Below are positions 1 through 64,000 of a DNA stretch of 64,000 nucleotides, one piece after another. Within the stretch, counting starts at the first letter, position 1. Every line of letters starts with the position of its first letter. Under the pieces are notes generated by a model. The model had not been told where the DNA came from and made no database searches. It saw only the letters and a program-made list of their open reading frames with translations. The stretch is from Minisyncoccota bacterium (GTDB taxonomy: Bacteria; Patescibacteriota; Minisyncoccia; Phycocordibacterales; SW-6-46-9), in contig JBBDRP010000002.1 of the NCBI GenBank assembly GCA_040905385.1, positions 595,403 through 659,402 of the forward strand, given 5' to 3'. The position numbers were made by a program, and so were the translations under genes.

Positions 1-615
1 TTATCTATTTTTTGGATACTGGAACGATCAACGGTAGTCACTGAACTGACGACTGAGATCAGAACAATCAACGAAATTACTTTTACCGAGCTAGATACCA
101 TCACTATCACCCTCAAATCAGTGGCGCTTCATCATCGAGAGACCGGCTGGAAGACCATCTCTTACCCAAACAGAGACATTCCACTAAATACAGAGGTAAG
201 TACCAACCTTGATTCAGTATCTATCACAGAGGGGCAATACGATGCGGTACAGATAACCTTCTCCCAAGCTACTCTGCCCGAGGGTCGATCTAATACGGAA
301 ATATCCATACCTACAAAGCGCGTAGAAATCCCGGCCGACATCAACACCCTAAACGGCAGTCCGCAGCTAATAAAAATTACAATTGATGCCAAACATTCAC
401 TGTATAGATCAAACCAGGCCGAAAACGTATTCGTATTTCTCCCGCACATCTTATTTACATCCACTGTCGGAGATGCGATGTACACCAAAAACCATGTACA
501 TGTCACTGATGATGGAGATGTGCGCTACGGACGACCGTATATATTCACAGAGAGCAGTACTAACAGTCCTGCTGAAGAAGATACTTCATTAGAGAAGACT
601 AATTCTACTGAATAA
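1..615 (+). CDS. C-terminal portion of a larger protein (5' end lies upstream of window), hypothetical secreted/surface protein
   Basis: Frame 1 is open from nt 1 to the TAA at 613-615; the track ORF 121..615 only starts at an internal GTG; followed by a hairpin terminator at 649-668. Confidence 0.4.
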   Translation, partial: LSIFWILERSTVVTELTTEIRTINEITFTELDTITITLKSVALHHRETGWKTISYPNRDIPLNTEVSTNLDSVSITEGQYDAVQITFSQATLPEGRSNTEISIPTKRVEIPADINTLNGSPQLIKITIDAKHSLYRSNQAENVFVFLPHILFTSTVGDAMYTKNHVHVTDDGDVRYGRPYIFTESSTNSPAEEDTSLEKTNSTE

Positions 616-644
616 TAACTCATATGTTAATTATAAGTAGAACA

Positions 645-669
645 AAAAACCGGCAGGGCCGGTTTTTTG
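645..669. terminator. Bidirectional intrinsic terminator (ACCGGC-aggg-GCCGGT flanked by A5 and T6) between convergent genes
   Basis: Stem 649-654/658-663 with A-run 645-649 and T-run 663-668. Confidence 0.6.
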
Positions 670-694
670 CGATAAATATATTGTGTGTGGACGC

Positions 695-1621
695 TTATTC
701 CTGTGGAGTTGTCTCGGCTTCTGTTTCGGTTTCAATCTCAGACTCTTCTTCACCTTCAGCATCAGCTGCACCTTCTGTGGTTGGTGCTGACTGCGTCTGT
801 GTTGCCGGAGCCTGCTGCTGATTAATCTCAGCCGGGTAGCTTACGCCCTCAAGCAGTATCTCTATCTCGGCATTTTCACGTGCCTGATTTAGCAGATCAA
901 CGGCGATCTGTTGACGCTTCTGCTGAATAACTGCCTGCTCAATCTGCGGTCGCAGCTCTTCAAGTGATGGGGTCTGTACCTCCTGACCTTCTGGAGATGC
1001 CTGACCAATCTGTGCCGCATACTGCTGGTAAAGCTCATTAATTTCAGCCTCAGTAGCCGTGATTTCTCCACCGGCCTCCTGCTCGATATAGGCATTGATA
1101 AGAAGCTGGTTTCGTAGATCCTCTCGAACCTCCTCTTCAGTCACATCATTCTGCACCAGTCGATTCTCGAATTCATCGCGTCCAATCTGATCGATACTCG
1201 ACTGTAGCTGTGTCTCAACCTCTTCGTCACTGACTGTTACGCCGGCACCACGAGCTGCCTGAAGCTGTAGTTCGGTGTTTATGATTCCTTCCAGAAGCAC
1301 CTCCTGCTGATCTATATCAGAAAGATTATTAAACTGCTGTGCCTGTGGAGTATTCGCATTACGAAGACTTTGTAACTGTTCAGAGAGAACATCACCAGAA
1401 ATTTCTTCACCATTCACGATTGCTACCGGACCGCTTATATCACTTCCGCTTCCCACTTCAGACTGTGAAAAGTAGTATCCAGCCCCAACCAAGGCGGCTA
1501 CGATCACGACCGTTAAAATAGTACGCATAGCACCGCCACCGCCTGATTGACTCTCGGGCTTACTTTTACTCTGTGGTGCCTCCTGCTCATTTTGCTCTTC
1601 ATCTTTGCGTCGAATATCCAT
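695..1621 (-). CDS. Acidic periplasmic chaperone-like protein (SurA N-terminal/PpiD-like domain), N-terminal TM anchor
   Basis: TM segment TILTVVIVAALVGAGYY, then coiled acidic region with SurA-N-like pattern (NTELQLQAARGAGVTVSDEEVE...DLRNQLLINAYIEQ); start could instead be the internal MRTIL (1528). Confidence 0.4.
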   Translation of the reverse strand: MDIRRKDEEQNEQEAPQSKSKPESQSGGGGAMRTILTVVIVAALVGAGYYFSQSEVGSGSDISGPVAIVNGEEISGDVLSEQLQSLRNANTPQAQQFNNLSDIDQQEVLLEGIINTELQLQAARGAGVTVSDEEVETQLQSSIDQIGRDEFENRLVQNDVTEEEVREDLRNQLLINAYIEQEAGGEITATEAEINELYQQYAAQIGQASPEGQEVQTPSLEELRPQIEQAVIQQKRQQIAVDLLNQARENAEIEILLEGVSYPAEINQQQAPATQTQSAPTTEGAADAEGEEESEIETETEAETTPQE

Positions 1622-1704
1622 AGATTTGGGTTAAATAATTGATTAAAGGAACAACCGCTTGTTTATAACAACATAATATCACACTCCACAGAAAGGAAAG
1701 TGGA

Positions 1705-1875
1705 TTACTTCTTCTCTGTGTACAGTGTGTGTGTGCGAGCAACTGGATTATACTTCCGCATGGAAATCTTCTCCTTCAGCTTCGATTTGTTCTTTTTTGT
1801 ATAACGAATGTGCCCAGCGCCACGGCCGTTTTCGTCACCTTCTGATTCAAGTTTAATAATATTATTCTGTGACAT
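1705..1875 (-). CDS. rpmG: 50S ribosomal protein L33
   Basis: 56-aa ORF not in track (<60 aa): MSQNNIIKLESEGDENGRGAGHIRYTKKNKSKLKEKISMRKYNPVARTHTLYTEKK matches the L33 pattern (GTGHFYTTTKNKRT..KLELKKFDPVVRKHVLYKE). Confidence 0.75.
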   Translation of the reverse strand: MSQNNIIKLESEGDENGRGAGHIRYTKKNKSKLKEKISMRKYNPVARTHTLYTEKK

Positions 1876-1950
1876 TTTTTCTCTAAAATTAACCAGTAAG
1901 ATTGCGGGTTCCTTCTGATTATAGCGTTTTATACCGTTTCTGCAATAAGT

Positions 1951-2499
1951 CTAGTCTAAAAACGATCGTAGTGTTGCAGTACTCTCATCCGAAAGCGAGC
2001 TCTTCTCATCAGCACCGGATGCCGCTACAGCAATGATTGTACTCAGCTCGCCGGACACATCATCGTCCTCCAATGTGATCGTGATCGGAAGATACGTAAT
2101 TTCTTCCTTGGATGTCAGCGGCATAATGCGATGCTGTGTAGAGCGCGGAAGTTGTAGCTGGGTATCACACGGAATCTCTCGTAGACTATCACCCTGCATG
2201 TACGCTAACGTAATCTCGGGATAATCACAGGAGTAAGAAAGAAATTTCATTCTCACCGAGGATGCCGGATCACTGACGCCAATAGTTACAGTTTCACGAT
2301 GTGAGGCATTGCGATTATCAATCCGCACCGACATTGTTTGTCGCTGAGCTTCATATGGCGTGGTAAGAGAAAAAAGATCCGCCATATATGGAGCAATGTG
2401 TATTGGCAGGACCAAACCACCGACCGCAATAATTGCTACCAGAAGAGTCAACTCACCAGCCGTCGACAAAACTTTCCGCTTTTTTCCTTCCTTTTTCAT
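1951..2499 (-). CDS. Hypothetical membrane-anchored protein (N-terminal TM, extracytoplasmic domain)
   Basis: K-rich N-terminus then TM helix LTLLVAIIAVGGLVL; divergent from the sortase gene. Confidence 0.4.
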   Translation of the reverse strand: MKKEGKKRKVLSTAGELTLLVAIIAVGGLVLPIHIAPYMADLFSLTTPYEAQRQTMSVRIDNRNASHRETVTIGVSDPASSVRMKFLSYSCDYPEITLAYMQGDSLREIPCDTQLQLPRSTQHRIMPLTSKEEITYLPITITLEDDDVSGELSTIIAVAASGADEKSSLSDESTATLRSFLD

Positions 2500-2600
2500 G
2501 GGTAAAATATTACATTATTTTACTTATTTGTCAATTATTTCTTCTTATTAGTTCTATTATGTAGTTGACTAACGGATTATAATATTGTATCTTATTATAT

Positions 2601-3281
2601 ATGACAGCAACTATACCGCGTACAGGTAAAACAACGGTGCCTTTTTGGCAGAACCGCTATCTCTACGCCTACACCGTAGCCGGGATGATGGCGATTTTAT
2701 ACCTACTCTTCTACTTTCTTGGTCTCGTACCAGTTGATTTTCGTTACGAGCCCAGCACACCAAGCCGTAGAAATACCCCCGCAGTGAGCGCTCAAAGCAC
2801 CACTACGATCGATAATCTTTCACCGGCCGTTCCGCAGAATGAGCAGGCTAGCCACATCACTATCGACAAAATCGGCGTTGATACCCCGATCATGAATCCC
2901 GTAAGTACCAATATCCAGACGCTCAACAACTACCTCTCCGAAGGAGCCGTCCGCTACCCCACCTCTGGCACACCCGGCGACGGAAATCTCTTCCTGTTCG
3001 GGCACAGCTCAGGTCTTTCCAACATCATCAATCAGGCCTACAAGGCCTTCAATAACATTGGTGAGCTCGAAAAAGGTGATACAATAAAAGTAGAAACGTT
3101 CTCTGGAACCTACTACTACTCCGTTATTGATGTCGAGCTACACAAGGATGCGGAAATCTTCGTCCCGTTTGATACGGGCAAGGATATGCTGACCCTGTCA
3201 ACCTGCAACAACTTCGGAGCCAAGGAGGACCGATTTGTCGTTCGGGCCAAGTTTACCAACTATGTACCTTACGTACAGTAG
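2601..3281 (+). CDS. Sortase family transpeptidase
   Basis: N-terminal TM; catalytic His in LFLFGHSSG, Cys in TLSTCNNFG (TLXTC), Arg in FVVRAKF. Confidence 0.75.
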   Translation: MTATIPRTGKTTVPFWQNRYLYAYTVAGMMAILYLLFYFLGLVPVDFRYEPSTPSRRNTPAVSAQSTTTIDNLSPAVPQNEQASHITIDKIGVDTPIMNPVSTNIQTLNNYLSEGAVRYPTSGTPGDGNLFLFGHSSGLSNIINQAYKAFNNIGELEKGDTIKVETFSGTYYYSVIDVELHKDAEIFVPFDTGKDMLTLSTCNNFGAKEDRFVVRAKFTNYVPYVQ

Positions 3282-3374
3282 TAACTTGAGATGTCATTAA
3301 ATAATTGACATATTATTAAATTAAGGTATTATTAGAAAGTATTAAAAGCCCAAAGTCAATTAATTACAAACATT

Positions 3375-5216
3375 ATGAATATGCAAGCAATCACAAAAAT
3401 TCTCAGGTTCATGGCTGTCCTCTCACTCATGTTCACACCATCAGTGGCAAGTGCCTGGGTAGACCCGGAAATCAGAGACTTTACTATTGATTGTGAGGTG
3501 GATGATAATGTCCAAGCTAATCTTTACAGTGTCACCTACTATAAGCTCACCAACGTTTCCACAGGTGACATCATTGTGGAATGGGAGGATCGAAATCAAC
3601 CAGAACATGATGAGCTACCGATTTCGTTCAATCTAGAAGACGGTGACTATCGTTTGTATGTTGAAAACTACGACGGTGACAGCATCCCCCCAAAGAACTT
3701 TACGGTTGATTGTGATAAGCCAGAACCTGAACTGGAAATCAAGCACCTGTGTGTTGGAACCAGTGCAAATAGTGGTGAGCTTGAGGTAACTGCCCCAAAT
3801 GGTCTTGACTGGTATGAGCTCTTCCGTACAGATACCACTCCAAATACATTGATCTCATCTAGTACAAACGTAACCGCAGGTGACATTAATGACCCTAAAT
3901 TTAAAAACCTTTCTGACGGAAACTACAGTTTTACAGGTACTCTTGGAACCAACTTCGAGACAGATACTACTATTGAATTCGATTGCTACGAAGAACCAGC
4001 ACTAGAACCTATCTCCTGCCCCTTTGATTCTAGTGACGGAACTGTAATTAACTTCAGCGAAAAAAATCGCGTCCGTGCTGACCTGGGTGAAAATGCTTCA
4101 CGAACTAACGTCGAAAGCGTCAATCTTCCTGCCGGTACCTACCGAGTACAGCTATTCGGATATGATCAGCATGAAAACCGCAGTAGTCAGACACAGCCTC
4201 GTGAGACATTCTTCCTCTCCTTGCTAAACAATGGAGTAGAAATCACGCAGACTCCTGAATTTGTTGGCTCTAGTAATCTTGGCGACCTAGAAGACGGAGT
4301 AAACTCTGCTCAGGATACCTTTGTAGTTAATAACTTTGCGGTACCTGAAGATATTGATGCTGTTGTAGGTATTAGTGCCCCGTATACTGACGGTGAAACA
4401 GACAATGCTAACAGCATCGATCTATGTGCCGCTTTTGAGTTAATAGAGGAAGAGCCACAAGATGACTTTACTGGACAGTGTGTAGTATCCCCACGCAACG
4501 TAGAGACTGGTGAAGATGTCACCTGGTCTGCAAGCGCCTCCGGTGGAGACGGAACATACACCTACAGCTGGGATCTTGAAGGCAGCAACGACGATGACGA
4601 TACTCGAGAAATTACTACTTCCTACAACAACGAGGGAACGTTTAATGGAACAGTAGAAATTTCAGATGGTGATCTCGTAATTCAGCGCACCTGCAGCATC
4701 CGTGTCGAAGATGAAGACGATAACGGTGGTGGAGGAGGTGGAGATCGACTAGATCCACGGGACCCTGATGATGACGGAGAAGTTCGCGGTGACCGCGACG
4801 TCTTCGGCGTCCAGTGTCTCCCTGAGAAGTCTGCCTACCTGGTTGGTGAGGTCGTAACCTTTAACGCCACTGTTGATGGTGACATCGACGAAGATGATGC
4901 CGACTTCAGCTGGAGCGGACACAGCTCACTTGACGAAGACGACGAGCGTGCGACCGCCCAGTACACCACAACCGGTATTAAAGAGGTAGAGGTAGAAGCC
5001 GAGTACGATGGCGATGTAGAGCGCGATACCTGTTTCGTACAGATTGCCGGCGCTGGTGTAACCCTCGACCAGGTGCCATACACCGGTCCTGGAGACACCG
5101 CCAAGACCCTTGGATTCATCATGACACTGGTGCTTCTATCTGGTATCGGAGCTCACACCATGATCCGACGCCGCGAGGACAGCATTCCGGTCGGAATCCC
5201 AAACAAGTCTAACTAA
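3375..5216 (+). CDS. Large secreted surface protein with PKD-like repeats and a C-terminal sortase-type sorting signal (VPYTG + TM + RRRED)
   Basis: Signal peptide MAVLSLMFTPSVASA; two PKD-like repeats (..GEDVTWSASASGGDGTYTYSWDLEG.., ..FNATVDGDIDEDDADFSWSG..); Gly8 linker; C-terminus QVPYTGPGDTAKTLGFIMTLVLLSGIGAHTMIRRRED. Confidence 0.6.
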   Translation: MNMQAITKILRFMAVLSLMFTPSVASAWVDPEIRDFTIDCEVDDNVQANLYSVTYYKLTNVSTGDIIVEWEDRNQPEHDELPISFNLEDGDYRLYVENYDGDSIPPKNFTVDCDKPEPELEIKHLCVGTSANSGELEVTAPNGLDWYELFRTDTTPNTLISSSTNVTAGDINDPKFKNLSDGNYSFTGTLGTNFETDTTIEFDCYEEPALEPISCPFDSSDGTVINFSEKNRVRADLGENASRTNVESVNLPAGTYRVQLFGYDQHENRSSQTQPRETFFLSLLNNGVEITQTPEFVGSSNLGDLEDGVNSAQDTFVVNNFAVPEDIDAVVGISAPYTDGETDNANSIDLCAAFELIEEEPQDDFTGQCVVSPRNVETGEDVTWSASASGGDGTYTYSWDLEGSNDDDDTREITTSYNNEGTFNGTVEISDGDLVIQRTCSIRVEDEDDNGGGGGGDRLDPRDPDDDGEVRGDRDVFGVQCLPEKSAYLVGEVVTFNATVDGDIDEDDADFSWSGHSSLDEDDERATAQYTTTGIKEVEVEAEYDGDVERDTCFVQIAGAGVTLDQVPYTGPGDTAKTLGFIMTLVLLSGIGAHTMIRRREDSIPVGIPNKSN

Positions 5217-5238
5217 CTCCTCCCCAACACAAAGACAG

Positions 5239-5270
5239 AAACACCCGGCTTTATAGCTGGGTGTTTTTTT
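5239..5270 (+). terminator. Intrinsic terminator after the surface-protein gene
   Basis: AACACCCGGCT-ttat-AGCTGGGTGTT followed by T7. Confidence 0.65.
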
Positions 5271-5884
5271 GTACCGAAGCAAAGAATATGGCATGTTACT
5301 ATTCTCATATGCATACCAAACGAAACTATCTTGTCCTGGCCGGGATTATCGCCTTCTTAGGCGCCTGGAGCCTGCTCCTGTGGCACTTTCCACCCCAAGA
5401 GATAGTTGACTACCTCGGTGTTGAAAATGGGCTGATTATCGCCTTTCTGGTCGCACTCTTTGGTGGCTTCTCTAGCTTTACCTCTGTGTCTTACTACAGC
5501 GTTATCGTCATCCTGGCTGCCGGTGGTGTGAATCCGATCCTGCTCGGAATCTGTACCGGGGTTGGCCTGACCTTTGGTGACTCACTAGTTTATTATCTGG
5601 GAACCCAGAGCCATGAAGTCCTTGAGGGCAGAATGCTCGAGTGGTCAAATCGTGTCTCTGCCTGGGTGAATGACCAACACGAGCGCATGGTGCAGCTTTT
5701 TGTATTTATCTACACCGGTCTCACACCACTGCCAAATGATCTTCTTACTGCCTCGCTCGGGCTGGCCACCTACTCATATCGACACTTCCTGCCGGCGCTG
5801 CTGCTGGGAAATATTACACTGGCGATTCTTCTAGCTGAGTTTTCCAACCTAGACTTTATAAAAACACTGCTTGGTGTCCAGTAA
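5261..5884 (+). CDS. DedA/VTT-domain family membrane protein
   Basis: Multi-TM with the G-rich VTT-like core (GGFSSFTSVSYYSVIVILAAGG...GDSLVYYLG); the true start is probably internal (MHTKRNYLV, ~5312). Confidence 0.45.
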   Translation: MFFCTEAKNMACYYSHMHTKRNYLVLAGIIAFLGAWSLLLWHFPPQEIVDYLGVENGLIIAFLVALFGGFSSFTSVSYYSVIVILAAGGVNPILLGICTGVGLTFGDSLVYYLGTQSHEVLEGRMLEWSNRVSAWVNDQHERMVQLFVFIYTGLTPLPNDLLTASLGLATYSYRHFLPALLLGNITLAILLAEFSNLDFIKTLLGVQ

Positions 5885-5890
5885 GTTTTT

Positions 5891-6379
5891 TTAAATCGAC
5901 TGCTGCGTAAATGATCCATCCTCGGTATCGAAAATTCCCCACGACGGAGCACTGCCACGGTACGATATTGCCCCCGGATTCAGTACCCGCGCCCCTTTTA
6001 CCCGGCGGTCGGTAAACCGATGCGTGTGTCCATGAATGCACAGGTGATAAATCCCCGACTGTGCCTTAGCCGTTGCCTCCTGCGGATAGTGGTGCATAAA
6101 GATGCGTATACCCTTTCGCTGGATATCGCACACCTCACCGTGGTAAATAACGTTATCCGAGGCCGCTGCCGCGGCATGGATTTCATCCACCTCAAATTCA
6201 TTGTTACCAATTATGATATGCACCGGACCGAAAAACTCAGCTAGCGTCTCCACGCCCGCTGGCCGCACAAGATCACCAGCAAAAAACAGCACCTCACAAC
6301 TTTCATCACTCGCTGCAGCAACGGCGGCGGAGAGATCCTCCCAACTGTCATGGCTGTCTGAAAGTATTGCTATCTTCAT
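5891..6379 (-). CDS. Metallophosphoesterase (YfcE/MJ0936-like phosphodiesterase)
   Basis: MKIAILSDSHD...GDLV...GNNE...HGHTHRF metal-binding motifs. Confidence 0.7.
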   Translation of the reverse strand: MKIAILSDSHDSWEDLSAAVAAASDESCEVLFFAGDLVRPAGVETLAEFFGPVHIIIGNNEFEVDEIHAAAAASDNVIYHGEVCDIQRKGIRIFMHHYPQEATAKAQSGIYHLCIHGHTHRFTDRRVKGARVLNPGAISYRGSAPSWGIFDTEDGSFTQQSI

Positions 6380-6402
6380 AGATACTCAGTATACCAAGAG
6401 AT

Positions 6403-6438
6403 AAAAAACCCCCCACTTTTGAAAAGTGGGGGGTTTTT
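6403..6438. terminator. Bidirectional intrinsic terminator
   Basis: CCCCCCACT-tttgaaa-AGTGGGGGG flanked by A6 and T5. Confidence 0.65.
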
Positions 6439-6454
6439 AACTTTTAAGAGGCGC

Positions 6455-7105
6455 TTAGTACTGCGCTTCGGTTTCACCCTCAGTCTCGACCTCAACCTCA
6501 ACACCGGTTGCGGCGTCAGTCTCGTTGTCTACTTCTGCATCTGCGGACGTCGTAGCCGCTGTGTTGCTGTCTATCTCAACTTCTACCTCTGTGCCAGTTG
6601 CTGAATTCTCTTCAGTACCTGTTGTTTCGTTGGCAATCAAACGACAACCCTCAAAGACTACTTCTCCATCCTGTTCAATCACTGCCTCACCTTCCTGGCT
6701 TAGGAACGTGACATTGCCATCAGTAGATGAGTAGAGTGAGCCGTCGGCTCCTTCAACCTCGCTAAGTACCGCAACATCACCATTTGGTAGCGTTACCGAT
6801 GCTTCGCCGTCAACACTCATATCAGCCGTGATCTGCTCACCATCCTCACACCGAAATGTCTGCATATCCTCATCCATTTCTACCTGCTGTGTAGTTGTGG
6901 CTGAATCATTATCTTCTTCATCAGTATCTCCATTATTATTCGTAAGAAGTACTGCGCCACCACCAATTGCAATTGCCACAATAATAACGATAGCGATAGA
7001 GGAGATTCCATGATTTAGGTTCAAATTTCTATAATCCATAAACGTATATTTTAGGTTAAACATAATAATCTTAACTACGCTTCTCGACGCGGAGCGCATG
7101 TACAA
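6455..7105 (-). CDS. Secreted acidic low-complexity protein (N-terminal TM/signal)
   Basis: TM helix IAIVIIVAIAIGGGAVLL then a D/E/T-rich sequence. Confidence 0.4.
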   Translation of the reverse strand: MYMRSASRSVVKIIMFNLKYTFMDYRNLNLNHGISSIAIVIIVAIAIGGGAVLLTNNNGDTDEEDNDSATTTQQVEMDEDMQTFRCEDGEQITADMSVDGEASVTLPNGDVAVLSEVEGADGSLYSSTDGNVTFLSQEGEAVIEQDGEVVFEGCRLIANETTGTEENSATGTEVEVEIDSNTAATTSADAEVDNETDAATGVEVEVETEGETEAQY

Positions 7106-7124
7106 AGGTCTCTAACTAGTTTTT

Positions 7125-7328
7125 CTAAACCGATCCATTTCCATAACACTCTCCGGACGACTCGCTCCAGATATTTCCACTAGACAAGCACGTATCACGA
7201 TCAACTGTCGGAACAGATGTTCCAATGCCTGCTGATAAACTTACGAGTAGCAGCAAGAAAACAATGACGATCAAGGAGATGAGCGCCATCTGTTTTCGGG
7301 TTGTTGGCTTATTCGCTTTCTCACTCAT
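7125..7328 (-). CDS. Small membrane/secreted protein
   Basis: 67 aa with TM LISLIVIVFLLLLVSL and a Cys pair. Confidence 0.3.
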   Translation of the reverse strand: MSEKANKPTTRKQMALISLIVIVFLLLLVSLSAGIGTSVPTVDRDTCLSSGNIWSESSGECYGNGSV

Positions 7329-7368
7329 ACAATCAGAAATTCTCTACTACCGGCTACCATCATTATGC

Positions 7369-7647
7369 TTATTCCTCGACCTCTACGTGCTTGATCGTAA
7401 CGCCTTCAGACTCCATTTTCTCAGCGTCATCCTTTGAGAGGAACTTGAACATATTTCCGCCACAGTTTCCACACTCACCTCGTGCTGAGTAGCGTCCGCC
7501 CTTCTCCGTAACTTCAATATTATTCATCTCCTGAATCTGTTCCGCATTCTCATCGTGCTTGCACTTCATGCATAGAGCTGTAAGAGTTGCCATAAATTTA
7601 ATGTAATTACTTAATAAACTACGTATATAGTGCCATAAATCAGCCAA
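7369..7647 (-). CDS. Small zinc-ribbon protein (CxxC...CxxC)
   Basis: CMKCKH ... CGNCGG; the true start is probably MATLTAL. Confidence 0.35.
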   Translation of the reverse strand: MADLWHYIRSLLSNYIKFMATLTALCMKCKHDENAEQIQEMNNIEVTEKGGRYSARGECGNCGGNMFKFLSKDDAEKMESEGVTIKHVEVEE

Positions 7648-7694
7648 TATATAAAGAGATATAATTCAAAACAGACAAATATCCGAAAGGCAAG

Positions 7695-8258
7695 TTATTT
7701 TTGACAGATGTAGATAAATGCCGGTGGTAGATTACGCACGACACTCGTCTTCGTTACCTGGGTGAATATACGAGCAAGATTGGACCGAAATAATCTCCCT
7801 CGAGGCAGTTGATGGAACGGAACATACGAGAAGGTCAGAAATAATCCATCCTTATCCAACGCTGTGTATATCTGGCGCAGAAGATTCTGCTGCTTTTCAT
7901 CCGAAAAACTCGTCCACGGTAGACCTGATATCACTCGCTGACACGTATCATGACCATCCATAGACAGATACTCAACAATATTCTCAGCATCACCGTGATG
8001 AACCGTAATTTGTGGATACTGCTGTCGCAGATGCTGGACAAATTTTTCGTTTATCTCAATACCAACATACTGACTACTTTTCGAAATCCTGGCTCGTATG
8101 TTGTCGGTAAATGCACCGGTTCCGGGACCTATCTCAACCACCACATCATCCGCCGTAATCTCAGCAGAGTCGACCATTAATTTCGCTAGTTTCTTAGAGC
8201 TCGGCGCTATGGCTCCGATTTTCTTCGGGTGTGTAGCTATTTCCTTTAGAAATTTCAT
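7695..8258 (-). CDS. Class I SAM-dependent methyltransferase (rRNA adenine dimethylase-like fold)
   Basis: Motif I VVEIGPGTGAFT. Confidence 0.6.
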   Translation of the reverse strand: MKFLKEIATHPKKIGAIAPSSKKLAKLMVDSAEITADDVVVEIGPGTGAFTDNIRARISKSSQYVGIEINEKFVQHLRQQYPQITVHHGDAENIVEYLSMDGHDTCQRVISGLPWTSFSDEKQQNLLRQIYTALDKDGLFLTFSYVPFHQLPRGRLFRSNLARIFTQVTKTSVVRNLPPAFIYICQK

Positions 8259-8263
8259 CTTTT

Positions 8264-8902
8264 TTATGACTCGCTCTCAATTTTCACATCCTCAATAACA
8301 ATGTCATCAAGCGGCTTATCACGCGCGTCAGTTTCGACTGCTGCCACTTCATCCACCACATCCATTCCCTCGGTAACGTATCCAAAGATCGTGTAATTAA
8401 ACGGTAACTGCTGATCCTGGTGCATAATAAAGAACTGACTACCATTTGTGTTCGGTCCGCTGTTGGCCATGGCGACCGTACCGCGCTGGTAACCACGCTC
8501 AGCAGCTTTGGAATCTGAATTAAGCTCATCGGCAAAGGTATAGCCCGGACCACCGGTGCCCGTACCAGTTGGATCACCTCCCTGGATCATGAAGCCCTCA
8601 ATAACCCGGTGAAAAATAACACCTTCGTAGAAATCATCCTCGGCCAGTGTGCGAAAATTATCTACTGTATTCGGGGCACTGTCAGGGAAAAAAGCTAGTT
8701 CGATGTCTCCTTTTGATGTCTTGATGGTTGCTGTCATGGTTGCGTTATTGTTAGTACGAGAAATATTCTGCTCCTGCTGGGTCGTGGTGCCAGTATCAAC
8801 TTGCTCCTCCGGCTGCTCAGGGCTTCTATCATTTGCCACAAACAGCCAGATGCTAATACCGATAATGATTACCAGTCCAGTTATTAAAAGTGATTTATTC
8901 AT
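8264..8902 (-). CDS. Peptidyl-prolyl cis-trans isomerase, cyclophilin type, with N-terminal TM/signal
   Basis: FHRVIEGFMIQGGDP...ANSGPNTNGSQFFI cyclophilin signature; start taken at MNKSLL to avoid overlapping the upstream gene. Confidence 0.8.
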   Translation of the reverse strand: MNKSLLITGLVIIIGISIWLFVANDRSPEQPEEQVDTGTTTQQEQNISRTNNNATMTATIKTSKGDIELAFFPDSAPNTVDNFRTLAEDDFYEGVIFHRVIEGFMIQGGDPTGTGTGGPGYTFADELNSDSKAAERGYQRGTVAMANSGPNTNGSQFFIMHQDQQLPFNYTIFGYVTEGMDVVDEVAAVETDARDKPLDDIVIEDVKIESES

Positions 8903-8916
8903 AAGCTTAGTATACC

Positions 8917-9663
8917 TTACCGCTGCTGCCATCCGTAAAAGGCCACCGCTGTTGAGGCCGCTGCATTCAAGGGAAGTCTCTCATCAGTCGGAATCGAGAT
9001 CAACTTATCGCAGTGCTCCTGGGTCTTTTCGCGAATTCCCGTCGCCTCATTACCCAGCACAAAGACTGTTGGTGACGCAAAGTTCTGCTCCGGCAGCGTC
9101 TCCTCCGCCTCACCCTCCAGACCGTACACCCAGAAGTCGTGCTCCTTTAGCTGGCGGATGATTGTGTTAACGTTCCCAATCGAGACAAGCGGAATCCGAA
9201 AGGCTGTCCCAGCCGATACCTTCACCACCGTAGATGAGACCGGCGCCTGGTTGTGCTCCGGAATCAGTACGCCGCTGATCCCAAAAGCCGCCGCATTTCG
9301 AATCACCGCTCCGACATTATGCGGATCCTGCAGCTCGCCCAGGATAACTAAACCGGTATCCTCCGTCACGTCCAAATTCTCGATAAATTCCTTGTAGTCG
9401 ACCAGTAATTTCTCGGCATCAATCTGCGCAATCACACCCTGGTGCGCATCCTCGGGTGACACGCTGCCGGGTGGGTGCTTTTTGCTAAAGTAGTGAATCG
9501 GGATGTCTGTATTCTTCATTCGATCATGCAGCGAGTGCCCCTGATACTCGGATTCAAAAAACACCTGCCTGATAACATCAGGTCGGTGGGCCAGCGCTTC
9601 TTCCAGCGCGTGCTTTCCGTATATGTAGTCTTTTCGTGCGTCCATGTGGTGGCAGTATAGCAA
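8917..9663 (-). CDS. TrmH/SpoU family RNA 2'-O-methyltransferase (RlmB-like)
   Basis: SpoU motifs LVILGELQDPHNVGAVIRNAAAFG, VFVLGNE..G, IPT. Confidence 0.75.
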   Translation of the reverse strand: MLYCHHMDARKDYIYGKHALEEALAHRPDVIRQVFFESEYQGHSLHDRMKNTDIPIHYFSKKHPPGSVSPEDAHQGVIAQIDAEKLLVDYKEFIENLDVTEDTGLVILGELQDPHNVGAVIRNAAAFGISGVLIPEHNQAPVSSTVVKVSAGTAFRIPLVSIGNVNTIIRQLKEHDFWVYGLEGEAEETLPEQNFASPTVFVLGNEATGIREKTQEHCDKLISIPTDERLPLNAAASTAVAFYGWQQR

Positions 9664-9696
9664 CTGAAGGAGCTAAAGCCTAATACTTCCGCAACC

Positions 9697-10278
9697 TTAG
9701 CGCTCCTCTAATGTTGAGAGTATCGTCCTCACCGTATCAACGTAACCAACCTCATTCGGATCGGAAATATTCGCCGTGGCAACGTATACCTCATCTGAAC
9801 CAGCCGAAAGAATGTAGTAACGTATACCCGAGCCCATCGCCCCTTCGACGACGAATGTATGACCGGTATGATCACTAATCGTTACGCGTTGTGGTTGGGA
9901 CACGCCCTGAAGCCCTTGGGTCTGCTGCTCGTATTCCTGAGTCGCAAACTCCTGGATGGAAAGACCATCCGTCGACTGCGTGTAAATAGTAAGTGTAAAG
10001 CCGCCGGTTACTTCTGTCTGCGGTTCGCTGCCGGGGCCGATCAGCTGCGCCTTTACCCGCCCGGCCTCAACCGCTGTGTCGACCCGGTCCGGATACCGAA
10101 AGGTGAAATCAAAAGCCTCATTTTCGTACCCCTGCCAGTCAGTAGTATCAGGTGCTGCTGATTGTGTAGTAGAGGTGGCCTGATCGAACGTTATTGGTTG
10201 ATCCGTACGCGGCAAGAACCAGATACCGCCAGCCACCACCAGTATTATTAACAATGTAATGAAGAAAGTATGCTTCAT
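9697..10278 (-). CDS. Secreted hypothetical protein
   Basis: TM/signal MKHTFFITLLIILVVAGGIWF; the track start 10371 would overlap the upstream gene. Confidence 0.4.
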   Translation of the reverse strand: MKHTFFITLLIILVVAGGIWFLPRTDQPITFDQATSTTQSAAPDTTDWQGYENEAFDFTFRYPDRVDTAVEAGRVKAQLIGPGSEPQTEVTGGFTLTIYTQSTDGLSIQEFATQEYEQQTQGLQGVSQPQRVTISDHTGHTFVVEGAMGSGIRYYILSAGSDEVYVATANISDPNEVGYVDTVRTILSTLEER

Positions 10279-10318
10279 ATCTCTATAAGTTACATCTTGA
10301 TAATAACACAAAGCCTGG

Positions 10319-11479
10319 TTATCGAATGACGGTTGTACGTTCAGGATAACCTCCTGATTGAGACACATCAATAATATGAAAATTCCTTCGACTGATTATA
10401 CGACCGTCAGATGACTCCACAGTTACACGCCAGCGGCCCGGAAATACATTATGCTTCAGTGTATATCCGCGATACCCCTCATCCCGACCACCACGCAGAG
10501 GGAAACTGATTCGCCCAGCGTCAATCCAGGATCTACTCTCCCTATCAAAGTACTCCCAATGATGTGCAATCGAAAGTGTGAGATCCGTCGGAGCAAACAC
10601 GGATGAGAAAAAGTAAACGGGCTCTCCAGAACGTAGATGTATCTGATCCGGCACAAACGGCACCCATTCGGTCAGAAAATCATTGACTTGCGTATCATCC
10701 GGGATCTGAAGCTGGTACTGGTAATCATTGATCCGTTCAACCGAGTACGCAAGCTGGGTCTCCTGTATCGATAATGGTAGTGGCGGCAGCACCGCCGTAA
10801 AGTAAAAAATATTCATCAGTGCGAATATACCAAACACTGTTGAGAAAACAGCTGCTCTACACCCTTCCAGTAGATCCGGCGCCAGCCAACTCAGCCAGTA
10901 TATGTACAGAAAAATAAGAAGAAGGCTAAGAAGACCAGAAAGTATAAACATAATGCTCCCCATCTCCAAAAAAATAATCGGAAGAAAAAAGACGGAGAAG
11001 AGAAATACACAAAAGAAAAGAATTCCGACCTGCACAGAGAGCTTCTGATACGTATCACGAAACAACTCATTACCAATCGCTAGACCTACGAGGAGAAGAA
11101 TAAAAATCCAGCTAACCATAAAGGATCCAGCCTGGGAGTACAGCACCAGAAATACACTGAAAAGTCCTCCAAGGGCAAACTGAATGATAAATGGCGAGGT
11201 CAGACGCAGCCACATCAAGAGCTGCTCGCGACGAACATTTCCTACCGGCGCGGTCAGGCGACCACTGTCATACAGCTGCATTACTGCAATGGCGGCTGCG
11301 GCAATCAACATATACACAATAAGGAGAATGTTCTCGTACAGCCGATCAATCCGCGTCACCGTTAGTAAGTCAAAAATAAATCCACTCAGCAGCGCCAGTG
11401 GTAGTAATCGTCTTTCGTTTTGTATGTACCAGTCCTTCAGCGCCACTATGCGCTCTGATTGGATAATTTTATTCATCAT
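10319..11479 (-). CDS. Polytopic membrane protein with a C-terminal extracytoplasmic domain
   Basis: At least 8 predicted TM helices. Confidence 0.45.
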   Translation of the reverse strand: MMNKIIQSERIVALKDWYIQNERRLLPLALLSGFIFDLLTVTRIDRLYENILLIVYMLIAAAAIAVMQLYDSGRLTAPVGNVRREQLLMWLRLTSPFIIQFALGGLFSVFLVLYSQAGSFMVSWIFILLLVGLAIGNELFRDTYQKLSVQVGILFFCVFLFSVFFLPIIFLEMGSIMFILSGLLSLLLIFLYIYWLSWLAPDLLEGCRAAVFSTVFGIFALMNIFYFTAVLPPLPLSIQETQLAYSVERINDYQYQLQIPDDTQVNDFLTEWVPFVPDQIHLRSGEPVYFFSSVFAPTDLTLSIAHHWEYFDRESRSWIDAGRISFPLRGGRDEGYRGYTLKHNVFPGRWRVTVESSDGRIISRRNFHIIDVSQSGGYPERTTVIR

Positions 11480-11499
11480 AACAAGCTATTGATAGGAGA

Positions 11500-12168
11500 T
11501 TACAGTTGGCAAACAGGAACACACTGCGACGTGCATATCTCGGCGTTTTCCTGGTGTCGACAAGCCGAGGTACACTCCTGGAAATTTCCATCCTGCTGGC
11601 TGCACCACTGGCGAGATATATACTCACACTCCTTAGACTCAGCAAGCCAGGTACCACCGGCCGCACTGCAGGAGTTAGCCACTCCAACATCGTCTGGATT
11701 CGAGTCAGTAGTAGCCGGTGCCTCGGGTGTTACTGGCACAGCGGGATCCTGACTCAGCAGCACCAACAACGCGTCTACATCTTGGTTGGTAGTAACGTTT
11801 ACCTCTAGTCGTTCAGCGGTGTTATGAAGTAGCTGCACCAACCCCGCATCGGTTACGGTAGCGTCGGCTGATGTCTGCACCCCGGCTTCATTTAGATCCC
11901 CACGCGTCTGAGCACCTTCAAAATCCTCGGCGACCAATCCAGGATAGACATCCATGTACATCAACTGCTCCAGCCCCTCGATCGGATGGCCATCAAGTCG
12001 GTTCAACGTCTGCTGCTGGATCATATCCACAAAGTAGCGCTCGGATGGGGTAAAGGAGAGATCCTCAGGTTCGTCTAGAGAATCAGACCCCGCTGCCACA
12101 ATTAAAAGTGACAGGATCGCCAATACGACCAGCGACAGGATGATAATTATTTTTCGATTTAGCTGCAT
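11500..12168 (-). CDS. Secreted protein with a Cys-rich C-terminal tail
   Basis: Signal/TM IIIILSLVVLAILSLLIVAAG; C-terminus carries 10 Cys in 55 aa. Confidence 0.4.
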   Translation of the reverse strand: MQLNRKIIIILSLVVLAILSLLIVAAGSDSLDEPEDLSFTPSERYFVDMIQQQTLNRLDGHPIEGLEQLMYMDVYPGLVAEDFEGAQTRGDLNEAGVQTSADATVTDAGLVQLLHNTAERLEVNVTTNQDVDALLVLLSQDPAVPVTPEAPATTDSNPDDVGVANSCSAAGGTWLAESKECEYISRQWCSQQDGNFQECTSACRHQENAEICTSQCVPVCQL

Positions 12169-12217
12169 TAGCTACACCTTAGCATATAAATAACGCAGCT
12201 CCATAACCAAGATATAG

Positions 12218-12246
12218 TTGACATTTAAAGTACTAATACGTATAAT
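12218..12246 (+). promoter_or_regulatory. Consensus sigma70-type promoter TTGACA-17-TATAAT
   Basis: TTGACA at 12218-12223, 17-nt spacer, TATAAT at 12241-12246, 38 nt upstream of the ATG at 12285. Confidence 0.6.
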
Positions 12247-12284
12247 AGTTGCAGATAAAATCCCAACATTAAAAATCGAATATT

Positions 12285-12803
12285 ATGAGTAAAGACACAA
12301 AAACCATCTGGTTATTTCGCGGACCTGCACCCGATGTGTATGTAAACGCATATGAAGAAGAGACTCTTGAAAAAGTAGAAAACGAACGATCCATGTCAGT
12401 CAAGAGTGCCGTGGAGGGTATAAATCTAACCAAAAAATATTTACTTAGATTTAACCGGGTAATACTCGCCGGAAACACAAGAACAGAACAATGGGCTAAT
12501 ATTCTTTTGATAAATTCGGATAAACCACTTAGTAGTACTATGTACAACATAATGCCAGAAAGTGACCTGATTGCACGCATGTGCGTCGAGACAAGCAGAG
12601 AACATATTCTTGTTGTCTTTGGCAGAGAGCTAATTATAAACACCGCAGTCAAAATTACACAGGACCTCACAATTCGAAGCATTGATCTAGACTTCTGCGA
12701 GGGAATTAGAATCAATCTCCCCAACGGAGACTTTGAAAAAATCTCGCCAAATGCGAGGAAAAAATCACTTCATAATACTAACCCAAGCAGCCAGAATCAT
12801 TAG
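12285..12803 (+). CDS. Hypothetical protein (orphan plus-strand gene in a minus-strand context, AT-rich)
   Basis: 172-aa ORF with a perfect consensus promoter upstream and a hairpin terminator overlapping its stop. Confidence 0.45.
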   Translation: MSKDTKTIWLFRGPAPDVYVNAYEEETLEKVENERSMSVKSAVEGINLTKKYLLRFNRVILAGNTRTEQWANILLINSDKPLSSTMYNIMPESDLIARMCVETSREHILVVFGRELIINTAVKITQDLTIRSIDLDFCEGIRINLPNGDFEKISPNARKKSLHNTNPSSQNH

Positions 12804-12820
12804 ATTCCGGCTGCTTTTTT
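12785..12820 (+). terminator. Intrinsic terminator (AAGCAGCC...GGCTGCTT + T6)
   Basis: Stem 12785-12792/12809-12816; the stop codon lies in the loop. Confidence 0.55.
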
Positions 12821-12881
12821 ATACCTATATTTTATTGAAAAAATTAAGAATTTTTTTATATAATTAATTATATAAAAACTA

Positions 12882-13793
12882 CTACTGACTGTAATGGTCA
12901 AAAAGTGCCTTCACCCCAGCCAAATTACGACTCCACTCAATACTGTTGCGTGTCTCTAGCTCTACCGTCACGGCCGGGATCCCAATCGATGCCAGCCAGC
13001 CTTCAACATCACCCGTAATCGGATAAGCGTCAAAGGAAGCAACCGCATTATAACCTGCCGCCCTGGCGTAGGTATTCATGACCTCCATCGTCGCCGGCAG
13101 GACGCCGCTGTTGCATTCTGATCCGTACACCGTATTAGCCTGACTGTGCCAGAAGACGGCGGCCGTGATTGTCTGCTCCTGGACAAAGTCGCGAATAGCT
13201 CGCGCCTCCGGTTCCGAGAATACCCCGCTGCCGGCACTCACCATCTGTCCGCGCCAGGAGCTTTCTGGTGCCCAGTTACAGTCAAAGTTACGGTTCAGAT
13301 CAACACCGTTGGCATTAAACCTCCCCGTTCCGTCGTACACTAAATCTGCCGGAACCTCGACGGCCATAAAGCGACCTTCCTTTCCGATCACGTCATACAG
13401 GCCGTCCGGGTTAGCCGACGGAATGATTGTGACCGTTATATTAGCCGGAATTTCATCGGGATTTGCCTGCAAGTAATCCATCATGTTGTAGGCAAGTAGG
13501 ACACTGTTCCATTCGTACCCACCATGGATGCCACCCACAAAGAGCAGATGCGTCGGACCGCTGCCGTAGGTAAACGCCTGGATCTGGCGACCTTCTACCG
13601 AGGTGCCAACAACTTCATGATCCACCACAGCGGTGGTTGTTGCCACAGCTGGATCCGTTGAGGTAGCCGGATACCCCTGATCCAGCGATGATGCAGGGCC
13701 ACCAGAGAAAACGCCAAGTATAAACAAAGCAACCCCGACTGCTGCCGCAATCAGGATTGCAATTAATACATATCGTAAGACGCTGGGTGACAT
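12882..13793 (-). CDS. M14-family zinc carboxypeptidase (gamma-D-glutamyl-DAP peptidase-like), secreted
   Basis: VGGIHGGYEWNS, NGVDLNRNFDCNW, FWHSQANTVYGSEC motifs; N-terminal TM. Confidence 0.7.
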   Translation of the reverse strand: MSPSVLRYVLIAILIAAAVGVALFILGVFSGGPASSLDQGYPATSTDPAVATTTAVVDHEVVGTSVEGRQIQAFTYGSGPTHLLFVGGIHGGYEWNSVLLAYNMMDYLQANPDEIPANITVTIIPSANPDGLYDVIGKEGRFMAVEVPADLVYDGTGRFNANGVDLNRNFDCNWAPESSWRGQMVSAGSGVFSEPEARAIRDFVQEQTITAAVFWHSQANTVYGSECNSGVLPATMEVMNTYARAAGYNAVASFDAYPITGDVEGWLASIGIPAVTVELETRNSIEWSRNLAGVKALFDHYSQ

Positions 13794-13798
13794 AAGGT

Positions 13799-14737
13799 TT
13801 AGTTAGCGTAAAAGTCGAGTACGGCCTCGAGTCCGGCCTGGTTACGACTCCACTCAACATCCTGATGATTCGTAAGAAGCACGCTAATTGCTGGAATGTC
13901 CTCACCAGCCATCCAGTTCACCATATCTCCGTTTATAGGATATGCCGTAAACTCACCCTCAGCAGCGTATCCAGAGGCTGAGGCATATAGATTCATCAAC
14001 TCAATAGACTGGGTCGAAACCGGACCATCACAGCTGGATGAGTAGACACCACCGGCTGCGCTGTAAAACACCACGGCTGCATCTGGATTATTGGCTCTCA
14101 CATAATCACGAATTGCCTGAGATTCTGGCTCCGAAAACGGATCCTCACCACCACTGACAGTTCGTGTCTGCCAACTGCTTTGGCTCTGCCAGTTACAGTC
14201 AAAGTTACGGTTCAGGTCTACATTATTAGCATTGAATCGTCCAGGAATCGTCTCGCTCAGTGATGGCATATCGGCGGCGGTAAAGTCATCTCCTGTTGTG
14301 CCAGCAATCCGGTACAGTCCGTCTGGATTAAGAACCGGAATCACCGTCACGGATACATTGCTCGGCACGACACTCGGGTTGCTTTGGAGGTAATCGATAA
14401 TATCGTAGGAAAGCAGTGTGGTGTTGAACTCGTATCCACCATGGATACCGCCCACAAAAAGCAGCTCTGTCTCTCCGTCACCGAACTGATAGGCGGTAAT
14501 ATCCCGCCCATCTACGGACGTACCAATGACCGTCTGATTCGAGGCTGTGGTTGCTTCTTCATCAGTCTCGGTGGTCGTTGCTGATTCATCGGTTGACGTA
14601 GCTGGCGTATCGGTCGCCATCTCCTGGTCAGAGTCATCCGAAGCCACAAACTCTGACGAATCGCTAAACAGGTAGTACGCACCAACTCCAACGAGCAGCA
14701 GAACTATAATTGTAATAATTGATTTTGTGTTTTTCAT
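13799..14737 (-). CDS. M14-family zinc carboxypeptidase paralog (tandem duplicate)
   Basis: Same motifs (VGGIHGGYEFNT, NNVDLNRNFDCNW); about 45% identical to its neighbour. Confidence 0.7.
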   Translation of the reverse strand: MKNTKSIITIIVLLLVGVGAYYLFSDSSEFVASDDSDQEMATDTPATSTDESATTTETDEEATTASNQTVIGTSVDGRDITAYQFGDGETELLFVGGIHGGYEFNTTLLSYDIIDYLQSNPSVVPSNVSVTVIPVLNPDGLYRIAGTTGDDFTAADMPSLSETIPGRFNANNVDLNRNFDCNWQSQSSWQTRTVSGGEDPFSEPESQAIRDYVRANNPDAAVVFYSAAGGVYSSSCDGPVSTQSIELMNLYASASGYAAEGEFTAYPINGDMVNWMAGEDIPAISVLLTNHQDVEWSRNQAGLEAVLDFYAN

Positions 14738-14792
14738 GATAGGTCTATTTTAACACGCTGAATATCGCTTCACCATACATTTTTCAAGAGAT

Positions 14793-16358
14793 TTACATAC
14801 CGCCACCTATTGTATAACTTCCACAAACTTGATCCGAATCATTGAATGGAACCTCATCACCTTCAAACTGATTCGTGCCAACACAGTATCCGCTCTGATT
14901 TACCTCAATAATATAACCAGGTCCCTCTCCAGATGGATCTTCGGGAATCTCGTCAATAAAAACACTCTCTAACTCACCACCAGCTGCATCATGACAACTT
15001 TCATAACTACCATCATTAGCATTAGCACAAAGCTCGATGGCTGTACGGATCTGCTGCATATCAGATTGGCGCCGTGCATCTCGTGCATCCTGTCTAGCAT
15101 TTTCAGTAGCTTGTTGACTAAACTCTCCTGGCTCACCAGCAGCACCGCCCATAACGCCACCAAACATTCCGGACATGATTTCCTCTAGTGGTCGAGCATT
15201 TTCAGGTGCGGAAATATCCACCGGTTCATTGTGATCAGAGAAGCTCAACTCGATAAAGCCGTCAATTCCTGTAATGCCCGTGTAGTCTGTCTGGGGAGAC
15301 AGTTCACGTAACTCTTCTGCGGTAAATGATGAATCAATGCGGATCCGTTGGAAAAACAGTGTATCCTCGGCCACCCAGAAGGACAGGCTGTCGGCCACCT
15401 CTTCGATTCGAGCAATCGTCTCTTCGTAGGAAGCCGCCTGCTGCTGGAAGTCCCCATAGGCTGGAGAAGCCGCAAACTCCGGCTCATTCTCCTCGATAAT
15501 ACGCTGTATCTCAGTCAGCAGCGACGGAATAGCTGCGCTGTCAACTGCGATATCGTACCGATAGGCATCAACCCCCGCGTCGGTTCGAACCTGACGAACC
15601 TCCTCAATCGTAAATACATCCGAATCAGCCACGGCCGTAAAAATCTCTCGGTACGTCTCGTCAGATAGCTCAGTCTCGTCTGTCTCTAACTGATTCGGAG
15701 CCGTAAAATTGGAGGCTGGTGATTCTCCCAGTCCAATCCACTGGCCGGCAAATGACTGGAGCGGCAAGAAGGCAAGATTCGGTAGCGCTCTACCGTATAC
15801 GTAGCTTTCACCGGCCACCTGCCGGAACTCAATACCTATTACTTCATCAAGACTGTCAGCACCGACCGAGAAGGAGACGTCGAAGGCCACATCACTCTGT
15901 ACTTCAGTCTCCTGATCATCCGCTAGCGAGGCATTTCCCTCTATTGTGAGCCGTGTTGTTATCTCTTCTGGAATCTCTTCATCGGCAGAGATACCTAGAA
16001 CACTACCAAACAGCTGCCTGAGACTAGCTGCATCCTCTCTCGTTTCAAAGGCAGCCGGATCAAGTCCAATGACTGCTTCCAAAGCAAGCGTTGTCTGTAT
16101 CGTCTCCAGATCACCCTGTGCCTCCATTATTTCTGTAAATGACGGAGCGGAATCAGAATCAACCCCACCGCCAAGCTGTGAGTAAGCAAAAGCGCCACCA
16201 ATCAAAAGCAGTACAATTATCGCCACCGTAGCAACTAGGCTTCCTGCATGATGCTTTTCGGTTGACGGTTCAGGCGATGCAGTGGCCTTATCGTAATGCG
16301 GGTGCGGAATATCTCTGGAATTCTCCGCAGTATCAGGGCTGGTATCTTGATTTTCCAT
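14793..16358 (-). CDS. Membrane-anchored protein with a C-terminal type IV pilin-like domain
   Basis: TM VATVAIIVLLLIGGAFAY; C-terminal ARQDARDARRQSDMQQIRTAIELC resembles the post-TM region RQDARDARRFSDVNQIMIALELY of the pilin at 40178..40726. Confidence 0.45.
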   Translation of the reverse strand: MENQDTSPDTAENSRDIPHPHYDKATASPEPSTEKHHAGSLVATVAIIVLLLIGGAFAYSQLGGGVDSDSAPSFTEIMEAQGDLETIQTTLALEAVIGLDPAAFETREDAASLRQLFGSVLGISADEEIPEEITTRLTIEGNASLADDQETEVQSDVAFDVSFSVGADSLDEVIGIEFRQVAGESYVYGRALPNLAFLPLQSFAGQWIGLGESPASNFTAPNQLETDETELSDETYREIFTAVADSDVFTIEEVRQVRTDAGVDAYRYDIAVDSAAIPSLLTEIQRIIEENEPEFAASPAYGDFQQQAASYEETIARIEEVADSLSFWVAEDTLFFQRIRIDSSFTAEELRELSPQTDYTGITGIDGFIELSFSDHNEPVDISAPENARPLEEIMSGMFGGVMGGAAGEPGEFSQQATENARQDARDARRQSDMQQIRTAIELCANANDGSYESCHDAAGGELESVFIDEIPEDPSGEGPGYIIEVNQSGYCVGTNQFEGDEVPFNDSDQVCGSYTIGGGM

Positions 16359-16490
16359 ACTAAAAATTAGATTATGTGTGTAAATAACGCCTTATGGACG
16401 TATATTCAGCATATCACGAAATATATCGATAGATCGGCACCATGATCTGCGGTCTGCTGATGACTTGCAAAGCCTCCTGGCCCCCGTCAG

Positions 16491-18293
16491 CTACTTATCC
16501 GACTTAAGACGCCTGCCTTCGTCCAGAATCTTTTTTCGCAGCCGTGTGCTCTTTGGGGTTATTTCCAGATACTCATCGCTGGACATGATTTCCAGACCGC
16601 GCTCGATCGTTACCGGCGTCGGTGGGGCCAGGTCAACATTCTCATCCGATCCGCTAGCACGCATGTTGGTGAGATTCTTCCCCTTGGTTGGGTTGACCGC
16701 CATCTCATCACCCTTGGCCACGTTTCCGATCACCATGCCTTCATAGACATTCGTGTTCGGTGAAATGTAAAGCTCACCGCGCTGCTGCAGATTATTAAGC
16801 GCAAAAGCCAGCGCCTTACCGGACGACATCGAGGCCATTGATCCCACCGCGCGACGTGCCACCGCACCTGCATACGGCTTGAAACCAATCATCCGCGATG
16901 AGAGAATTCCGGCACCTTTCGTATCTACCACAAACTGACTACGGTATCCCAGCAGTCCTCGCGTCGGACCCTCAAAGGTCATCTGCACGCGTTCACCCGC
17001 CTGCTTCAGATCCTTCATGATGATTTGTCGGGCAGCCAACTTCTCAATAACCGTGCCCTGTGTCTCGGCCGGCGTATCTACGTTCACCTCCTCGAAAGGC
17101 TCCATCTTCTTACCATCCACCTCCTTCGTAATTGCCTGGGGCTGGGAAATCTGCAGCTCGTACCCCTCACGACGCATATTCTCCAAAAGAATGGCGATGT
17201 GCAGCTCACCACGGCCACGAACAACCATCTTCCCTTCGAGAAAATCAACATCCAGTCCAACATTAACCTCGATCTCCTTCTCCAGCCGCTCGCGGATCTG
17301 TCGGCCAGTTACGTAGTCACCCTCCTGCCCGGCAAAGGGCGAGTCATTTACTAAAAATTCTAGTGCAATCGTTGGCTCATCAATATGAATGGCCGGCAGT
17401 GGCTCGACATCCTCGCTGCCGGCAATTGTGTCACCAATATAGATATCCTCCAGCCCAGCGACCATTACAATGTCACCGGCCGTTGCCTCATCAACCTCGG
17501 TACGCTGAATCCCCTCGAAGGCAAAAAGCTTGGAGATTTTTCCTGGCTGTACACTGCCGTCAGGTTTTTCGACAAACACCTTCATGCCGGCGGCGAGAGA
17601 GCCTTCATACACACGTGCAATTGCCAGCCGACCCAGGAAATTATCATAGGCCAGATTAAACGGCTGTGCCTGTAGATCGGCGGACTCAGTCGAAACATCC
17701 TCTCCAGCCGCCGGTGGTACCTCCTTCAAGATTGTGTCCAAAAGTGGTGTCATATCAACCGGATCATCGGTCGTCTCATACATGGCTGCACCTTCAATCC
17801 CGATTGCATACAGGCTGGTAAACTCCAGCTGTGTCTCATCACCCTCTGTCTCAGCCACCAGGTCAAAGAAAAGCTCCAGCACCTCGTCCTGAACACGGTC
17901 GGGATCAGCCGCCGGCTTATCAATCTTGTTGATCACCACAATCGGCTTCAGCCCAAGCTCTAATGACTTTTTTAGTACAAAGCGCGTCTGTGGCATCGGC
18001 CCCTCCTGTGCATCCACAATTAGGAGTACTGCGTCAATACTGCGCAACACGCGCTCCACTTCCGAGCCGAAGTCGGCGTGTCCTGGTGTATCCACAATAT
18101 TAATCTTGGTATCCTTCCAGCGGACCGAGGTATTTTTGGAGTAAATCGTAATGCCTCGCTCCTTCTCTAGCATATCCGAGTCCATACTCGTATCATCCGT
18201 CACCGCGCCAGTCTGGCGCATGATGGCGTCGGTCAGCGTGGTCTTCCCATGATCCACGTGGGCAATTATGGCAATGTTTCTTATTTCAGACAT
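16491..18293 (-). CDS. typA: Translational GTPase TypA/BipA
   Basis: [24 protein letters not shown] GTPase motifs; 600 aa EF-G-like architecture. Confidence 0.9.
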
Positions 18294-18382
18294 GTATGTT
18301 TTATATTCAATGCATCTTTAAACCCAAAACTATTCGCACCGCCTGCCTGACGGCAGACAGGTAGCCGACAGCTCTAGCTGGC

Positions 18383-18566
18383 GTGGTACCGGGGTGGGCG
18401 ATTATGGCTATTTTCTAATTTCAGACATATAAATGTTATGTTTCCAACTAAATCATCAAACGACCACATCCCGCCGCGCGAAGCTCCTTTGTGCCTCCGA
18501 AGCTTTATGCGAAGGGGTATCGAGCGAAGTGAGGTGGGCTATAATTGCAATGTTTCTAATTTCCAT
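18383..18566. repeat. Two decayed tandem copies (~135-bp period) of the typA 5' end, start codon included
   Basis: Copies at 18393-18428 and 18533-18566, versus the genuine 18257-18293. Confidence 0.6.
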
Positions 18567-18667
18567 AGGTTTTCTATATAAAAGCAAAAGAGCCCTAACC
18601 GTCCAGGGATCTCATGCAGATGCGTGGCGTAGTATAGCACAGAAAATAGCTGAAAAGCTAGAGGAAA

Positions 18668-19549
18668 CTACTCGTCCAAAGCCTTACGTGCCAGCAACGC
18701 ACTTTTCTCTTTATCCTTTATCTCCAGCATAATATCAACATCCAGTCTGGTCTCGCGAATAGTCCGTAAAAATTCACGAAAATGATTCACATCAATATGC
18801 GTACGGTGCTTTCCCTTTCGTTCCTCGGGCTCCTGATCACTGTAATCAATCATCGGAATTCCGTCCTCCTTCTTCCAGGTCTCAGCCACCTCCTGAAGGG
18901 CCGCTTTCTCGTCCTCACCCTCATGCAGGCAGGCGTGATGAAGATTATCAAAAATAATCGGTATGCCGATCTCTTTATGAATCTCCAGACAGTCAGCCAC
19001 CGAATAGGAAACGTCATCATTCTCTATCACGAGCCGGTCCTGGATACGCTCGGGCAGCTTCTGGTACTGGGAGATAAAACGCTCCATAGCAGCTGGCTTG
19101 TCACCATACACACCACCTACATGAATCTGAATCTTGTGTCGACCATCCAGACCGAGTGCGTCCAGAACATCAGCGTGGTACTCGAGATCAGCCACTGCCC
19201 GACCGACCACCTCCTCGTCCTTAGCATTCAGCAGCGTATACTGCCCCGGATGCATCGAGATACGCATATCAGACGCAGATATAATCTCCCTAAGCGTTGT
19301 AAATTTATCCCTAAAATACGTAGCAAAATCAAAATCATGCACAGGATGAGAGCCGAACGGAATCAAATCCGAGGTAATTCGAAAAAAGAGCAGGTCATGC
19401 TCAACATTCCAGAGGAGGATCTTCTCGAGACAGTCCAGATTTCCGGATATCTTTTCTATCAGATACTCCTGGGAGTAGTTAGCCAGCCGAAAGGTTCGGG
19501 ATGGCCGGCAGTCAAATGCGTCATGTATGCATGGATATCCTATCTTCAT
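18668..19549 (-). CDS. uvsE: UV damage endonuclease UvdE
   Basis: MKIGYPCI... TIM-barrel UvdE pattern with conserved His/Glu. Confidence 0.75.
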   Translation of the reverse strand: MKIGYPCIHDAFDCRPSRTFRLANYSQEYLIEKISGNLDCLEKILLWNVEHDLLFFRITSDLIPFGSHPVHDFDFATYFRDKFTTLREIISASDMRISMHPGQYTLLNAKDEEVVGRAVADLEYHADVLDALGLDGRHKIQIHVGGVYGDKPAAMERFISQYQKLPERIQDRLVIENDDVSYSVADCLEIHKEIGIPIIFDNLHHACLHEGEDEKAALQEVAETWKKEDGIPMIDYSDQEPEERKGKHRTHIDVNHFREFLRTIRETRLDVDIMLEIKDKEKSALLARKALDE

Positions 19550-19558
19550 AATAATTTT

Positions 19559-20122
19559 TTACTCCTCACAAACTGCCCACAACCCGGTCCCTTCCTGACG
19601 CGCCGCCTCTTCAGCAGCCCGGAAGCTCTCCTGTTTCTCGTAGCCGTCACCAACTGTAAGCTCGCGCGCATACCCCTCCTCCAGCAGCGTCTGATTGATA
19701 AGCTCGCCATCGAGATACACGTAGGCCAGTCGGCGATCATACTCATCAACCGACGGCTGGCGAGGATCTCCCACCAAGCGCACCGTCTCACCCTCCAGCT
19801 TCCCGACCAAGAAATCCCGTGCCTCCCAGCCGAAACACGCTGCCTCTGGCCGGCCGGAGGCCTCCCAATCAATCTCTGGGGTATCAATACCAATCAAGCG
19901 AACAAAGTCAGACCCAGTCGCCACATCAATATTAATCGTATCACCATCCGTAATACGCCACACCGTTGCTGTCGCCGAGGTGGTTGTTACTACCTCTTCA
20001 TTCGCGTGATCTGCATCAGTATACATCCATCCAAACAGATCCAGTCCCATACCAAGGACAAGCACGGCGGCCACAACCAGCGCACCGATGGCACTGACTA
20101 AGTTTTTCTGCTGTGAGTTCAT
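19559..20122 (-). CDS. Secreted thermonuclease (SNase-like)
   Basis: N-terminal TM; RITDGDTINIDV...RLIGIDTPE; YARELTVGDGYE. Confidence 0.75.
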   Translation of the reverse strand: MNSQQKNLVSAIGALVVAAVLVLGMGLDLFGWMYTDADHANEEVVTTTSATATVWRITDGDTINIDVATGSDFVRLIGIDTPEIDWEASGRPEAACFGWEARDFLVGKLEGETVRLVGDPRQPSVDEYDRRLAYVYLDGELINQTLLEEGYARELTVGDGYEKQESFRAAEEAARQEGTGLWAVCEE

Positions 20123-20131
20123 AGAAATCCT

Positions 20132-20464
20132 TTAACTATCCTCCTCATTATTACTGTCAGAAATCTCTTCACGGATCACCTCTGGATACTCGGGAAAGAA
20201 GGTTTGAATATCAGACAGCGCGAAGCTCGACATTATATCAGCCGAGGACTCGCGCTGCAGCAGGAAGGAGAAGCTTGCCCAGACAAATCTTTTGGGTGTT
20301 ACGGCTTCATCCGTAAGCTCCTGGTAATAATCTCGGGAAAGCGTCACAGTATGCTTCGTGCCGGCCGGCGTCTCGACTGCGAACTCCCATCCAGCATCGG
20401 TTTCCTTTTTATCTGTAATGGTGATTGGAGACATCCCCTCTATTATTACATACCCCAGTACCAC
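20132..20464 (-). CDS. Hypothetical protein
   Basis: 110-aa ORF in an operon-like arrangement with the nuclease. Confidence 0.35.
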   Translation of the reverse strand: MVLGYVIIEGMSPITITDKKETDAGWEFAVETPAGTKHTVTLSRDYYQELTDEAVTPKRFVWASFSFLLQRESSADIMSSFALSDIQTFFPEYPEVIREEISDSNNEEDS

Positions 20465-20565
20465 GTCAGCTAAAGCTGTCGGCTACCTGTCAGCCGTCAG
20501 GAAGGCGAGGCAAGAAGTTTCCACTAATCTCAGTAATAAGACTGAAGACGTGTTGGAAACATAAA

Positions 20566-21129
20566 TCATGTCAGTTCACGCAGCGTGCGGTGATGAATCT
20601 GGTAGTCAGGTAGTATATCCTCGACAGCTGTCCAGAAATCGGCCGAGTGATTCGGATGCATCAGATGACACAGCTCATGCACCACCAGATAATCCTGCAG
20701 CTCATCAGGGAGAAAGAGTATTTTGTAATTAAAGTGCAGGTTCTTTTTTCCTGTACAACTTCCCCAACGAGTCTTCATGCGTCGAACCCTCACCTCGTTG
20801 AAGGACAGTTGGAGATCCACATTCCAGTAGTCAACCTTCTGCCGGGCCTGCTGGCAGGCCAGATCTTTGTGCTCGTCGTAGTGAGCCTTGGTATCCGTGG
20901 CAATATCCGGATACTGCTCTCTAGTTCGCAGCAGCTGGCGCCATTTATCCTGTATCCAGTCAGACTTCTCCTGTAGAAATGCCTCTACAGCACGTTCGGT
21001 CGTACCGGCCGGAACGGTCAGTGTAATCTCACCACCAGCCAGCGTCAGCCGGAGTCGTTTTGCTCGACTACTATCCCGGCGCTTTATGGTCGCCACGTCA
21101 CCGTTTGAGAGTGTACATTGATAGCTCAT
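20566..21129 (-). CDS. YgjP/DUF45-family metal-dependent hydrolase (HEXXH, UTP pyrophosphatase-like)
   Basis: YLVVHELCHLMHPNHSADFW signature. Confidence 0.7.
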   Translation of the reverse strand: MSYQCTLSNGDVATIKRRDSSRAKRLRLTLAGGEITLTVPAGTTERAVEAFLQEKSDWIQDKWRQLLRTREQYPDIATDTKAHYDEHKDLACQQARQKVDYWNVDLQLSFNEVRVRRMKTRWGSCTGKKNLHFNYKILFLPDELQDYLVVHELCHLMHPNHSADFWTAVEDILPDYQIHHRTLRELT

Positions 21130-21194
21130 AGATTAGATTCCAGGCTGTAAATAATTACATCATACCAGCTGCCAATACGCAGAGACTGGTAATA

Positions 21195-21226
21195 AAAAAC
21201 CCGCTCAAGCAAGCAGGTTTTTTATC
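21195..21226. terminator. Candidate bidirectional terminator (weak stem, A5/T6 flanks)
   Basis: AAAAACCCGCTcaagcaAGCAGGTTTTTT. Confidence 0.4.
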
Positions 21227-21472
21227 TTCGTATTATAAGCTTTTTAAAGACTTACCTTTCCGGCACCACCGCCACCACTGTGCTCACCGATAGAACTGAG
21301 AATCCCTCGAATGGTATCGCTGTCTGGCGTAGAGCTCAGGAAGCTGTACCACGGGTGATAAATTTATTTATACCTACAGCTATAGTAGCATGATTTAAAG
21401 ATAGAAATCAGACAACTGTGGAAAGAAAAAAGCCAATCCGAGTAACGGATTGGCTTGAAGAGAGGATGAGGA

Positions 21473-21835
21473 TTAATTTTTCATCATACACTTAAAAGAC
21501 CTAAATAATTCATCCATTTTTTCATTATATGGACTTTCTGCATCTAGCAGTCGAGCCGACATCGCTTGAAGCTTTTCAGTATCAGGATGAATGATGCCTA
21601 TTCCTTCTTGATCAGCTACGCCGTCCCCATCAGTATCTCGATAGTAGAAAGCGTTATCGAAACTTATAACAACCAGAATTTCTTGGTTATCAGGATTTTC
21701 AAAATACACATTGGTTACAATCAGAGATTCTGGTGAATCAAGTAGTCTATCGTTTGTGGGAATTTGCGCTGATACAACTTGCGCTGATACAATAATAAAT
21801 ACCGTAATGACTATCGTTACATATCGTGAAATCAT
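21473..21835 (-). CDS. Small secreted protein
   Basis: Signal VTIVITVFIIVSAQVVSAQ. Confidence 0.35.
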   Translation of the reverse strand: MISRYVTIVITVFIIVSAQVVSAQIPTNDRLLDSPESLIVTNVYFENPDNQEILVVISFDNAFYYRDTDGDGVADQEGIGIIHPDTEKLQAMSARLLDAESPYNEKMDELFRSFKCMMKN

Positions 21836-21932
21836 GCGACTCCTTTTTTAAAGTGAATGTTCGTGAATATCTATCTATATTTTAGTACTTTCAATAGTTT
21901 TGTCAAGTAATACGACGGCTCATTTCCATAAC

Positions 21933-21958
21933 AAAACCCAGCAGAAGCCGGGTTTTTT
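21933..21958. terminator. Intrinsic terminator
   Basis: AAAACCCAGC-agaa-GCCGGGTTTTTT. Confidence 0.55.
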
Positions 21959-21982
21959 GAGCATTTTTGTTAGGAAGTTTTC

Positions 21983-22582
21983 TTACTCCTCCTCTATAGA
22001 TGTAGTCGCACCTCCCTCTACCTCCACCTCAGCAGTGGATTCAGTCTCAGTTGAGGTTGCATCGTCATCCGATGTAGTAGCTGTCTGGTCGGTTGATGTT
22101 GTGGCCGTATCGTCCGTTTCGTTATCAGTTCCTTCCTCTGCGGTGAAGACCACCTCGATACTGTCACCATCGCGCCACTCGTAAAGAAAGCCTGCTTCTT
22201 CCCCATTGACCAGTACGGTAGTTTCGTATCCATCACGCTCAGTATCCTCACCCCAGACCGCAAAGAAATCAGCAAGTGTCAAAACAGTACTGCGGTTTGT
22301 GGATTCGATATGAATTTGTCCAGATGTGTTATGCGTGTGCACCTCGGCCATACACGAATGACTGATACCAGTATTGGCCGGAATGATCTGCTGCTGTCCG
22401 TCAACCAACACTTTAAGGTCAGCATGAATATGAAAGGCCAGGCTTTGGTGCCCACCCGGAATACAGGAGATATCCGTATCCTCCCAGTTACTTGCATTAC
22501 TGGACTGACTTCCCCAGAACATCAAACCGACGAGGCCAACAATCACAACCGTCCAGATAATTTTTGTCTTATGCTTCTTCAT
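21983..22582 (-). CDS. Secreted His/Cys-containing putative metal-binding protein with an acidic C-terminal tail
   Basis: Signal/TM; SCIPGGHQSLAFHIHADL...HSCMAEVHTHNTSGQIH. Confidence 0.4.
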   Translation of the reverse strand: MKKHKTKIIWTVVIVGLVGLMFWGSQSSNASNWEDTDISCIPGGHQSLAFHIHADLKVLVDGQQQIIPANTGISHSCMAEVHTHNTSGQIHIESTNRSTVLTLADFFAVWGEDTERDGYETTVLVNGEEAGFLYEWRDGDSIEVVFTAEEGTDNETDDTATTSTDQTATTSDDDATSTETESTAEVEVEGGATTSIEEE

Positions 22583-22650
22583 AGTAATTCGTGGTAATTT
22601 AATTTACTAATTACGCCTGGGTATTATAACAAATACTTCCCATTGTATTT

Positions 22651-23415
22651 CTAGAGATAATCAAGCAGTCCTTCGTAGTTGATAAAGTCGAGCCACTCGT
22701 AACCGTACTGAATCGTTAGTCCAAAATTATTTGTAACCAGAAGCAGCCCAAGCAGGATCAGGAAAACACCGCCAATGATTGAAATCCACTTTAAGTGCTT
22801 GGAAATCTTATCGATGTAAACCGTCGCCTTCGAGAAAGCGGCCGCAATAAGGAGAAACGGAATCGCTAAACCAAGCGAGAATATTGCTAGCATCAGCCCA
22901 CCCTGCATAACCGTACCCGACGTACCAGCCAGCAGTAAAATTGATCCCAGAATTGGGCCAACACACGGCGTCCACCCAACTGCAAACGTCCCTCCAATAA
23001 ACAATGAGCTGGATGGCTTCCCAAGTGTCAGCCAGCTTGGAATCGGAATCCGCTTATCCGTCTGAAAAAAGGAAATCTTGAAAAATCCCAGCATGTAGAG
23101 CCCAAAGATAATCACCAGCACACCACCGATGCGTGACATCCATATCTGATACGGCGCCAGAGCAGTACCAGCCAGCCCGGCCAGCATTCCGAAAGCGATA
23201 AACACGAGCGAGAACCCCCCGATAAACGCCAGGCCGTTAAGGAATATTCGCCTTCGTGCCGCGGTGGCTGTCGCTGGGTCCTTCAGCTTCTCCTGATCTA
23301 CACCACTGATAAAACCAAGATAGGCCGGTACCAGCGGCAGTGTACACGGCGCCAGAAAGGTAAGAATTCCGGCGATAAAGGCTGATATTGCAAGACCGAT
23401 ACTTACTTCAATCAT
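22651..23415 (-). CDS. Cytochrome c biogenesis/thiol-disulfide transporter CcdA/DsbD-like membrane protein
   Basis: LAPCTLPLVPAYLGFISG and a second conserved Cys in a TM (GWTPCVGPILGSIL). Confidence 0.75.
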   Translation of the reverse strand: MIEVSIGLAISAFIAGILTFLAPCTLPLVPAYLGFISGVDQEKLKDPATATAARRRIFLNGLAFIGGFSLVFIAFGMLAGLAGTALAPYQIWMSRIGGVLVIIFGLYMLGFFKISFFQTDKRIPIPSWLTLGKPSSSLFIGGTFAVGWTPCVGPILGSILLLAGTSGTVMQGGLMLAIFSLGLAIPFLLIAAAFSKATVYIDKISKHLKWISIIGGVFLILLGLLLVTNNFGLTIQYGYEWLDFINYEGLLDYL

Positions 23416-23425
23416 AAATTATTAT

Positions 23426-23950
23426 TTAGTTACGGATAATCTTCTCTACATGCTCCTGCATTTCATCCAGCTCCATTGGACCACGTTTATGCACCACAAT
23501 CTCACCAGCCGCATTCACAAAGATGGTCTCCGGCATCGAGAAACCACCAATCTTCTGATAGAAAGTATCACTATCATCAAGCAGGAAAAGCATCCTATCG
23601 GTTACATCAATCTCATCGGTATACCCCTCCGCACGCTCGCGCGATTCGCGTCTGTCAATCGCCATTACCACAACGTCCTGAGCCTCATACTGCTGCTGCA
23701 GTCGCGCAAAATCAGGCAGCTCCGCCCGGCAGAAAGGACACCAGGTCGCCCAGCTGTTTATCACCAACGGCTGTCCATGAAACTCCTCCAGCGTTCGCTC
23801 ATTCCCCTCGTAATCAAGAAGTGTAATATCAGCGAAGACATCAAAATCACTACCACTATCCGATTCAGTAGATGGCCCGGAAAGGACAATGAATCCAATC
23901 AGGACGGCTCCACCAACAGCAATAAGTGTGTAAATGAGAGATTTGTTCAT
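23426..23950 (-). CDS. TlpA/ResA-like periplasmic thioredoxin
   Basis: WATWCPFCRAE thioredoxin-fold active site; N-terminal TM. Confidence 0.75.
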   Translation of the reverse strand: MNKSLIYTLIAVGGAVLIGFIVLSGPSTESDSGSDFDVFADITLLDYEGNERTLEEFHGQPLVINSWATWCPFCRAELPDFARLQQQYEAQDVVVMAIDRRESRERAEGYTDEIDVTDRMLFLLDDSDTFYQKIGGFSMPETIFVNAAGEIVVHKRGPMELDEMQEHVEKIIRN

Positions 23951-23955
23951 AGAAG

Positions 23956-24684
23956 TTAATTATTACGAGCGTACTCCACCACAGTAGTAACCTGATCATA
24001 CGGCAGCGCCCCACTAAACGGAATAATATTCCCTTCTGGAGTCAGCACCACAACAAAGGGCGTTCCACGGCCGCCGAGTGATGTCACTTCATCCAGATCA
24101 TCCTGCACCGCTTGTGCTACCTCGCCATCTTCTAGACAAGAGGCAAAGGCGTCCAGAGAAATATCAGCAGTGACGGCCTGAGACGCAAAGAAGGACTCAC
24201 CAATCCCGCGCTGGTTAGCAAAGGATGCATCAGCAAAGTTCCAGAATGAATCATTATCACTCAAGAGGGCAATACACTCAGAAGCGACAGCAGCGGAAAA
24301 AGCATTGGAGTGTGAGCTAAGCGGAAAATGTCGATACGTCCAAGCAACATCATCTGTCTCTTCAGTGATTCGCGACAGCGTCGGATGTAGTCGCCCACAA
24401 AACGGACACTCGAAATCACTATACTCGACAATCATTACCGGCGCATCGGCGTCACCACGAATGTGGTCATCGGCGACTGTTGGCATCCGGAACCAGTCCG
24501 GAATCGGCTGGTCCAGCGGCTCATCCGCTGCTGCCTGCTGAGACTGGTCATTCATCTGACCCTGGTGGTCACTACCAGCTACCGTCTTGTCTCCACCAGA
24601 AAAGAGCAACGCTGAGCCAATTAATCCGCCGGCTACGATAACCGCTGCTGCAATAATGTAGTTGTTTGTCGAATTATTTTCCAT
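23956..24684 (-). CDS. DsbA-like thioredoxin-fold oxidoreductase
   Basis: FECPFCGRLH active site; N-terminal TM. Confidence 0.65.
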   Translation of the reverse strand: MENNSTNNYIIAAAVIVAGGLIGSALLFSGGDKTVAGSDHQGQMNDQSQQAAADEPLDQPIPDWFRMPTVADDHIRGDADAPVMIVEYSDFECPFCGRLHPTLSRITEETDDVAWTYRHFPLSSHSNAFSAAVASECIALLSDNDSFWNFADASFANQRGIGESFFASQAVTADISLDAFASCLEDGEVAQAVQDDLDEVTSLGGRGTPFVVVLTPEGNIIPFSGALPYDQVTTVVEYARNN

Positions 24685-24686
24685 AC

Positions 24687-24923
24687 TTAGGCAATTTCAA
24701 GCAGCGACTTCAGCTTCGCCTCATTAAATCCAATTACCATTTCTTCATCTACAAAGATAACCGGTACACCTGTCTGCTCGCTACGATCAAGCATCTCCTG
24801 ACGCTTCTTGACATCCTCAGCCACATTGTGATCTGTATACTCGATATCGTTATCTGTAAAAAACTTCTTGGCGTGCTGACAATGAATACAACCTGGTGTT
24901 GAATAAATTTCCACTTTTTTCAT
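24687..24923 (-). CDS. Glutaredoxin-like protein (NrdH/Grx family)
   Basis: KVEIYSTPGCIHCQHAKKFF CxxC; start taken at MKKVEIY. Confidence 0.65.
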   Translation of the reverse strand: MKKVEIYSTPGCIHCQHAKKFFTDNDIEYTDHNVAEDVKKRQEMLDRSEQTGVPVIFVDEEMVIGFNEAKLKSLLEIA

Positions 24924-24955
24924 AATAGTTTTAATTAAGACTTTTAAGTAATTTT

Positions 24956-25990
24956 CTATTGGTACAGCTCGCTTTCCGGGTGCACGGCTACCCAAGAAAA
25001 CCAGAAGCCCGGGATTGACGACAGTGACTCGCCGTCAGCCGAGAAGGACACCTCGCCAATATCACTCTTGGTGATGGTAATCTCGCTGCCAGCAAACTGA
25101 TCAATAGTGGTTCCTACCGCCAGCGCATCGTGATGGTACGCCTTAAACTGACCATCAATCTCTACACCGTGAACAAGATCCTTGGGATGCAGACGATCAT
25201 CGGTAAATTCAGCCCCAAAGGAAACCGAATCACTGCTGTAGTAACCACCGTACGGATCACGACCGTAATTTCGTGAGGCTCCAGTATCGCGCGACAGCAC
25301 CGTTGTGTCTGGATTTCTCTCTATCCAGTCACCAAACTGAACAATGTCTGATCGTATAATTGGTAGCCGCTCGCCGGTATTTGGTCCTACCACTGCCTCG
25401 CCCAGTACCTGCGACCACAGCGACTCTTCATCTTCGCTGTCAGCTCGGTTGTACATCAGAAGATTCGACTGCCACAACCGACCAGAGACGCCGAACTCCT
25501 GCACCTCACCGGCAACCTTACGTTCAAACACAATTCCGGTGGCACACAGCGGACAGTACGTTACCATGACCGGCTCACCGGCCAGCGTATCGTTGACAAT
25601 CTCATGCCAGACAAGAATCTTGTATGGGTAAAAGCGGCTCTCTCCCTCTATCGTTAATCCTAAACCGATGTCATCAGCGACCAGAAAGTCTGCTTCGTCT
25701 GGCGAGATAAACTTCGGATCATCAATTGACGGGATACCGTCCTTTCCGGGACCACCAGAAAGGATTTCATCAAGCGGAATCGAGTGGCGAGTTCCGTCGG
25801 TAATCCGAATGTCTCGCCCTCCGCCGACAGAAGCAGTCTGCTCAAAAGTTGATTCCACGTCTTCATCCGAAGTCTCCTCTACCGAGACCGACTCACCAGA
25901 CGGCAGCGGAAAATCGGCACGCTGGAGATACCAAGCGGCAGCAACAGCCGCCAGAAGAAGGACAATTACCACAATGTAAGATACTTTCAT
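24956..25990 (-). CDS. DUF3179-like secreted protein (CPLC motif)
   Basis: N-terminal TM; VTYCPLCATGIVFERKV; the family assignment is from memory of the motif. Confidence 0.45.
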   Translation of the reverse strand: MKVSYIVVIVLLLAAVAAAWYLQRADFPLPSGESVSVEETSDEDVESTFEQTASVGGGRDIRITDGTRHSIPLDEILSGGPGKDGIPSIDDPKFISPDEADFLVADDIGLGLTIEGESRFYPYKILVWHEIVNDTLAGEPVMVTYCPLCATGIVFERKVAGEVQEFGVSGRLWQSNLLMYNRADSEDEESLWSQVLGEAVVGPNTGERLPIIRSDIVQFGDWIERNPDTTVLSRDTGASRNYGRDPYGGYYSSDSVSFGAEFTDDRLHPKDLVHGVEIDGQFKAYHHDALAVGTTIDQFAGSEITITKSDIGEVSFSADGESLSSIPGFWFSWVAVHPESELYQ

Positions 25991-25997
25991 GGCCAGA

Positions 25998-26303
25998 TTA
26001 TTCTAATGAATTAATTACGTGAGCAATTTTGTCCGTAAGGCTGGTATCTGTCGGTACATAACACTTCGTTCGCCCATCACGGACCCCTCTAACGACACCA
26101 TATGCCTCCAAATTTGCCAACTGATGTGAGGTGGCCGACTGCGAGATACCAACCGCCTGAGACAACTCATACACACACAGATCCTCATCTGCATTAAGAA
26201 GAAGCTGCATAATCGCAAAGCGATTTTTATTATTCAGTATCTTTAGTACCACTGCTGCCTCCTTGCCAACACCGGTGGTTGTGTTATATGATGATGTTGT
26301 CAT
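25998..26303 (-). CDS. ArsR/SmtB-family HTH transcriptional regulator
   Basis: LCVYELSQAVGISQSATSHQLANLEAYGVV HTH. Confidence 0.7.
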   Translation of the reverse strand: MTTSSYNTTTGVGKEAAVVLKILNNKNRFAIMQLLLNADEDLCVYELSQAVGISQSATSHQLANLEAYGVVRGVRDGRTKCYVPTDTSLTDKIAHVINSLE

Positions 26304-26384
26304 ATATTCATATGTTATCCGTAAGGTAATGTATTGTCAAATATCTTGTGCTGATATGATGTATACAAGTTAAAAAAAATAATT

Positions 26385-27152
26385 ATGAAAATTTTTACCA
26401 ACGTACAGAAAACACAAAAAGAGCAGTCGAAGGGTGATATCGTGCTCGTTCACGGGTCCTGGGGCTCATCGGAGATGTGGATGACGTACATAAAGCAGCT
26501 AGCTGAAAAAGGCTGGAATGTGTACGCCCCGGATCTTCGCGGTCACGGAAAAAGTGACGGACAAATTGCTGGCACAACCATGGATGATTATGTCGAGGAT
26601 ATCCACACCAGTGTCACCGACCATGATCTAGAAAATCCGGTGGTGATTGGCCACTCCATGGGTGGATTGGTCGCACTCATGTACGCCAGAGACCATAATC
26701 CCGCTGCCGTTGTTGCTATCGACCCCAGCCCAACTGTGGAGGTGCAAGGAAGCGCCGAAAAGTCATACCCGGACGAGTACACAGCAGTCGATGCGGGGAT
26801 GCCAACGGATCCACAAGCCGTCATGCAGGCCTTTCCGGACATTTCCCAAGACATGCTTATGAAGCTCAAGAATATGCTCGGCCCTGAATCTGGAGCCGCC
26901 CGCACCCAGCGCAAACGCGGTATCTCCGTTACCAAAGAGGAGCTATCGATGCCCACACTGTTTGTCGGTGGTGAGCTCGGAGAATCCGTTGATTTTGGCA
27001 TCGGTATTCAGACCGCTACCGAGATGGCCGACTACTACGAAAAGGATGTGATCGAGATAGCCGGTGCGTCACACCCCGGAATCCTGGTCGGTGAAAACGC
27101 TCCTGCAGCAGTCAAGAAGATTGATGAGTGGCTTACTCGTAACCTTAACTAA
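26385..27152 (+). CDS. Alpha/beta-fold hydrolase
   Basis: GHSMGG nucleophile elbow; HGSWGS; C-terminal catalytic His region. Confidence 0.7.
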   Translation: MKIFTNVQKTQKEQSKGDIVLVHGSWGSSEMWMTYIKQLAEKGWNVYAPDLRGHGKSDGQIAGTTMDDYVEDIHTSVTDHDLENPVVIGHSMGGLVALMYARDHNPAAVVAIDPSPTVEVQGSAEKSYPDEYTAVDAGMPTDPQAVMQAFPDISQDMLMKLKNMLGPESGAARTQRKRGISVTKEELSMPTLFVGGELGESVDFGIGIQTATEMADYYEKDVIEIAGASHPGILVGENAPAAVKKIDEWLTRNLN

Positions 27153-27155
27153 TCT

Positions 27156-27554
27156 ATGTTTGACCTTATCCCTCTTGCCTCATTTACGGATACTATCCTG
27201 CTCTTGCTTCGAGTTATTGCCGGTAGTGTGATGATCTACTACGGCTGGCCAAAGATAAAGGACCTACGAAAAAATACCAAGGACTTCGAAGAGATGGGCT
27301 TCAAGCCCGGCTGGCTGCACGGCAGTATCGTTGCCGCCGTGGAGTTTCTCGGTGGTCTGGGAATCCTGCTTGGCATCCTCACTTGGATTCCGGCGGCAGC
27401 GTTTGGGTTCGAGATGCTGCTTGGTGCCGGCTGGAAGATTACAAAAACCGACAAACCCTTTACCGACTGGTCGTATGACCTGCTGCTACTTGCATTGATG
27501 CTGGTACTACTTGCCTTTGGTCCGGGCGCTTACGCAGTTAACGCACTAATATAA
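27156..27554 (+). CDS. DoxX-family membrane protein
   Basis: 4-TM DoxX-like pattern (RVIAGSVMIYYGWPKI...). Confidence 0.6.
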   Translation: MFDLIPLASFTDTILLLLRVIAGSVMIYYGWPKIKDLRKNTKDFEEMGFKPGWLHGSIVAAVEFLGGLGILLGILTWIPAAAFGFEMLLGAGWKITKTDKPFTDWSYDLLLLALMLVLLAFGPGAYAVNALI

Positions 27555-27558
27555 CGCT

Positions 27559-27720
27559 ATGAATATATCTAAAGATGAACTTGTCAGACTTCTTCAAAAG
27601 GCTCAGGGGGCTCATCACGAGTACGAAAAAACCCTGGATAAACCAGATGATGATTGGGCTAGTTGGTACGCCAACTACATCGAGGATCACGTCGCTACCG
27701 ACGAAGGAAGCTGCTGCTAA
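27559..27720 (+). CDS. Small hypothetical protein (53 aa, untracked)
   Basis: ATG 27559, TAA 27718-20: MNISKDELVRLLQKAQGAHHEYEKTLDKPDDDWASWYANYIEDHVATDEGSCC; sits 4 nt after doxX. Confidence 0.3.
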   Translation: MNISKDELVRLLQKAQGAHHEYEKTLDKPDDDWASWYANYIEDHVATDEGSCC

Positions 27721-27781
27721 AGACCGTATGGAGACAGAAGCGTTATAATACCAATCAGAGGTGCAAAATAGGATAAGATTT

Positions 27782-29560
27782 TTATCCGCTTGAATCTTTT
27801 GCTATATCCTTCAGGTCTTTCTTTATTGTTTTTTCAACTTTATCCAGATCCTTTTTTAATTTTTTGATAACCTCCTTCTCCTTTTTGGTGAACTTCTTCT
27901 TACCTTTAATACCCTCCAGACTCTCTAGTCGTTTCATTAACTTCTCCTTAAAGTCATCCAAAGATTCATGTAAGTCACCTTCTGTTTTTCGAAGATTTTT
28001 TCCTAATTGTTTCTTTATAAGTATAACTTTTCGCCAACCGTAGAACAGGATGATAATGAGAGCCAACAGCAGGGAAGCTATTATGATAAATGTTGTCAGT
28101 AGATCAATTGCCCAGTTACCAATTCTTACTATTGCGTGCTTCTCTACGATGATAGTAAGCTCTTTGCTCAACTCGCTCTTTGCTCCACGGCTATCAATAA
28201 CTCTCGCCTGCAGGCTGTAAACACCATCCTCCAATCCAGTATCAGAAACAAAGCTAAAGGAACCGTCGCTTTCTACAGTGACCTCGTGGTATTCCCCATC
28301 ACTTTCATCTTCTTCTTGTAGCTGAATCTCTACTTTCGAATCAGGATAATCAGTTTCTCCTTTGATGATAAATATCTCATCATTTCGAAGCGTACGAGGA
28401 TATTCAGTAATAACTGGTGCATTTAGTGGCTCAACCTCAAAATCTGCAGTATCTGCTATGGAGTTTCCGGCCTTATCAACCGCCCGCACTATCATAGTGT
28501 ATGCACCTGGCTCCAGGGCTTCGGTTTCATACCTGCCGCTTCCATCATCTCTCCATATTGACGAGTACTCATTGATGATCTGGATATCGTAATGATCTAT
28601 GCCTGAGGTTCCATCCTCAGCAGCGAAGATAAACGCTACTTTTGGGTCGGTCATGTCAGCTCTCTGTACCTCCTTAATTTCGAATCGACTTGGCTGTTCC
28701 GTGTCAATCTGGATTCGTGTATGAGAAATATCTCCCCATCCATACCCATTACGAAACTGCGCATGAAGATACCATGCTCCATCAGACAAATCTTCGATTA
28801 CTCTCTCGCTTATCGGTGGTGTGTGCTCTACTGATGGTACGCTCTCAGAAGAGTTATCTAAAAGTAAGCGGACAGATGTCACGCCGGAAGGTACGGACCA
28901 GGAAACATGAGCATCCTTCTCGGAGTACCACCCATTAGGGTCTGGATGAGACGAGGACGTAACATCTGGAGCGGCTGGTGTGTTCGCTGAAGGAGCGGGA
29001 GTAGGACTCGGTGTTGGTGTTGGAGTAGGGGTAGGTGTTGGTGTTGGGGTAGGACTAGCTTCGCCGAGCACAAAACGAGACGACCTCATTCCATCCAGAA
29101 TATTAGTCCCTTGTCCATCATTAGCAAGAACCGAACCACCGGAAAAATTAACTGCTGCTTCACCGGTAGACTTTACCCGAAAATTTAACGTTGCTATTTC
29201 ACCTCTATTACCCGAAAAACCCGGGTTCGGAATTACACCCTCGAAATTAACTGTTCCAGAAGTATTTGAAAATGCTGGTTCCTGAACCCAGAATGAAAGT
29301 ATTGAGTTCTGTCTTGAGATAGAGGTAATCTCAAGTAAATTCTGAGGAAAAGAGATTTCACCAGAAGCGGCGTTCATTGCCTGATCCAGGTTTGTTACAT
29401 CAATACTGACCGAAATATTGCTACCTACAGGATACGATCCTGATGACGGGCTTAGCTCCAGTGTGGCAGCATCAGCGGTCGTGAATGCCATTACAGCAAA
29501 GAGTATGCAGAATATTGTTAAAAACCCTCGAATTTTACTGATTACATCTGCCATATGCAC
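27782..29560 (-). CDS. Surface protein with an N-terminal cohesin-like domain, (PT)n linker, Ig/FN3-like domains, C-terminal TM and K-rich cytoplasmic tail
   Basis: Signal; cohesin-like block ...EISFPQNLLEITSISRQNSILSFWVQEPAFSNTSGTVNFEGVIPNPGFSGNRGEIATLNFRVKSTG...; PTPTPTPTPTPTPSPTPAP; TM IIIASLLLALIIILFYGW then a K/E-rich tail. Confidence 0.5.
   Translation of the reverse strand: MHMADVISKIRGFLTIFCILFAVMAFTTADAATLELSPSSGSYPVGSNISVSIDVTNLDQAMNAASGEISFPQNLLEITSISRQNSILSFWVQEPAFSNTSGTVNFEGVIPNPGFSGNRGEIATLNFRVKSTGEAAVNFSGGSVLANDGQGTNILDGMRSSRFVLGEASPTPTPTPTPTPTPTPSPTPAPSANTPAAPDVTSSSHPDPNGWYSEKDAHVSWSVPSGVTSVRLLLDNSSESVPSVEHTPPISERVIEDLSDGAWYLHAQFRNGYGWGDISHTRIQIDTEQPSRFEIKEVQRADMTDPKVAFIFAAEDGTSGIDHYDIQIINEYSSIWRDDGSGRYETEALEPGAYTMIVRAVDKAGNSIADTADFEVEPLNAPVITEYPRTLRNDEIFIIKGETDYPDSKVEIQLQEEDESDGEYHEVTVESDGSFSFVSDTGLEDGVYSLQARVIDSRGAKSELSKELTIIVEKHAIVRIGNWAIDLLTTFIIIASLLLALIIILFYGWRKVILIKKQLGKNLRKTEGDLHESLDDFKEKLMKRLESLEGIKGKKKFTKKEKEVIKKLKKDLDKVEKTIKKDLKDIAKDSSG
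28995..29060. repeat. GGTGTTGG-type simple tandem repeat encoding the (PT)n linker
   Basis: ggtgttggtgttggagtaggggtaggtgttggtgttggggtagg. Confidence 0.6.
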
Positions 29561-29597
29561 CTAAAAGAAGAATTATAAAAGCTGTGTACATTATACC

Positions 29598-30389
29598 TTA
29601 AAAACTCGCATCCTCGCTCGAAGCCGCTGCTGGAGCGATAATTTCGATTCGTTCATTACCAGCATTATCAATTGCCTTTACATAGATATGACTTTTCAGG
29701 TCCTGATCACGCAGCAAATAAGGGCTGCTTGCCTCCTGCCAAGCCGATAAAAACCTTAAAAACGTAAATCGAACCTCCTTAACCTCATACCGATCTATAC
29801 CCGAACCTTTATCCTGCGTTTCGAATACAAGAACTGCATTATTGTCAAAAAGCCTATGACGCTGCACGACCTCTGGGCTAAATGATTGTGGGCTTATACT
29901 ATCCACTCCAGCATCCGTATTGATCTCTGTTTTGTTTTCAGACCTAACCAAGGACAGCTGTACATCGGCCGGCGTTCCGGATCCGTCATTTAGTAAGGCC
30001 ACAAAGTCTTCTACTCTTATCTGATCCTCACCTCCCCCTAAAGTCTCGAAGGTAACAGAGAATATCACTCCTCTATCACCGTAGTATCCACCAGGGGTAA
30101 TCCCGGAAAAAGCTATCATTCCGTCCGTTACTTGCGGTTTCTCTATCCATAAGTTAACAAAGGAACTACCGCTATTTATACGTTTCACCTGCAAAGAATC
30201 ATCCGCGTACAGAATCTCACCCTGGACAGCATTGATGGTTTCGCCTTGCGTGTCGACAATGACATCAACACTAAACCTCTGCTCATCATCCAAAAAGTCC
30301 GGAAATATCCCTATCACGTGTAGCAACAAGGCAATAAAAACAATCCCGGTAAGTGTACTGTATGAAGTTATTCTGCTTTTATAATTCAT
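29598..30389 (-). CDS. Membrane-anchored cohesin-like domain protein (paralog of the N-terminal half of 27782..29560)
   Basis: N-terminal TM; INAVQGEILYADDSLQVKRINSGSSFVNLWIEKPQVTDGMIAFSGITPGGYYGDRGVIFSVTFETLGGG parallels the cohesin-like block of its neighbour; shared GSGIDRYEV / YVKAIDNAGN block. Confidence 0.5.
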   Translation of the reverse strand: MNYKSRITSYSTLTGIVFIALLLHVIGIFPDFLDDEQRFSVDVIVDTQGETINAVQGEILYADDSLQVKRINSGSSFVNLWIEKPQVTDGMIAFSGITPGGYYGDRGVIFSVTFETLGGGEDQIRVEDFVALLNDGSGTPADVQLSLVRSENKTEINTDAGVDSISPQSFSPEVVQRHRLFDNNAVLVFETQDKGSGIDRYEVKEVRFTFLRFLSAWQEASSPYLLRDQDLKSHIYVKAIDNAGNERIEIIAPAAASSEDASF

Positions 30390-30398
30390 GTTTTAAAA

Positions 30399-31451
30399 TT
30401 AACCGGTCCAGTGGAAGGCCATGATACTAAAGTCAGTTAAATCAACCTGCCCATCACGCTTTAAATCAGCAATATCTGGCGGTGAAGGCCGGTTGTACCA
30501 GTACGCAAGAATTGAGAAGTCAATCAAGTTCACGTTACCGTCTTCATTAACATCACCAATTAACCCAGTTTCCGTGGTTTCTCTGTACACATCCCTTGTC
30601 CCGACAGAGAAATTAACAGATTTACTGAATGGACTTATATCTTCGTCATGAATGGATCTTGATCTGGTTAAGTGATCACCTGTCTCTAAAAGAGAAGTAT
30701 CAAGATTATACAGATAGATACCATCATCATCAGCAGTAGCATTAGCAAAAATCTGATGCTCAGAATTTATGGTTATTGAGATATTTGACTCCGGTGTACT
30801 CTGACCAAAAATTACTAAGTTATTACCACGACGAACTTCTCTTTTATCCGTTGTTAACGTCGGCGCAAGAAAGACTCCTGATATATCAACTGATGAATCC
30901 TCAGTTACACTAACAGGGAACGTCTTTAAGGATGAGCGCTCCCCATTAATATCCTCACTGTATACTGAGAAAATATACCCTCCGAGTTCTAGGTCAGAAA
31001 CCCGCATCGAGAAGGTTGCATCCTGACTAGCCTGCGTAGTAGCTATTATCCTTGCGTCCTGAAGCAGAGTTACTGTTTCTCCTGGATAAGCCTTACCTGA
31101 TATTCTCACCTCCGCTTCATCATCGTCATCATCACCACCTCCACCGCCACCACCACCGCCGTCATCTGATGAAGGTGGTGGAGCAATACATTCAGACGTA
31201 TCGAAAGAGCAATCAGAACTACAGCTTAACGTACCACCTTCATAATCGAGCGTTGAGCACGTTTGACCATTAAGATCACCATTATCACACTGCTCACCAC
31301 CTTCCTTTACGTTATTACCACAAATACTTACCTTGACGGTGGTATCAATTGACGCCGTGCTCGCCCACACAGTCGCCACACCATAGGCAGCAAAGCTACC
31401 TAGTAATAAAAAAACCGTAGTTATACGCCAGCATGATATTTGTAAGTTCAT
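30399..31451 (-). CDS. Secreted Cys-rich protein with a C-terminal dockerin-like repeat pair
   Basis: Signal; 11 Cys in the N-terminal region; G9D5 linker; C-terminal DVNEDGNVNLIDFSILAYWY and DLKRDGQVDLTDFSIMAFHW (Ca-binding loop plus hydrophobic helix, dockerin type I pattern). Confidence 0.6.
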   Translation of the reverse strand: MNLQISCWRITTVFLLLGSFAAYGVATVWASTASIDTTVKVSICGNNVKEGGEQCDNGDLNGQTCSTLDYEGGTLSCSSDCSFDTSECIAPPPSSDDGGGGGGGGGDDDDDEAEVRISGKAYPGETVTLLQDARIIATTQASQDATFSMRVSDLELGGYIFSVYSEDINGERSSLKTFPVSVTEDSSVDISGVFLAPTLTTDKREVRRGNNLVIFGQSTPESNISITINSEHQIFANATADDDGIYLYNLDTSLLETGDHLTRSRSIHDEDISPFSKSVNFSVGTRDVYRETTETGLIGDVNEDGNVNLIDFSILAYWYNRPSPPDIADLKRDGQVDLTDFSIMAFHWTG

Positions 31452-32056
31452 TATTTACGCTGAACACCTATCGAGAAGGAGAATCGTCGCTTTATATACA
31501 CAACAAGCAACGTAGTTACAATAATCGCCAGGAGTGAGTACGACCACGGACTATAACGCTCTAAGATACTGAGCGTACGATAATAAACACCCTGGATGAA
31601 GTTAGCCGGCGCGACCGAGAAATTCAGCTTGGACGCCGCGGCAATCCCAATACTGGTACCACCGGACTCAGACGTACTGACCGGCCGCGCCTCCAGAAAG
31701 GCGAAGTACTCGCCCGGAACTGTTTTGATCGGGATATCCAGCTGAATACCCACCGCCCGTGTCTGGCCGGGCTCAAGCGTAAACGTCTCTGGCGAGAAAA
31801 CAAACCACTCTTCCGGCGGGCGCATCTCCTCCTGGTTCTCATGATACTCAATAGACATGGTGTAGCCGGAGGTCTCATCACCAGTATTGATAACCATCAC
31901 GGATGGCAGTGTATTCACCGCTCCGGGATTCAGCGGCTTGTCTACCTGAATCTTGCCGGTGCCGACCCCCACCCCGATCGCTCCAAACGTAACGACCGGA
32001 AGCGAGAGGAGTAAAAGGATGGCTGTAAGCTGGATTGTACGGGTAAGTACGTTCAT
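31451..32056 (-). CDS. Surface beta-sandwich protein with a C-terminal TM anchor and short basic tail
   Basis: Signal peptide; C-terminal TM LLAIIVTTLLVVYI + KRRFSF; its stop overlaps the downstream start (TAATG). Confidence 0.4.
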   Translation of the reverse strand: MNVLTRTIQLTAILLLLSLPVVTFGAIGVGVGTGKIQVDKPLNPGAVNTLPSVMVINTGDETSGYTMSIEYHENQEEMRPPEEWFVFSPETFTLEPGQTRAVGIQLDIPIKTVPGEYFAFLEARPVSTSESGGTSIGIAAASKLNFSVAPANFIQGVYYRTLSILERYSPWSYSLLAIIVTTLLVVYIKRRFSFSIGVQRK

Positions 32057-32125
32057 GCAAAAAAACCTTACGAAAAAGAGCTTCTTAACCTGCTCTTCTT
32101 TATGTTCACGATATCACAACCCGGA

Positions 32126-32641
32126 TTAGTTGGCGACCGCCTGTACCGTCACATCAGCATTTTTCTGATCCGTATCAGTAGAGCTAGTTGGAGTAGTGAT
32201 CTCCAGATCAAATGTCTGAGTGCCGGAGGAAGCTATTGCGGTTGCTAGTGTTTGGTAGCTGGTGGTGAGGGCCGTCCAGCTACTACCGGTATCAGTAGAG
32301 AATTTATGAACATACTGATCAGCTGCCGGAGTTGCAGCTAGTGTCCAGTCCGTTCCACTTCCTGATGCAGCATTCTGACCCTGAATATTGAGATCTATGG
32401 TGGTGTTTCCATCGTTGGTGGCAGTCTGCTGGTCTCCGAGAGTTTGTGTGTCCTCGGTTGTACTAGCCGACAGTACACCGTAATCGATAGCCCCATCAGC
32501 AACAGAGACAGAGATATTCTGAAACTGCACCGTTGCCGCTACGGTAGCTGAGTCCTGAGCAACTGCATAAGAGGCGACCATTAGGCCGGCAATTATAGGA
32601 ATAACGAATAGTAAAGAGGTTTTTTGCATATACTGTTTCAT
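32126..32641 (-). CDS. Secreted surface-subunit-like protein (short paralog)
   Basis: Signal; about 120-aa domain shared with 32755..34176 (IDYG..TIDLNI.GQ..WTLAAT...DQYVH.FSTD.G..WTALTT..QTLAT.IA..GTQ.FDL....DVTVQAV). Confidence 0.45.
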   Translation of the reverse strand: MKQYMQKTSLLFVIPIIAGLMVASYAVAQDSATVAATVQFQNISVSVADGAIDYGVLSASTTEDTQTLGDQQTATNDGNTTIDLNIQGQNAASGSGTDWTLAATPAADQYVHKFSTDTGSSWTALTTSYQTLATAIASSGTQTFDLEITTPTSSTDTDQKNADVTVQAVAN

Positions 32642-32754
32642 ATTATGTATGTACTGATAAGATAAATTCGTACCTTTACTCTAGATTAGCACAGGAAATA
32701 AGAATATTTATGTCAAACGGTGTGGAAAACTTTCAGGGCAGTATTACGTGTAAA

Positions 32755-34176
32755 TTACTGCTGTACGGCCTGCACCGTCACATCCACCGACTGCTCGGTG
32801 TCACAGGATGAATCGGTCGGTGAAGTAAGCTGGAGGTCAAAATCCTGGGTGCCGGCGGCGGCAATACCAGTAGCTAAGGTTTGATTGGTAGTAGTTAGCG
32901 CCGTCCAGACGCCGCCGCTGTCGGTAGAGAACTCATGCACATACTGGTCAGTACCAGCCGTGGCGGCCAATGTCCATGGACATGCGGTATCCTGGCCGAC
33001 AATATTAAGATCAATGGTGACGTCTCCAGTGTTAGTGACTGTCTGGGTATCTCCAAGCGATATGGTGTCATTGGTATTTCCGGCCTGCACCCCACCGTAA
33101 TCAATCGATCCGTCGGATACAGTAATGGAAATCGTGGCAGCGGTGGTAAAGGAGTAGCACAGCCCCGAATCGGTAAAGGTGCCGCTGCCGTCCGGATCCA
33201 GTGCCGAGGCCTCCCACCAGTACTGGGTACCAGCCGTTAAGGCATCGCCAGACTGGACGGTAAAATCTCCCTGCGTGCCAGATGTGTAGCAGCTGGTGGG
33301 GCTATTTGTACAGGTGGCATCGGTGCCGGCCCAGCCGGTGGAATCAACCGACTGATCATGGGTCTGTACCACGGTTGAACAGCCAGAATCCGAATAAATT
33401 GTAGTCTTGTAGCCAAGATTATCACCGTCCGGATCCGTCGTCGTCATCAGGAAATTCGGGGTTTTACTGACGTCAGTCGCACCATCAGTAGGCGCATCCT
33501 GGGATGGTGCATTCGGGGGCTGGTTGGGCGGTGTGTACTCAACCGTTACTCGCACCCGATACACGCTCACAAGCTGAGGTGGGCCTCCGGTATCTTTTAT
33601 GTACCGCAGTATGACCCCGAAATTTGCCGAGGTAACATCCGCCTGTGTCAGCCCAGCTCCCCACCCATCCGCAGATCCGCCGTAGGTTTGTATTGTCTTG
33701 GTTGTTTGTGATAGATTACCTGCTTTATTATCACCTACCCCGTTACTTCCATCAGTGGTGAGCTGAACCGTATCATCAGACACAGAAGTATCCTGGGTCA
33801 GCCACTCTACCTCAACCGTTACGCCATCAATTGTCGAGTCAGCGGGAATATCTGTGGATGTAAAGCCAAAGTTTGTAGCCGACAGCACACTGGTGAAGGA
33901 ACCATTTCCACCCAGGTCACAGGTGGTGGCCGTGTCGGTGGTATCGCCAGTGGCATTACCAATATTTTCCCAAGAACACTTATTTGTCACCACCTCCGTT
34001 GCCGTGCCGGTATAGTAGGTACTGGTCGTATCGGCGGAGGCAACCTGCGGCTGCGGCGGAATATCCGGATTCGAGGATAGCTGCGGCCAGCCGGAAAAGA
34101 TCCACAAAAGTGCGACTAATGTAGCTATTGCTGGGGTAAGATACTTCACGGTACATATTATACTACACATTTTCAC
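32755..34176 (-). CDS. Secreted surface-subunit-like protein (long paralog with a T/D-rich N-terminal extension)
   Basis: Signal; the C-terminal domain is homologous to the 32126..32641 product. Confidence 0.45.
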   Translation of the reverse strand: MKMCSIICTVKYLTPAIATLVALLWIFSGWPQLSSNPDIPPQPQVASADTTSTYYTGTATEVVTNKCSWENIGNATGDTTDTATTCDLGGNGSFTSVLSATNFGFTSTDIPADSTIDGVTVEVEWLTQDTSVSDDTVQLTTDGSNGVGDNKAGNLSQTTKTIQTYGGSADGWGAGLTQADVTSANFGVILRYIKDTGGPPQLVSVYRVRVTVEYTPPNQPPNAPSQDAPTDGATDVSKTPNFLMTTTDPDGDNLGYKTTIYSDSGCSTVVQTHDQSVDSTGWAGTDATCTNSPTSCYTSGTQGDFTVQSGDALTAGTQYWWEASALDPDGSGTFTDSGLCYSFTTAATISITVSDGSIDYGGVQAGNTNDTISLGDTQTVTNTGDVTIDLNIVGQDTACPWTLAATAGTDQYVHEFSTDSGGVWTALTTTNQTLATGIAAAGTQDFDLQLTSPTDSSCDTEQSVDVTVQAVQQ

Positions 34177-34225
34177 TCACAAATACGGCTTATAAGATAC
34201 AACTCATCACGAAACGCTGGATAAT

Positions 34226-34262
34226 AAAAACACCTCATCGAACAGTATGTTCGATGAGGTGT
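34226..34262 (-). terminator. Intrinsic terminator of the lipoprotein gene
   Basis: Perfect 13-bp stem CACCTCATCGAAC-agtat-GTTCGATGAGGTG; T5 on the transcribed strand. Confidence 0.7.
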
Positions 34263-34280
34263 CTGAGTTAATGATTTCAG

Positions 34281-34856
34281 TTAGTTTCCTACATAATTTT
34301 CCGGTCGCACCAGGTTTCCTTGACCACTTACGGTATACGTATGGAACTCCCAGGTATTCCAAATAGCCCAGTCCGAGTTACCGGTATAACGCGGATCAGT
34401 TTCGTGCACGATGACGTAATTGTAGGTTCCGTTATTATCGTAGCCAGAGCACTTGATGTCGTTGATGATCCAGCCTGAGTCCAGGAACGGATCATTTTCG
34501 AAGGATCCGCGATACTGAACTTGATAATCACACACGGTAAGTGTGGATTGATCTAGTTCATCGACAGAGTTAACTGTTCCTTGCTCACGACCATCTCCGA
34601 GATCCAAGTACCAGTCTCCAGCGGCATCATACGCATACAGTGCTGTGTACTTTCCGGTCACGACCTCTCCTTCATCAGGAATACCGTTATCATCCTCGTC
34701 CTTGAAATTACTTTTAACGGTAGAGTTCTGGTTTTCCGTAACCTCAGCAAGATCATAGGTGTCTGCGTCTGGTGCTGTTGGTACCTCTGTAGAATCACAT
34801 CCCATCATGATTATCATGAAAAAGATGATACTGAAAATACTAATTGACTTTGTCAT
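34281..34856 (-). CDS. Putative lipoprotein
   Basis: Signal with lipobox-like IIMMGC. Confidence 0.5.
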   Translation of the reverse strand: MTKSISIFSIIFFMIIMMGCDSTEVPTAPDADTYDLAEVTENQNSTVKSNFKDEDDNGIPDEGEVVTGKYTALYAYDAAGDWYLDLGDGREQGTVNSVDELDQSTLTVCDYQVQYRGSFENDPFLDSGWIINDIKCSGYDNNGTYNYVIVHETDPRYTGNSDWAIWNTWEFHTYTVSGQGNLVRPENYVGN

Positions 34857-35010
34857 TTAGTCTCCGTTTTTTTGGTTTTGATTTGTTAAGTAGCAATTAA
34901 GCCGATGAGTATCTTTACATAAAATAGTTTATTTGTCAACTAAAATAAAAAGTATTGAAACGACGAGTATCTATACACCTCAAATCTCCTTAAAGTAGCT
35001 GATCCTAGGT

Positions 35011-35046
35011 GAATAAGGCCAAAAGCTAAATAACTCACCCGGATGA
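35011..35046. terminator. Hairpin GCTAAATAACTCA-cccgga-TGAGTTATTTAGC, a terminator-like element that recurs at 56038-56069
   Basis: Perfect 13-bp inverted repeat; A4/T4 flanks. Confidence 0.5.
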
Positions 35047-35116
35047 GTTATTTAGCCCGTCGGTCGGTTCATAACCTTTACGAATTTTCTATCTTCTTCT
35101 TGGCGACCACCAGGAA

Positions 35117-35485
35117 CTAAGCCGGTAACACATCATGCACCTCCTCGGGAGTTATCTTCAGCAGGGCACTGACGGTACGATCGGGAAACTCCTCGGCTGC
35201 CCAGTCCTGAATCTCCTCGAACTCATCTCCGGCTGTAACGTACTCGACCTCTCCTTTTATCTGGTAGGCCGTCTCAAAACCAGTCCAGCAGGTAAGGGCA
35301 ACACGAGCATCACTTTGTATATTTTCGGCAGTCTTTTTAAAGAAATAGTTAACCAGCCAGATCTGCCCATCACGTACAAACACCGTCGAGACCGGAACGG
35401 CGTTAACTCCGTGAGGACCGGTCGTGGCCAGCACCTTGCTTTCAGCAGATAAAATTGCATCGGTGACCTTCTGTGTAAGTTTCAT
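35117..35485 (-). CDS. Pyridoxamine 5'-phosphate oxidase-like FMN-binding split-barrel protein
   Basis: About 120-aa PNPOx-like pattern (ATTGPHGVNAVPVSTVFVRDGQIWL). Confidence 0.55.
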   Translation of the reverse strand: MKLTQKVTDAILSAESKVLATTGPHGVNAVPVSTVFVRDGQIWLVNYFFKKTAENIQSDARVALTCWTGFETAYQIKGEVEYVTAGDEFEEIQDWAAEEFPDRTVSALLKITPEEVHDVLPA

Positions 35486-35486
35486 A

Positions 35487-36512
35487 TTATGAATTAGTTA
35501 TTTTACTCTTAGCAACCACCAGCATACTTTCCGACCAGCCGAGTGGATTATTCTCATTCGGCTCGTCAGTGTTTGAGTAGTACAGCTCCGGAACGCCGGC
35601 CTCGGTGACCGTCTCCTCGGCCTGCTCCAGCCAGTACCGGGCCGCCTCGTCATCACCACGCTCATGGTGAATGATTGCCAGCCACGGGAAGCCGAAGCAC
35701 CACTCGGCTTCCTCGGAAAAGCCGTCCTCGTTGCGGTTGTAGTAGTGATCATTCTTGTAGCGCACCACCCCGCGCCGCCGGGCCAGATGATACTCCAGCC
35801 GCTCCAGGATAATGTCGCCAACCGTCTCATCCACGAGATTGTACGGATAGAAAAGCGACAGCTGCGCGAGGTCACAAAACTTGCTTTCCGACTCCCGTGG
35901 CAAGAGATCTGCTAGCGCCGCCTCGCCCTGAGTAATCAGCTCATCCGGAACATGGATAAAATCAAGCCGGGCAACCTGCCGCAACCCAGCCACACAGGCA
36001 CCGACTGATGATGCATGCACCTCCTCGTACTCCTCCCAGACACCATTGTCGGGATCATGCCAGTACTCAATCGAGGCCAGGTAATCTACGAGTCTTTGGA
36101 TCGTCTCCTGATCCTCTGGCTGTATAACACCGTAGCCGGTCGCCTCCAGATCACCCAGCTTGTATAGGATTGCGCCGACCGCATCATTCTGCTTGTTGCC
36201 CCACTCCTCCCAAAACTCCTCGAAGGTCTCTGGATGATAACGCGCATGAATGTACTGCCAGCTTTCGTGTGGGCGATGCTCTGCCGCCCAGTCAATCTTG
36301 TCGCGATGCTTGTTGAAAATCTCCAGAATTGCCCGCCACATCGCCTCAACCAGCTCCCATTCACCGGCTGCTTCCAAGCCGAGTGATATATAAAAGTTAT
36401 CTCGCAGCCAGGCCTTGTCATAGCCGGTCTCTACCCCTTGTGACGAGGCCAGGAAAAGCCCACCGTTAGAACGAAGCTTTTTGATATTCTCAACATGTTG
36501 GTTAATGTCCAT
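35487..36512 (-). CDS. Glycoside hydrolase family 15-like (glucoamylase/glucodextranase-related) protein
   Basis: AWLRDN motif; alpha/alpha-toroid-like W-rich sequence. Confidence 0.5.
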   Translation of the reverse strand: MDINQHVENIKKLRSNGGLFLASSQGVETGYDKAWLRDNFYISLGLEAAGEWELVEAMWRAILEIFNKHRDKIDWAAEHRPHESWQYIHARYHPETFEEFWEEWGNKQNDAVGAILYKLGDLEATGYGVIQPEDQETIQRLVDYLASIEYWHDPDNGVWEEYEEVHASSVGACVAGLRQVARLDFIHVPDELITQGEAALADLLPRESESKFCDLAQLSLFYPYNLVDETVGDIILERLEYHLARRRGVVRYKNDHYYNRNEDGFSEEAEWCFGFPWLAIIHHERGDDEAARYWLEQAEETVTEAGVPELYYSNTDEPNENNPLGWSESMLVVAKSKITNS

Positions 36513-36515
36513 ATA

Positions 36516-37037
36516 CTAAGCAGCCACCTTCATATCTTTATGTGCCCGGGCCAGATCCGGATGCTGCAGCTTCAGTCCAATATTCTTGGCAGCCAGATCG
36601 GCGTCCAGTTGCTGGATGTCGGTAATCCGACCCCACATCTGTGCCTCGAAATAAGAGATCGTCTCCTCGTCCGTGCCCGGATCCGTTTCCTGATTTTTTA
36701 GTAGTGACTTCTCCAGCTGATCCTGCAGTAGTTGTAGCTTTTTTTGCATCAGTGCAACGCCGAGATACTCCTCAGGAAGCTCATCAGCACTCCATTCTCG
36801 ACCCTTGAGCCGAACCGTCCAGCCCTCCTCAAGCTGCTCACTAAACTCATCCAGATCAGCAACCACCTTCTGCTCGGCAACTTCGAATGCCTCCTCGGAT
36901 GAGATACGCTCTCGACCACCATTCTCTGCCTTTTCGTTCGTATTACCCTCCGCTGATATGTTGTTGAACTGTTCAAAGGATGGTGCCATGGAATGATATA
37001 TAAGCGAATAATGTTCCTCTATAATAGCACGGTTCAT
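36516..37037 (-). CDS. Hypothetical acidic protein (first gene of the 3-gene operon with GH15-like and PNPOx-like)
   Basis: 4-nt gap to the next gene; coiled-coil-like. Confidence 0.4.
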   Translation of the reverse strand: MNRAIIEEHYSLIYHSMAPSFEQFNNISAEGNTNEKAENGGRERISSEEAFEVAEQKVVADLDEFSEQLEEGWTVRLKGREWSADELPEEYLGVALMQKKLQLLQDQLEKSLLKNQETDPGTDEETISYFEAQMWGRITDIQQLDADLAAKNIGLKLQHPDLARAHKDMKVAA

Positions 37038-37148
37038 CTGCCTGCAACCGAACTACCAGACTATCCGAATATTTCGTTAAATAAAAAACTTCTTTTCCTC
37101 CGGACAAATTGGTATCATGTAGCCAATACTAGCTAAAATCTAAAAAAT

Positions 37149-38018
37149 ATGACTTATATTCAAGATAAAAATCACGGGTCCACAATCGGCGTTATTATTT
37201 TTATCATCGCGATTCTCGCACTGGGTGCATTTCTCCTGTTCAGTAGTGATAACCCGAATGGTGACGCAGGCGATTCTACGGCTACCATCAGTCAATCTGA
37301 ATTTATCTCTGTGAAAACTCCCGGAAGTGGCGATCAAATCTCCAGCCCACTGACCGTCTCTGGTAAAGCCCGCGGCCAGTGGTACTTCGAGGCCGACTTT
37401 CCGGTCGAGGTTGTAGACAACGCCGGCAATTCTCTTGGTATGGCCCCAGCCACCGCCGACGGTGAATGGATGACCGAAGACTTTGTCCCCTTCAGTGGCC
37501 AAGTCAATTTTGACGCCAGCGCAGCCGAAACAGCTGACGGTCGCGTAATTTTCCATCGCGCCAACCCGTCCGGTCTCGAGGAGAATGCTGACTCCATCGA
37601 GGTTCCAGTAACCTTCAGTGACGAGGAAGCTGCTACCACCACCGTCAAGGTTTTCTGGAGTAATGACGCCGCGGCCGTCGCTGGTGACTGCTCGGTCGTC
37701 GGGAGTTTCGAGCGAGAGATTCCGGCCACACAAGCCGTCGGCCAAGCAGCCCTGAGTCAGCTACTAGCCGGACCTACTGCTACAGAAGTATCTGACGGCT
37801 TCTCTACCAACATCCCTGATGGAGTCTCAGTAAATAGCCTTCGTATTGAGGACGGAGTAGCCTACGTCGATTTCTCTGCCGAACTTAATCAGATTGGCGG
37901 ATCCTGTCGCGTCACCGCAATCTACAATCAGATACATAAAACGCTGCTGCAGTTTTCATCCGTTGATGAGGTAGAGATCTCCGTTGACGGAGAAACCGAA
38001 GCCATTCTGCAGCCATAA
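37149..38018 (+). CDS. Secreted Gmad2 Ig-like + GerMN domain protein
   Basis: N-terminal TM; SPLTVSGKARGQWYFEADFPVEVVDNAGN (Gmad2-like) and a C-terminal GerMN-like block (AALSQLLAGPT...VAYVDFSAEL...). Confidence 0.6.
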   Translation: MTYIQDKNHGSTIGVIIFIIAILALGAFLLFSSDNPNGDAGDSTATISQSEFISVKTPGSGDQISSPLTVSGKARGQWYFEADFPVEVVDNAGNSLGMAPATADGEWMTEDFVPFSGQVNFDASAAETADGRVIFHRANPSGLEENADSIEVPVTFSDEEAATTTVKVFWSNDAAAVAGDCSVVGSFEREIPATQAVGQAALSQLLAGPTATEVSDGFSTNIPDGVSVNSLRIEDGVAYVDFSAELNQIGGSCRVTAIYNQIHKTLLQFSSVDEVEISVDGETEAILQP

Positions 38019-38373
38019 AGTTTATTTACAGAATTCAAAAATCCTACTGTAACAGCAAAAGTACATCCCGTACACGAAAAAATGCCAATTTCAATCCCTT
38101 TACTGTGGATTTATCTGTGCATAATATGTGTATAGTAATGGTGTTCTGAAATAGTAATCAGAACTGTCAATAGATACGTCGAAAGCATCCCCTGGGGCAC
38201 CTGTTTTCCAGAGAAACCACATTTACTACTTGACATCTACGTATTGTGGATTACTTGGCTGGAAAAACATATCGTAATCTAGTGCAACTTACTACAATAA
38301 AACTACGTCCGTGTGAAGAGGGAGACTGTGCTCTTTTACAAGCCTAATATTACTAGTTTTAAGCCACTATATC

Positions 38374-38574
38374 ATGACCAAAGCTCATCTGGGTTCAACA
38401 CAACGATCTCAGCATCTTGGTTACGGATTCAAGCCACGCAGTAAGCTGGATTTATTTAATCCAGGTCTGGACAAGGAGGCCAACGAAGAGGTTGTTGCCT
38501 TTCTCAAGTGGATGGATAGGCAGGACCACAGCGGTACTGCCACCAATGATCTGAGACACTCAGCGCAAGCATAA
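38374..38574 (+). CDS. Small hypothetical protein
   Basis: 66-aa ORF inside a 690-bp otherwise non-coding stretch. Confidence 0.25.
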   Translation: MTKAHLGSTQRSQHLGYGFKPRSKLDLFNPGLDKEANEEVVAFLKWMDRQDHSGTATNDLRHSAQA

Positions 38575-38610
38575 ATGATAAAACTTATCATTACAACTTG
38601 CCTGGCTACG

Positions 38611-38640
38611 TAAAGCCACAGAAGACAGCTGTGGCTTTAC
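38611..38640 (+). terminator. Hairpin terminator-like element AAAGCCACAG...CTGTGGCTTT
   Basis: 10-bp stem with T3. Confidence 0.4.
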
Positions 38641-38706
38641 TATGAATTTTTATACTCAAATTTACCGGGACGCAGAAGAGAATAAAAGTACGGTATACTA
38701 AAAAAT

Positions 38707-39480
38707 ATGAAAAAAACGCTGCAGATCGGAAACATTCTATCAGTCATCTGGGCCATCACAGCCAACGCTATTGTTTCTACCAGCTACGGGCTACCGGACA
38801 TTCGTCTCGTCTCCGAGCGCTCGGAAACGCTTCTAAACCCGGCTACTTACGCCTTCTCTATCTGGACGCTCATCTATCTGGGAATTTTTATACTTGCACT
38901 GTACCAAGCGCGCGACTTCTTCTCTCCGGACAAACACAACACACTGCCCTGGCAGCTGTCCGGCTGGTTTATGCTGGCTAATATTCTCAATGGACTCTGG
39001 ACGTATATTTTTATCAGCGGCTACATTGCCCTTTCAGTAATCATCATTAGCACGCTGCTCTTTTCATTAATGGTCCTACTCTGGCGACTACGAATCGCCA
39101 TCTACGACGCCGCCATTACGACCATCTCCATGGTTTGGTGGCCACTGCTGCTGTACACCGGCTGGGTACTGGTCGCCACGGTTGTAAACACCGCTTCACT
39201 GCTGGCTGCTTGGGGATTCATCTTGTCAGCACCTCTGGCTGCAACGGTCATTATTGCACTCGGTATTTCTCTTTCAATATTTTTAGAAAAACGCAACGTT
39301 CGCTTGTTAGTTTTAGGAAGCGTCTGGGGAATTGCTGCCGTTGCCGTCGCGCAGTACGGCGTTACACCAACAGTATGGATTACGGCGGCTGGGGTCAGCT
39401 TCCTCCTACTAATTCACGTATGTATTCACGCCTACCGGAAGCGTGCTACGAATCCGCTGGTAAGACTGATTAGAAAATAA
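38707..39480 (+). CDS. TspO/MBR-like tryptophan-rich membrane protein (extended)
   Basis: Trp-rich multi-TM; NPATYAFSIWTLIYLGIFILALY resembles the TspO N-terminal region. Confidence 0.4.
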   Translation: MKKTLQIGNILSVIWAITANAIVSTSYGLPDIRLVSERSETLLNPATYAFSIWTLIYLGIFILALYQARDFFSPDKHNTLPWQLSGWFMLANILNGLWTYIFISGYIALSVIIISTLLFSLMVLLWRLRIAIYDAAITTISMVWWPLLLYTGWVLVATVVNTASLLAAWGFILSAPLAATVIIALGISLSIFLEKRNVRLLVLGSVWGIAAVAVAQYGVTPTVWITAAGVSFLLLIHVCIHAYRKRATNPLVRLIRK

Positions 39481-39484
39481 CACC

Positions 39485-39874
39485 TTACTCCAGCTCCCCT
39501 GTGCTCGTGGTCTGCCGCAGGTAATCATCTTGCGTCTTACAAAGTGTAATCTCGCCTGCGTTGTTCAAGTCTCCCTGCACCGATACAGTGTCACCAACTT
39601 CCAGCTCAAATGGGTCAGTAATATTATCCTTGGCCGGACAGAGATTAAAGCCAAAGGATGGGACAGTCACTGTCTGCATACCAGTATCTGTTTCTATCTC
39701 GATAACAATCGGTCCATCTAGTGCCGTCGCCGAAGTATCGACGTTGGTCACAACACCACGTGTAGAGACGAGATCAGATGCTTCTTCATCAGAAGTACGC
39801 TGACCCAGCGCAAACCACAAGCCAAGCGCAAGCAGCACTATTATAAGTATGGTAATGATAATTGATTTTTTCAT
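39485..39874 (-). CDS. Small secreted protein
   Basis: Signal/TM IIITILIIVLLALGLWFALG. Confidence 0.4.
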   Translation of the reverse strand: MKKSIIITILIIVLLALGLWFALGQRTSDEEASDLVSTRGVVTNVDTSATALDGPIVIEIETDTGMQTVTVPSFGFNLCPAKDNITDPFELEVGDTVSVQGDLNNAGEITLCKTQDDYLRQTTSTGELE

Positions 39875-39935
39875 ATAATATTAAATTAACGCAGATAATG
39901 ACGAGACTGCGGTTTGTATATTACAAACTAAATCA

Positions 39936-40169
39936 CTACTGAGAGTACTCATCAAAACTACGAGCATACTCATCTTCACCTTCACTACCAGATCCTGGAT
40001 GATGGTAGTAATATCCGCCAACTAATAAGAGCAGTACCAGAGACACTGCTCCGAGAATAATCCACTTCGTTACACTTGATGCACCAGCAAACTCACTTTC
40101 TGGCACCTGGTCTGCATGGGCATAAAGGGCAGTGAAAAGTAGAATAAATGTTGAGATAAAGTAATTCAT
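39936..40169 (-). CDS. Small membrane protein
   Basis: Two TM helices, 77 aa. Confidence 0.35.
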   Translation of the reverse strand: MNYFISTFILLFTALYAHADQVPESEFAGASSVTKWIILGAVSLVLLLLVGGYYYHHPGSGSEGEDEYARSFDEYSQ

Positions 40170-40177
40170 AAGAAAAA

Positions 40178-40726
40178 TTAATCACGTAAAGCTGTACAAT
40201 CAGCTGGATAACCCTGGTTGTATGGATCCGAGCAGTTCAGTGGGCCAGGATAAAAGATATGACAATGGTGGTCATTGACCCGTCGGCCGCTGAACGGACA
40301 GTCTCCTGTCTCAAGCTCCTTTTCGGTATAAATACCTATATAAGCAATCTGACAACACGGTCCACCGGGCGTATTCTTAAACGAACTATACTCATAAAAA
40401 TACGTACTATCTCCAATCGGGTCAGTCGGCATGCTCGGAAGATAACCGCCGTCAATCAAATCGTCAAGAAAATCACCGTCATGACTTTCCTCCACCCCGT
40501 TTCCTTCTGGGAATCGTCCGACATCAGAGTAGTACAACTCCAGAGCTATCATGATCTGATTGACGTCACTAAATCGCCGAGCATCACGAGCATCCTGCCG
40601 TACCGTCACCAGAGATGCCATCATCGTACTGGCAATAATGCCAATGATAGCAATTACCACCAGAAGCTCAATAAGTGTGAAGCCACGTGAAGGTATGACG
40701 GTATTTGGAAAGTTAATTAGATGCAT
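40178..40726 (-). CDS. Type IV pilin-like protein (prepilin-type N-terminal cleavage/methylation domain)
   Basis: RGFTLIELLVVIAIIGIIAS class III signal; Cys-rich C-terminal domain. Confidence 0.75.
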   Translation of the reverse strand: MHLINFPNTVIPSRGFTLIELLVVIAIIGIIASTMMASLVTVRQDARDARRFSDVNQIMIALELYYSDVGRFPEGNGVEESHDGDFLDDLIDGGYLPSMPTDPIGDSTYFYEYSSFKNTPGGPCCQIAYIGIYTEKELETGDCPFSGRRVNDHHCHIFYPGPLNCSDPYNQGYPADCTALRD

Positions 40727-40745
40727 AGAAAAAACTACGGTGATA

Positions 40746-43514
40746 CTACTCCATTACCGGGCGCTTTTCTCGACCTCGACGGACGAACTTCCACAGCTCA
40801 TCCACGGCGATCACTGATAGAGCGGTCGGGATAATTATTAACCAGTCAAAAAGTGCAATCGGCACAAACTCCAGTAGTCCAGACATGGCTGGAATATACA
40901 GTGCTGACAAGTGCAGTCCAACAACTAAAAGAAAGGCCCAGAGGAGATACTTGTTGTTTCCCATACTTTCGGAGAAAACTGAGTGGTAATCCGATCGACA
41001 GGTCCAGATCTTTGTCCACTGAAAGGCCGCCATCGTCGTCACTGCCACCGTAATCGCGTACTCAAGTGGTGCGTGAGAAAGTGTGTACACAAAGACGGCA
41101 ATTGTCCCTACCGTCATGGTTCCACCCTTTAGAAACATTCGCTGCAGCATGTACTTTTCGACCACCCACTTGCTCGGTTTCGGGAACCACTTGCCGAGAA
41201 GCCCCTTTTCTTTGGGCTCCATTGCCAGCGCGGCGTCCAGAAAGCCGTCGGTTACAAAGTTCAGCCAGATGATCTGAGCAGCCGTAATCGGAAGTGGCAG
41301 GCCGGCCAGAATCGCCGTAATAATAATCATAATCTCACCAAAGCTGGTAGAAAAAAGGAATAGCATCACCTTCTTGATATTCTGGTGAATCCCACGTCCT
41401 TCCTCTAGCGCCGCCACGATACTGGAGATATGATCATCCATCAGTACCAGATCAGCCGACTCCTTGGCCACATCCGTACCACGCTTCCCCATCGAGATAC
41501 CGAGATTAGCCGCTGCAAGCGACAGCGCATCGTTAACTCCATCGCCGGTCATCGCAATCGTCTCGTCACGGGACTGAAAGGCATCAATGATGCGCAGCTT
41601 ATGATGCGGCGATACCCGCGCAAACACACTGATATGCTCGACACGACGCGATAATTCTTCGTTATCCATCGCGTCTATATCAGTCCCTTCAACCACTACA
41701 TCTCCTGGCTCATATATTCCCGCCTCCTCGGCAATGGCCCGAGCTGTTACCCGATGATCACCGGTGATCATCACCATCCGCAGACCGGCCTGCTTTATCT
41801 GAGCAACCGCCTCTGGTATCCCGTCACGTAGCCCATCCCGCATGGCGTACAGTCCCTCAAACACACAGTCAGTTATATCTGTATCCTCAATCAGATCCGT
41901 TTCCATCTTCCGGCTAGCAAACATCAGTACTCGGTATCCACGACCAGACAGCTCACGCACCTTCTCTAGTACCGTACGACGCGTATTTATCTCATCCAGT
42001 GGTACCGTCTCGCCGTTAATCTTCTGGTGATTACACCGCTCCAGTACAATCTCTGGGGCACCAACCACTAGAAGCTCTTTTGTTGAATCATCCATCTGAT
42101 GCAGCATGGCGGAGTACTTTGCCTCGGAGGTGAACGGAATTTCATCGATCAATGGATACTGTTGCAGCAATGCATCCTTATCATCTACCCCAACCTTTTC
42201 TCCAAATACCTTCATGGCACCCTCGGTCGGATCCCCTCGCACCACCCACTCATCCTCATCCTTGTCGTATGAAATCACCGCGTCCGCTGCCAACATCCCG
42301 ACCAAACCGGCCCGGCCCAGCTGTTCATCCGCCAACGGATTGGCCACTTCAGTACCGTCAATGGTAATCACCCCTTCCGGGACGTAACCATTGTTTTCAA
42401 CCGTGTAGGACTGTCCACCTACCACCAGCTGCTCTACTACCAAGGTATTGCGGGTAATCGTACCGGTCTTATCTACCGCAACAACATCGGCCTCGCCCAG
42501 TGCCTCAACTGCCTGCAGCTGCTTAATAAGTACGTTACTTTTTCCCAGCCGCCAGACCCCGGTCGCCAGTACCAGCGTAATCACCACCGGCAACCCCTCA
42601 GGAATGGCCGAAACAATCACCGACACTCCAATACCAAAAATATGCTCAAAAGGAAGGTCAGCCAGCAGACCAAACACCACAATCAAGGCAGCCAGTGAGA
42701 CAACCACCCCGGCAATCACATGTGACAGTCGGCGAATATTCTCCTTGAGTGGAATCTTCATCTCGATGTCCACCACCTCGGTCGATATCTTGCCGATCTC
42801 GGTCAACGGGCCGGTCATTGTCACCACTGCTACCCCTTTTCCAGACACAACATTCGTTCCCCGGTACAGTATGTTCTTGCGATCACCCAGCGGTGCTGCC
42901 TCATTATCGATTTTTTCTATCTCCTTGCTGATCGGTTCCGACTCTCCGGTCAGCGCCGCTTCCTTGACATGTAAATTTCGCTCCGAAATCAGCCGCGCAT
43001 CAGCCGGTACCTTGTCTCCCTCGCCCAATATAACAATATCTCCTGGCACCAGCTCCCAGTCCTCAAGTATATGCTCAACGCCGTCGCGGCGCGTCGTAGC
43101 GTACGTCTTAGCAAAGTCGCGCAGTGCCTGCAACGTATTCTGTGCCTTCTTGGCCTGCACCGTTCCAATCACCGCATTGAAAAGCAGAATAAAAACGATA
43201 ATTCCCCCGTCAAAGTACTCTCCCATTGCCAAAACCGTCACGGCTGCTACCAAGAGTAGGTAAATCAGCGGACTCTTGAACTGCCGGATAAAAATATCAA
43301 AATATGTATCAGTCTTTGCGTCCGGCAGCGTGTTGGTACCGTACTTCTCGCGCCGGGTCTCCACGGCATCCTTTGTCAGTCCGCCAGTATCAACCGACAA
43401 TTTCTCCAGTACTGCCTCCACCGACAACGTATGCCAGGCAGTTGTTTCTTCCTGGTTATCGGGTTCGGTCTTTGCGTCCTTATTCATGCCTTTCAGTATA
43501 CCAAAGGATGTCAA
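40746..43514 (-). CDS. Cation-transporting P-type ATPase (type II, Ca2+/Mg2+-like)
   Basis: AVDKTGTITRN phosphorylation site, TGDGVNDA, AIPEGLPVVIT; 922 aa with 10 TM. Confidence 0.9.
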   Translation of the reverse strand: MTSFGILKGMNKDAKTEPDNQEETTAWHTLSVEAVLEKLSVDTGGLTKDAVETRREKYGTNTLPDAKTDTYFDIFIRQFKSPLIYLLLVAAVTVLAMGEYFDGGIIVFILLFNAVIGTVQAKKAQNTLQALRDFAKTYATTRRDGVEHILEDWELVPGDIVILGEGDKVPADARLISERNLHVKEAALTGESEPISKEIEKIDNEAAPLGDRKNILYRGTNVVSGKGVAVVTMTGPLTEIGKISTEVVDIEMKIPLKENIRRLSHVIAGVVVSLAALIVVFGLLADLPFEHIFGIGVSVIVSAIPEGLPVVITLVLATGVWRLGKSNVLIKQLQAVEALGEADVVAVDKTGTITRNTLVVEQLVVGGQSYTVENNGYVPEGVITIDGTEVANPLADEQLGRAGLVGMLAADAVISYDKDEDEWVVRGDPTEGAMKVFGEKVGVDDKDALLQQYPLIDEIPFTSEAKYSAMLHQMDDSTKELLVVGAPEIVLERCNHQKINGETVPLDEINTRRTVLEKVRELSGRGYRVLMFASRKMETDLIEDTDITDCVFEGLYAMRDGLRDGIPEAVAQIKQAGLRMVMITGDHRVTARAIAEEAGIYEPGDVVVEGTDIDAMDNEELSRRVEHISVFARVSPHHKLRIIDAFQSRDETIAMTGDGVNDALSLAAANLGISMGKRGTDVAKESADLVLMDDHISSIVAALEEGRGIHQNIKKVMLFLFSTSFGEIMIIITAILAGLPLPITAAQIIWLNFVTDGFLDAALAMEPKEKGLLGKWFPKPSKWVVEKYMLQRMFLKGGTMTVGTIAVFVYTLSHAPLEYAITVAVTTMAAFQWTKIWTCRSDYHSVFSESMGNNKYLLWAFLLVVGLHLSALYIPAMSGLLEFVPIALFDWLIIIPTALSVIAVDELWKFVRRGREKRPVME

Positions 43515-43533
43515 TTAGTGAGATATGTAGTTT

Positions 43534-43561
43534 AAAACCCTCATCTTATACAAGATGAGGG
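43534..43561 (-). terminator. Intrinsic terminator hairpin CCCTCATCTT-atac-AAGATGAGGG
   Basis: Perfect 10-bp stem, T-run on the transcribed strand. Confidence 0.55.
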
Positions 43562-43589
43562 TGGTTATAATTTTTGTGTATTGTTCTTA

Positions 43590-44327
43590 TTACTTACGGG
43601 ATAACGAAATCAACCGAAGTAATGATTTTCGAATAATTGGTAAAGTAGTGGCCTTAAATGAAGCCGGAATACGAGATGAGACAGCAGCAAGCGACTCGGA
43701 TGGACTCAGAAAAACACTGTTATTTCTCCGATGATCATCATCTACATGTCTGTACAGATCTACGGTCACATTATTCCGCATCGTAATGAAGTTAGAGACA
43801 TCCGTAGACTCGCCAACCTTCTCAACATAACGTTTGTAGCTAAAAATCTGGCTTCTCGTCACATTATTGACATCACGGTAATGAACGAACAGTAGACCAG
43901 ATAAAGAGTTAAGCCATAATCCGCGTATAGAGAAACGGAGATCATTCGTTACCTGCAGGGAAAGTGGTTCACCTTTCTTAACCAAATCAGCATACTGCTT
44001 ATTCAGCCAGGCTGTGAAATTAAGCAGTGTATTCAGATTATCAGCGGTTCGCACCTGTTTCAGGTCAGTCGGCTGATACAGTTTTCGTAATACATCGATC
44101 TGATCGACGCTACCAATACTGTTAAAGATAAGCCAGATATGATCCTGTTTTATCAGAACCTTCTTGCAGCGAAGCGCGGTTTCGTACACAACCATCAGCT
44201 CCGGGAACAGCTCCTTGGCAGCAAACTTTTCCTGAGCCTGCCTTATTCCAGCCAGCACTTCAAGCTCTACTTTTTCATTGTCATCCAAAATATCAGGAAG
44301 GGGAAGAGAGGAAGTGGAAATCATCAT
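43590..44327 (-). CDS. Hypothetical protein
   Basis: 245-aa ORF with no recognisable motif. Confidence 0.4.
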   Translation of the reverse strand: MMISTSSLPLPDILDDNEKVELEVLAGIRQAQEKFAAKELFPELMVVYETALRCKKVLIKQDHIWLIFNSIGSVDQIDVLRKLYQPTDLKQVRTADNLNTLLNFTAWLNKQYADLVKKGEPLSLQVTNDLRFSIRGLWLNSLSGLLFVHYRDVNNVTRSQIFSYKRYVEKVGESTDVSNFITMRNNVTVDLYRHVDDDHRRNNSVFLSPSESLAAVSSRIPASFKATTLPIIRKSLLRLISLSRK

Positions 44328-44444
44328 AGTACCTCCGTTTTTTGAAAGAAGTTACAGTTTCTATCTTTCAGTATGGCAGGATTGTTAGAAGACGCAAGTT
44401 AGAAAAGAGCTTTACAGCTGGCTCTGTACATCAGCAGATGATCA

Positions 44445-44894
44445 CTACGTGGAAAAGTCTTTATCGCAACGACTGCCATCCTGCAGATATATATGTGCCT
44501 CGGTAAAAAATTCCTGTGAATTATCTGACAGTAGCTTCAGCGCCTCCTTAAAGGTGACAACCCGGTAACGGGTAAACTCATCATTAAGCTCTATCACCGC
44601 CTCCTTCGGCACTGGTGCCAGCCAGTAGGTGTTGGACTTCTCGACCGCGCCAGACTCATCGGTGTACGTATACGTCTCCTGAAAAGATCGCTCAGTGATC
44701 ACGTCAGCCGGATCAATCTGAACACCAATCTCCTCGTGCGTCTCGCGCAGCGCCGTCTGTATATCGGTCTCGCCGGCTTCCTTGTGTCCCTTGGGAAACT
44801 TCCAGTACCCTTCCGGCCCGGAGCGTTGGCCGATCAGATACCGCGTCTCTTCATCCTGGTAAAACGGAATAATTCCATAGGCGCGATTCTTCAT
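44445..44894 (-). CDS. NUDIX hydrolase
   Basis: Nudix box GHKEAGETDIQTALRETHEEIGV. Confidence 0.75.
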   Translation of the reverse strand: MKNRAYGIIPFYQDEETRYLIGQRSGPEGYWKFPKGHKEAGETDIQTALRETHEEIGVQIDPADVITERSFQETYTYTDESGAVEKSNTYWLAPVPKEAVIELNDEFTRYRVVTFKEALKLLSDNSQEFFTEAHIYLQDGSRCDKDFST

Positions 44895-44981
44895 ACGTAT
44901 ATTATATCGTACATAACACTGGTATTATTCTCTGAATTTAACCAGGTATTTTTTTGACTTTTGACTTTTAACTAGTTGACC

Positions 44982-45587
44982 CTACATCTCATTAGCTTCT
45001 ATCATCCGCTTGATGCGCTCCAGCAGTTCATCGCGGACCTCTCTCAGCTCTTCGTCCGTCTGCGGATCTCCTATCAGCCACTCGGAAAATTTATCCTCCG
45101 GAAACAGTGATGGCACCAAGCAGCCAAAGGAGATGATTTTATCAGCTCGCTCAATCATCTCGGTCGTAATCAGCTTGGGTCGTAGGGGACCAACATCGGT
45201 AATACCAACCTCTTTTAGAACCTCCGGAACTCGGGGATCTATCTGATCGGCCGGAATAGTACCGGCGCTCATTGCGATGGTCGAGCTAGCATAATGGTTA
45301 AAGATCGCCTCGGCAAGCTGGCTGCGCTTACTATTCTCTGCGCAGGCGAACAGGACCGTGTCAGCCGGCAGCCAGCGACGAATATGCTTTGTGAAATTAA
45401 CGTTATCAGCAAAAATCTCACCAATTATCGCAAAAGGAATCGCAATCAGTACTACAATCCCGATAACACCCCAGGTAATCGGCTCGCCAGTAACAACCTT
45501 TACTGCTATCACATCCTCGACGACGCCAATCACAATTCCGAATATCAGAAACTCTAGCACCACCTCAATTTTCTTGGCTTTATTCAT
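44982..45587 (-). CDS. Membrane-anchored low-molecular-weight phosphotyrosine phosphatase/ArsC-like (CX5R) protein
   Basis: Two N-terminal TM helices, then VLFACAENSKRSQLAEAIF P-loop (CX5R). Confidence 0.6.
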   Translation of the reverse strand: MNKAKKIEVVLEFLIFGIVIGVVEDVIAVKVVTGEPITWGVIGIVVLIAIPFAIIGEIFADNVNFTKHIRRWLPADTVLFACAENSKRSQLAEAIFNHYASSTIAMSAGTIPADQIDPRVPEVLKEVGITDVGPLRPKLITTEMIERADKIISFGCLVPSLFPEDKFSEWLIGDPQTDEELREVRDELLERIKRMIEANEM

Positions 45588-45668
45588 ATGTACACATTAT
45601 GCCATAGTCAGAAGCCGAAAAATGCCTATCAGCGTCAGCCCTGTAATTTAGTAGCGAAAACTTCCTAT

Positions 45669-46322
45669 CTAAGTCTCCCTAATCTCTTCCTTCTCTTCTT
45701 CTAGAAGTTGGAGCAGTCGTTGTAGATACTGTCGACACTTTTCTTTCGTTTTCTCATCTGAAAGTTCTTCTATAGATTCTCTCAACGTCTCCTCATTAAA
45801 AAGCACTTCCAGGTCATCGGGGTCAACCACATCTTTTTGCCAAGGTTTAAATGTTTCTAGGTAGTATACGTTGCCTTCATTGTCCTTGGAATAATTACCA
45901 ACATTTGCCTCAATATTAAAACCGAGGCCGATTCTCTCAAGCTCCAAATCAACTTCCCACATATCTTCTCCTATATCTTCAACAATCTTCTCGCGTGCAG
46001 ATTCCTCATCTTCCCCTTTCATTCTCTGCGCCTGCAGCAAACTGTGTTCTTTACTATGTGAAATACGTTCTGCATCGACTTCTTGCTGTCCAGATTCAAA
46101 TTCTCGTACTTGGTAAATATCGGGAACCTTCTTAGGAAGCAAGAGGTGAGCAATCTTTGTTAGGTAGTATCGACCCTTTAGCTGACGCGGAGTGTCTTTT
46201 TCAGCCGTTTCTTTTAGCTGAGATATTATCTTGTCTTCATCATCGGGATTAATAAAAGTTCTCTTATCCTCTCCTTCTCCTAAAGGTTTATTCTCTTGTG
46301 ATTCAAATGAAGAAAATCTCAT
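45669..46322 (-). CDS. Hypothetical acidic protein
   Basis: E/D/K-rich 217 aa. Confidence 0.35.
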   Translation of the reverse strand: MRFSSFESQENKPLGEGEDKRTFINPDDEDKIISQLKETAEKDTPRQLKGRYYLTKIAHLLLPKKVPDIYQVREFESGQQEVDAERISHSKEHSLLQAQRMKGEDEESAREKIVEDIGEDMWEVDLELERIGLGFNIEANVGNYSKDNEGNVYYLETFKPWQKDVVDPDDLEVLFNEETLRESIEELSDEKTKEKCRQYLQRLLQLLEEEKEEIRET

Positions 46323-46379
46323 ATTATTATATTAATACACTCGCAAGACATAAGCAAAGGTAATGAAACCCGAGATCCA

Positions 46380-47063
46380 CTACCGAATCAGGGTGCCTCG
46401 AAACTCCTCACCATCAAGATACTTCCCCAGCTCAGACAGGTTGTCGCCGTTGATGCAGGCCACCTCCATCTCCTTCGCTTCGGCCTCCCGAGCTGCTACC
46501 GGGTCAAACGGCGACGACAGTCCCGGATCCCAGTCTTCTGGAAGCAGCTTACGGAAGTCACTCCAGGTGGTTTCCGAAATCGGCTCGGCATCAGGATCGA
46601 TCTCTGGATCGGCGGTATATACGTAATCAATATTTGAAAGATTCACAACCTTCGTGGCGCCGACCCGCTCGGCCATCTGCACCGCCCGCAGGTCCGTCGA
46701 GCAACCAGGCCGATACCCGGCCGCGATAATCAGCGGATTCCCTTTCGGGACATCAAGGATGTCGTCTGGATTCTCAATCATGATTGGGTAGGCCAGCTCC
46801 TTAAAAATCGTTCGCAGCAGATGACCATTCAGCCGTGTGGCGTGAATGCCGATCCAGTCTAGGTCATCGGGTGCTAGCTCGTGCACCGCATCAGCCGCCT
46901 GCTGATAGCGGCGAGCTGTCTGGCCACCACCGGCGATAATAACAAAACGGCGACCGTTGCCGATCGCCGTTTGGATAAATGCTTTTAACTTCTTGAGAAA
47001 TGCCGTATCTACCTGGTCAGGCACAATCAGCGATCCACCAACTGACATCACGATAGTTTCCAT
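46380..47063 (-). CDS. pyrH: Archaeal-type UMP kinase (amino acid kinase family)
   Basis: MSVGGSLIV, FVIIAGGGQTARRY, GIHATRLNG, AGYRPGCSTD, IDYVYTADP align block-by-block with archaeal PyrH; start taken at METIVMSV. Confidence 0.65.
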   Translation of the reverse strand: METIVMSVGGSLIVPDQVDTAFLKKLKAFIQTAIGNGRRFVIIAGGGQTARRYQQAADAVHELAPDDLDWIGIHATRLNGHLLRTIFKELAYPIMIENPDDILDVPKGNPLIIAAGYRPGCSTDLRAVQMAERVGATKVVNLSNIDYVYTADPEIDPDAEPISETTWSDFRKLLPEDWDPGLSSPFDPVAAREAEAKEMEVACINGDNLSELGKYLDGEEFRGTLIR

Positions 47064-47138
47064 TACTGAAAAGTATACCACACGTCTGTTACCTACCAGC
47101 GTGTCATATTACTCTAGCTCGCGTACCATTCACCTCCG

Positions 47139-47348
47139 CTACCACAGCGCTATTCCCTGCGTAGTCAGGTAGTAACCAAACGCTAGGACAAGCACAAGGT
47201 AGTAGACCGTCCAGCCCCGGGCCATCGGCAACCAGCGCGACATTATCCGAAAGTGTCGGTGATACCAACGCTTGCCACGCGTCCACGCCAGCACGTTAGC
47301 TGCTACTGAATCTACCAGCAAAATGTAAAAAACGATTACTTCAATCAT
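47139..47348 (-). CDS. Small membrane protein
   Basis: 69 aa, 2 TM. Confidence 0.3.
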   Translation of the reverse strand: MIEVIVFYILLVDSVAANVLAWTRGKRWYHRHFRIMSRWLPMARGWTVYYLVLVLAFGYYLTTQGIALW

Positions 47349-47366
47349 GTATATATCGTAGCACGA

Positions 47367-48443
47367 CTACATCTTTATCACCCGTTTAGCAAACAGCTTC
47401 TGGGCAAACCCAACATTTGATACCACCCAGCCGACCAGCTTGAGACCGCCAGCTATCAGCGGATTATTGGTTAGCACCAGCTTGCGGGCTCGCTCGGTGC
47501 CGTCTATTACACGCTTCGCTTTGGCTCGCCTGGTTACTGCGTACGTGCTGATCGTGTTATCAACGATCGCCGCGACAACCGCCTGCCCGTCATCAATCCC
47601 CAGGTTCATCCCCCGACCACCCACCGGCGAGTGCGCGTGCGCCGCATCACCGGCCAAAACTACGCGCCCTTTTACATAGTCGTGAGCCTGGCGCACCGAA
47701 ATTTGGAAGGTTCCGGTATGCAGCACTTCTTTGATGTCCAGATCTATCGGCAGTACCGCCAGACTGTCCGGCGTAGAAGAAACCAGCCGTACGCGATTGG
47801 GTGCCATCGGGAACATCACCATAGCATCGCGCTGATCACGATCGCCATCCAGCATCCAGGCGGTGATTTTGTGGGTATCATAGGCGCCCTCCTCCAGCTG
47901 GAGATCAGCAATCGACCAGGTCTCCGGCAGCTCGTAGCCAGCGTAGTCTATGCCCATCGTATCGCGTACCGCCGAGTTGACCCCGTCGGCACCGATGATC
48001 CAGTCGTAGCTGCGGCGGCTTCCATCGGCAAAGGTAGCGGAGGCAGACGCTTTATCAGTCTGGACATCCGTTACCTTCCTACCGTACTGCACCTGCACAC
48101 CCAGCTCGGCCAGCTTCTGGCTCATGATTGTCTCGGTTTTATCCTGCGGCAGACCGATAATAAACTCAGACGGCGCAAAGAACTGATCAACATCAACATC
48201 GATCAGCCGCTTGCCGTCGCGGTAGATGTTGACGCGGCGGACATCCATACCCGCCGCTACCACCTGGTCACCGACACCGGTACGATTCATGATATCGATA
48301 CTTTTCGGTAGGATACCCACCGCCCGCGATAGCGGCGACGGCTGATCCTTAGCATCAACAATCTCCGGGGTAATCCCGCGGCGCGCCAGCTCTAACGCAG
48401 TTGTCTGGCCGGTCGGCCCGGCCCCGACGATTAGTATATTCAT
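47367..48443 (-). CDS. FAD-dependent monooxygenase (UbiH/PheA-class)
   Basis: MNILIVGAGPTGQTTALELARRG dinucleotide-binding motif; GDAAH; start at MNIL. Confidence 0.75.
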   Translation of the reverse strand: MNILIVGAGPTGQTTALELARRGITPEIVDAKDQPSPLSRAVGILPKSIDIMNRTGVGDQVVAAGMDVRRVNIYRDGKRLIDVDVDQFFAPSEFIIGLPQDKTETIMSQKLAELGVQVQYGRKVTDVQTDKASASATFADGSRRSYDWIIGADGVNSAVRDTMGIDYAGYELPETWSIADLQLEEGAYDTHKITAWMLDGDRDQRDAMVMFPMAPNRVRLVSSTPDSLAVLPIDLDIKEVLHTGTFQISVRQAHDYVKGRVVLAGDAAHAHSPVGGRGMNLGIDDGQAVVAAIVDNTISTYAVTRRAKAKRVIDGTERARKLVLTNNPLIAGGLKLVGWVVSNVGFAQKLFAKRVIKM

Positions 48444-48492
48444 ACCTTTATTATGACACGGCATTCGCTTGTTTACAGGCTGGTGTGTTTAT

Positions 48493-48726
48493 GCTACTTT
48501 TATTTTAGATTTCATTAATTTATACGTGCAGGGTTTGCTCAGTTACTGCCATGCTGTGATTTTCCTGCACGTCCTGAAGGTGGGGGTTCCGATGCACTCC
48601 ACCAGGTCGGCTGTCATTAAGACGGTCGACCTTTTTTATTTCCTCTCCAGCATCTGCTGGCGACGGACAATCGTAAACGTACCAACACACGAACCTACGC
48701 TAAATAGCGTGGGTTCATGCTTCTAA
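48493..48726. repeat. Copy A of a twice-occurring ~200-bp intergenic module (hairpin-rich candidate sRNA + remnant of the 3' end of the 51171..51479 gene)
   Basis: 48493-48650 matches 50900-51050 at about 75%; 48636-48700 encodes on the minus strand ...GTFTIVRRQQMLERK*, mirroring the C-terminus of the 51171..51479 product. Confidence 0.6.
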
Positions 48727-48746
48727 AATTTAATATAATCAGTTTC

Positions 48747-49706
48747 CTACTCAGCGTCATCACGAAGTGTTCGCTCCACACCTTCCTCCTCAACAGAGAT
48801 CATCACGTCATGATCTGCCCGCAGACGAGCTGTTAGTTGTGCAAAGATATTTTCATCAACCTTCTGAGCTAAGAAGCTGTACCACGGATAATCCACAGTC
48901 ACCTCACCATTACTGGTGGCTCGGGCTGTTGCTGTCGCTTGCGTTGGAATAAAACCAAACAAACGCAGACGTGTTTTGTAGCGCACCTCGGTCGTCTCCT
49001 TGTCAGACGCAATATCAACCACGTCTTCGTTATCTAGCGCAGCCGATGCTACGCGCAGACCAAAGTCATTAGCGGTAGTTATCTCACTCGCGGCCTGTAA
49101 TCGAGACCGGACTTCTTCCTTCTGCTCCTCGCTCCATCCACGAACATCATCACCAGAAACCCGAATAGAAACATCAGCGCGTGTTGGTGGTTGGTTTGTG
49201 TCATCGTCATCATCACAATCATCTCCTGTACACACATCACCACGGACGCGAATCTCTACCCCTACATTCTGCAGTGGACTGTTTTCATCAATTGAAAGGG
49301 CTTCTATGAGTTTTGGTGTAGTTTTGTCAATCCGCTTCCCGGCTCTGGAAGTGCCATCAATAATCCCATCGTCATCACTATCAGCATCATTCGGATCAAT
49401 GGCTGCTGAAGTAGTGCTGTTTGATCGAGCATCAGCACCATCCGCTGCCCGTACATCACTATATCCATCGCCATCGGTATCTCCGTCATCTCTGACCGTC
49501 GACCGGTTAGAGCGAGAATTGTTATAATTAGCCTCTTGCTGTTCCGATGTTTGCTCGTCATCAGCCGTATCTGTATCACCCTCACTACGCACCTCTGTCT
49601 GCTGCTGCGCTTCAACACGAACATCTGTCTGTGCCTGCGTGATAAATGCACCCGTCAGAAAAACGGCGATAGTAAGTGCGGTAGTTATGATTAGTTTATT
49701 TTTCAT
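48747..49706 (-). CDS. Secreted acidic protein with Asp-rich Ca-binding-like repeats (TSP type 3-like)
   Basis: Signal; DDGDTDGDGYSD, DPNDADSDDDGIIDG, CTGDDCDDDDD. Confidence 0.45.
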   Translation of the reverse strand: MKNKLIITTALTIAVFLTGAFITQAQTDVRVEAQQQTEVRSEGDTDTADDEQTSEQQEANYNNSRSNRSTVRDDGDTDGDGYSDVRAADGADARSNSTTSAAIDPNDADSDDDGIIDGTSRAGKRIDKTTPKLIEALSIDENSPLQNVGVEIRVRGDVCTGDDCDDDDDTNQPPTRADVSIRVSGDDVRGWSEEQKEEVRSRLQAASEITTANDFGLRVASAALDNEDVVDIASDKETTEVRYKTRLRLFGFIPTQATATARATSNGEVTVDYPWYSFLAQKVDENIFAQLTARLRADHDVMISVEEEGVERTLRDDAE

Positions 49707-49823
49707 ATAAATAGTATATTTAAATCCATTAATTAGTCTTCCTTTATAGTAGCACGTATCTACTCGGGTGTTATAGACTTACTGGATTTTTTCTGGATCT
49801 GCTAGCCAGTATGGAGTAACCAT

Positions 49824-49854
49824 CAAAAAACCCACGCCATGTGGCGCGGTTTTT
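49824..49854. terminator. Bidirectional intrinsic terminator
   Basis: AAAAAACCCACGCCatgtGGCGCGGTTTTTT. Confidence 0.55.
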
Positions 49855-49886
49855 TGAGTCCTTGATATCCTTTATCAGAACTAACT

Positions 49887-50738
49887 CTAGCGACTATCCA
49901 TTCCCGTGTTAACAAACTTAATACACAGCCCCTGGTTCTTGAAGCCGTAATCTTCCCAACCACCCTTCATACAGTCCTCTTTCGTCTGCGGATTCAGCTG
50001 ACCAACATGCCAATGGGCAGCATAATCTCCGTTATCAAGGTTCGGGAATGTATCTTCACCATAGTTGTAGCTGTTCAGGAAGAACTCACGTAGGAAGTTT
50101 TCACCACCTGGTCCGCGAGCAACCTCGTCACCGTTGATGTAGAAGACGTACTCTTCAGTACTGGTAGCCAACTCGATGCCAAGCGTTACCCACTCGCCGT
50201 AGGTAAAGTCGGTGTCAAGGTTAGTCCAGCCGTTGGCTGAATCCCACACACGCCAGCCCTCGTGATCACCTTCAGCTGAGTCACCGGAATCACTTGGTTC
50301 CAGATTAACAAACTCGATAATGCCAAACCAGTTATCGCGGTTTCCAGCACCTTCATCACCAACCGTCCAGAATCCAGCGCGAACGGCCTGGTCCTGCCAG
50401 TCCTCATCAATATACAGGTCAACCTGCATAGCTGTACCAAAGTTTTGTATTTCATCTGCAGCCGTCTTTATTCCTTCTGTACGCTGGAATGTCCCCGGTG
50501 CAGTTTCTGAACTATCAATACCAATTCGCGCCACGTCATCACGCGCAAATGCCGACACCGAAGTCACACCATCAGTCGGAAATGCACGATCCGCTTCCCA
50601 GTCATTATCAAGCTCACTTTGCGTAAATTAATCTAACATCCCGAAATGACTGCTAGCCGCCACATACCCCACTCCAAACAATAAGAGAGTGGCAATAGCG
50701 GCCACTGTCACGGTCGTAGATCGTAATGCTGTTGTCAT
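49887..50738 (-). pseudogene. Secreted beta-sandwich (lectin/glycosidase-like) protein gene with an in-frame TAA between the signal peptide and the mature domain
   Basis: ATG at 50738 encodes MTTALRSTTVTVAAIATLLLFGVGYVAASSHFGMLD, then TAA at 50628-50630, then the same frame continues FTQSELDNDWEADRAFPTDGV-TSVSAFARDD... (track ORF 49887..50567 starts at a GTG). Confidence 0.5.
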
Positions 50739-50899
50739 AAATTATAGTAATGTTATTAGTAAAGAACACTCTTGGTGGTGATTACAGCTCCACCGTACTA
50801 GTTATTATAGTACCTTTTAAGAAAGAAAGGGTTGTATTTGTGGAAAAAACAACTTCCAAGGTAACTACTCTGGATTTATTTACAACTGTATCTATTTTT

Positions 50900-51050
50900 G
50901 CTACTTTTGATTTAGATTTCATTAATTTATGCGTGTGGGTTTTCCTTGGTTATTCCCCTTTGGCTGAGGTTTTTCTGCACGTTGTAAGGTGGGGTTTTAT
51001 CTCCGCCTCACCGGGTCGGCTGCCGAATTCTCGGTAGTCGACTTTTTTTA
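50900..51050. repeat. Copy B (part 1) of the twice-occurring intergenic module
   Basis: Homologous to 48493-48650; ends in a hairpin + T7 (51020-51050). Confidence 0.6.
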
Positions 51051-51140
51051 TTTTCAAGCAAGCACTTCTGTGCTAAATTACACGCAGATCTGTACCACTT
51101 TCCTTTGAGCGGTAAGAGCCATACCTTGCTTACCGATCAG

Positions 51141-51172
51141 GGCCACCTGGTTGCACAGGTGGCCTTTTTTTT
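51141..51172 (+). terminator. Strong plus-strand intrinsic terminator GGCCACCTG-gttgca-CAGGTGGCC + T8
   Basis: Perfect 9-bp GC-rich stem, 6-nt loop, T8; no plus-strand CDS upstream, which suggests a non-coding transcript. Confidence 0.65.
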
Positions 51173-51479
51173 ATTTCCTCTCCAGCATCTGCTGGCGGCG
51201 GACAACTATAAATGTACCAACCCACGAGCCCATCACCAACGGCACGAGGTATAGAATATTTTCCGTAAACGAAAAGATTCCAAAAGCGATGATTATGTAC
51301 ACCACCGCGCCGGATGTCGCTGCCGCCACTGGGCGCTTGTCGGCCACGGCGCTCGTATAGTAGGTATTCAGAGCATCAATGACGATATACGCGATAAAAA
51401 TCAGCAGTGCAATCAAGAAACTGAACTCAGCCCACAGCACCGGCAGCGATACGTCGATAAAATGAGTTACGTAATCCAT
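51171..51479 (-). CDS. Small membrane protein
   Basis: 3 TM; the C-terminus ...GTFIVVRRQQMLERK is duplicated as a remnant at 48636-48700. Confidence 0.4.
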   Translation of the reverse strand: MDYVTHFIDVSLPVLWAEFSFLIALLIFIAYIVIDALNTYYTSAVADKRPVAAATSGAVVYIIIAFGIFSFTENILYLVPLVMGSWVGTFIVVRRQQMLERK

Positions 51480-51535
51480 GTCGACATTATGCCATAAGCT
51501 AAGTTCGGCTCGAGTTTTCGGCGGTCTCGTCTATA

Positions 51536-52261
51536 ATGGACAGCGCAGAGATACCGACACATATGGAAACAATGCCGCTACAAAAGTACCTCGCCCACAA
51601 TGGTTACGGCTCGCGTCGCGACAGCGAAGAGCTGATTCGTGATGGCCGCGTACTGGTCAATGGATCAGTCGCCGAACTGGGCGCCTACGTCGACCCGACA
51701 GACACCGTCGAGGTACCCGACTTCGTCCCCCGCGAGCCCGAGACCTGGGCCTTCTACAAACCCCGCGGAATTGTGACGGTAAATGCCCAGCGCGATAACA
51801 AAGAAATAGCCGACATCACTGACCTGCCCGATGATGTGGTGCCGATCGGCCGACTAGACAAAGACTCCGAGGGCCTGATTCTACTTTCAAACAACAGCCG
51901 CCTGCCGCAGCAGATCCTCGGCTCCGGTGTCGAGAAGGAGTACTTTGTCGAGGTAGACAAAAAGATCACCCACGGCTTCCTGGTCGAGGTTAGAGGCGGC
52001 GTCAGCATCAAGATTCCGGACCGTGGCGGCAATATGCACTGGTACACCACGAAAAAGACCAAGGCCCGCCGCACCAGCCAGACGAGCTTCGAGATCATCC
52101 TGACCGAAGGTAAGAACCGCCAGATCCGTCGCATGTGCGCCGCACTTGGCTACGGCATCCGCACGCTGCGACGCTTCCGCATCGGCGACATTCGCCTCGA
52201 CGGCCTCCAGTCTAGCGAGATGCGAAAGCTTGATTTAGATACAGAGGATAGGGTGTTTTAA
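51536..52261 (+). CDS. rRNA pseudouridine synthase (RsuA/RluB/RluF family)
   Basis: S4-like N-terminus (LQKYLAHNGYGSRRDSEELIRDGRVLVNG) and catalytic GRLDKDSEGLILLSNN. Confidence 0.8.
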   Translation: MDSAEIPTHMETMPLQKYLAHNGYGSRRDSEELIRDGRVLVNGSVAELGAYVDPTDTVEVPDFVPREPETWAFYKPRGIVTVNAQRDNKEIADITDLPDDVVPIGRLDKDSEGLILLSNNSRLPQQILGSGVEKEYFVEVDKKITHGFLVEVRGGVSIKIPDRGGNMHWYTTKKTKARRTSQTSFEIILTEGKNRQIRRMCAALGYGIRTLRRFRIGDIRLDGLQSSEMRKLDLDTEDRVF

Positions 52262-52847
52262 AGCTCGACTGCTTCGGTGTTATATAAGAAAAGAGTGTGC
52301 GAGGTAATAGACAAAGGCGCCGAGTGAACCCCACCAGCCGATGATGGAGATAATGAAGCTCGCTATAATCTTGTGCTGAAGTGGTTGCGGAAGCAGTTCT
52401 GTATCCTTTCCTTTCTTCTCTTGTTTGATGAGATACGGACTTACTACAAAAGACAGAAATAGACCGTTGAGTATCAGCACTACCGCGGCGATGGCATGCG
52501 TATACACCATCCACGAGACCGGCTGCGTACTGTAGAAAATTACGCCGCCAATAATACCCAAGGTGATACCAAGCCAAATGAGCGGCTTAGTTACCTTGTG
52601 CGCCCGGATGGTCGCTTTCGTCCAGTAACCGGACGTACGTGCTAAAAATCCATGCACATCAATCACCGTTACCGCTCCAAGGCCGATGATATAGCCGGCG
52701 AGAAGTATAAAGAGACCGATAAATTCTAAAGAAATATCTAGTGTCATGATTTTTTATTATAGCATTTCTTAAACTACAGCCCGCCGGTCTCCAGCCGGCG
52801 AGATACGCAAGCTGGATTTAGATACAGAGGATAGGGTGTTTTAAGGC
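52224..52847. repeat. 41-bp direct repeats (52224-52264 and 52807-52847) flanking a 540-bp insert that carries gene 52280..52747
   Basis: gaaagcttgatttagatacagaggatagggtgttttaaagct vs gcaagctggatttagatacagaggatagggtgttttaaggct; the first copy is the 3' end of the pseudouridine synthase gene. Confidence 0.65.
52280..52747 (-). CDS. Membrane protein (4-5 TM) carried on the insert between the direct repeats
   Basis: 155 aa, hydrophobic. Confidence 0.4.
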   Translation of the reverse strand: MTLDISLEFIGLFILLAGYIIGLGAVTVIDVHGFLARTSGYWTKATIRAHKVTKPLIWLGITLGIIGGVIFYSTQPVSWMVYTHAIAAVVLILNGLFLSFVVSPYLIKQEKKGKDTELLPQPLQHKIIASFIISIIGWWGSLGAFVYYLAHSFLI

Positions 52848-52905
52848 TTAAACTCTTAAATATCTGCAATAGAAGCAACTTTCATTGCTCTCCTGTACCC
52901 ATTGT

Positions 52906-54366
52906 TTATAAGGCTGAAGATGTGAAAATATCGCCCGATGGCAAGAACTCCAACCGATACTCGCGACCAAGTCCTCGAAACTCTTCGGATTCTTCATGAA
53001 TCAAAAGCGAGCTAAAATCCTCTTCCCACTTTACGCCGTCACAGCCCGAATCAAACGGAAATCCATTCAGCACAATCTGTCGCTTCTCTTGTGGGTTCAA
53101 AAGCAGTACCTCACAAGCCTCGCCGTCTTCAATCGTGTTAGCCACTGCCAACCATGGCTTGCCCTCGGTAACATCAGCCCCAAGTTCGCTGGTTGTCATC
53201 GGGTTATACTCACCGCCGTTGAAACGATCATGGGGTACAGTGATCGGCTGTATCTTCTGTTCTTCCGTATCATAAACCCGCATATTTTTACTATAAATAT
53301 TAACTAGCAGAGCGTGCTCATTATCAAGCCAGCGGATCATTCGGCCGGGGTTAGAAAACGTCTTGGCTTCTCTGGTAGTAGCATCATAAACAAATAAGTC
53401 TTCGCACAAACCATCTATAGACAGCTGGCTAGCATACTTTGTGTTATCTGGGGAAAATGTCCTTGGCGCACTGAAGTCATATGTGCAGACATTACTACTT
53501 TCAGCCAAAACCTCCCCAGAACTGTCACGAAATTGAACATACGTTTCGCCAGTTACTGAATTATCATATATGAAAAATTCACCATCAACGTCTGCTGATT
53601 TTGGCACCACAGTTAAGCCAGATGTACCCGGCCGTTGATTATTTCGGGACGCTGAACTTCCGCCATTGAAATGATACAGACGGCTTGCAGTGCCGGTAAA
53701 CTGCACATTGAAAATATCCGAATGCTCTGACACATCATACGTTACCGACGTTATCTCACCTTCGGCCGCTCGACGTTCTATACCACCCTGAATAATGGCC
53801 GGTGCACTTAGAAGATATCCCAAAAGCGGCCATATCATTATCGCCAGCACAGCTGCTAGCAACGAATGCATCACACGACTCTTGCTCAAGTACCGATACA
53901 CTGGAAGCAGCCACCAAGAGATGAGCCAGGACATCCCACCAGCAGTAATCATAGCAAAAAATGGAATGATGAAGAGAGCTCCTGCGAGACCACTTTGCGG
54001 AAATAGTGTGGCCGTAATGTCATTTCCGACCAAGCTAAAGAAATGACCGTAAAAAAGTAGAAAAGAACCAATTGTCATCAGTGCAGCTAGGCAGATAAAG
54101 AATCGTGTGTAACCATTCTTCCATCGCCGGCGAACATAAATAGCAATTGCAGAAACCACCACACCTATAGCTAGCAAAATCAACCCGGTAGTGAAGGCAT
54201 CTTCCAGCCCAACAAGATTCTCTACGAAAAATGGAAAGCCAAAGTAAGGTACGACAAAGGCTCCGATCAAAAAGATACCCACTACAATAGTGCGAACGAT
54301 AGGAAAATTAGCCTTGTCCGATTGATTGGCTAATTCCGGAGCCTGTTGTGCATCTGGTGTATTCAT
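52906..54366 (-). CDS. Large membrane protein: N-terminal polytopic domain + C-terminal beta-propeller-like periplasmic domain
   Basis: About 10 TM then a TolB/WD40-like low-complexity pattern (YDVSEHSDIFNVQF...VYDTEEQKIQPI...). Confidence 0.4.
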   Translation of the reverse strand: MNTPDAQQAPELANQSDKANFPIVRTIVVGIFLIGAFVVPYFGFPFFVENLVGLEDAFTTGLILLAIGVVVSAIAIYVRRRWKNGYTRFFICLAALMTIGSFLLFYGHFFSLVGNDITATLFPQSGLAGALFIIPFFAMITAGGMSWLISWWLLPVYRYLSKSRVMHSLLAAVLAIMIWPLLGYLLSAPAIIQGGIERRAAEGEITSVTYDVSEHSDIFNVQFTGTASRLYHFNGGSSASRNNQRPGTSGLTVVPKSADVDGEFFIYDNSVTGETYVQFRDSSGEVLAESSNVCTYDFSAPRTFSPDNTKYASQLSIDGLCEDLFVYDATTREAKTFSNPGRMIRWLDNEHALLVNIYSKNMRVYDTEEQKIQPITVPHDRFNGGEYNPMTTSELGADVTEGKPWLAVANTIEDGEACEVLLLNPQEKRQIVLNGFPFDSGCDGVKWEEDFSSLLIHEESEEFRGLGREYRLEFLPSGDIFTSSAL

Positions 54367-54425
54367 ATATTTATTGTAGCGTAGTTTTTGGTGTTACATA
54401 ATAGCTACTAGTAGCTATTTTATGA

Positions 54426-55043
54426 TTATTTATCTTGAGACAATTCTCTAAATTCAGCAATAATTTCATCCGGACCTTCCTCGCGAGCAATCTCCAGAGC
54501 ACGGAAATAATCGGTTGCCTCTTTATAAATTGTATCCTTAACATCAATATCAGGAGCCAAGTCACCGAGTATCCGTATCAAAAGCGCATAAATAATTATG
54601 TGATTCTGGGTCAACTTTGATTCATCTACCCATTTCTCGCGTACCTTACTCCAGTAATTTCCTACGCAGGGTACAGCTTCTCTGTCACCGGCAAACCGAT
54701 GTAGAAGCTCATGAATTACCAACTCCGTACGCTTGTCACGACCTTGCCCTTCCAGTGACATCACCGGCAGGATAAGTGGTGTCGACATAGCTCCCAATCC
54801 ACCACCAATCACAAAAACCTCAATATCACGTGGGTACGTAATACCAGTAATATCAATTATCTTTTTTATAACGGAGTCGTCTTTATTTATTTCAGACCAC
54901 AACTCTCGCCAAATCTGCACTTCCTTATTTACTCTTTTCTTACTTGGGTACCCTTCAAGATCTTTCCGCTTGAAAAGCTGCCGCCGATTACGATCCAGCG
55001 GATAGGCATACTTGAATACAACTTGTGGGATACGTTCTGACAT
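54426..55043 (-). CDS. Hypothetical protein with an HEXXH motif (possible metallopeptidase-like)
   Basis: TELVIHELLHRF. Confidence 0.35.
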   Translation of the reverse strand: MSERIPQVVFKYAYPLDRNRRQLFKRKDLEGYPSKKRVNKEVQIWRELWSEINKDDSVIKKIIDITGITYPRDIEVFVIGGGLGAMSTPLILPVMSLEGQGRDKRTELVIHELLHRFAGDREAVPCVGNYWSKVREKWVDESKLTQNHIIIYALLIRILGDLAPDIDVKDTIYKEATDYFRALEIAREEGPDEIIAEFRELSQDK

Positions 55044-55073
55044 ATACCCATTATGACATAGCTTACTTGGGTC

Positions 55074-55108
55074 TGTTATATAACAGATTTTTTGGTGTTA
55101 TATAACAA
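55074..55108. promoter_or_regulatory. Two tandem copies of the 12-bp palindrome TGTTATATAACA (operator-like) upstream of gene 54426..55043
   Basis: 55074-55085 and 55097-55108; a third copy at 57285-57296 and a near-copy at 52278-52289. Confidence 0.5.
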
Positions 55109-55123
55109 AATTTACGTATTATC

Positions 55124-55363
55124 TTAATCATCATATTTTGCTTCTGCCCAGGCTTTTATTTTATTGACCGTATCAAACCCATCACCATCAAGGTTATCAA
55201 CGAGATTTTTCAGCGTGATGGTGTACTCCATGCCGTCAGCCGTAAAATAAAATTTGTTTTTCGAATACTGAAACTGAACTCCGGCTTCAGCCCCGCTTAA
55301 ATTCTTCTCACGTGCTTCATCGTACATTTCCAGCAACGCCTCGGCCTTCTGTTTGTTATACAT
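55124..55363 (-). CDS. Small hypothetical protein
   Basis: 79 aa. Confidence 0.35.
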   Translation of the reverse strand: MYNKQKAEALLEMYDEAREKNLSGAEAGVQFQYSKNKFYFTADGMEYTITLKNLVDNLDGDGFDTVNKIKAWAEAKYDD

Positions 55364-55405
55364 ATTTTATGTAGTTATATTAAAACTTGTAGAATTTTGA
55401 TTCAT

Positions 55406-55927
55406 TTACATGTCAGAGCCGTCTTCAGAGACAGCTGCGCGTATACTCTCTGAGATACTGGCTACATCAAAGCTTCCGTGATTTTCAATACGTAGTAGCG
55501 GTAGACCTACCTCATCGAGAATCCGCTCAACCTCCTCATCACGGGCGATACGGTCTTTGCGACTGTGGCTTTTGTCATCTAACTCAATCACCAAACGTGG
55601 TGAAAGGTAATCTTTGTCACATAGTACAAAATCAACTGACTTACGATCAATATGAGCTAACGCGCCCTGCCAGTTTTGACCTTTCACTTTATGATCAATA
55701 ATTGTAGATAGATGTACCTGCGGAAAAATAACATAGTCATCCGCCACTGCATCCTGAAGCACATCGTAAAAATCATGCTCCGCTCGAGTCATGAAGTATT
55801 TCTTGCGCTGATAGTTATAGGATGCCACCTCTTTCTCTTTTCTCTTGCCTCCGTTCTCAATATACTGCTTCGCATATCCAATTAAAATAATAACCGCAAC
55901 GAGAACAAATATTGTAATTATATCCAT
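55406..55927 (-). CDS. DUF2726-like (restriction endonuclease-fold) protein with N-terminal TM
   Basis: FMTRAEHDFYDVLQDAVADDYVIFPQVHLSTI...IDRKSVDFVLCDKDYLSPRLVIELDDKSH...GLPLLRI matches the DUF2726 pattern from memory. Confidence 0.55.
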   Translation of the reverse strand: MDIITIFVLVAVIILIGYAKQYIENGGKRKEKEVASYNYQRKKYFMTRAEHDFYDVLQDAVADDYVIFPQVHLSTIIDHKVKGQNWQGALAHIDRKSVDFVLCDKDYLSPRLVIELDDKSHSRKDRIARDEEVERILDEVGLPLLRIENHGSFDVASISESIRAAVSEDGSDM

Positions 55928-56037
55928 GATTTAAGTTATGAACGTAACTAAATCATACCATCATTCTGAAGGCTTTCAGTGGCTAATACCTTGATATACG
56001 AATCTCTTGCCCTTATTTTAGGGCTAATATTAGGCTC

Positions 56038-56069
56038 GCTAAATAACTCAACCGGTTGAGTTATTTAAC
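56038..56069. repeat. Second copy of the GCTAAATAACTCA...TGAGTTATTTA hairpin (compare 35015-35046)
   Basis: GCTAAATAACTCAA-ccgg-TTGAGTTATTTAAC, overlapping the stop of 56061..56360. Confidence 0.5.
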
Positions 56070-56360
56070 CTCGTAGTGGACAGAGCGGCCAGAGGTGCCA
56101 ATCTGCTCGATTAGGTCCTCGGCTTCGAGCGCGTCCAAATATCGGGTCGCCGTCGCGTGTGATAAATCCAAAAGTGCCTCGACATCATCATTAGTGATAG
56201 TGTCATGATCATCCAGGTACGCGACCAGCCGCTCGATATTATCTTTCTTCTCTGTCTGGCTGCGCTGGATCAATGACGCATCTTCGCTGGCACCGTTAAC
56301 CTGCAAATATATGAGCGCACCACCAACCCCGACAATTATTCCCATGAGAAAGTAAAGCAT
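56061..56360 (-). CDS. Membrane-anchored winged-helix DNA-binding protein
   Basis: N-terminal TM (YFLMGIIVGVGGALIYL) + C-terminal wHTH (TNDDVEALLDLSHATATRYLDALEAEDLIEQ). Confidence 0.5.
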   Translation of the reverse strand: MLYFLMGIIVGVGGALIYLQVNGASEDASLIQRSQTEKKDNIERLVAYLDDHDTITNDDVEALLDLSHATATRYLDALEAEDLIEQIGTSGRSVHYEVK

Positions 56361-56375
56361 AATAATTTTATTATA

Positions 56376-56867
56376 TCAGTTTAAAATATTCCGAAATGTT
56401 TCTAACATTTTAGCGGAGAAGTCAGTTCTATAAAATATGCTTCTTTCACCGTATCTCCACCCTACCTTGTTGTCATTTCTCTCTAGTATTGGCAAAGCAA
56501 AGAAGCCGTATTTATAGTTATCATTCATCTTTTCATGTTTAGCAAGAGGTATCCTAACTTCTCTTATTTCTTGATAAAGAGAGTTGTATTCATCTTTATT
56601 GCCGAATGTCTTTAGTATTCGTAAGATCTCATTAGCATCTACTATCCATAGATAAGAATGATATACCAAATTATTTAACTTATATGGATCCGACTGAAAA
56701 ACATTTAGAGATGCATCTTGCTCACGGTGAATTAAGTCAGCATCAAATCGTCCTAAATTCTGAATTCGTGCCATTATATGAGGATCTGGAGAAGATGACT
56801 GATTAAAATCAGCGAACTCATGAGACAATTCTATCCAATATTTTTCTATTGTTTTTGGTTTATTCAT
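56376..56867 (-). CDS. Hypothetical protein co-transcribed with the TM-wHTH gene (15-nt gap)
   Basis: 163 aa, no recognised motif. Confidence 0.4.
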   Translation of the reverse strand: MNKPKTIEKYWIELSHEFADFNQSSSPDPHIMARIQNLGRFDADLIHREQDASLNVFQSDPYKLNNLVYHSYLWIVDANEILRILKTFGNKDEYNSLYQEIREVRIPLAKHEKMNDNYKYGFFALPILERNDNKVGWRYGERSIFYRTDFSAKMLETFRNILN

Positions 56868-56965
56868 TAAATTCTGTATGTGTCCAGCTTTTTATTTTAC
56901 TAACTTCATCGTAACCATCTCCCTCTAGCCAGTTTATCACCACAAACTCATGTTACTATTTACAT

Positions 56966-57172
56966 ATGGAAACTTCTCAAACCTTAAGCAAGTGGCTGAT
57001 TCGCGTCTACGTGCTGGCTATTCTGGTTATAGTAGTGGGCAATATTCTTGAGGGCGCCGTCTTTACGATCATCATTACGCTACTGGGTATACTGATAATC
57101 ACCCAGACATTCCTGCTGCCGAAGCGTAAAACTGAGCCGAGCAAAGAGAGCGAAGAAACAAAACACCACTAA
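56966..57172 (+). CDS. Small membrane protein
   Basis: 68 aa, 2 TM. Confidence 0.3.
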   Translation: METSQTLSKWLIRVYVLAILVIVVGNILEGAVFTIIITLLGILIITQTFLLPKRKTEPSKESEETKHH

Positions 57173-57346
57173 GCAACTAAACGAGTGGTGAAATGAAGAT
57201 CTCAACTGAGCGACACTCGATGTTGCACAGCTTCGAGAGATATCCCTAGGCTTTGGCCCAGGGATCTTTTAGCACCTCCTCGTCTGTTATATAACAAAAC
57301 TTTTTCTTAAGTGATCTCCTTTAAATATTAGAAACTTTGAGACTTA

Positions 57347-57811
57347 CTAAGCATTTACCCTGATTTTTTCTGCTAATGTAGCTAATTTATCATCAGAAAC
57401 TTTATCTGAGTCATGAGAAGATACGTATCCTGGATACCTTTCGAAGTACGTATTTATATCAGACTTTATTTCTCGCCATTCTTCCATATCAGCTGTTCCG
57501 TGCATTGGTACTAACTTGGCATGAAGATAATCAACGCCGAAACCCTCAAATATCATCCCAACTCTACCGACATCATCTAAACCATCTTCCAGTACTCGAG
57601 CCACCTTTTTAGCCGCCTTAATGAGAGAGAATAAAGGTTCATCATCAACCTCAGCAAAATAACTAGGTTGATACTGCTTCGGTATTAATACCGTAAACCC
57701 TTCCGTGTTTGGAAAAGGAGTAAGGAATGCTAGGTGATCCTCGTCCTCCCAAACCTTATAACAAGGTGCCTCTCCTTTTACTATTTTATGAAAAACTGTT
57801 TCTTGACTCAT
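57347..57811 (-). CDS. HIT-like (histidine triad superfamily) protein
   Basis: ETVFHKIVKGEAPCYKVWEDEDHLAFLTPFP...IPK and a C-terminal His cluster (DYLHAKLVPMHG); start placed at MSQ because the TAAAAT -10 box sits immediately upstream. Confidence 0.45.
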   Translation of the reverse strand: MSQETVFHKIVKGEAPCYKVWEDEDHLAFLTPFPNTEGFTVLIPKQYQPSYFAEVDDEPLFSLIKAAKKVARVLEDGLDDVGRVGMIFEGFGVDYLHAKLVPMHGTADMEEWREIKSDINTYFERYPGYVSSHDSDKVSDDKLATLAEKIRVNA

Positions 57812-57881
57812 AATTATTTTTTCCATTTTACCATCCACAGCCACTACAGAGAAAGATTGGCTTAGAAGCCTGTCATATGCA

Positions 57882-58121
57882 TTATAGAAGACCTTGAAAC
57901 TGACCGAGATAGCTATCAAGAAACATCGGTATCAGGATGACGGCCGCGATCAGCGGTATGACAACCATGGCGATGCTAACAATCATTGAAATCAGGAAGT
58001 ACTTGCGGGTCTTTTCGACTGATTGGTAAATATCATCAAGCCGCCGTGCATTCGCGGCAATCTGCTCGCGAACACTCCCGGGGCTTGGTGGGGTTTCGTT
58101 TGATTGATGCGCTTCATTCAT
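57882..58121 (-). CDS. Small membrane protein
   Basis: 79 aa, 1-2 TM; leaderless start 8 nt after a TAAAAT box. Confidence 0.35.
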   Translation of the reverse strand: MNEAHQSNETPPSPGSVREQIAANARRLDDIYQSVEKTRKYFLISMIVSIAMVVIPLIAAVILIPMFLDSYLGQFQGLL

Positions 58122-58187
58122 ATACCTATTTTACCATCTACATCAGCCTCCAATCTATTCAGTGATTTCTGGGTATTAGATATAAAT

Positions 58188-58541
58188 CTATTGGTTATTA
58201 AATTCTCTGAATTTAGCAGCATCAGCATCCCGACCCAAAAGCAACAGCGCCTGATTAAACAGCTTCTGGTCTGACAACACCGCTGGAGTCATACCGTTAA
58301 TCTTATCATCTACAGAATTCTTTTCCCTAAGATAGGAGTAGGTTTTTACGAGCCTGTCTGTGGCTTCGATGTCAGCATTCTCTGCCATTGAATTAGCCTG
58401 AGAAAGACTAGCTCGAGAAAACTCTAGCTCTGGGTTTACATCAGCCAGCTCTTCTATGAGCTCAACTGCTTCTGGAGCGAGCTCGCCATTCGACTTCTGA
58501 GGAGACTCTTCTCCGTTTGTAGGTTCTTCAAAATTTATCAT
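58188..58541 (-). CDS. Hypothetical protein
   Basis: 117 aa, acidic N-terminus. Confidence 0.35.
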   Translation of the reverse strand: MINFEEPTNGEESPQKSNGELAPEAVELIEELADVNPELEFSRASLSQANSMAENADIEATDRLVKTYSYLREKNSVDDKINGMTPAVLSDQKLFNQALLLLGRDADAAKFREFNNQ

Positions 58542-58610
58542 ATTGCTTAATTCTTATTAATTAACCTCTCTATTTCCTCTATAATATCTTTATTCCCTAT
58601 ACATTATATC

Positions 58611-58690
58611 TTACCATCCACACAGCACGTAAAGAAGTGCGACTGTGGGCGCAAGGCACACAGCCGCCGGGAATGTTGGCCAAAGAACAT
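58611..58690 (-). promoter_or_regulatory. Intergenic cassette copy 1: GC-rich imperfect palindrome (58637-58668) + CTTCTTT + GTGTGGATGGTAAGATATAAT promoter box
   Basis: About 85% identical over ~77 bp to copy 3 (59975-60046). Confidence 0.55.
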
Positions 58691-58774
58691 CCACCACCCG
58701 CACCCCTGTTTTGCAAGAAGCACGTCCTTGCAAATACATCACCCAAAAAGAAGCTGGACGGTGCGCATAGACCG

Positions 58775-59290
58775 CTACACTTCCACTATTTCCAGATCAC
58801 TCGTATCAATACTACCTTTGTAAAGAATGTGCGGTACGCGGACAAACAATAACGGTCGCTCTCCTTTTTGTTTCATTTCTTGATAATACTCCTTGGTTGC
58901 TTCGGGGAGCTGCGCATACTGCTCTATACTGTCTGGATTATACTGCGTGAAATTCTTTTTGTTCATCTTCAGCGCAGTGTCTTTGTATTGATAGAGATAT
59001 ACAACCGTCTTCTCCATATCAAGAGAATGTGGATTGATTACAAACGCTTTGAAATTTCTCTCTGTACTTAAGGCTTCCTTGATGTCTCTTGGATGCACAG
59101 CAGTAAGGTGAAGCACGTCATTCCAAAGGCAGTTTAAGAAAGGAATACGCTGTCGCATCACCGCTTCTCTCCCTTCGTATTTAGATTTTTCTACTTCGTA
59201 TCTATCTGGATACACATTCTTAAGCTCATTCAGAGGATAGAGGGCCTCTCCCTGCATATTTCTTGGAACAAAATGATAGAGATTAGACAT
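58775..59290 (-). CDS. Hypothetical protein
   Basis: 171 aa; leaderless-type start 7 nt after a TAATAT box. Confidence 0.4.
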   Translation of the reverse strand: MSNLYHFVPRNMQGEALYPLNELKNVYPDRYEVEKSKYEGREAVMRQRIPFLNCLWNDVLHLTAVHPRDIKEALSTERNFKAFVINPHSLDMEKTVVYLYQYKDTALKMNKKNFTQYNPDSIEQYAQLPEATKEYYQEMKQKGERPLLFVRVPHILYKGSIDTSDLEIVEV

Positions 59291-59297
59291 GCCCTTA

Positions 59298-59360
59298 TAT
59301 TACCACCCATAAAGAAGGCGGCTGTGTGCACAAAGCACACAGCCGCCAGGTATTTTTACC
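59298..59360 (-). promoter_or_regulatory. Intergenic cassette copy 2: perfect 13-bp inverted repeat GGCGGCTGTGTGC-acaaa-GCACACAGCCGCC (59317-59347) + TGGTAATAT extended -10 box
   Basis: The palindrome sits at the -35 position relative to the box; the ATG at 59290 follows 7 nt after the box. Confidence 0.55.
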
Positions 59361-59412
59361 GACTTTACTTTACAAAGTTACTGGATTATAATAGCTATGT
59401 ATCAAGACAAAA

Positions 59413-59447
59413 AGGGATCCGAACGGCCCCGTGCCTAAGGAGCCCTT
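59413..59447 (-). terminator. Intrinsic terminator of the NYN gene (hairpin + T5 on the transcribed strand)
   Basis: AAGGGATCC...GGAGCCCTT with an A5 run at 59408-59412 on the plus strand. Confidence 0.45.
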
Positions 59448-59449
59448 TT

Positions 59450-59962
59450 TTATTGCCTATACTCTATCTTTTTTCTAACATCCTTCTTATCAAGATGATC
59501 AAAGTACTCACTACCAAGACTTTTATACAAAGACGAAGAAAATTCAAGATTGGGAAAAAGAATCTTAGCTAATTCGTCACGTTTAATCAGAAAATCAACA
59601 AGCTTCTTATAATCTCCGTCACCAGATACAAGGATAATATTATCAAACTCAACGCCTTGAATGATTTTCTTCATGACTGAGAAGATGAGGTCTGAATCAA
59701 CATTTCCCTTCTTCTTGCCTTTGAGTGCAGACGAATGCTCACGAAACGACAAAATAAAGCCCGCCCGCTGCAGATTGTCGTACAAATCCTGCTCGCTTTC
59801 AGAAACATAGCCCATAAAATAGTAAGCCTCCTGGACATCATATTTATCCTTTAGATACGTGCGAAACTTACCGTAGTCAATCTTCCAGCCTTTCTCCTTT
59901 ACACCAAGATACAAGTTCTGACCGTCTATAAAAGCTAAATTGTTAGTATTTTTGTCGCTCAT
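59450..59962 (-). CDS. NYN-domain (PIN-like, LabA-like) protein
   Basis: LAFIDGQNLY...ILVSGDGDY pattern of NYN/LabA nucleases. Confidence 0.7.
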   Translation of the reverse strand: MSDKNTNNLAFIDGQNLYLGVKEKGWKIDYGKFRTYLKDKYDVQEAYYFMGYVSESEQDLYDNLQRAGFILSFREHSSALKGKKKGNVDSDLIFSVMKKIIQGVEFDNIILVSGDGDYKKLVDFLIKRDELAKILFPNLEFSSSLYKSLGSEYFDHLDKKDVRKKIEYRQ

Positions 59963-59974
59963 GTTGGTTAAATA

Positions 59975-60046
59975 TTACCATCCACACCTTCCGAAAAGAA
60001 GGCGGCTGTGGGCGCAAGGCACACAGCCGCCAAGAATTGGCCTAAA
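59975..60046 (-). promoter_or_regulatory. Intergenic cassette copy 3: GGCGGCTGTGGGCGC-aag-GCACACAGCCGCC (60000-60030) + CTTCTTTTCGG + GTGTGGATGGTAATAT
   Basis: Begins about 10 nt after the stop of 60056..60823 and ends 13 nt before the ATG of the NYN gene. Confidence 0.55.
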
Positions 60047-60055
60047 GCGACAGCA

Positions 60056-60823
60056 TCAGACACCTTCCGCCTTCATAAGTGAAAACGCGCCGTACAGACC
60101 CGACTGATCACCCAGCTTCGTCAACGCGGCTTTTATATCAAGTTTGCTTAAAGTCTCTTCGAAAGCAAGGCGAGGACACAAAGAAATGGCGACACCACCA
60201 CCAACTACCATAGTAGTAAAACTATAGTGTCGTGCGAGTCCTGGGACACACTGCGATACATCCTCTAAAACGACATCCCATTCGGCATTGGTGAGATCTT
60301 CGGCTAATTTACCGAATCGTGATTCAAGACTTTTCCCACCAATTTTTTCTTCGAGGTTATGCAAAGGTTGTTTATCCTCTGGTTGACTCACCGAAGCAAC
60401 CCCGCTCTGGCAAGTTACTTGTGCAAAACCAACACCAGTACCCCACGTAAGATAGACAAAATCCATCATCGCGTGCTCACCAAAATAGGCTTCTCCGAAT
60501 GCACCCATTTCTGCATCATTTCTTATATATACCGGGCAGTCGAACGTTTCGTCAAGCGTCGTTTGCAGCGGTTTATTCACCCAATCAGGCAGGTTTGTGG
60601 AACGAATGAGTTCACCGTCATCATTCACGCTACCAGGTACACCGATAGCAATTGCGTCAACCGACATACTGAGAGATTTAATTGTAGATACCATTTCCTC
60701 GATCCCAGTCGCAAAATCAAGTGGAGTTGGAAAGGTAACAGCGTCCTTAAAAGTGATCTTTTCAAGTGACGAAGCGGTAGCAATACGAGTATGTGTGCCA
60801 CCCATATCAATTCCAATAAACAT
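60056..60823 (-). CDS. ROK/BadF-type sugar kinase (glucokinase-like)
   Basis: MFIGIDMGGTHTRIA...VYLTWGTGVGFAQV ROK-like motifs. Confidence 0.55.
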   Translation of the reverse strand: MFIGIDMGGTHTRIATASSLEKITFKDAVTFPTPLDFATGIEEMVSTIKSLSMSVDAIAIGVPGSVNDDGELIRSTNLPDWVNKPLQTTLDETFDCPVYIRNDAEMGAFGEAYFGEHAMMDFVYLTWGTGVGFAQVTCQSGVASVSQPEDKQPLHNLEEKIGGKSLESRFGKLAEDLTNAEWDVVLEDVSQCVPGLARHYSFTTMVVGGGVAISLCPRLAFEETLSKLDIKAALTKLGDQSGLYGAFSLMKAEGV

Positions 60824-61003
60824 AAAATCAATGTATCACGGTGTAGTATGTTCTTCAAATAAATACGGAGTAGATGAAGCATCCTTGCAGGCGGTATTTG
60901 TCCTTAAAACCACATTTGCTAATTACGTTATAATAAAAGTCCAACGAGCCCGGTCGAAAACTGGCCGGGAGATCATTATTACTATAACTAACCAATACAT
61001 ACC

Positions 61004-61372
61004 ATGAATAAAAATGACAAAATTTTAATTGTCTTAATGGCTGATACCTCTACACATGAAAATCAGGGCCGAGCGTTGCACGCGCTCCTGTTTGCAAAGC
61101 AGGCACATGAAGCCGGAAGTGATGTAAAGCTTATTTTTGATGGCGGTGGTGTCGAATGGGCTAAGCAGCTTCCTGAGCATGAAAAATTGTCTGATCTATA
61201 CCAAGAACTAAAAGAGGAAGACATCATCGGTGGTGCGTGCGAGTTCTGTTCCGGAGCCTTCGGGGTGAAGGATGAGCTGGAGCTAGCTGACGCCAACCTT
61301 CTCGATGAGGCAGATGGTCATCCGAATATCGGCAAACGTGTGGCCAACGGCTGGACCCCGATAATTCTGTAG
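61004..61372 (+). CDS. DsrE/DsrF-like family protein
   Basis: KILIVLMADTSTHENQGRALHALLFAKQAHEAGSDVKLIFDGGGV. Confidence 0.45.
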   Translation: MNKNDKILIVLMADTSTHENQGRALHALLFAKQAHEAGSDVKLIFDGGGVEWAKQLPEHEKLSDLYQELKEEDIIGGACEFCSGAFGVKDELELADANLLDEADGHPNIGKRVANGWTPIIL

Positions 61373-61420
61373 CAGCCGTCCATTTTTAAAAATTTCCGTC
61401 CGGCTTATTACCCCTCTCCG

Positions 61421-61453
61421 TCTTGCAAGGATAATATCCTTGCAAGACTTTTT
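61421..61453 (+). terminator. Intrinsic terminator: perfect 12-bp stem TCTTGCAAGGAT-aat-ATCCTTGCAAGA + T5
   Basis: Palindrome 61421-61447 followed by CTTTTT. Confidence 0.65.
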
Positions 61454-61474
61454 AAACATTAAAATAGGCAGGCC

Positions 61475-62020
61475 TTACAGCGCCACCAGAGCGTTCGCGT
61501 AAATCTCCAGATCAGCCTGGGTGTACAGGACGAATCGCACCGTCTCGATATGCTGTAGCTCGGGAAGCGTCGCTGCCACCTGTTGGAGGCTGACAGTGGC
61601 GGCTTCTTCTGTCGGGTAGCCGAAGGCGCCGGTCGAGATGGCCGGAAAGGCCAGGCTGGTGATCTCATGCTCGTCGGCCAGACGAAGCGCATTATCAAAG
61701 CAGTCGGCCAGAAGCTGATCAGCCGGCTCGTTGATTCCGTAGCGCGGGCCCAGACAGTGTAGAACATACTCATTCGGAAGATTGAAGGCCGGCGTGATAA
61801 CACACTCGCCCACCGCGATGGGCGCAAACGTGCGGCCGGCTTTCGCCAGCTTGGGCCCGGCGGCCCGGTGTAGTGCGCCGGCCACCCCACCACCCGGCGC
61901 CAGGTGCTTGTTGGCGGCGTTAACCACCGCCTGCATATCATCTTGGGAGGCAATATCACCCTGTACACACTCGACGGTGACACCGGCAATCTGCTTTTGT
62001 ATCTTATCAGGATTGATCAT
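61475..62020 (-). CDS. Macro-domain protein (ADP-ribose binding/O-acetyl-ADP-ribose deacetylase-like)
   Basis: VECVQGDIASQDDMQAVVNAANKHLAPGGGVAGALHRAAG macro signature. Confidence 0.75.
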   Translation of the reverse strand: MINPDKIQKQIAGVTVECVQGDIASQDDMQAVVNAANKHLAPGGGVAGALHRAAGPKLAKAGRTFAPIAVGECVITPAFNLPNEYVLHCLGPRYGINEPADQLLADCFDNALRLADEHEITSLAFPAISTGAFGYPTEEAATVSLQQVAATLPELQHIETVRFVLYTQADLEIYANALVAL

Positions 62021-62080
62021 GTATGTAATTGCTTTATCTACCCCCTGCGTCGGTGATAAGGTTTGATGATAATTTATTCA

Positions 62081-62311
62081 TTAACAGGAACATGTATCGT
62101 CATCATCAGTTGTGGCAGTTGGACATTTTTGATCAGCGTATTCGCAGACAACACAGCAATTACTGCTTTCCTTTGGTACTTCTATCGTCTCATCGCATTG
62201 CTCGCACTGATGAAAAGCAAGGCAGCGATCGGTTGGAACGTCCACTGACTGCTCGGCTGAGCAGTGTGGACAGGTTAATGTTGCTATTTTTTTCGTTTTT
62301 TTGTCTGTCAT
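62081..62311 (-). CDS. Small Cys-rich zinc-binding protein
   Basis: 76 aa with 11 Cys (CPHC, CEQC, CCVVCEY, CSC). Confidence 0.4.
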   Translation of the reverse strand: MTDKKTKKIATLTCPHCSAEQSVDVPTDRCLAFHQCEQCDETIEVPKESSNCCVVCEYADQKCPTATTDDDDTCSC

Positions 62312-62330
62312 ATGGTTTTTTATATTACTC

Positions 62331-63020
62331 CTATGCTACGTCGGTGATAAGGCTTACGGATTGCATCTCGCACACTACACAAGCGGGCATTGATTCGGAT
62401 GGGCAGGGTTCTCTGCTCAGCTTCTCGATAATCGGCTTCTTCTCGCTACCGACTGCATATACGAGCGCCTCCGAAACCGCGGTGCGTAAAAACGTCTGCG
62501 TAACCGTGATTCGTTTTGTATGTGGATTAACTGATGGCGACACTTCGTAAGCAGCCACCCACGACCGGCCGGAAAACTCGGCCTTGTAATCACCAGGAAG
62601 GATGCCGGCGGTGTGACCATCGGCACCGATCCCCATCGTAGCTATCACCACCCCATCAGGATGCTGGTCCTTCCACGCTCGCAAAGCAGCCTCGAAGCGA
62701 TCACCAACCGCTGCAAGCGTGTCACCTTCAGCGGTAGTGGTGTCTATCACTGATGCGCCACTCGCTTGGGCTGTATGGTAAAAGGCGGTCGCCTGAATCT
62801 GGGCAAAGTTTTGTGCAGACGGATCAGTCGAGAAACGCTCATCAAGCGTCGTGATTGTAAGCTGCGGGCCAAGCATCTCTGGGGATACATGATCAAGCAG
62901 CGAAAGGGCCGACCCACCCGAAAGCAACAGCAGCGTTGGTGTATCCTTATGTGCCAACAACATATCGCTTAGTTTTTCGCCAGCAGTTTCCGCCGGAGTT
63001 TTGCTTTTAATGATTTTCAT
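62331..63020 (-). CDS. pgl: 6-phosphogluconolactonase
   Basis: LLLSGGSALSLL and downstream NagB/Pgl-fold pattern; adjacent to gnd. Confidence 0.65.
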   Translation of the reverse strand: MKIIKSKTPAETAGEKLSDMLLAHKDTPTLLLLSGGSALSLLDHVSPEMLGPQLTITTLDERFSTDPSAQNFAQIQATAFYHTAQASGASVIDTTTAEGDTLAAVGDRFEAALRAWKDQHPDGVVIATMGIGADGHTAGILPGDYKAEFSGRSWVAAYEVSPSVNPHTKRITVTQTFLRTAVSEALVYAVGSEKKPIIEKLSREPCPSESMPACVVCEMQSVSLITDVA

Positions 63021-63982
63021 TACTCTTCTTTTTCAATTGTTTTATGACCACCAAATTGATTTCGCATCGCTGCAATTAGCTTGCCAAAATAAGAGGGGTT
63101 ATCACGGGTGGCCTTTCGCTGCGCGAGCGCCGCCGCAAGCACCTTGGTCTCGCCAATTGTGGTGATGTGCTCCATCTCTGACTCGGTTTCACCAGTCGGG
63201 ACCTCGCCTTTTATAAGATCGATCTGGCCTTCATCATAGGCTTCACGCAGCCAGGAGACCAACTTACTGGAAATGATACTTTCATGCTCGTACGGCTTGA
63301 AGACAGCGTGCAGGTCAATATCAAACTCGTCTTCGTGCTCATGCAGCACATTCACGCCTTCTGCTATCGCACCCATCATCCCGTACTCTATGCCGTTGTG
63401 AACCATCTTTACAAAATGACCTGCACCCGCCTTTCCTACCCGCGCATAGCCGTCCGGTGCCGCCAGCGCGGCGAATACATCTTCGTATTTTTCGAAGGTA
63501 TCTGCATCGCCACCAATCATAATTGACGCCCCGTGGCGAGCTCCGGTTATACCACCTGATGTTCCCACATCCAGGAATCCGAGCTCTTTTTCTGCTAGTT
63601 TCTGGTGGCGCTCGAGCGAGTCCTTATAAAAACTATTCCCGCCATCAATAACCGTATCACCCGGTGACAGGTGCGGCACGAGCTCATCAAGCGCACTGTC
63701 AACAAACTGGCTTGGCACCATCAGCCACAGGAGGCGCTCTGATTCCAGCTCGTCGGCCATTTCCTCGTATGATTCCACCACCTCTACCCCGACCTCGCGG
63801 GCGGCTTTCTGGGCCTCCTTGTCCGGGTCAATACCAATCACTCGATACCCTTGCTCTACTAAATGCTCTGTCATGTTGAGCCCCATCCGTCCTAGCCCAG
63901 CAAATGCTAATTCCTTTTTCATAATTAATATATGATTACGTATTACTAATATCATCCGTTGGCCCAGCCGAGCCTTTTTCAT
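63020..63982 (-). CDS. gnd: 6-phosphogluconate dehydrogenase (decarboxylating), short NAD-type form
   Basis: LAFAGLGRMGLNMTEHL Rossmann motif; GGNSFYKDS; MVHNGIEYG. Confidence 0.75.
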   Translation of the reverse strand: MKKARLGQRMILVIRNHILIMKKELAFAGLGRMGLNMTEHLVEQGYRVIGIDPDKEAQKAAREVGVEVVESYEEMADELESERLLWLMVPSQFVDSALDELVPHLSPGDTVIDGGNSFYKDSLERHQKLAEKELGFLDVGTSGGITGARHGASIMIGGDADTFEKYEDVFAALAAPDGYARVGKAGAGHFVKMVHNGIEYGMMGAIAEGVNVLHEHEDEFDIDLHAVFKPYEHESIISSKLVSWLREAYDEGQIDLIKGEVPTGETESEMEHITTIGETKVLAAALAQRKATRDNPSYFGKLIAAMRNQFGGHKTIEKEE

Positions 63983-64000
63983 ATGGTTGCAACGGAAGTT

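What the first reader, a model, noticed from the sequence alone, without database searches (positions are those of the whole stretch)
50567..50738. In-frame TAA between a signal peptide and its mature domain (pseudogene, sequencing error, or readthrough)
An ATG at 50738 (minus strand) opens a textbook signal peptide MTTALRSTTVTVAAIATLLLFGVGYVAASSHF-GMLD. It is followed by TAA (50628-50630). The same frame then continues without interruption into the 226-aa secreted-type beta-sandwich ORF 49887..50567. The ORF caller starts that ORF at a GTG only because of the stop. A secreted domain separated from its own signal peptide by a single ochre codon indicates a recent nonsense mutation, a base-call error, or programmed readthrough.
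Basis: seen in the sequence. Interest (0 to 1): 0.55.

Follow-up and report, generated by a model that had tools for sequence, protein, structure and literature searches.

The report
Secreted-protein gene broken by one stop
A gene for a secreted sugar-binding-type protein in an uncultured Paceibacterota bacterium carries one premature TAA stop just after its export signal, most likely a recent knockout mutation that the public annotation hides by calling a shortened gene; this is ordinary gene decay.

Summary
On the minus strand, ATG 50738 opens a 28-residue Sec-type signal peptide. TAA (50630-50628) is codon 37, and the same frame runs on to TAG 49887.

About 110 of the 120 listed relatives (Patescibacteria metagenomes, mostly 265-305 aa) read straight through this position with a sense codon, mostly Pro. 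The closest relatives have Ser, and one orthologue reads GAT TCA TTT ACG CAA where the window reads GAT TAA TTT ACG CAA. A single C>A change therefore explains the stop.

- **Real sequence:** an independent Logan assembly reproduces the TAA exactly.
- **Ordinary stop:** TAA ends 50 of 76 long ORFs in the window. TAA-T is the strongest known bacterial termination context. No RNA structure follows the stop.
- **Annotation artefact:** the annotated 226-aa ORF (GTG 50567) is a gene-caller fallback. It lacks the signal peptide and 20 conserved residues that form a helix and the first beta-strand of a ConA-like jelly roll.
- **Little decay:** the rest of the gene shows no extra damage.

Best reading is a recent nonsense mutation giving a null allele or young pseudogene (about 0.75).

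One oddity remains. Two other orthologues carry independent in-frame stops at codons 42 and 51. This clustering is suggestive but rests on biased sampling, so programmed readthrough stays improbable (about 5%).

The parts
49887..50738 (-). Whole conceptual gene: 283 codons plus the terminal TAG, interrupted at codon 37. It is the orthologue of a Patescibacteria family of secreted ConA-like proteins, mostly 265-305 aa.
   Evidence: Translation. 138 homologues, most covering 90-100% of the joined sequence. Alignment A1.
50655..50738 (-). Signal peptide, codons 1-28. It has an n-region with Arg6 and a hydrophobic core of about 20 residues. The c-region is V-A-A, with predicted SPase I cleavage before SSHF.
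   Evidence: Read directly from the sequence. Orthologues show the same n-h-c layout and an AxA|S[SN]HF pattern, and a minority have lipoprotein-type LxGC boxes. No dedicated signal-peptide predictor was available.
50628..50630 (-). Premature TAA at codon 37, followed by T (UAAU). It is the ninth codon after the predicted cleavage site. The likely ancestral codon is TCA (Ser), so the change is at 50629 (minus-strand A, plus-strand T, ancestral plus-strand G).
   Evidence: Orthologous codons are CCA/CCG (19 loci), and L029 has GAT TCA TTT ACG CAA. The nearest relatives P0002 and P0003 have Ser. The TAA is reproduced in the Logan contig.
50568..50627 (-). Twenty conserved codons of the mature domain (FTQSELDNDWEADRAFPTDG) stranded between the TAA and the annotated start. 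There is no in-frame ATG, GTG or TTG in this stretch.
   Evidence: F38, T39, E42, W47, D50, R51 and P54 are invariant in 36 sequences. In the model these residues form helix 3-9 and strand 10-13, with pLDDT 88-93.
49887..50567 (-). The annotated 226-aa ORF (NCBI WD335_03315), which starts at GTG = Val58. This is a gene-caller fallback start. It encodes the rest of the ConA-like jelly roll and a C-terminal two-Cys module of about 34 aa.
49822..49849 (-). Intrinsic terminator-like hairpin (CCGCGCCAcatgGCGTGG) plus T-run, 38 nt after the TAG. The gene looks like an intact monocistronic unit.
   Evidence: 7 pairs, 6 of them G-C, tail GTTTTTTGAT. Sequence.

Best explanation
This is a genuine, recent nonsense mutation in an accessory gene. 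The most likely change is a single C>A transversion turning Ser codon TCA into TAA at codon 37.

The intact ancestor was a Sec-exported protein of about 283 aa. It had a 28-residue signal peptide, a ConA-like lectin/glucanase-fold jelly roll and a small two-Cys C-terminal module.

With the TAA in place, ribosomes that start at ATG 50738 terminate efficiently after 36 residues. The product is a signal peptide with an 8-residue tail. The remaining 246 codons have no in-frame start until GTG 50567, which has no Shine-Dalgarno sequence. Any product from that GTG would lack the export signal, an N-terminal helix and the first beta-strand.

The locus is therefore a null allele or young pseudogene. 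The public annotation masks this as a 226-aa 'hypothetical protein'.

**Shown:** the stop, its reproducibility, orthologues reading through it, the one-step mutational path, normal use of TAA as a stop in this genome, and the lack of further decay.

**Inferred:** that no full-length protein is made, and that the mutation is fixed in the population rather than merely the majority allele.
For: - Orthologues span the stop with sense codons. About 110 of the 120 listed relatives have a contiguous signal peptide and mature domain.
- L029 differs from the window only by TCA versus TAA in the 15-nt context, and the nearest relatives have Ser there.
- An independent Logan assembly is identical over 2,564 bp, including the TAA.
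- TAA terminates 50 of 76 long ORFs in the window, and TAAT is the commonest stop tetranucleotide. UAA is the least leaky stop and UAAU the strongest bacterial termination signal (PMC5289835).
- The RNA downstream of the stop folds no better than shuffled sequence, z = +0.38.
- The lesion looks recent. The copy has 4 deviations at 113 highly conserved columns, against 4.0 +/- 3.5 in intact orthologues, and its terminator is intact.
- The family is dispensable and decays repeatedly:
  - independent nonsense lesions in L002 and L031;
  - frameshifts in L043, L044 and L034;
  - no synteny with any neighbour;
  - no paralogue in the window.
- No other convincingly interrupted gene is seen in the 64-kb window.
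Against: - No read-level data were available, so a minority or majority polymorphism or a systematic read error cannot be excluded.
- The absence of any further damage is also what continued function through leaky readthrough would predict.
- Two other orthologues have in-frame stops only 5 and 14 codons further on. Under a uniform nonsense model this is somewhat unlikely: P about 0.008 to 0.04 after conditioning on the given case.
- No expression data exist.
Confidence: 0.75

Rival explanations
1. Consensus artefact or polymorphism. The organism, or most of its population, has a sense codon here (TCA or similar). The TAA would then be a sequencing or consensus error, or one allele of a mixed population that both assemblers happened to follow.
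For: MAGs are population consensus sequences. Only one sample holds this contig. No close strain exists for comparison, since the next relative is 77% identical. The gene is otherwise perfectly preserved.
Against: Two different assemblers give the identical base. Substitution errors rarely dominate a consensus at normal Illumina depth. No other interrupted gene is seen in 64 kb, so this is not a generally error-ridden assembly.
Confidence: 0.1
2. Functional leaky or programmed readthrough. A small fraction of ribosomes insert an amino acid at the TAA. The column tolerates P, S, A, I, E, T and V. This would give a low, possibly regulated, level of full-length exported protein. The family may exploit early stops as an expression throttle.
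For: - The stop sits at a variable column 8 residues after the cleavage site, so any insertion would be tolerated.
- The gene shows no further decay.
- Independent in-frame stops occur at codon 42 (TAA-C, L002) and codon 51 (TGA-A, L031). Both genes are otherwise well-preserved.
- Codons 29-57 hold only about 9% of one-step nonsense paths.
Against: - UAA-U is the tightest bacterial termination context (PMC5289835), and TAA is the main stop in this genome.
- No downstream RNA structure.
- The stops in the three genes are at different codons, are of different kinds and have different +4 bases.
- Two of them replace invariant residues (E42, R51).
- At least 100 relatives have no stop.
- Sampling was biased towards N-terminal lesions, and frameshift lesions are scattered at about codons 69, 101 and 180.
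Confidence: 0.07
3. The truncated 226-aa product from GTG 50567 is the functional protein, a cytoplasmic and signal-less derivative, as the public annotation implies.
For: Gene callers pick this start in four independent loci. The ORF is intact to its TAG and is followed by a terminator.
Against: - The product would lose seven invariant residues, a helix and the first strand of the jelly roll.
- No SD precedes the GTG, and that Val codon is GTG in only 10 of 34 loci.
- All intact relatives are exported proteins.
- The two Cys of the C-terminal module are invariant in the 36-sequence alignment, which suggests an extracytoplasmic disulfide.
Confidence: 0.03
4. TAA is reassigned or suppressed in this organism through an alternative genetic code or a suppressor tRNA.
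For: Alternative codes occur in some Patescibacteria (UGA in Gracilibacteria and Absconditabacteria; my own background knowledge). TGA is rare as a stop here, ending 3 of 76 long ORFs.
Against: TAA ends 50 of 76 long ORFs and table 11 gives 87% coding density with long ORFs. There is no other in-frame TAA in a recognisable gene. No tRNA gene lies in the window.
Confidence: 0.01

Closest known systems
Ordinary bacterial pseudogene or null allele created by a single nonsense mutation and mis-annotated as a shorter ORF
   Same: There is one in-frame stop inside a region collinear with intact orthologues, reachable by a one-step mutation. The stop codon is a normal terminator in this genome. The gene caller restarts at the next available start codon.
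   Different: The locus is very young. It has no secondary lesions, and its signal peptide and terminator are intact. Fixation in the population has not been shown.
Programmed stop-codon readthrough in bacteria and phages, such as the UGA readthrough that makes the Qbeta A1 protein (my own background knowledge)
   Same: An in-frame stop is followed by a long conserved open frame in the same phase.
   Different: Known cases use leaky stops, typically UGA, in permissive contexts, and the stop is conserved among relatives. Here the stop is UAA-U, it is not conserved at this column, and no stimulatory structure follows.
Concanavalin A-like lectin/glucanase superfold (GH16 glucanases, PL7 lyases, legume-type lectins)
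   Different: Sequence identity is only 6-16%, and there is no Pfam, NCBIfam or PDB sequence hit. The family's conserved IIEFVNLE strand lacks the Asp of the GH16 ExDx(x)E motif. The protein carries an extra two-Cys C-terminal module.

Membership tests
Pseudogene by nonsense mutation | In-frame stop inside sequence collinear with intact orthologues | tested here: met
   Orthologues align over residues 1-283 of the joined protein with a sense codon at column 37.
Pseudogene by nonsense mutation | The stop is present in the DNA and is not an assembly artefact | tested here: inconclusive
   A second assembler (Logan, SRR27977661) gives the identical sequence. Reads could not be inspected.
Pseudogene by nonsense mutation | The codon acts as a terminator in this genome | tested here: met
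   TAA ends 50 of 76 long ORFs, and TAAT is the commonest stop tetranucleotide.
Pseudogene by nonsense mutation | No full-length product is made | not testable with these tools
   This needs proteomics, ribosome profiling or a reporter assay.
Programmed stop-codon readthrough | Stop codon conserved at the same position among relatives | tested here: not met
   No relative has a stop at this column. Two relatives have stops at other codons, 42 and 51.
Programmed stop-codon readthrough | Leaky stop and permissive +4 context | tested here: not met
   UAA followed by U is the least leaky combination (PMC5289835).
Programmed stop-codon readthrough | Stimulatory RNA structure downstream | tested here: not met
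   MFE is -27.1 kcal/mol against shuffles at -28.3 +/- 3.2, z = +0.38.
Stop-codon reassignment (alternative genetic code) | The codon is absent or rare at true gene ends and frequent in-frame in conserved genes | tested here: not met
   TAA is the majority stop. No other in-frame TAA occurs in a recognisable gene of the window.
Stop-codon reassignment (alternative genetic code) | A cognate suppressor tRNA is encoded | tested here: inconclusive
   There are no tRNA genes in the 64-kb window. The rest of the 784-kb contig was not available.
Sec (SPase I) signal peptide | Basic n-region, hydrophobic h-region of about 10-20 residues, small residues at -3 and -1 | tested here: met
   In MTTALR-STTVTVAAIATLLLFGVGY-VAA|SS, the orthologues share the AxA|S[SN]HF pattern. 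This was judged by inspection, without a dedicated predictor.
ConA-like lectin/glucanase superfold | Two-sheet beta-jelly roll of about 200 residues matching known members | tested here: met
Glycoside hydrolase family 16 | Catalytic ExDx(x)E motif on the concave sheet | tested here: inconclusive
   The only conserved E....E strand is IIEFVNLE (E142, V144, E147), which has no Asp. Whether it superposes on the GH16 catalytic strand was not checked. There is no sequence-level match to any GH16 model.

The most novel reading that the evidence does not exclude
Early in-frame stop codons just downstream of the signal-peptide cleavage site may be a recurrent, selected feature of this Patescibacteria secreted-protein family. 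Cases are the window at codon 37 (TAA), L002 at codon 42 (TAA) and L031 at codon 51 (TGA). The stops could act as a readthrough-dependent throttle or as a reversible off-switch for a surface or secreted ConA-like protein, rather than three unrelated pseudogenisations.
Probability: 0.05. Interest if true: 0.6.

Novelty: new member of a known kind. Interest (0 to 1): 0.17.

Why it matters
The main value is practical. The public record calls this a 226-aa hypothetical protein. It should be flagged as a disrupted gene of 283 codons, because the annotated start is an artefact of the stop.

The case also illustrates a general pitfall. In families with no curated model (no Pfam or NCBIfam hit), gene callers silently turn N-terminal nonsense mutations into plausible-looking shorter proteins. 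At least three other database entries of this family (P0068, P0072, P0119) are such artefacts, and P0111 is probably a fourth: its upstream frame is open but holds no start codon or signal peptide.

Biologically, the locus adds one data point on the turnover of accessory secreted proteins in reduced-genome Patescibacteria. Only if the early-stop clustering proved real would it bear on translational recoding.

Tried and rejected
- **TAA recoding.** Rejected on stop-codon usage.
- **Other interrupted genes in the window.** Every same-frame open segment pair separated by one stop was listed.
  - The 20482-18671 triple is three separate genes (unknown, SNase, UvdE), each with its own ATG.
  - The TGA-separated pair 56891-56064 is two genes. 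The second starts with its own TM helix followed by a wHTH.
- **Designed internal start at Val58.** Rejected, because the codon is not conserved as GTG and no SD precedes it.
- **Readthrough-stimulating structure.** None found.
- **Hopping or frameshifting.** There is no slippery run or matching take-off and landing codons in GAT TAA TTT, and the frame is unchanged, so these are not needed (read from the sequence).
- **Diversity-generating retroelement or hypermutation of the N-terminus.** I considered this because L004 differs strongly from its near-identical relative P0089 only in the first 40 or so residues. That stretch lies at the end of a 992-bp contig and no reverse transcriptase is nearby, so I treated it as unreliable.
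- **TGA as a sense codon in L031.** Rejected. The only in-frame TGA in a recognisable gene of that locus is the one in this family's gene.
- **Searches that returned nothing useful.** Rfam at gathering threshold on the whole window and at permissive threshold on 48400-51300. Pfam and NCBIfam on the protein. PDB by sequence.
- **afdb50 fold library.** Unavailable.
- **Synteny.** None with any neighbour.

Full report
**1. Observation**

An in-frame stop lies two codons upstream of ATG 50738. Thirty-six sense codons follow (MTTALRSTTVTVAAIATLLLFGVGYVAASSHFGMLD). TAA sits at 50630-50628 and the next base is T.

The same frame then runs on: FTQSELDNDWEADRAFPTDG, GTG 50567, and 225 further codons to TAG 49889-49887. 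Between the TAA and GTG 50567 there is no in-frame ATG, GTG or TTG. A terminator-like hairpin with a T-run follows the TAG (49849-49822).

**2. Source and annotation**

The 226-aa ORF is identical to NCBI protein WD335_03315, 'hypothetical protein', from a Candidatus Paceibacterota MAG on a 784-kb contig.

The window has 47% GC. Table 11 reads it well, with 76 non-overlapping ORFs of at least 80 aa covering 87% of it. It holds no tRNA gene and no Rfam match.

**3. Orthologues read through the stop**

I searched with the joined protein, writing the stop as X. This found 138 relatives, essentially all from Patescibacteria-type metagenomes. They are mostly 265-305 aa long, and most cover 90-100% of the joined sequence.

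- In a 36-sequence alignment the stop column holds Pro in most sequences, and otherwise Ser, Ala, Ile, Glu, Thr or Val.
- The 20 residues after the stop contain seven invariant columns: F38, T39, E42, W47, D50, R51 and P54.
- About 110 of the 120 listed proteins carry a contiguous signal peptide and mature domain. The signal peptides are of the Sec AxA|S[SN]HF type, with some lipoprotein-type boxes.

It is not met.

**4. Mutational path**

Across the orthologous DNA loci, the codon before the conserved Phe-Thr is CCA or CCG in 19 loci.

- L029 reads GAT TCA TTT ACG CAA where the window reads GAT TAA TTT ACG CAA.
- The two closest relatives, P0002 and P0003, have Ser at this column.

One C>A transversion at 50629 on the coding strand is therefore sufficient.

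**5. Is the TAA real?**

A Logan assembly of run SRR27977661 yields a 2,564-bp contig identical to window 48633-51196. Its gene caller also calls the 36-aa and 226-aa ORFs separately.

This excludes an assembler-specific error. It does not exclude a population polymorphism, because reads could not be inspected.

No near-identical intact allele exists in the 15-billion-protein collection. The next relative is 77% identical.

**6. Is TAA an ordinary stop here?**

Yes.

- TAA ends 50 of the 76 long ORFs, TAG ends 23 and TGA ends 3. TAAT is the commonest stop tetranucleotide.
- UAA is the least leaky stop, and UAAU is regarded as the strongest bacterial termination signal (PMC5289835).
- The 111 nt around and after the stop fold no better than shuffled sequence, z = +0.38.
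- Same-frame ORF neighbours elsewhere in the window are ordinary packed genes.

Nothing points to recoding or to a generally broken assembly.

**7. What the annotated ORF loses**

An AlphaFold2 model of the 246 residues after the stop is confident (pLDDT 91.4, pTM 0.82).

- Residues 1-20, which are missing from the annotated ORF, form a helix and the first strand.
- A small C-terminal module with two conserved Cys follows.
- No Pfam, NCBIfam or PDB sequence match exists.

The restart codon for Val58 is GTG in only 10 of 34 loci, and no Shine-Dalgarno sequence precedes it. The 226-aa call is a fallback start, not a designed isoform.

**8. Age of the lesion**

At the 113 columns where at least 90% of intact orthologues agree, the window's copy deviates 4 times. 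Intact orthologues deviate 4.0 +/- 3.5 times.

The lesion is therefore recent, or the gene is still under selection.

**9. Family-wide lesions**

Proteins that start at the same internal M/V-TSVS led me to other broken copies.

| Locus (protein) | Lesion |
|---|---|
| Window | TAA at codon 37 |
| L002 (P0072) | TAA-C replacing the invariant Glu42 |
| L031 (P0119) | TGA-A replacing the invariant Arg51; no sign of TGA recoding in that locus |
| L004 (P0068) | TAA near codon 33, in a diverged stretch at the end of a 992-bp contig; unreliable |
| L043 (P0117) | Frameshift at about codon 69 |
| L044 (P0122) | Frameshift at about codon 101 |
| L034 | Frameshift at about codon 180 |
| L003 (P0111), L042 (P0083) | No signal peptide upstream |
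| P0123 | N-terminal half not called as a gene; no DNA available |

In the 37 loci fetched through motifs inside the mature domain, which is an unbiased route, one nonsense lesion (L031) and one frameshift (L034) were found.

The family is free-standing, with no synteny to any window neighbour. No paralogue lies in the window. It behaves as a dispensable accessory gene that is repeatedly inactivated.

**10. The one oddity**

All reliable nonsense lesions fall at codons 37, 42 and 51. Codons 29-57 hold only about 9% of the possible one-step nonsense mutations, averaged over 25 intact orthologue CDSs.

Conditioning on the given case, the chance that two further lesions both fall there depends on what was detectable:

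- about 0.008 if lesions anywhere in the gene were equally detectable;
- about 0.04 if only lesions in codons 1-150 were detectable.

Several points keep this from being convincing:

- The interval was defined after seeing the data, and n = 3.
- Sampling through high-scoring C-terminal fragments favours early lesions.
- Frameshifts are scattered along the gene.
- The three stops differ in codon, context and position.
- Two of the stops replace invariant residues.

I regard the clustering as suggestive but unproven. A mundane explanation is that early nonsense alleles are the least harmful nulls, because no long unfolded fragment is exported.

**11. Verdict**

The best explanation, at about 0.75, is a real and recent TCA>TAA nonsense mutation. 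It makes a null allele or young pseudogene of a secreted ConA-like protein, and the public annotation mis-records it as a shorter gene.

| Rival | Confidence |
|---|---|
| Consensus artefact or segregating polymorphism | about 0.10 |
| Functional leaky or programmed readthrough | about 0.07 |
| Functional signal-less 226-aa product | about 0.03 |
| TAA reassignment | about 0.01 |

The phenomenon is of a well-known kind and interest is low. The residual novel reading, selected early stops in this family, has about 5% probability.

Noticed in passing
window 48469-48695 versus 50876-51064 and 51160-51230: A segmental duplication flanks the two-gene block 48747-50738. The 51167-51230 part is the 3' end of the membrane-protein gene 51171-51479 (…GSWVGTFIVVRRQQMLERK*). 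Copy A keeps a non-coding remnant of it. A 31-nt exact core explains why the Logan contig ends at 48633 and 51196. No Rfam hit.
   Followed up: partly
window 51013-51054 and 51139-51176 (+ strand): Two strong terminator-like hairpins with T-runs lie on the plus strand, in the 433-nt intergenic region upstream of the gene. No obvious plus-strand gene lies in front of them. They could mark a small RNA or be bidirectional terminators.
   Followed up: no
whole window: TGA ends only 3 of 76 long ORFs, against 50 for TAA and 23 for TAG, which is low for a genome of 47% GC.
   Followed up: no
L002 2848-3672; L031 about 1420-2349: Two orthologues carry independent in-frame stops 5 and 14 codons downstream of this window's stop: TAA replacing the invariant Glu42, and TGA replacing the invariant Arg51. 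The rest of each gene is well preserved. Database proteins P0072 and P0119 are the resulting truncated calls.
   Followed up: partly
L043 444-1264; L044 512-1338; L034 88-938: Three further orthologues are split by frameshifts at about codons 69, 101 and 180. These are either real pseudogenes or indel errors in short metagenome contigs.
   Followed up: partly
window 49887-49990 (C-terminal module); P0124; L008 1154-1231; L037 326-418 and 1527-1628: The last 34 or so residues (CxxGGWxxxGFxNQGxC..FVNTGxDSR, with two conserved Cys) form a module shared with otherwise unrelated secreted proteins. P0124 is 85% identical over this stretch. Neighbouring genes in L008 and L037 carry second copies. It may be a common surface-anchoring or sorting module of Patescibacteria.
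   Followed up: partly
window 52215-52265 versus 52798-52848: A 51-nt direct repeat at 92% identity. The first copy is the 3' end of the RluB-like pseudouridine synthase gene (51536-52261). The second lies in the next intergenic region.
   Followed up: no
window 18668-20464 (- strand): Three consecutive genes (a 110-aa unknown, an SNase-like nuclease and a UvdE UV-endonuclease) lie in the same reading frame. Each pair is separated by a TAA and three codons. This is ordinary tight packing, not a split gene. A 439-aa antisense ORF (18782-20101, +) over them has no Pfam hit and is probably spurious.
   Followed up: yes
loci L012, L014, L017, L018, L020, L021: Some MAGs that carry family members are labelled Woesearchaeota, Chloroflexia, Methanosarcinales, Gammaproteobacteria, Halobacteriales or Actinomycetes. 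This suggests mis-binning of Patescibacteria contigs, or horizontal transfer for the more divergent copies at 43-58% identity.
   Followed up: no
window 50741-50746: A perfect TATAAT hexamer ends 2 nt before ATG 50738, and no Shine-Dalgarno-like sequence is evident upstream. How this gene initiates translation was not examined.
   Followed up: no

Follow-up and report, generated by a model that had tools for sequence, protein, structure and literature searches.

Gene-end insertions and their footprints

Some genomic islands and prophages reside in the 3' ends of genes, where the attL and attR repeats rebuild the gene end. This can be observed in islands that target tRNA or tmRNA genes and in SCCmec, which occupies the 3' end of rlmH, an rRNA methyltransferase gene. 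To our knowledge, gene gain and reshuffling in the tiny genomes of Patescibacteria are poorly documented, with few recognisable mobile elements. The locus described here, which lies within a 64-kb window (the whole stretch of DNA that was analysed), is a new example of this known type of footprint, in a phylum with few documented events of the kind. Very probably, it is a scar left by an insertion that displaced a gene end. As in the islands, direct repeats are found, and a housekeeping RNA-modification gene (rluF, for an RluF-like pseudouridine synthase) has its live 3' end in one of them. Furthermore, the reading frame is kept, the repeat core lies at the extreme 3' end and the site is variable. 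Unlike in the islands, no integrase was found in the ORFs scanned, the insert comprises a single gene on 513 bp, the homology extends beyond the core, and a neighboring scar carries an unrelated core.

Integron cassettes are likewise units of about 0.5 kb with a single gene at a defined point. Here, however, the unit has a candidate promoter of its own and the flanking repeat is a remnant of coding sequence. The cassette hallmarks (IntI, attI, an attC-type imperfect palindrome, an array) are absent: the scan of ORFs between 40.7 and 64 kb gave no integrase, and the repeat shows no significant fold. A further process to be compared is the homology-facilitated illegitimate recombination that accompanies natural transformation in Acinetobacter and Streptococcus. 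Its classical outcome is the replacement or deletion of recipient DNA, rather than a duplication of 70 nt that contains a perfect core. The likeness would lie in the gain of a foreign gene beside a conserved anchor gene, and in natural competence, which was shown experimentally for relatives in the Saccharibacteria, another Patescibacteria phylum (PMC10633639).

The H47 island of Escherichia coli lacks an integrase. It is flanked by extensive imperfect direct repeats, and its RecA-independent excision and integration take place in identity segments (PMC3191183, PMC5426353). The hallmarks of this type, long imperfect direct repeats with identity segments around a recombinase-free interior, are present in the rluF locus as well, and any mobility would need host functions. 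The two differ in that H47 measures 13 kb, has attachment sites that are widespread among strains and was shown experimentally to excise and integrate, whereas the gene-end duplicate described here is known from sequence alone.

The duplicated 3' end of rluF

The features of the locus are collected in Table 1. Two domains were detected in the target gene, S4 (PF01479, 6.5e-09) and PseudoU_synth_2 (PF00849, 4.8e-14), and its start probably lies at 51572, as in the 229-aa database entry P0001. An earlier note on this DNA had called the gene 'rsuA-like', which is right at the family level, as the protein scores 120.3 against NCBIfam TIGR00093 (cut-off 109.3). Among the subtypes, the RluF equivalog NF007784 scored best, but its 156.6 stays below the cut-off of 318. 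Homologs with 82-69% identity bear the JGI name '23S rRNA pseudouridine2604 synthase'. Exact-protein look-ups gave no match for the RluF of the window (241-aa form) or for the membrane protein encoded next to it.

Table 1. Features of the rluF locus and of the neighboring gene-end duplication (positions in the window)
Feature	Position	Strand	Remarks
RluF-like rRNA pseudouridine synthase gene (rluF), probable insertion target	51536..52261	+	S4 and PseudoU_synth_2 domains
Direct repeat, copy 1	52194..52265	+	final 68 nt of rluF with its stop codon, and 4 nt downstream
Direct repeat, copy 2	52779..52848	+	pseudo-3' end of rluF as read from sequence; in frame for GEIRKLDLDTEDRVF and stop codon, frameshifted upstream
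TGTTATATAAGA	52278..52289		one mismatch from the palindrome TGTTATATAACA; overlaps the stop codon of the membrane gene
Inserted membrane gene	52280..52747	-	155 aa, four-helix bundle (predicted); sole ORF between the copies
Candidate extended -10 promoter TGCTATAAT	52756..52764	-	8 nt upstream of the membrane gene ATG, inside the insert
486-aa gene, no function assigned	52906..54366	-	convergent with rluF; presumed pre-insertion neighbor of rluF
Live 3' end of the 102-aa membrane ORF (51171..51479)	51167..51230	-	copy in the second gene-end duplication
Pseudo-3' end of the 102-aa ORF	48632..48695	-	GSCVGTFTIVRRQQMLERK and stop codon in frame; 89% identical to 51167-51230
Small-RNA-like element, copy B	48488..48641	+	three hairpins and a T-run; adjoins the second scar

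The earlier note had also described 41-bp direct repeats, 583 bp apart, which duplicate the 3' end of this gene. These are real and longer than claimed. The repeat finder reported 51 nt with 92% identity (52215-52265 and 52798-52848, spacing 583), and a gapped alignment extends the pair to the copies in Table 1, over 72 columns with 86% identity and two 1-nt gaps. Of the four mismatches counted originally, three are found in the 42-nt string that was given and the fourth lies just upstream of it. The two copies share a perfect 30-bp core, GATTTAGATACAGAGGATAGGGTGTTTTAA (52232-52261 and 52815-52844), which comprises the last nine codons and the stop codon of the RluF-like gene. Upstream of the core, the copies remain alike for a further 38 nt of coding sequence, with a codon-structured identity of about 77%. 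The similarity of copy 2 to rluF ends around 52779, and a 1-nt deletion breaks its reading frame upstream.

When translated in the rluF frame, copy 2 yields GEIRKLDLDTEDRVF and the live gene yields SEMRKLDLDTEDRVF, each closed by a stop codon. Copy 2 carries a glycine, as do nearly all relatives, at a position where the live gene has a serine. It also retains a CTG leucine codon that is present in the relatives L001, L002 and L003. The C-terminal tail DLDTEDRVF is lineage-specific, the tails of relatives being quite different; an origin in this lineage, or in one very close to it, is therefore expected for both copies. By its sequence, copy 2 is a displaced and decaying pseudo-3' end of rluF. 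For annotation, 52779-52848 would be treated as a pseudogene fragment and not as a regulatory element.

The possibility that the repeat is part of a structured element, raised in the earlier note as an alternative to insertion, was rejected. No significant RNA structure was found in either copy when both strands were folded (z = -1.5 to +0.6). Rfam gave no match in the whole window at the gathering threshold, nor in 48.3-53 kb with E-values up to 1.

Support for the assembly

Since the sequence belongs to a metagenome-assembled genome, an assembly artefact was weighed, together with chance similarity. Run SRR27977661 gave two independently assembled Logan contigs, which match 51168-52717 and 52688-55217 with 100% identity. 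Both copies of the repeat and both junctions, including the one at 52779, lie within the sequence spanned by this pair and thus have support from outside the metagenome-assembled genome. The Logan contigs themselves break at 51168 and at 52688-52717, which could be held in favor of an artefact. Nevertheless, they pass through both copies and the 52779 junction at full identity. A chimera formed via shared k-mers was rejected, as independent contigs cross the junctions and these do not lie at shared sequence; strain-switching in the assembly graph cannot generate junctions away from shared k-mers. As for chance, none of 100 shuffles contained the 30-mer twice, and no match to it was found in these shuffles even when up to three mismatches were allowed. 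An artefact or a chance similarity is thus scarcely credible.

The inserted membrane gene

The repeats bracket 513 bp, which hold one membrane gene, its candidate promoter and 18 nt. The earlier note was accurate in describing a single gene on the opposite strand between the copies. In the deposited annotation (Candidatus Paceibacterota) the membrane protein carries the locus tag WD335_03330 and its 486-aa neighbor WD335_03335. Neither Pfam nor NCBIfam holds a family for the membrane protein. It nevertheless has 2,877 homologs, typically 60-71% identical, in Paceibacterota, Uhrbacteria, Magasanikbacteria and Peregrinibacteria, and the family is very widespread and conserved in Patescibacteria. 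The AlphaFold model (pLDDT 91) predicts four long helices that form a four-helix membrane bundle, and a fold search of the PDB with this model gave no significant match.

In other lineages, the gene has a different setting. In 3 of 3 lineages examined (read from the loci L004-L007, L113 and L114), a member of the family closes an ftsX-pyrG-AP_endonuc_2 operon, where it begins 3-5 nt after the upstream gene. None of these operon genes is found in the window. Instead, the membrane gene is solitary and convergent with rluF, the stop codons of the two genes lying 18 nt apart. The candidate extended -10 promoter TGCTATAAT was read directly off the sequence and was not called by a two-hexamer promoter scan. 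If it is the promoter, its distance of 8 nt to the ATG would imply a near-leaderless mRNA.

The motif TGTTATATAAGA at the membrane gene stop codon is of doubtful relevance to the insertion. The palindrome TGTTATATAACA, from which it differs by one mismatch, is found clade-wide, with three further occurrences in the window, and at locus L005 it is present without mismatch, 36 nt downstream of the membrane gene homolog.

The position downstream of rluF in relatives

Three relatives were compared at the rluF locus. Downstream of rluF, L001 (82% RluF identity) carries a DinB/UmuC-type polymerase gene, L002 (76%) a 144-aa ORF and L003 (74%) a 160-aa ORF. The downstream gene thus differs in each relative, which makes the position after rluF a variable slot. 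Loose synteny is kept around it, with pyrH upstream and a 79-aa gene that is 86% identical between L002 and the window. The earlier note had considered that all relatives might share the arrangement of the window; at these three loci, both the membrane gene and a second copy of the rluF end are absent. Repeats at the L002, L107 and L109 loci were considered as gene-end remnants and rejected, as they are repeated intergenic or promoter modules.

The strict empty site was defined as the rluF end followed directly by the sequence ...GGCTTAAACTCTTAAATATC on the side of the 486-aa gene. No such site was found in the databases, where the nearest rluF relative is only 82% identical, and the pre-insertion state is inferred for that reason. 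A scan of genome contigs with the RluF protein returned only relatives with at most 49% identity, mostly from Actinomycetes or Acidimicrobiia. A metagenome scan with an alignment of close RluF homologs, in which universal motifs were chosen, returned only relatives with at most 47% identity. For the 486-aa gene, the homology search gave only two homologs (59% and 49% identity), neither of which adjoins rluF.

A second gene-end duplication next door

Self-comparison of the window revealed a second duplication of a gene end, about 1 kb upstream of the rluF scar. In this case, the last ~60 nt of the 102-aa ORF, which forms a divergent gene pair with rluF, are present twice. A perfect core of 31 bp spans the stop codon, and the differences between the copies are mostly found at third codon positions. 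The second scar is adjoined by a small-RNA-like element, a second copy of which (copy A, 50895-51053) is found near the live gene end. The two copies are non-coding, measure about 155 nt, share 74% identity and have no match in Rfam. When compared with L001, the remnant-side copy is 77% identical and the internal copy 70%. Together, the second repeat pair and the adjoining element bracket the ORFs 48747..49706 and 49887..50567 (319 and 226 aa).

Within 4 kb, the divergent 102-aa/rluF pair has a scar on either side, and the cores of the two scars are unrelated. A motif common to both perfect cores was sought and rejected, as 830 of 2000 shuffles align locally as well. The unrelated cores argue against a single sequence-specific recombinase.

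A 123-nt insert flanked by 22-nt repeats is also found nearby, and it could stem from the same process.

Is an integrase required?

The earlier note had read the locus as a site-specific integration into a gene 3' end. In this scenario, a tyrosine or serine integrase would have joined an element-borne attP that mimics the rluF 3' end to the gene end, and the att core would be the 30-bp block. A later deletion would have removed the integrase together with the remaining island, or the unit would be a satellite mobilised in trans. Gene-3'-end direct repeats, a restored frame and a perfect core at the extreme 3' end do form a textbook footprint, of which the first hallmark, a repeat that completes the target gene, is present in copies 1 and 2. 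The slot downstream of rluF also varies among relatives, as expected for such a site.

Two other hallmarks of an island, a nearby recombinase and an identity limited to a core, were not found. The earlier note was correct that no integrase is present: no recombinase, transposase or phage domain was detected in the insert ORF or in the other ORFs scanned between 40.7 and 64 kb. The neighboring genes encode an FAD monooxygenase, DUF2726, HIT, NYN, ROK and Macro proteins and pentose-phosphate enzymes, and there are no tRNA genes in the window. A recombinase may act in trans from elsewhere in the 784-kb contig, beyond the 64-kb window. Identity is not confined to a core with unrelated arms either; an att core would have differing arms, whereas the codon-structured similarity continues past the 30 bp here, and in the second scar it continues for about 160 nt on the other side of the core. 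The two cores lack a common motif, and the 513-bp insert carries a widely conserved Patescibacteria gene that is normally operonic. In the collections, IMG/VR gave no match for the 30-mer core, phage collections none for the region, and plasmid and IMG/VR collections none for the membrane protein. The relic of a classical integration is therefore considered unlikely. What stands of the original interpretation is the insertion at the gene 3' end with a displaced gene end, as indicated by the pseudo-3' end, the out-of-place gene and the relatives without the repeat. The site-specific island is not supported, given that no recombinase was found within at least 10 kb on either side, and given the similarity beyond the core and the unrelated second core.

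A transposon, an insertion sequence or a miniature inverted-repeat element was rejected as well. There are no inverted repeats at the ends of the insert, and the duplication is imperfect and about 70 nt long, compared to the short 2-15 bp duplications of such elements. Overall, there is no sign of an autonomous or self-mobile element.

Divergence of the copies and the origin of the scar

Third codon positions account for 9 of 13 differences (p = 0.009), and therefore at least one copy diverged under coding constraint. The same bias is also expected from a single in-situ duplicate, in which one copy is selected while the other decays, and it is no proof of two alleles. As a selected and a decaying copy would give a similar bias, it does not separate the mechanisms. 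The differences furthermore cluster outside the perfect core in both scars. The probability of an identical run of that length is about 0.03 and 0.05, and the clustering statistics for the perfect cores are modest.

One mechanism to be considered is an in-situ event without foreign DNA. During replication template-switching or break repair, the membrane gene at another place in the genome would have been copied into a staggered break at the end of rluF, and about 70 nt would thereby have been doubled. The distal copy would have decayed subsequently, except that its last 30 nt would have stayed identical through short-patch gene conversion or selection. The third-position bias and the frameshift in copy 2 would fit one selected and one decaying copy. 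Part of copy 2 also forms a GC hairpin (CGCCGG-tctccag-CCGGCG, 52782-52800), which is flagged as terminator-like on the minus strand and could act as a terminator, or as an insulator that separates the 486-aa gene from the membrane gene promoter. However, the fold of the hairpin is not significant (z = -1.5), it lies outside the perfect core, and the conserved 30 nt themselves have no assignable function. A divergence of about 20% over 38 nt right beside none over 30 nt would amount to special pleading, and the pattern is seen twice. An origin within the same genome is accordingly held to be very improbable.

A further candidate is an illegitimate recombination or allelic replacement facilitated by homology. 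Here, linear DNA would have come from a relative in which the membrane gene is convergent to rluF. A homologous exchange would have taken place in rluF, and the heterologous end would have been joined illegitimately to the resident rluF at a point about 70 nt within the gene. In that case, copy 2 would wholly represent the resident allele, and the donor would have supplied the live 3' end. In a possible variant, both remnants result from a single event, in which the block 48696-52778 (~4.1 kb) replaced the interior of a resident small-RNA-102aa-rluF locus. This block comprises the 319-aa ORF, the 226-aa ORF, the small-RNA-like element, the 102-aa ORF, rluF and the membrane gene. Indeed, the remnants correspond to the two outer ends of the divergent 102-aa/rluF pair and flank a block with the intact pair. 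All duplicated parts outside the cores are similarly diverged (74-79% identity), most differences are held by third codon positions, and the small-RNA-like copy on the remnant side is nearer to L001 than the internal copy. Competence is moreover documented in Patescibacteria (PMC10633639).

Several observations speak against the replacement. No relative was found in which rluF adjoins the membrane gene, the pyrG operon being its home in all three lineages. Uniformly diverged alleles should not have perfect blocks of 30 and 31 bp in the C-terminal tails, which evolve fastest. For the single-event version, two illegitimate joints would be needed. The replacement is thus possible, though on the unlikely side.

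The reading preferred here is a homology-guided single crossover (Campbell-type), independent of an integrase and with DNA from a related lineage. It is proposed tentatively, at somewhat less than an even chance. The incoming DNA would already have borne a ~70-nt fragment of the rluF 3' end adjoining the membrane gene. A circular or concatemeric intermediate may then have recombined with the chromosome by a single crossover, presumably inside the 30-bp block of perfect identity, with host recombination functions at work rather than an element-encoded integrase. A 583-bp circle as intermediate would be an ad hoc assumption. In this way, the 513-bp unit of promoter and conserved Patescibacteria membrane gene would have entered directly behind the RluF-like gene's stop codon, with a doubling of the final ~70 nt of rluF: copy 1 would complete the live gene, and copy 2 would be left beside the old downstream neighbor, the 486-aa gene. 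The same process may have occurred independently at the 3' end of the neighboring 102-aa gene.

The imperfect repeat beyond the core, the perfect block of about 30 bp, the lack of an integrase and the two independent cores are together best explained by host-mediated recombination. The clustering of the differences away from the core is what would be expected if strand exchange had selected for a minimal segment of identity. With 30 bp of identity retained, a precise loss of the insert without damage to rluF would still be possible.

Implications for Patescibacteria genomes

The rluF locus offers an example at base level of a conserved membrane gene that is found outside its operon, with a new candidate promoter, behind a housekeeping gene and with a datable pseudo-3' end. 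In a broader sense, it could be speculated that, with no integrase dedicated to the task, Paceibacterota, and perhaps Patescibacteria at large, shuttle promoter-equipped units of one or a few genes from one conserved gene's 3' end to another. Each unit would be addressed by about 30 bp of perfect identity to the gene end, and each transfer would leave a pseudo-3' end behind. Such a general process is at present considered improbable. The importance of the locus would grow if the pattern were common genome-wide. Should the insertion prove to be neither polymorphic nor excisable, it would simply be a well-preserved recombination scar of a fairly ordinary kind. If it is polymorphic or excisable, it would point to integrase-independent gene shuffling by short homology in a naturally competent lineage.

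Duplicated gene ends and the small-RNA-like element

The 3' end of rluF, the gene for an RluF-like rRNA pseudouridine synthase, is not the only gene end to have been duplicated in the window. The live and remnant copies of the 102-aa ORF end have a perfect core of 31 bp in common. Together with the two copies of a non-coding, small-RNA-like element, they bracket the ORFs 48747..49706 and 49887..50567 (coordinates of all features are collected in the table).

The small-RNA-like element consists of three conserved hairpins, a terminal hairpin and a T-run, with compensatory changes at four base pairs. In the locus of the nearest rluF relative (L001), it occurs only once (L001:1861-2047), at 77% and 70% identity to the window copies; there it lies 62 nt upstream of rluF on the same strand. 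The element could be a small RNA, or else a leader or attenuator of rluF. It has no match in Rfam, neither in the whole window at the gathering threshold nor in the 48.3-53 kb region at E-values up to 1. The 123-nt insert has 22-nt direct repeats (TTTTTTTATTT...) on both sides and contains two hairpins, one of which, GGCCACCTG-gttgc-CAGGTGGCC with T8 directly after it, is a strong terminator on the plus strand.

A further partial duplication concerns the 171-aa ORF, which is 60% identical to the C-terminal 123 residues of the neighboring 473-aa gene. The ORF is a tandem duplicate of the 3' portion of that gene.

Duplicated and repeated features of the window, with palindrome sites in the loci of relatives
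Feature	Position	Strand	Remark
Small-RNA-like element, ~125-155 nt	48488-48641; 50895-51053 (copy A)		Copies 74% identical to each other
123-nt insert	51043-51165		Only in copy A
3' end of 102-aa membrane ORF, live copy	51167-51230		Second gene-3'-end duplication in the window
Remnant of 102-aa ORF end	48632-48695		In frame; 2.5 kb from live copy
171-aa ORF and 473-aa gene	32126-32641; 32755-34176	minus	171-aa ORF directly downstream
Tandem paralogous genes	12882-13793; 13799-14737	minus	47% identity over ~307 aa
Perfect palindrome TGTTATATAACA	55074-55085; 55096-55107; 57285-57296		
One-mismatch copy of TGTTATATAACA	52278-52289		
TGTTATATAACA in relatives	L003:6696, 6718; L107:8472, 8494, 8516, 5950, 8854; L109; L005:5507		
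Repeated intergenic module	58604-58684; 59311-59356; 59968-60045	minus	Three copies, between consecutive minus-strand genes
69-nt inverted repeat	20452-20520; 18327-18395		86% identical; two intergenic/promoter regions 2 kb apart
Similar perfect palindromes, ~30 nt each	56040-56067; 35025-35056		21 kb apart

Palindromes and the low-GC block

The palindrome TGTTATATAACA is found at four window sites, versus 0.18 expected. It recurs in this Paceibacterota clade, where arrays with 22-nt phasing are frequent. In L003, the locus of another close rluF relative, two of these palindromes lie on either side of the rluF stop codon and together form a hairpin of 38 nt. The palindrome may form an operator array; alternatively, it may be an extended -10 element with a symmetric sequence, or a terminator rich in AT. 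In each copy of the intergenic module, a terminator hairpin rich in GC (GGCGGCTGTGTGC...GCCCACAGCCGCC) precedes TTCTTT; next comes TGGATGGTAATAT, a sequence similar to an extended -10 element. Repeated promoter modules of a similar kind are also present in relatives.

Downstream of the rluF duplication, the GC content of the block 52906-60823 is 0.33-0.46, versus 0.55-0.58 for pyrH, the FAD monooxygenase gene and rluF. This block, which contains DUF2726, HIT and NYN genes, a MarR-like gene and orphan genes, has the appearance of a variable and possibly acquired region whose start coincides exactly with the end of rluF.

The 155-aa membrane protein family

The membrane-protein gene 52280-52747 is bracketed by the rluF duplication. 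Two Logan contigs (SRR27977661) overlap inside this gene by exactly 30 nt (52688-52717), which implies that the assembly graph branches here. The same sample may hold a second, very similar copy of the gene, or a strain variant.

For the 155-aa protein, no family assignment was obtained from Pfam or NCBIfam. Its relatives are 60-71% identical across several Patescibacteria phyla, with D30, H32, H50, W41-42 and N94 among the invariant residues, and the fold is predicted to be a four-helix bundle. In the loci L004-L007, L113 and L114, the family gene is the last of the operon ftsX-pyrG-AP_endonuc_2. The family represents a conserved unknown that merits characterisation.

Follow-up and report, generated by a model that had tools for sequence, protein, structure and literature searches.

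Related systems

DarT is a defence toxin with an ADP-ribosyltransferase (ART) fold, and for Tpt1 an H-H-h motif type has been described. Tpt1/KptA, Arr and the OspC3/CopC arginine ADP-riboxanases are ART-fold enzymes as well; OspC3 and CopC are large secreted effectors. In the DarTG system, the DNA ADP-ribosyltransferase toxin DarT (DUF4433) is accompanied by a macrodomain antitoxin, and its catalytic pair consists of R51 and E160 (PMC9967889). DUF2726, which belongs with Vsr and DUF559 to the PD-(D/E)xK endonucleases, has been connected with AbiJ-NTD3 fusions as well as mobile elements (PMC3424549, PMC3710099).

Proteins resembling several of these are encoded within 6.6 kb of the genome of an ultra-small CPR/Patescibacteria bacterium. 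The range lies in a window of 64,000 nucleotides, the whole stretch of DNA that was analysed (Table 1). An earlier note had read it as a possible defence or toxin-antitoxin-like region that may hold novel defence or stress modules, with all genes on the minus strand. The analysis indicates instead that the range probably consists of two parts rather than a single system, and forms an accessory hotspot that is variable and made up of cassettes with one gene each, independent of one another.

Table 1. Features of the range, in window coordinates
Feature	Position	Strand	Description
DUF2726 protein	55406-55927	-	173 aa, membrane-anchored, putative Vsr/DUF559-like PD-(D/E)xK nuclease; Pfam E 2.3e-31
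-10 box of the DUF2726 gene	55952-55962		GATGGTATGAT
Hairpin spanning the wHTH stop codon	56040-56067		Perfect 14-bp stem
wHTH protein	56061-56360	-	99 aa, membrane-anchored winged helix; TM helix at residues 1-19
g163	56376-56867	-	163 aa, helical bundle; its family is sparse and unannotated; 15 nt separate it from the wHTH gene downstream
Small hydrophobic ORF	56966-57172	+	68 aa, hydrophobic segment at residues 27-45; uncertain whether a real gene
HIT-fold protein	57347-57811	-	Variant subfamily; Pfam HIT 1.9e-7, N-terminal part only
Promoter box upstream of HIT	57825-57839	-	GTGGATGGTAAAAT
g79b	57882-58121	-	79 aa, C-terminal TM helix at 46-64; no family match
Promoter box of g79b	58128-58142	-	GTAGATGGTAAAAT, 6 nt before the ATG
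g117	58188-58541	-	117 aa, acidic, no family
Terminator-promoter cassette, copy 1	58608-58668	-	Hairpin 58639-58668, T-rich tail, box 58608-58622
g171	58775-59290	-	171 aa, unclassified ART-fold family, DarT/OspC3-like fold
Terminator-promoter cassette, copy 2	59297-59347	-	Hairpin 59317-59347 (13-bp stem); box GGTGGTAATAT, 6 nt before the g171 ATG
NYN (PIN-like) protein	59450-59962	-	170 aa; Pfam NYN 7.7e-16
Terminator-promoter cassette, copy 3	59972-60031	-	Hairpin 60001-60031; box 59972-59986, 9 nt before the NYN ATG
ROK-family sugar kinase	60056-60823	-	Pfam ROK 1.7e-25
DsrE-like protein	61004-61372	+	Pfam DsrE 2.8e-7, above gathering score
Macro protein	61475-62020	-	MacroD/YmdB-type, O-acetyl-ADP-ribose deacetylase-like; Pfam Macro 1.9e-37

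The sugar-phosphate cluster and the macro protein

Part (a) would be the tail of a conserved sugar-phosphate cluster, PGDH-PGL-...-ROK, into which a Zn-ribbon ORF, the MacroD-type macrodomain gene and the DsrE-like gene appear to have been inserted. PGDH, PGL and ROK are adjacent in four CPR loci (L012, L002, L006, L003). The ROK gene, missing from the earlier list of genes, is a core gene of this cluster, lies outside any island and splits the supposed one. Together with the DsrE-like gene it stands between the macro gene and the remaining genes. The DsrE-like gene and the small TM ORF are on the plus strand, contrary to the uniform orientation first described.

The macro-domain assignment holds. 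Against the NCBIfam model for O-acetyl-ADP-ribose deacetylase the protein reaches 2.4e-48, with 163.8 bits below the curated 200-bit cut-off; since the NCBIfam equivalogs score under their cut-offs, no exact equivalog is assigned. The closest solved relatives are MacroD-type macrodomains (1.6e-34), together with MacroD1/2 and YmdB, and do not include DarG. Judged by its sequence, the protein is an ordinary MacroD/YmdB-type enzyme.

Composition and mobility of the accessory part

Part (b) would be a low-GC series of short, individually transcribed genes of mosaic composition, comprising NYN, the ART-fold g171, g117, g79b, the variant HIT, g163 with the wHTH gene, and the TM-anchored DUF2726. 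GC content per gene ranges from 33 to 60% around a background of 0.498 +/- 0.044, with z-scores of -1.3 to -3.9 for most genes. The values are 0.372 for NYN, 0.41 for g171 and 0.601 for Macro, while g163 has 0.33 against 0.50 for the wHTH gene only 15 nt away. The nearest available genomes are distant (PGDH 57% identity, g171 75-81%), and synteny is lost even at 75-81% protein identity. Atypical composition thus coincides with synteny absent in relatives, as in genomic islands, and the 54-60 kb part is supported as accessory and variable. In other genomes (L087, L088, L167, L168), homologues are bordered by defence-type or mobile genes, so that by the earlier note's own standard its defence idea is not refuted.

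The low mosaic GC, the loss of synteny and the RM and HKD+SNF2 genes that relatives carry at the corresponding position are features shared with defence islands and variable hotspots. The window differs from these in lacking an integrase, a tRNA, a direct-repeat/mobile-element boundary and any defence system that can be recognised. No integrase or defence match was found in the island and its flanks, and comparison of the island with phages and plasmids revealed no similarity. PADLOC-DB v2 returned nothing for DUF2726, HIT, Macro, g171, g163, g117, g79b or the flanks; its matches were generic wHTH ones (the best, 3e-7, to the wHTH at the C-terminus of SoFic) and one for NYN at 3.9e-5, which is weak, so that none of the proteins in the range matches a known defence model.

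Repeated terminator-promoter cassettes

An extended -10 box (GGATGGTAAnAT) precedes almost every gene of part (b), its core TGGTAAnAT lying within the conserved GTGGATGGTAAnAT. Four copies, belonging to NYN, g171, g79b and HIT, are located 6-9 nt before the ATG, and because of this proximity the corresponding mRNAs are probably leaderless or nearly so. The boxes of g117 and DUF2726 sit further upstream. All four exact copies of the box GATGGTAANAT, and two copies with one mismatch, fall at 55.95-59.98 kb. The hairpin core GGCGGCTGTGTGC occurs five times (three hairpins) in 58.6-60.0 kb, compared with 1.1 occurrences expected in the whole window. Both elements are restricted to 55.9-60.0 kb, above chance.

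Copies of one GC-rich hairpin end three transcription units and fold as terminators. The hairpin of copy 2 gives -32.5 kcal/mol for the folded 61-nt stretch (z -6.3), and that of copy 3 terminates the ROK transcript. A homologous cassette is present twice in a relative (L087). The spacer carrying the g79b box is homologous to this cassette, and in the window the hairpin has been lost from the g117-g79b spacer. The modules are shown to be related by descent, with the same genes flanked by them in the relative. The regulatory cassettes reported earlier are therefore real and local, but the array stops short of the macro gene. As an observation against independence of the genes, the common promoter box could reflect co-regulation, and thus a functional regulon even though there is no operon.

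The ART-fold protein g171

The fold of g171 resembles that of DarT and places the protein among the ART folds, with a Foldseek comparison to DarT below significance (E 0.22, TM 0.40). Of the three small proteins described as unknown, g79b, g117 and g171 indeed lack a family match, but g171 proves to be an ART-fold protein. Even with E<=5 as the limit, 52 family members yield no match to an ART model of Pfam, and the family profile matches no PDB sequence at E<=10, DarT included. Membership of the DarT family (Pfam DUF4433/DarT) was rejected for want of a sequence match. R41 is invariant and is a candidate counterpart of the DarT Arg, as judged from conservation. In the C-terminal half, where a counterpart of E160 of DarT would be expected, no Glu is invariant; among acidic residues, D58 (100%) and E42 (81%) are conserved. 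As no conserved catalytic Glu is seen, the chemistry may differ from that of DarT. Conserved histidines occur on three strands (H6, H61, H154), a pattern that appears nearer to the H-H-h type of Tpt1 than to H-Y-E. In contrast to OspC3/CopC, g171 is small and cytoplasmic.

The family is widely distributed among Patescibacteria, with sporadic occurrences in Bacillaceae, on one alphaproteobacterial replicon and on one phage, and it is strongly conserved (46% mean column identity). In several independent lineages a class-I SAM methyltransferase gene lies next to the gene or shares translational coupling with it, and this methyltransferase is the recurrent partner, in place of the macrodomain antitoxin of DarTG. 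A DarTG-like pair, in which g171 would attach ADP-ribose to a nucleic acid and the MacroD-type protein, encoded 2.2 kb from it, would undo the modification, would fit the DarT-like fold, the proximity of the macrodomain hydrolase, and the location of one g171 homologue between uvrA and uvrC and of another beside ligA. Such a pair is nevertheless highly improbable. Macro genes are absent to a distance of ~6 kb from all 85 g171 homologues, and because the genes do not co-occur the pairing is largely refuted. Furthermore, NYN, ROK and DsrE separate the two genes, which are not co-transcribed and differ in GC (0.41 and 0.60), the macro protein is not of the DarG type, and g171 shows neither a match to DarT in Pfam or PDB nor an invariant Glu in the region of E160. 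No sign of any toxin-antitoxin pair was seen in the range.

The neighbours of g171 homologues differ among L082, L087, L088 and L083-L086. The gene is followed by LigA in L082, by an HKD+SNF2 helicase in L087 (PADLOC HKD+Snf2, DrmD 3e-37), by a Type IIG RM enzyme in L088 (1e-58 to 1e-68) and by other genes elsewhere. A tblastn search of all window ORFs against the 85 g171 loci recovered only g117 and g79b (L087; each homologue 75% identical) and HIT (one lineage). Neither Macro, NYN, DUF2726 nor wHTH was recovered from these loci, and a Pfam census of 128 immediate neighbours, which rests on crude ORF calling, contained no Macro, NYN or DUF2726. Among gene groups of the range, only the small g117-g79b pair accompanies g171, which it does in a single close relative where the gene order differs. 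No multi-gene combination of the range recurs in the loci examined, which speaks against one novel system.

In L084 and L104 the homologues lie amid NUDIX, HD (YfbR-like), HAD, HIT and kinase genes, together with ITPase-like and nucleoside deoxyribosyltransferase-like genes, labels that for L104 were read from the sequences rather than from a scan. These neighbourhoods, the NUDIX, CYTH and HIT genes near g163 homologues, the strong conservation of the g171 and DUF2726 families throughout Patescibacteria and the adjacent PGDH-PGL-ROK cluster would suit a housekeeping cluster typical of CPR, in which HIT, MacroD, NYN, g171 and the nuclease deal with nucleotides or nucleic acids obtained by scavenging, or clean up and salvage nucleotide or NAD metabolites. 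This is improbable, as gene positions are non-syntenic among relatives, the mosaic low GC suggests acquisition, g117, g79b and g163 have few or no relatives, and the L104 labels come from reading of the sequences. As a separate observation against independence, the ART fold, macrodomain, HIT, NYN and nuclease act without exception on nucleotides, NAD or nucleic acids, a thematic coherence exceeding that expected for random accessory genes.

The putative nuclease, HIT, NYN and small proteins

The DUF2726 protein gives a full-length Pfam match (108.6 bits, gathering cut-off 24.7) and weaker DUF559 and MTES_1575 matches. As first reported, it has an N-terminal hydrophobic helix (residues 1-19); the K/R-rich stretch that follows suggests a cytoplasmic nuclease domain. 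The family is large (683 matches; the best 120 at 50-66% identity), with a mean column identity of 59%, and the protein belongs to a subfamily that is compact (165-185 aa), highly conserved and mostly found in Patescibacteria MAGs. All invariant residues (D99, E115, D117, H121, R126, R129, D130) are present in the window protein, which keeps the D...ExD...H signature of the Vsr/DUF559/DUF2726 endonucleases and differs from them by its N-terminal TM anchor. Neighbours of its relatives are different in all three loci examined, and in two of the three they include recombinases alongside RM genes of Type III or Type IIG.

The HIT protein aligns to solved HIT proteins (E 1e-11) and retains the N-terminal nucleotide-binding half, so that the HIT-like designation stands, but the triad is non-canonical. 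HINT/Hit-type proteins carry H-x-H-x-H (full motif H-x-H-x-H-x-x), whereas the aligned positions read Y-L-H-A-K, with the central His alone kept. The subfamily motif is D-[H/Y]-x-H-x-K-L-x-P-x-H-G-T, with [H/Y]-x-H-x-K at its core, and the protein has a C-terminal extension of ~50 aa. The NYN assignment is upheld, with the Asp motifs fiDgqN, nvDsD and sGDGD conserved in the alignment to 2qip; a search for a phage homologue found none. The membrane-anchored winged-helix protein is confirmed through its helix and weak matches to several wHTH families (E 1.6e-5 to 2e-3, all under gathering score), as is the neighbouring 163-aa ORF; no wHTH partner was found beside g163 relatives. For g117, no match exists in Pfam, NCBIfam, PHROG or PADLOC.

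Biological implications

The earlier reading as a defence island is partly sustained, as the 54-60 kb part is accessory and defence genes flank homologues. It would make the TM-DUF2726 nuclease, the NYN RNase, g171, and possibly g117/g79b or MacroD novel anti-phage or abortive-infection modules in a hotspot. The HKD+SNF2 helicase or Type IIG RM enzyme directly beside the g171 module in the closest relatives, the RM genes and recombinases beside DUF2726 homologues, the literature on DUF2726, the ART fold shared with DarT, the g171 homologue on a phage and the low mosaic GC all favour it. It is still unlikely: PADLOC gives the proteins nothing beyond generic wHTH and NYN noise, g171 neighbours in 76 loci are mainly small methyltransferases, kinases, NUDIX and housekeeping genes, there is no conserved partner able to serve as antitoxin or sensor, conservation of the g171 and DUF2726 families is unusually high, unlike that of fast-evolving defence genes, and no RM gene, integrase or tRNA lies nearby in the window.

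Under the preferred reading of independent cassettes, the patch would have been assembled piecemeal in a variable hotspot. Shuffling may come from recombination between the repeated terminator-promoter modules, since the g117-g79b pair is on opposite sides of g171 in two genomes. Each protein would act singly: TM-DUF2726 as a membrane-tethered DNA endonuclease, NYN as an RNase, HIT as a hydrolase or transferase of nucleotides whose chemistry has changed, and g171 as an NAD+-using transferase. Some part (b) proteins may have a role in genetic conflict, but without functioning together as a unit.

What deserves following up is the unclassified ART-fold family of g171. Tentatively, it can be viewed as a previously unclassified ART-fold clade without a macrodomain partner, putatively modifying a nucleic acid or, as Arr does, a small molecule in an NAD+-dependent manner, by chemistry unlike that of DarT, and moving here as a promoter-gene-terminator cassette in a defence-prone hotspot.

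Gene content and genomic setting

The stretch from 55406 to 62020 had been described in an earlier note as an accessory island, entirely on the minus strand and possibly a defence or toxin-antitoxin-like region with novel modules. An ORF list and a Pfam scan recovered all the ORFs and domains listed there, as well as a ROK sugar kinase absent from that list. The strand assignment fails for two genes, a DsrE-like gene and a small hydrophobic ORF, which are encoded on the plus strand.

Features of the accessory region and its borders (window positions)
Feature	Position	Strand	Evidence and remarks
Palindrome, weaker copy	52278-52289
486-aa protein	52906-54366		Several hydrophobic segments; no Pfam or PADLOC match
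205-aa protein	54426-55043		No Pfam or PADLOC match
Palindrome, exact copies	55074-55091, 55096-55113, 57285-57302
79-aa protein	55124-55363		No Pfam or PADLOC match
DUF2726 protein	55406-55927	-	Pfam E 2.3e-31; N-terminal hydrophobic helix
Winged-helix (wHTH) protein, 99 aa	56061-56360		N-terminal helix; several wHTH families, E 1e-5 to 1e-3, under gathering scores
g163, 163-aa ORF	56376-56867	-	15 nt upstream of the wHTH gene
Small hydrophobic ORF	56966-57172	+
HIT protein	57347-57811		E 1.9e-7
g79b	57882-58121	-	No family match
g117	58188-58541	-	No family match
GC-rich hairpins	58639-58668, 59317-59347, 60001-60031
g171, 171-aa ORF	58775-59290	-	No family match
NYN protein	59450-59962		E 7.7e-16; Asp motifs retained
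ROK sugar kinase	60056-60823	-	E 1.7e-25
DsrE-like gene	61004-61372	+
Hairpin	61420-61448		Perfect 13-bp stem
Macro protein	61475-62020		E 1.9e-37
Cys-rich ORF, 76 aa	62081-62311		CxxC ... CxxC ... CC..C; weak zinc-ribbon match

The genes PGDH, PGL, and the ROK kinase are adjacent in four CPR loci, which identifies ROK as a core gene. In the window, PGL and ROK are separated by three inserted genes, namely the Zn-ribbon ORF (between PGL and Macro), the macro gene, and the DsrE-like gene. The proposed island is thus two unrelated stretches split by ROK. The best relative of the flanking 6PGDH, from an uncultured Saccharibacteria MAG and followed by other Patescibacteria, is 57% identical, so that synteny comparison via this gene is not at strain level. 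Together with the exact g163 and DUF2726 proteins on a MAG contig labelled Candidatus Paceibacterota, these relatives place the window in the CPR/Patescibacteria. The Macro and DsrE-like genes converge on a hairpin (GTCTTGCAAGGATAATATCCTTGCAAGAC) that is probably a bidirectional terminator. Just outside the range, the genes for the 486-aa, 205-aa, and 79-aa proteins also have a lowered GC content, from which the accessory patch probably reaches to about 52.9 kb.

Variability and defence association

The GC content of the individual genes ranges from 0.33 to 0.60; 28 long ORFs of the window give a background of 0.498 +/- 0.044. In relatives whose g171 is 75-81% identical, the neighbouring genes are completely different: LigA-GatCA in locus L082, a Type IIG RM enzyme in L088, and an HKD/PLD and SNF2 helicase in L087 (PADLOC HKD+Snf2, DrmD 3e-37). 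A prophage or plasmid origin was rejected: the window contains no tRNA, no integrase was found, DNA similarity to phages or plasmids is limited to a trivial match inside the HIT gene, and no g171 family member is present on IMG/VR viral contigs. Rfam detected no RNA family in 53-63 kb.

PADLOC models yielded nothing for DUF2726, HIT, Macro, g171, g163, g117, g79b, or the flanking genes, and their matches were limited to generic wHTH ones and a weak one to NYN. NCBIfam, PHROGs, and PADLOC searches of the unknown proteins returned nothing useful. The idea of a defence island is supported in part: the region is accessory and defence-prone in relatives, but neither it nor its flanks has a PADLOC match beyond these. 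For the further proposal that the domains form one novel system, all ORFs of the window were compared by tblastn with 85 loci encoding g171 relatives (548 kb), in which Macro, NYN, DUF2726, and wHTH were not recovered. A coherent defence or toxin-antitoxin system, or a new multi-gene defence system, is not supported. The best-supported reading, held with reasonable though not high confidence, is a variable accessory hotspot of independent, insulated single-gene cassettes beside a core sugar-phosphate cluster.

Terminator-promoter cassettes

The repeated regulatory cassettes of the earlier note are real and local, as hairpin and box counts in the window demonstrate. Three copies of a GC-rich hairpin (GGCGGCTGTGTGC...GCACACAGCCGCC plus TTCTTT) are present, and its 13-mer core has five close matches at these sites against 1.1 expected in the whole window. 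The best copy folds with -32.5 kcal/mol (z -6.3) and was scored as terminator-like. Each hairpin is directly followed by a conserved box, GTGGATGGTAAnAT, with an extended -10 element in it (TGn-TAAnAT). The exact matches of GATGGTAANAT in the 64-kb window number four; all of them, as well as two one-mismatch matches, lie on the minus strand at 55.95-59.98 kb. In all, the extended -10-like box (also given as GGATGGTAAnAT) has six sites, which span 55952-59986.

The box precedes the ATG by 6-9 nt for NYN, g171, and g79b, and by 13 nt for the preferred HIT ATG, a distance that would change with another choice of start codon; it is located further upstream for g117 and DUF2726. Such short spacing would imply leaderless or very short-leader mRNAs. 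The genes from NYN to DUF2726 thus look like separate transcription units, with the exception of g163-wHTH.

A homologous terminator-promoter module is present twice in L087, and alignment identifies the window g117-g79b spacer as a copy of this module that has lost its hairpin. This homology indicates that the cassettes are passed on and rearranged along with their regulatory modules, for which recombination between repeated modules would be a plausible cause.

A different element, the palindrome (GTC)TGTTATATAACA(GAC), has three exact copies against 0.18 expected. Two are arranged in tandem and immediately precede the -10 region of the 205-aa gene; the third is downstream of HIT. The palindrome resembles an operator for a dimeric regulator.

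DUF2726, HIT, and the g163-wHTH pair

According to the literature, DUF2726 domains have an REase fold, frequently occur in the vicinity of mobile elements, and are fused to AbiJ-NTD3 in some proteins (PMC3424549, PMC3710099). The 173-aa protein, with its TM anchor, is a member of a very large, tightly conserved family; of 683 matches, the best 120 show 50-66% identity and lengths of 146-188 aa. The invariant signature of the family is Vsr/DUF559-like (D99, E115-x-D117, H121, R126, R129-D130). Of three long contigs with a relative, two have RM genes and recombinases next to it, namely a Type III-like Mod/Res and an rve integrase in L167 and a Type IIG-like enzyme and a serine recombinase in L168; the relative in L169 has no such neighbours. 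Judging from these three loci, the DUF2726 protein appears to be the most defence-like component.

The HIT protein of the window carries Y-L-H-A-K in place of the H-x-H-x-H triad. It shares the motif D-[H/Y]-x-H-x-K-L-x-P-x-H-G-T with homologues in L104 (5432-5938) and L119 (794-1198). The central nucleophilic His is kept, the third His is Lys in all three sequences, and the C terminus of the variant is extended by about 50 aa.

The ORF g163 is not a strict orphan, as exhaustive phmmer searches yielded 52 remote relatives with common motifs, none with a Pfam or PADLOC match. The nearest of these stand alone amid housekeeping or small-hydrolase genes. A conserved two-gene module with wHTH was likewise rejected, since the relatives have no wHTH partner and, in the window, g163 is 17 points lower in GC content than the wHTH gene 15 nt away (33% vs 50%). 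The pairing is probably recent.

The g171 family and its partners

The most interesting item of the region is g171, which is assigned on its predicted structure to an unclassified ADP-ribosyltransferase (ART)-fold family. The protein database contains 90 relatives, which share 36-81% identity with it and lack Pfam domains; a taxon label is given for a few of them, in each case Patescibacteria. JGI metagenomes contribute 233 relatives. The family alignment reveals a conserved core of Y5-H6, K37-Y38-x-G-R41, W56-N57-D58-V-L-H61, and H154. No member matches any Pfam model, and the family profile found no sequence in the PDB. The AlphaFold model is of very high confidence, with a pLDDT of 95.8 and a pTM of 0.90. 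Its predicted kinship to ART proteins is at the level of the fold; Foldseek ranked such proteins first, below significance (E 0.22, TM 0.40).

Stenotrophomonas phage TS-12 (L174, 16532-17101 of the record) encodes a full-length homologue with 36% identity as a lone opposite-strand gene amid hypothetical phage genes.

The combination of g171 and Macro as a DarTG system was considered and rejected. DarT needs both R51 and E160 (review, PMC9967889). In g171, one Arg (R41) is invariant, and the C-terminal half lacks an invariant Glu. The window macro protein is of the MacroD/YmdB type, with 60% GC, and is encoded 2.2 kb from g171 behind NYN, ROK, and DsrE. A Pfam census of 128 immediate neighbours at 76 distinct g171 loci contained no macrodomain. 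With no macro partner at these loci, g171 is not a DarTG-type toxin.

In the same census, class-I SAM methyltransferases were found in about 17 cases, followed by small kinases, NUDIX, APH, HIT, and housekeeping genes. At six loci (L093, L095, L097, L100, L101, and L109), the methyltransferase gene and the start of g171 share 4 nt, and in four more the two are 7 nt apart. The loci with translational coupling or adjacency are these six, L154, L156, L159, L160, and L175, the last being the Cytobacillus plasmid pBO1, where the methyltransferase follows a copy annotated as 'group-specific protein'. Coupling or adjacency in several lineages, including a non-CPR one, may indicate a two-enzyme modification pathway.

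Among the other window genes, tblastn recovered g117 and g79b in L087 with 75% identity, in the order g117-g79b-g171 as opposed to g171-g117-g79b in the window. The variant HIT is directly upstream of g171 relatives in L104 and L119. As these loci are near-identical copies from one lineage, they are weak evidence and a HIT-g171 linkage was not retained.

Implications

As a whole, the region offers little that is new: it is a patch of variable, accessory genes within the reduced genome of a CPR bacterium. Its terminator and extended -10 modules illustrate cleanly, on a local scale, how single-gene cassettes can be insulated and apparently leaderless, and suggest how such genes may be shuffled. 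The g171 family is highly conserved, lacks a Pfam model, and is labelled only "hypothetical" or "group-specific protein". With its confidently modelled ADP-ribosyltransferase fold and its recurrent SAM methyltransferase neighbours, it is a concrete candidate for a new NAD+-dependent modifying enzyme in a group of organisms with a poorly understood biology.
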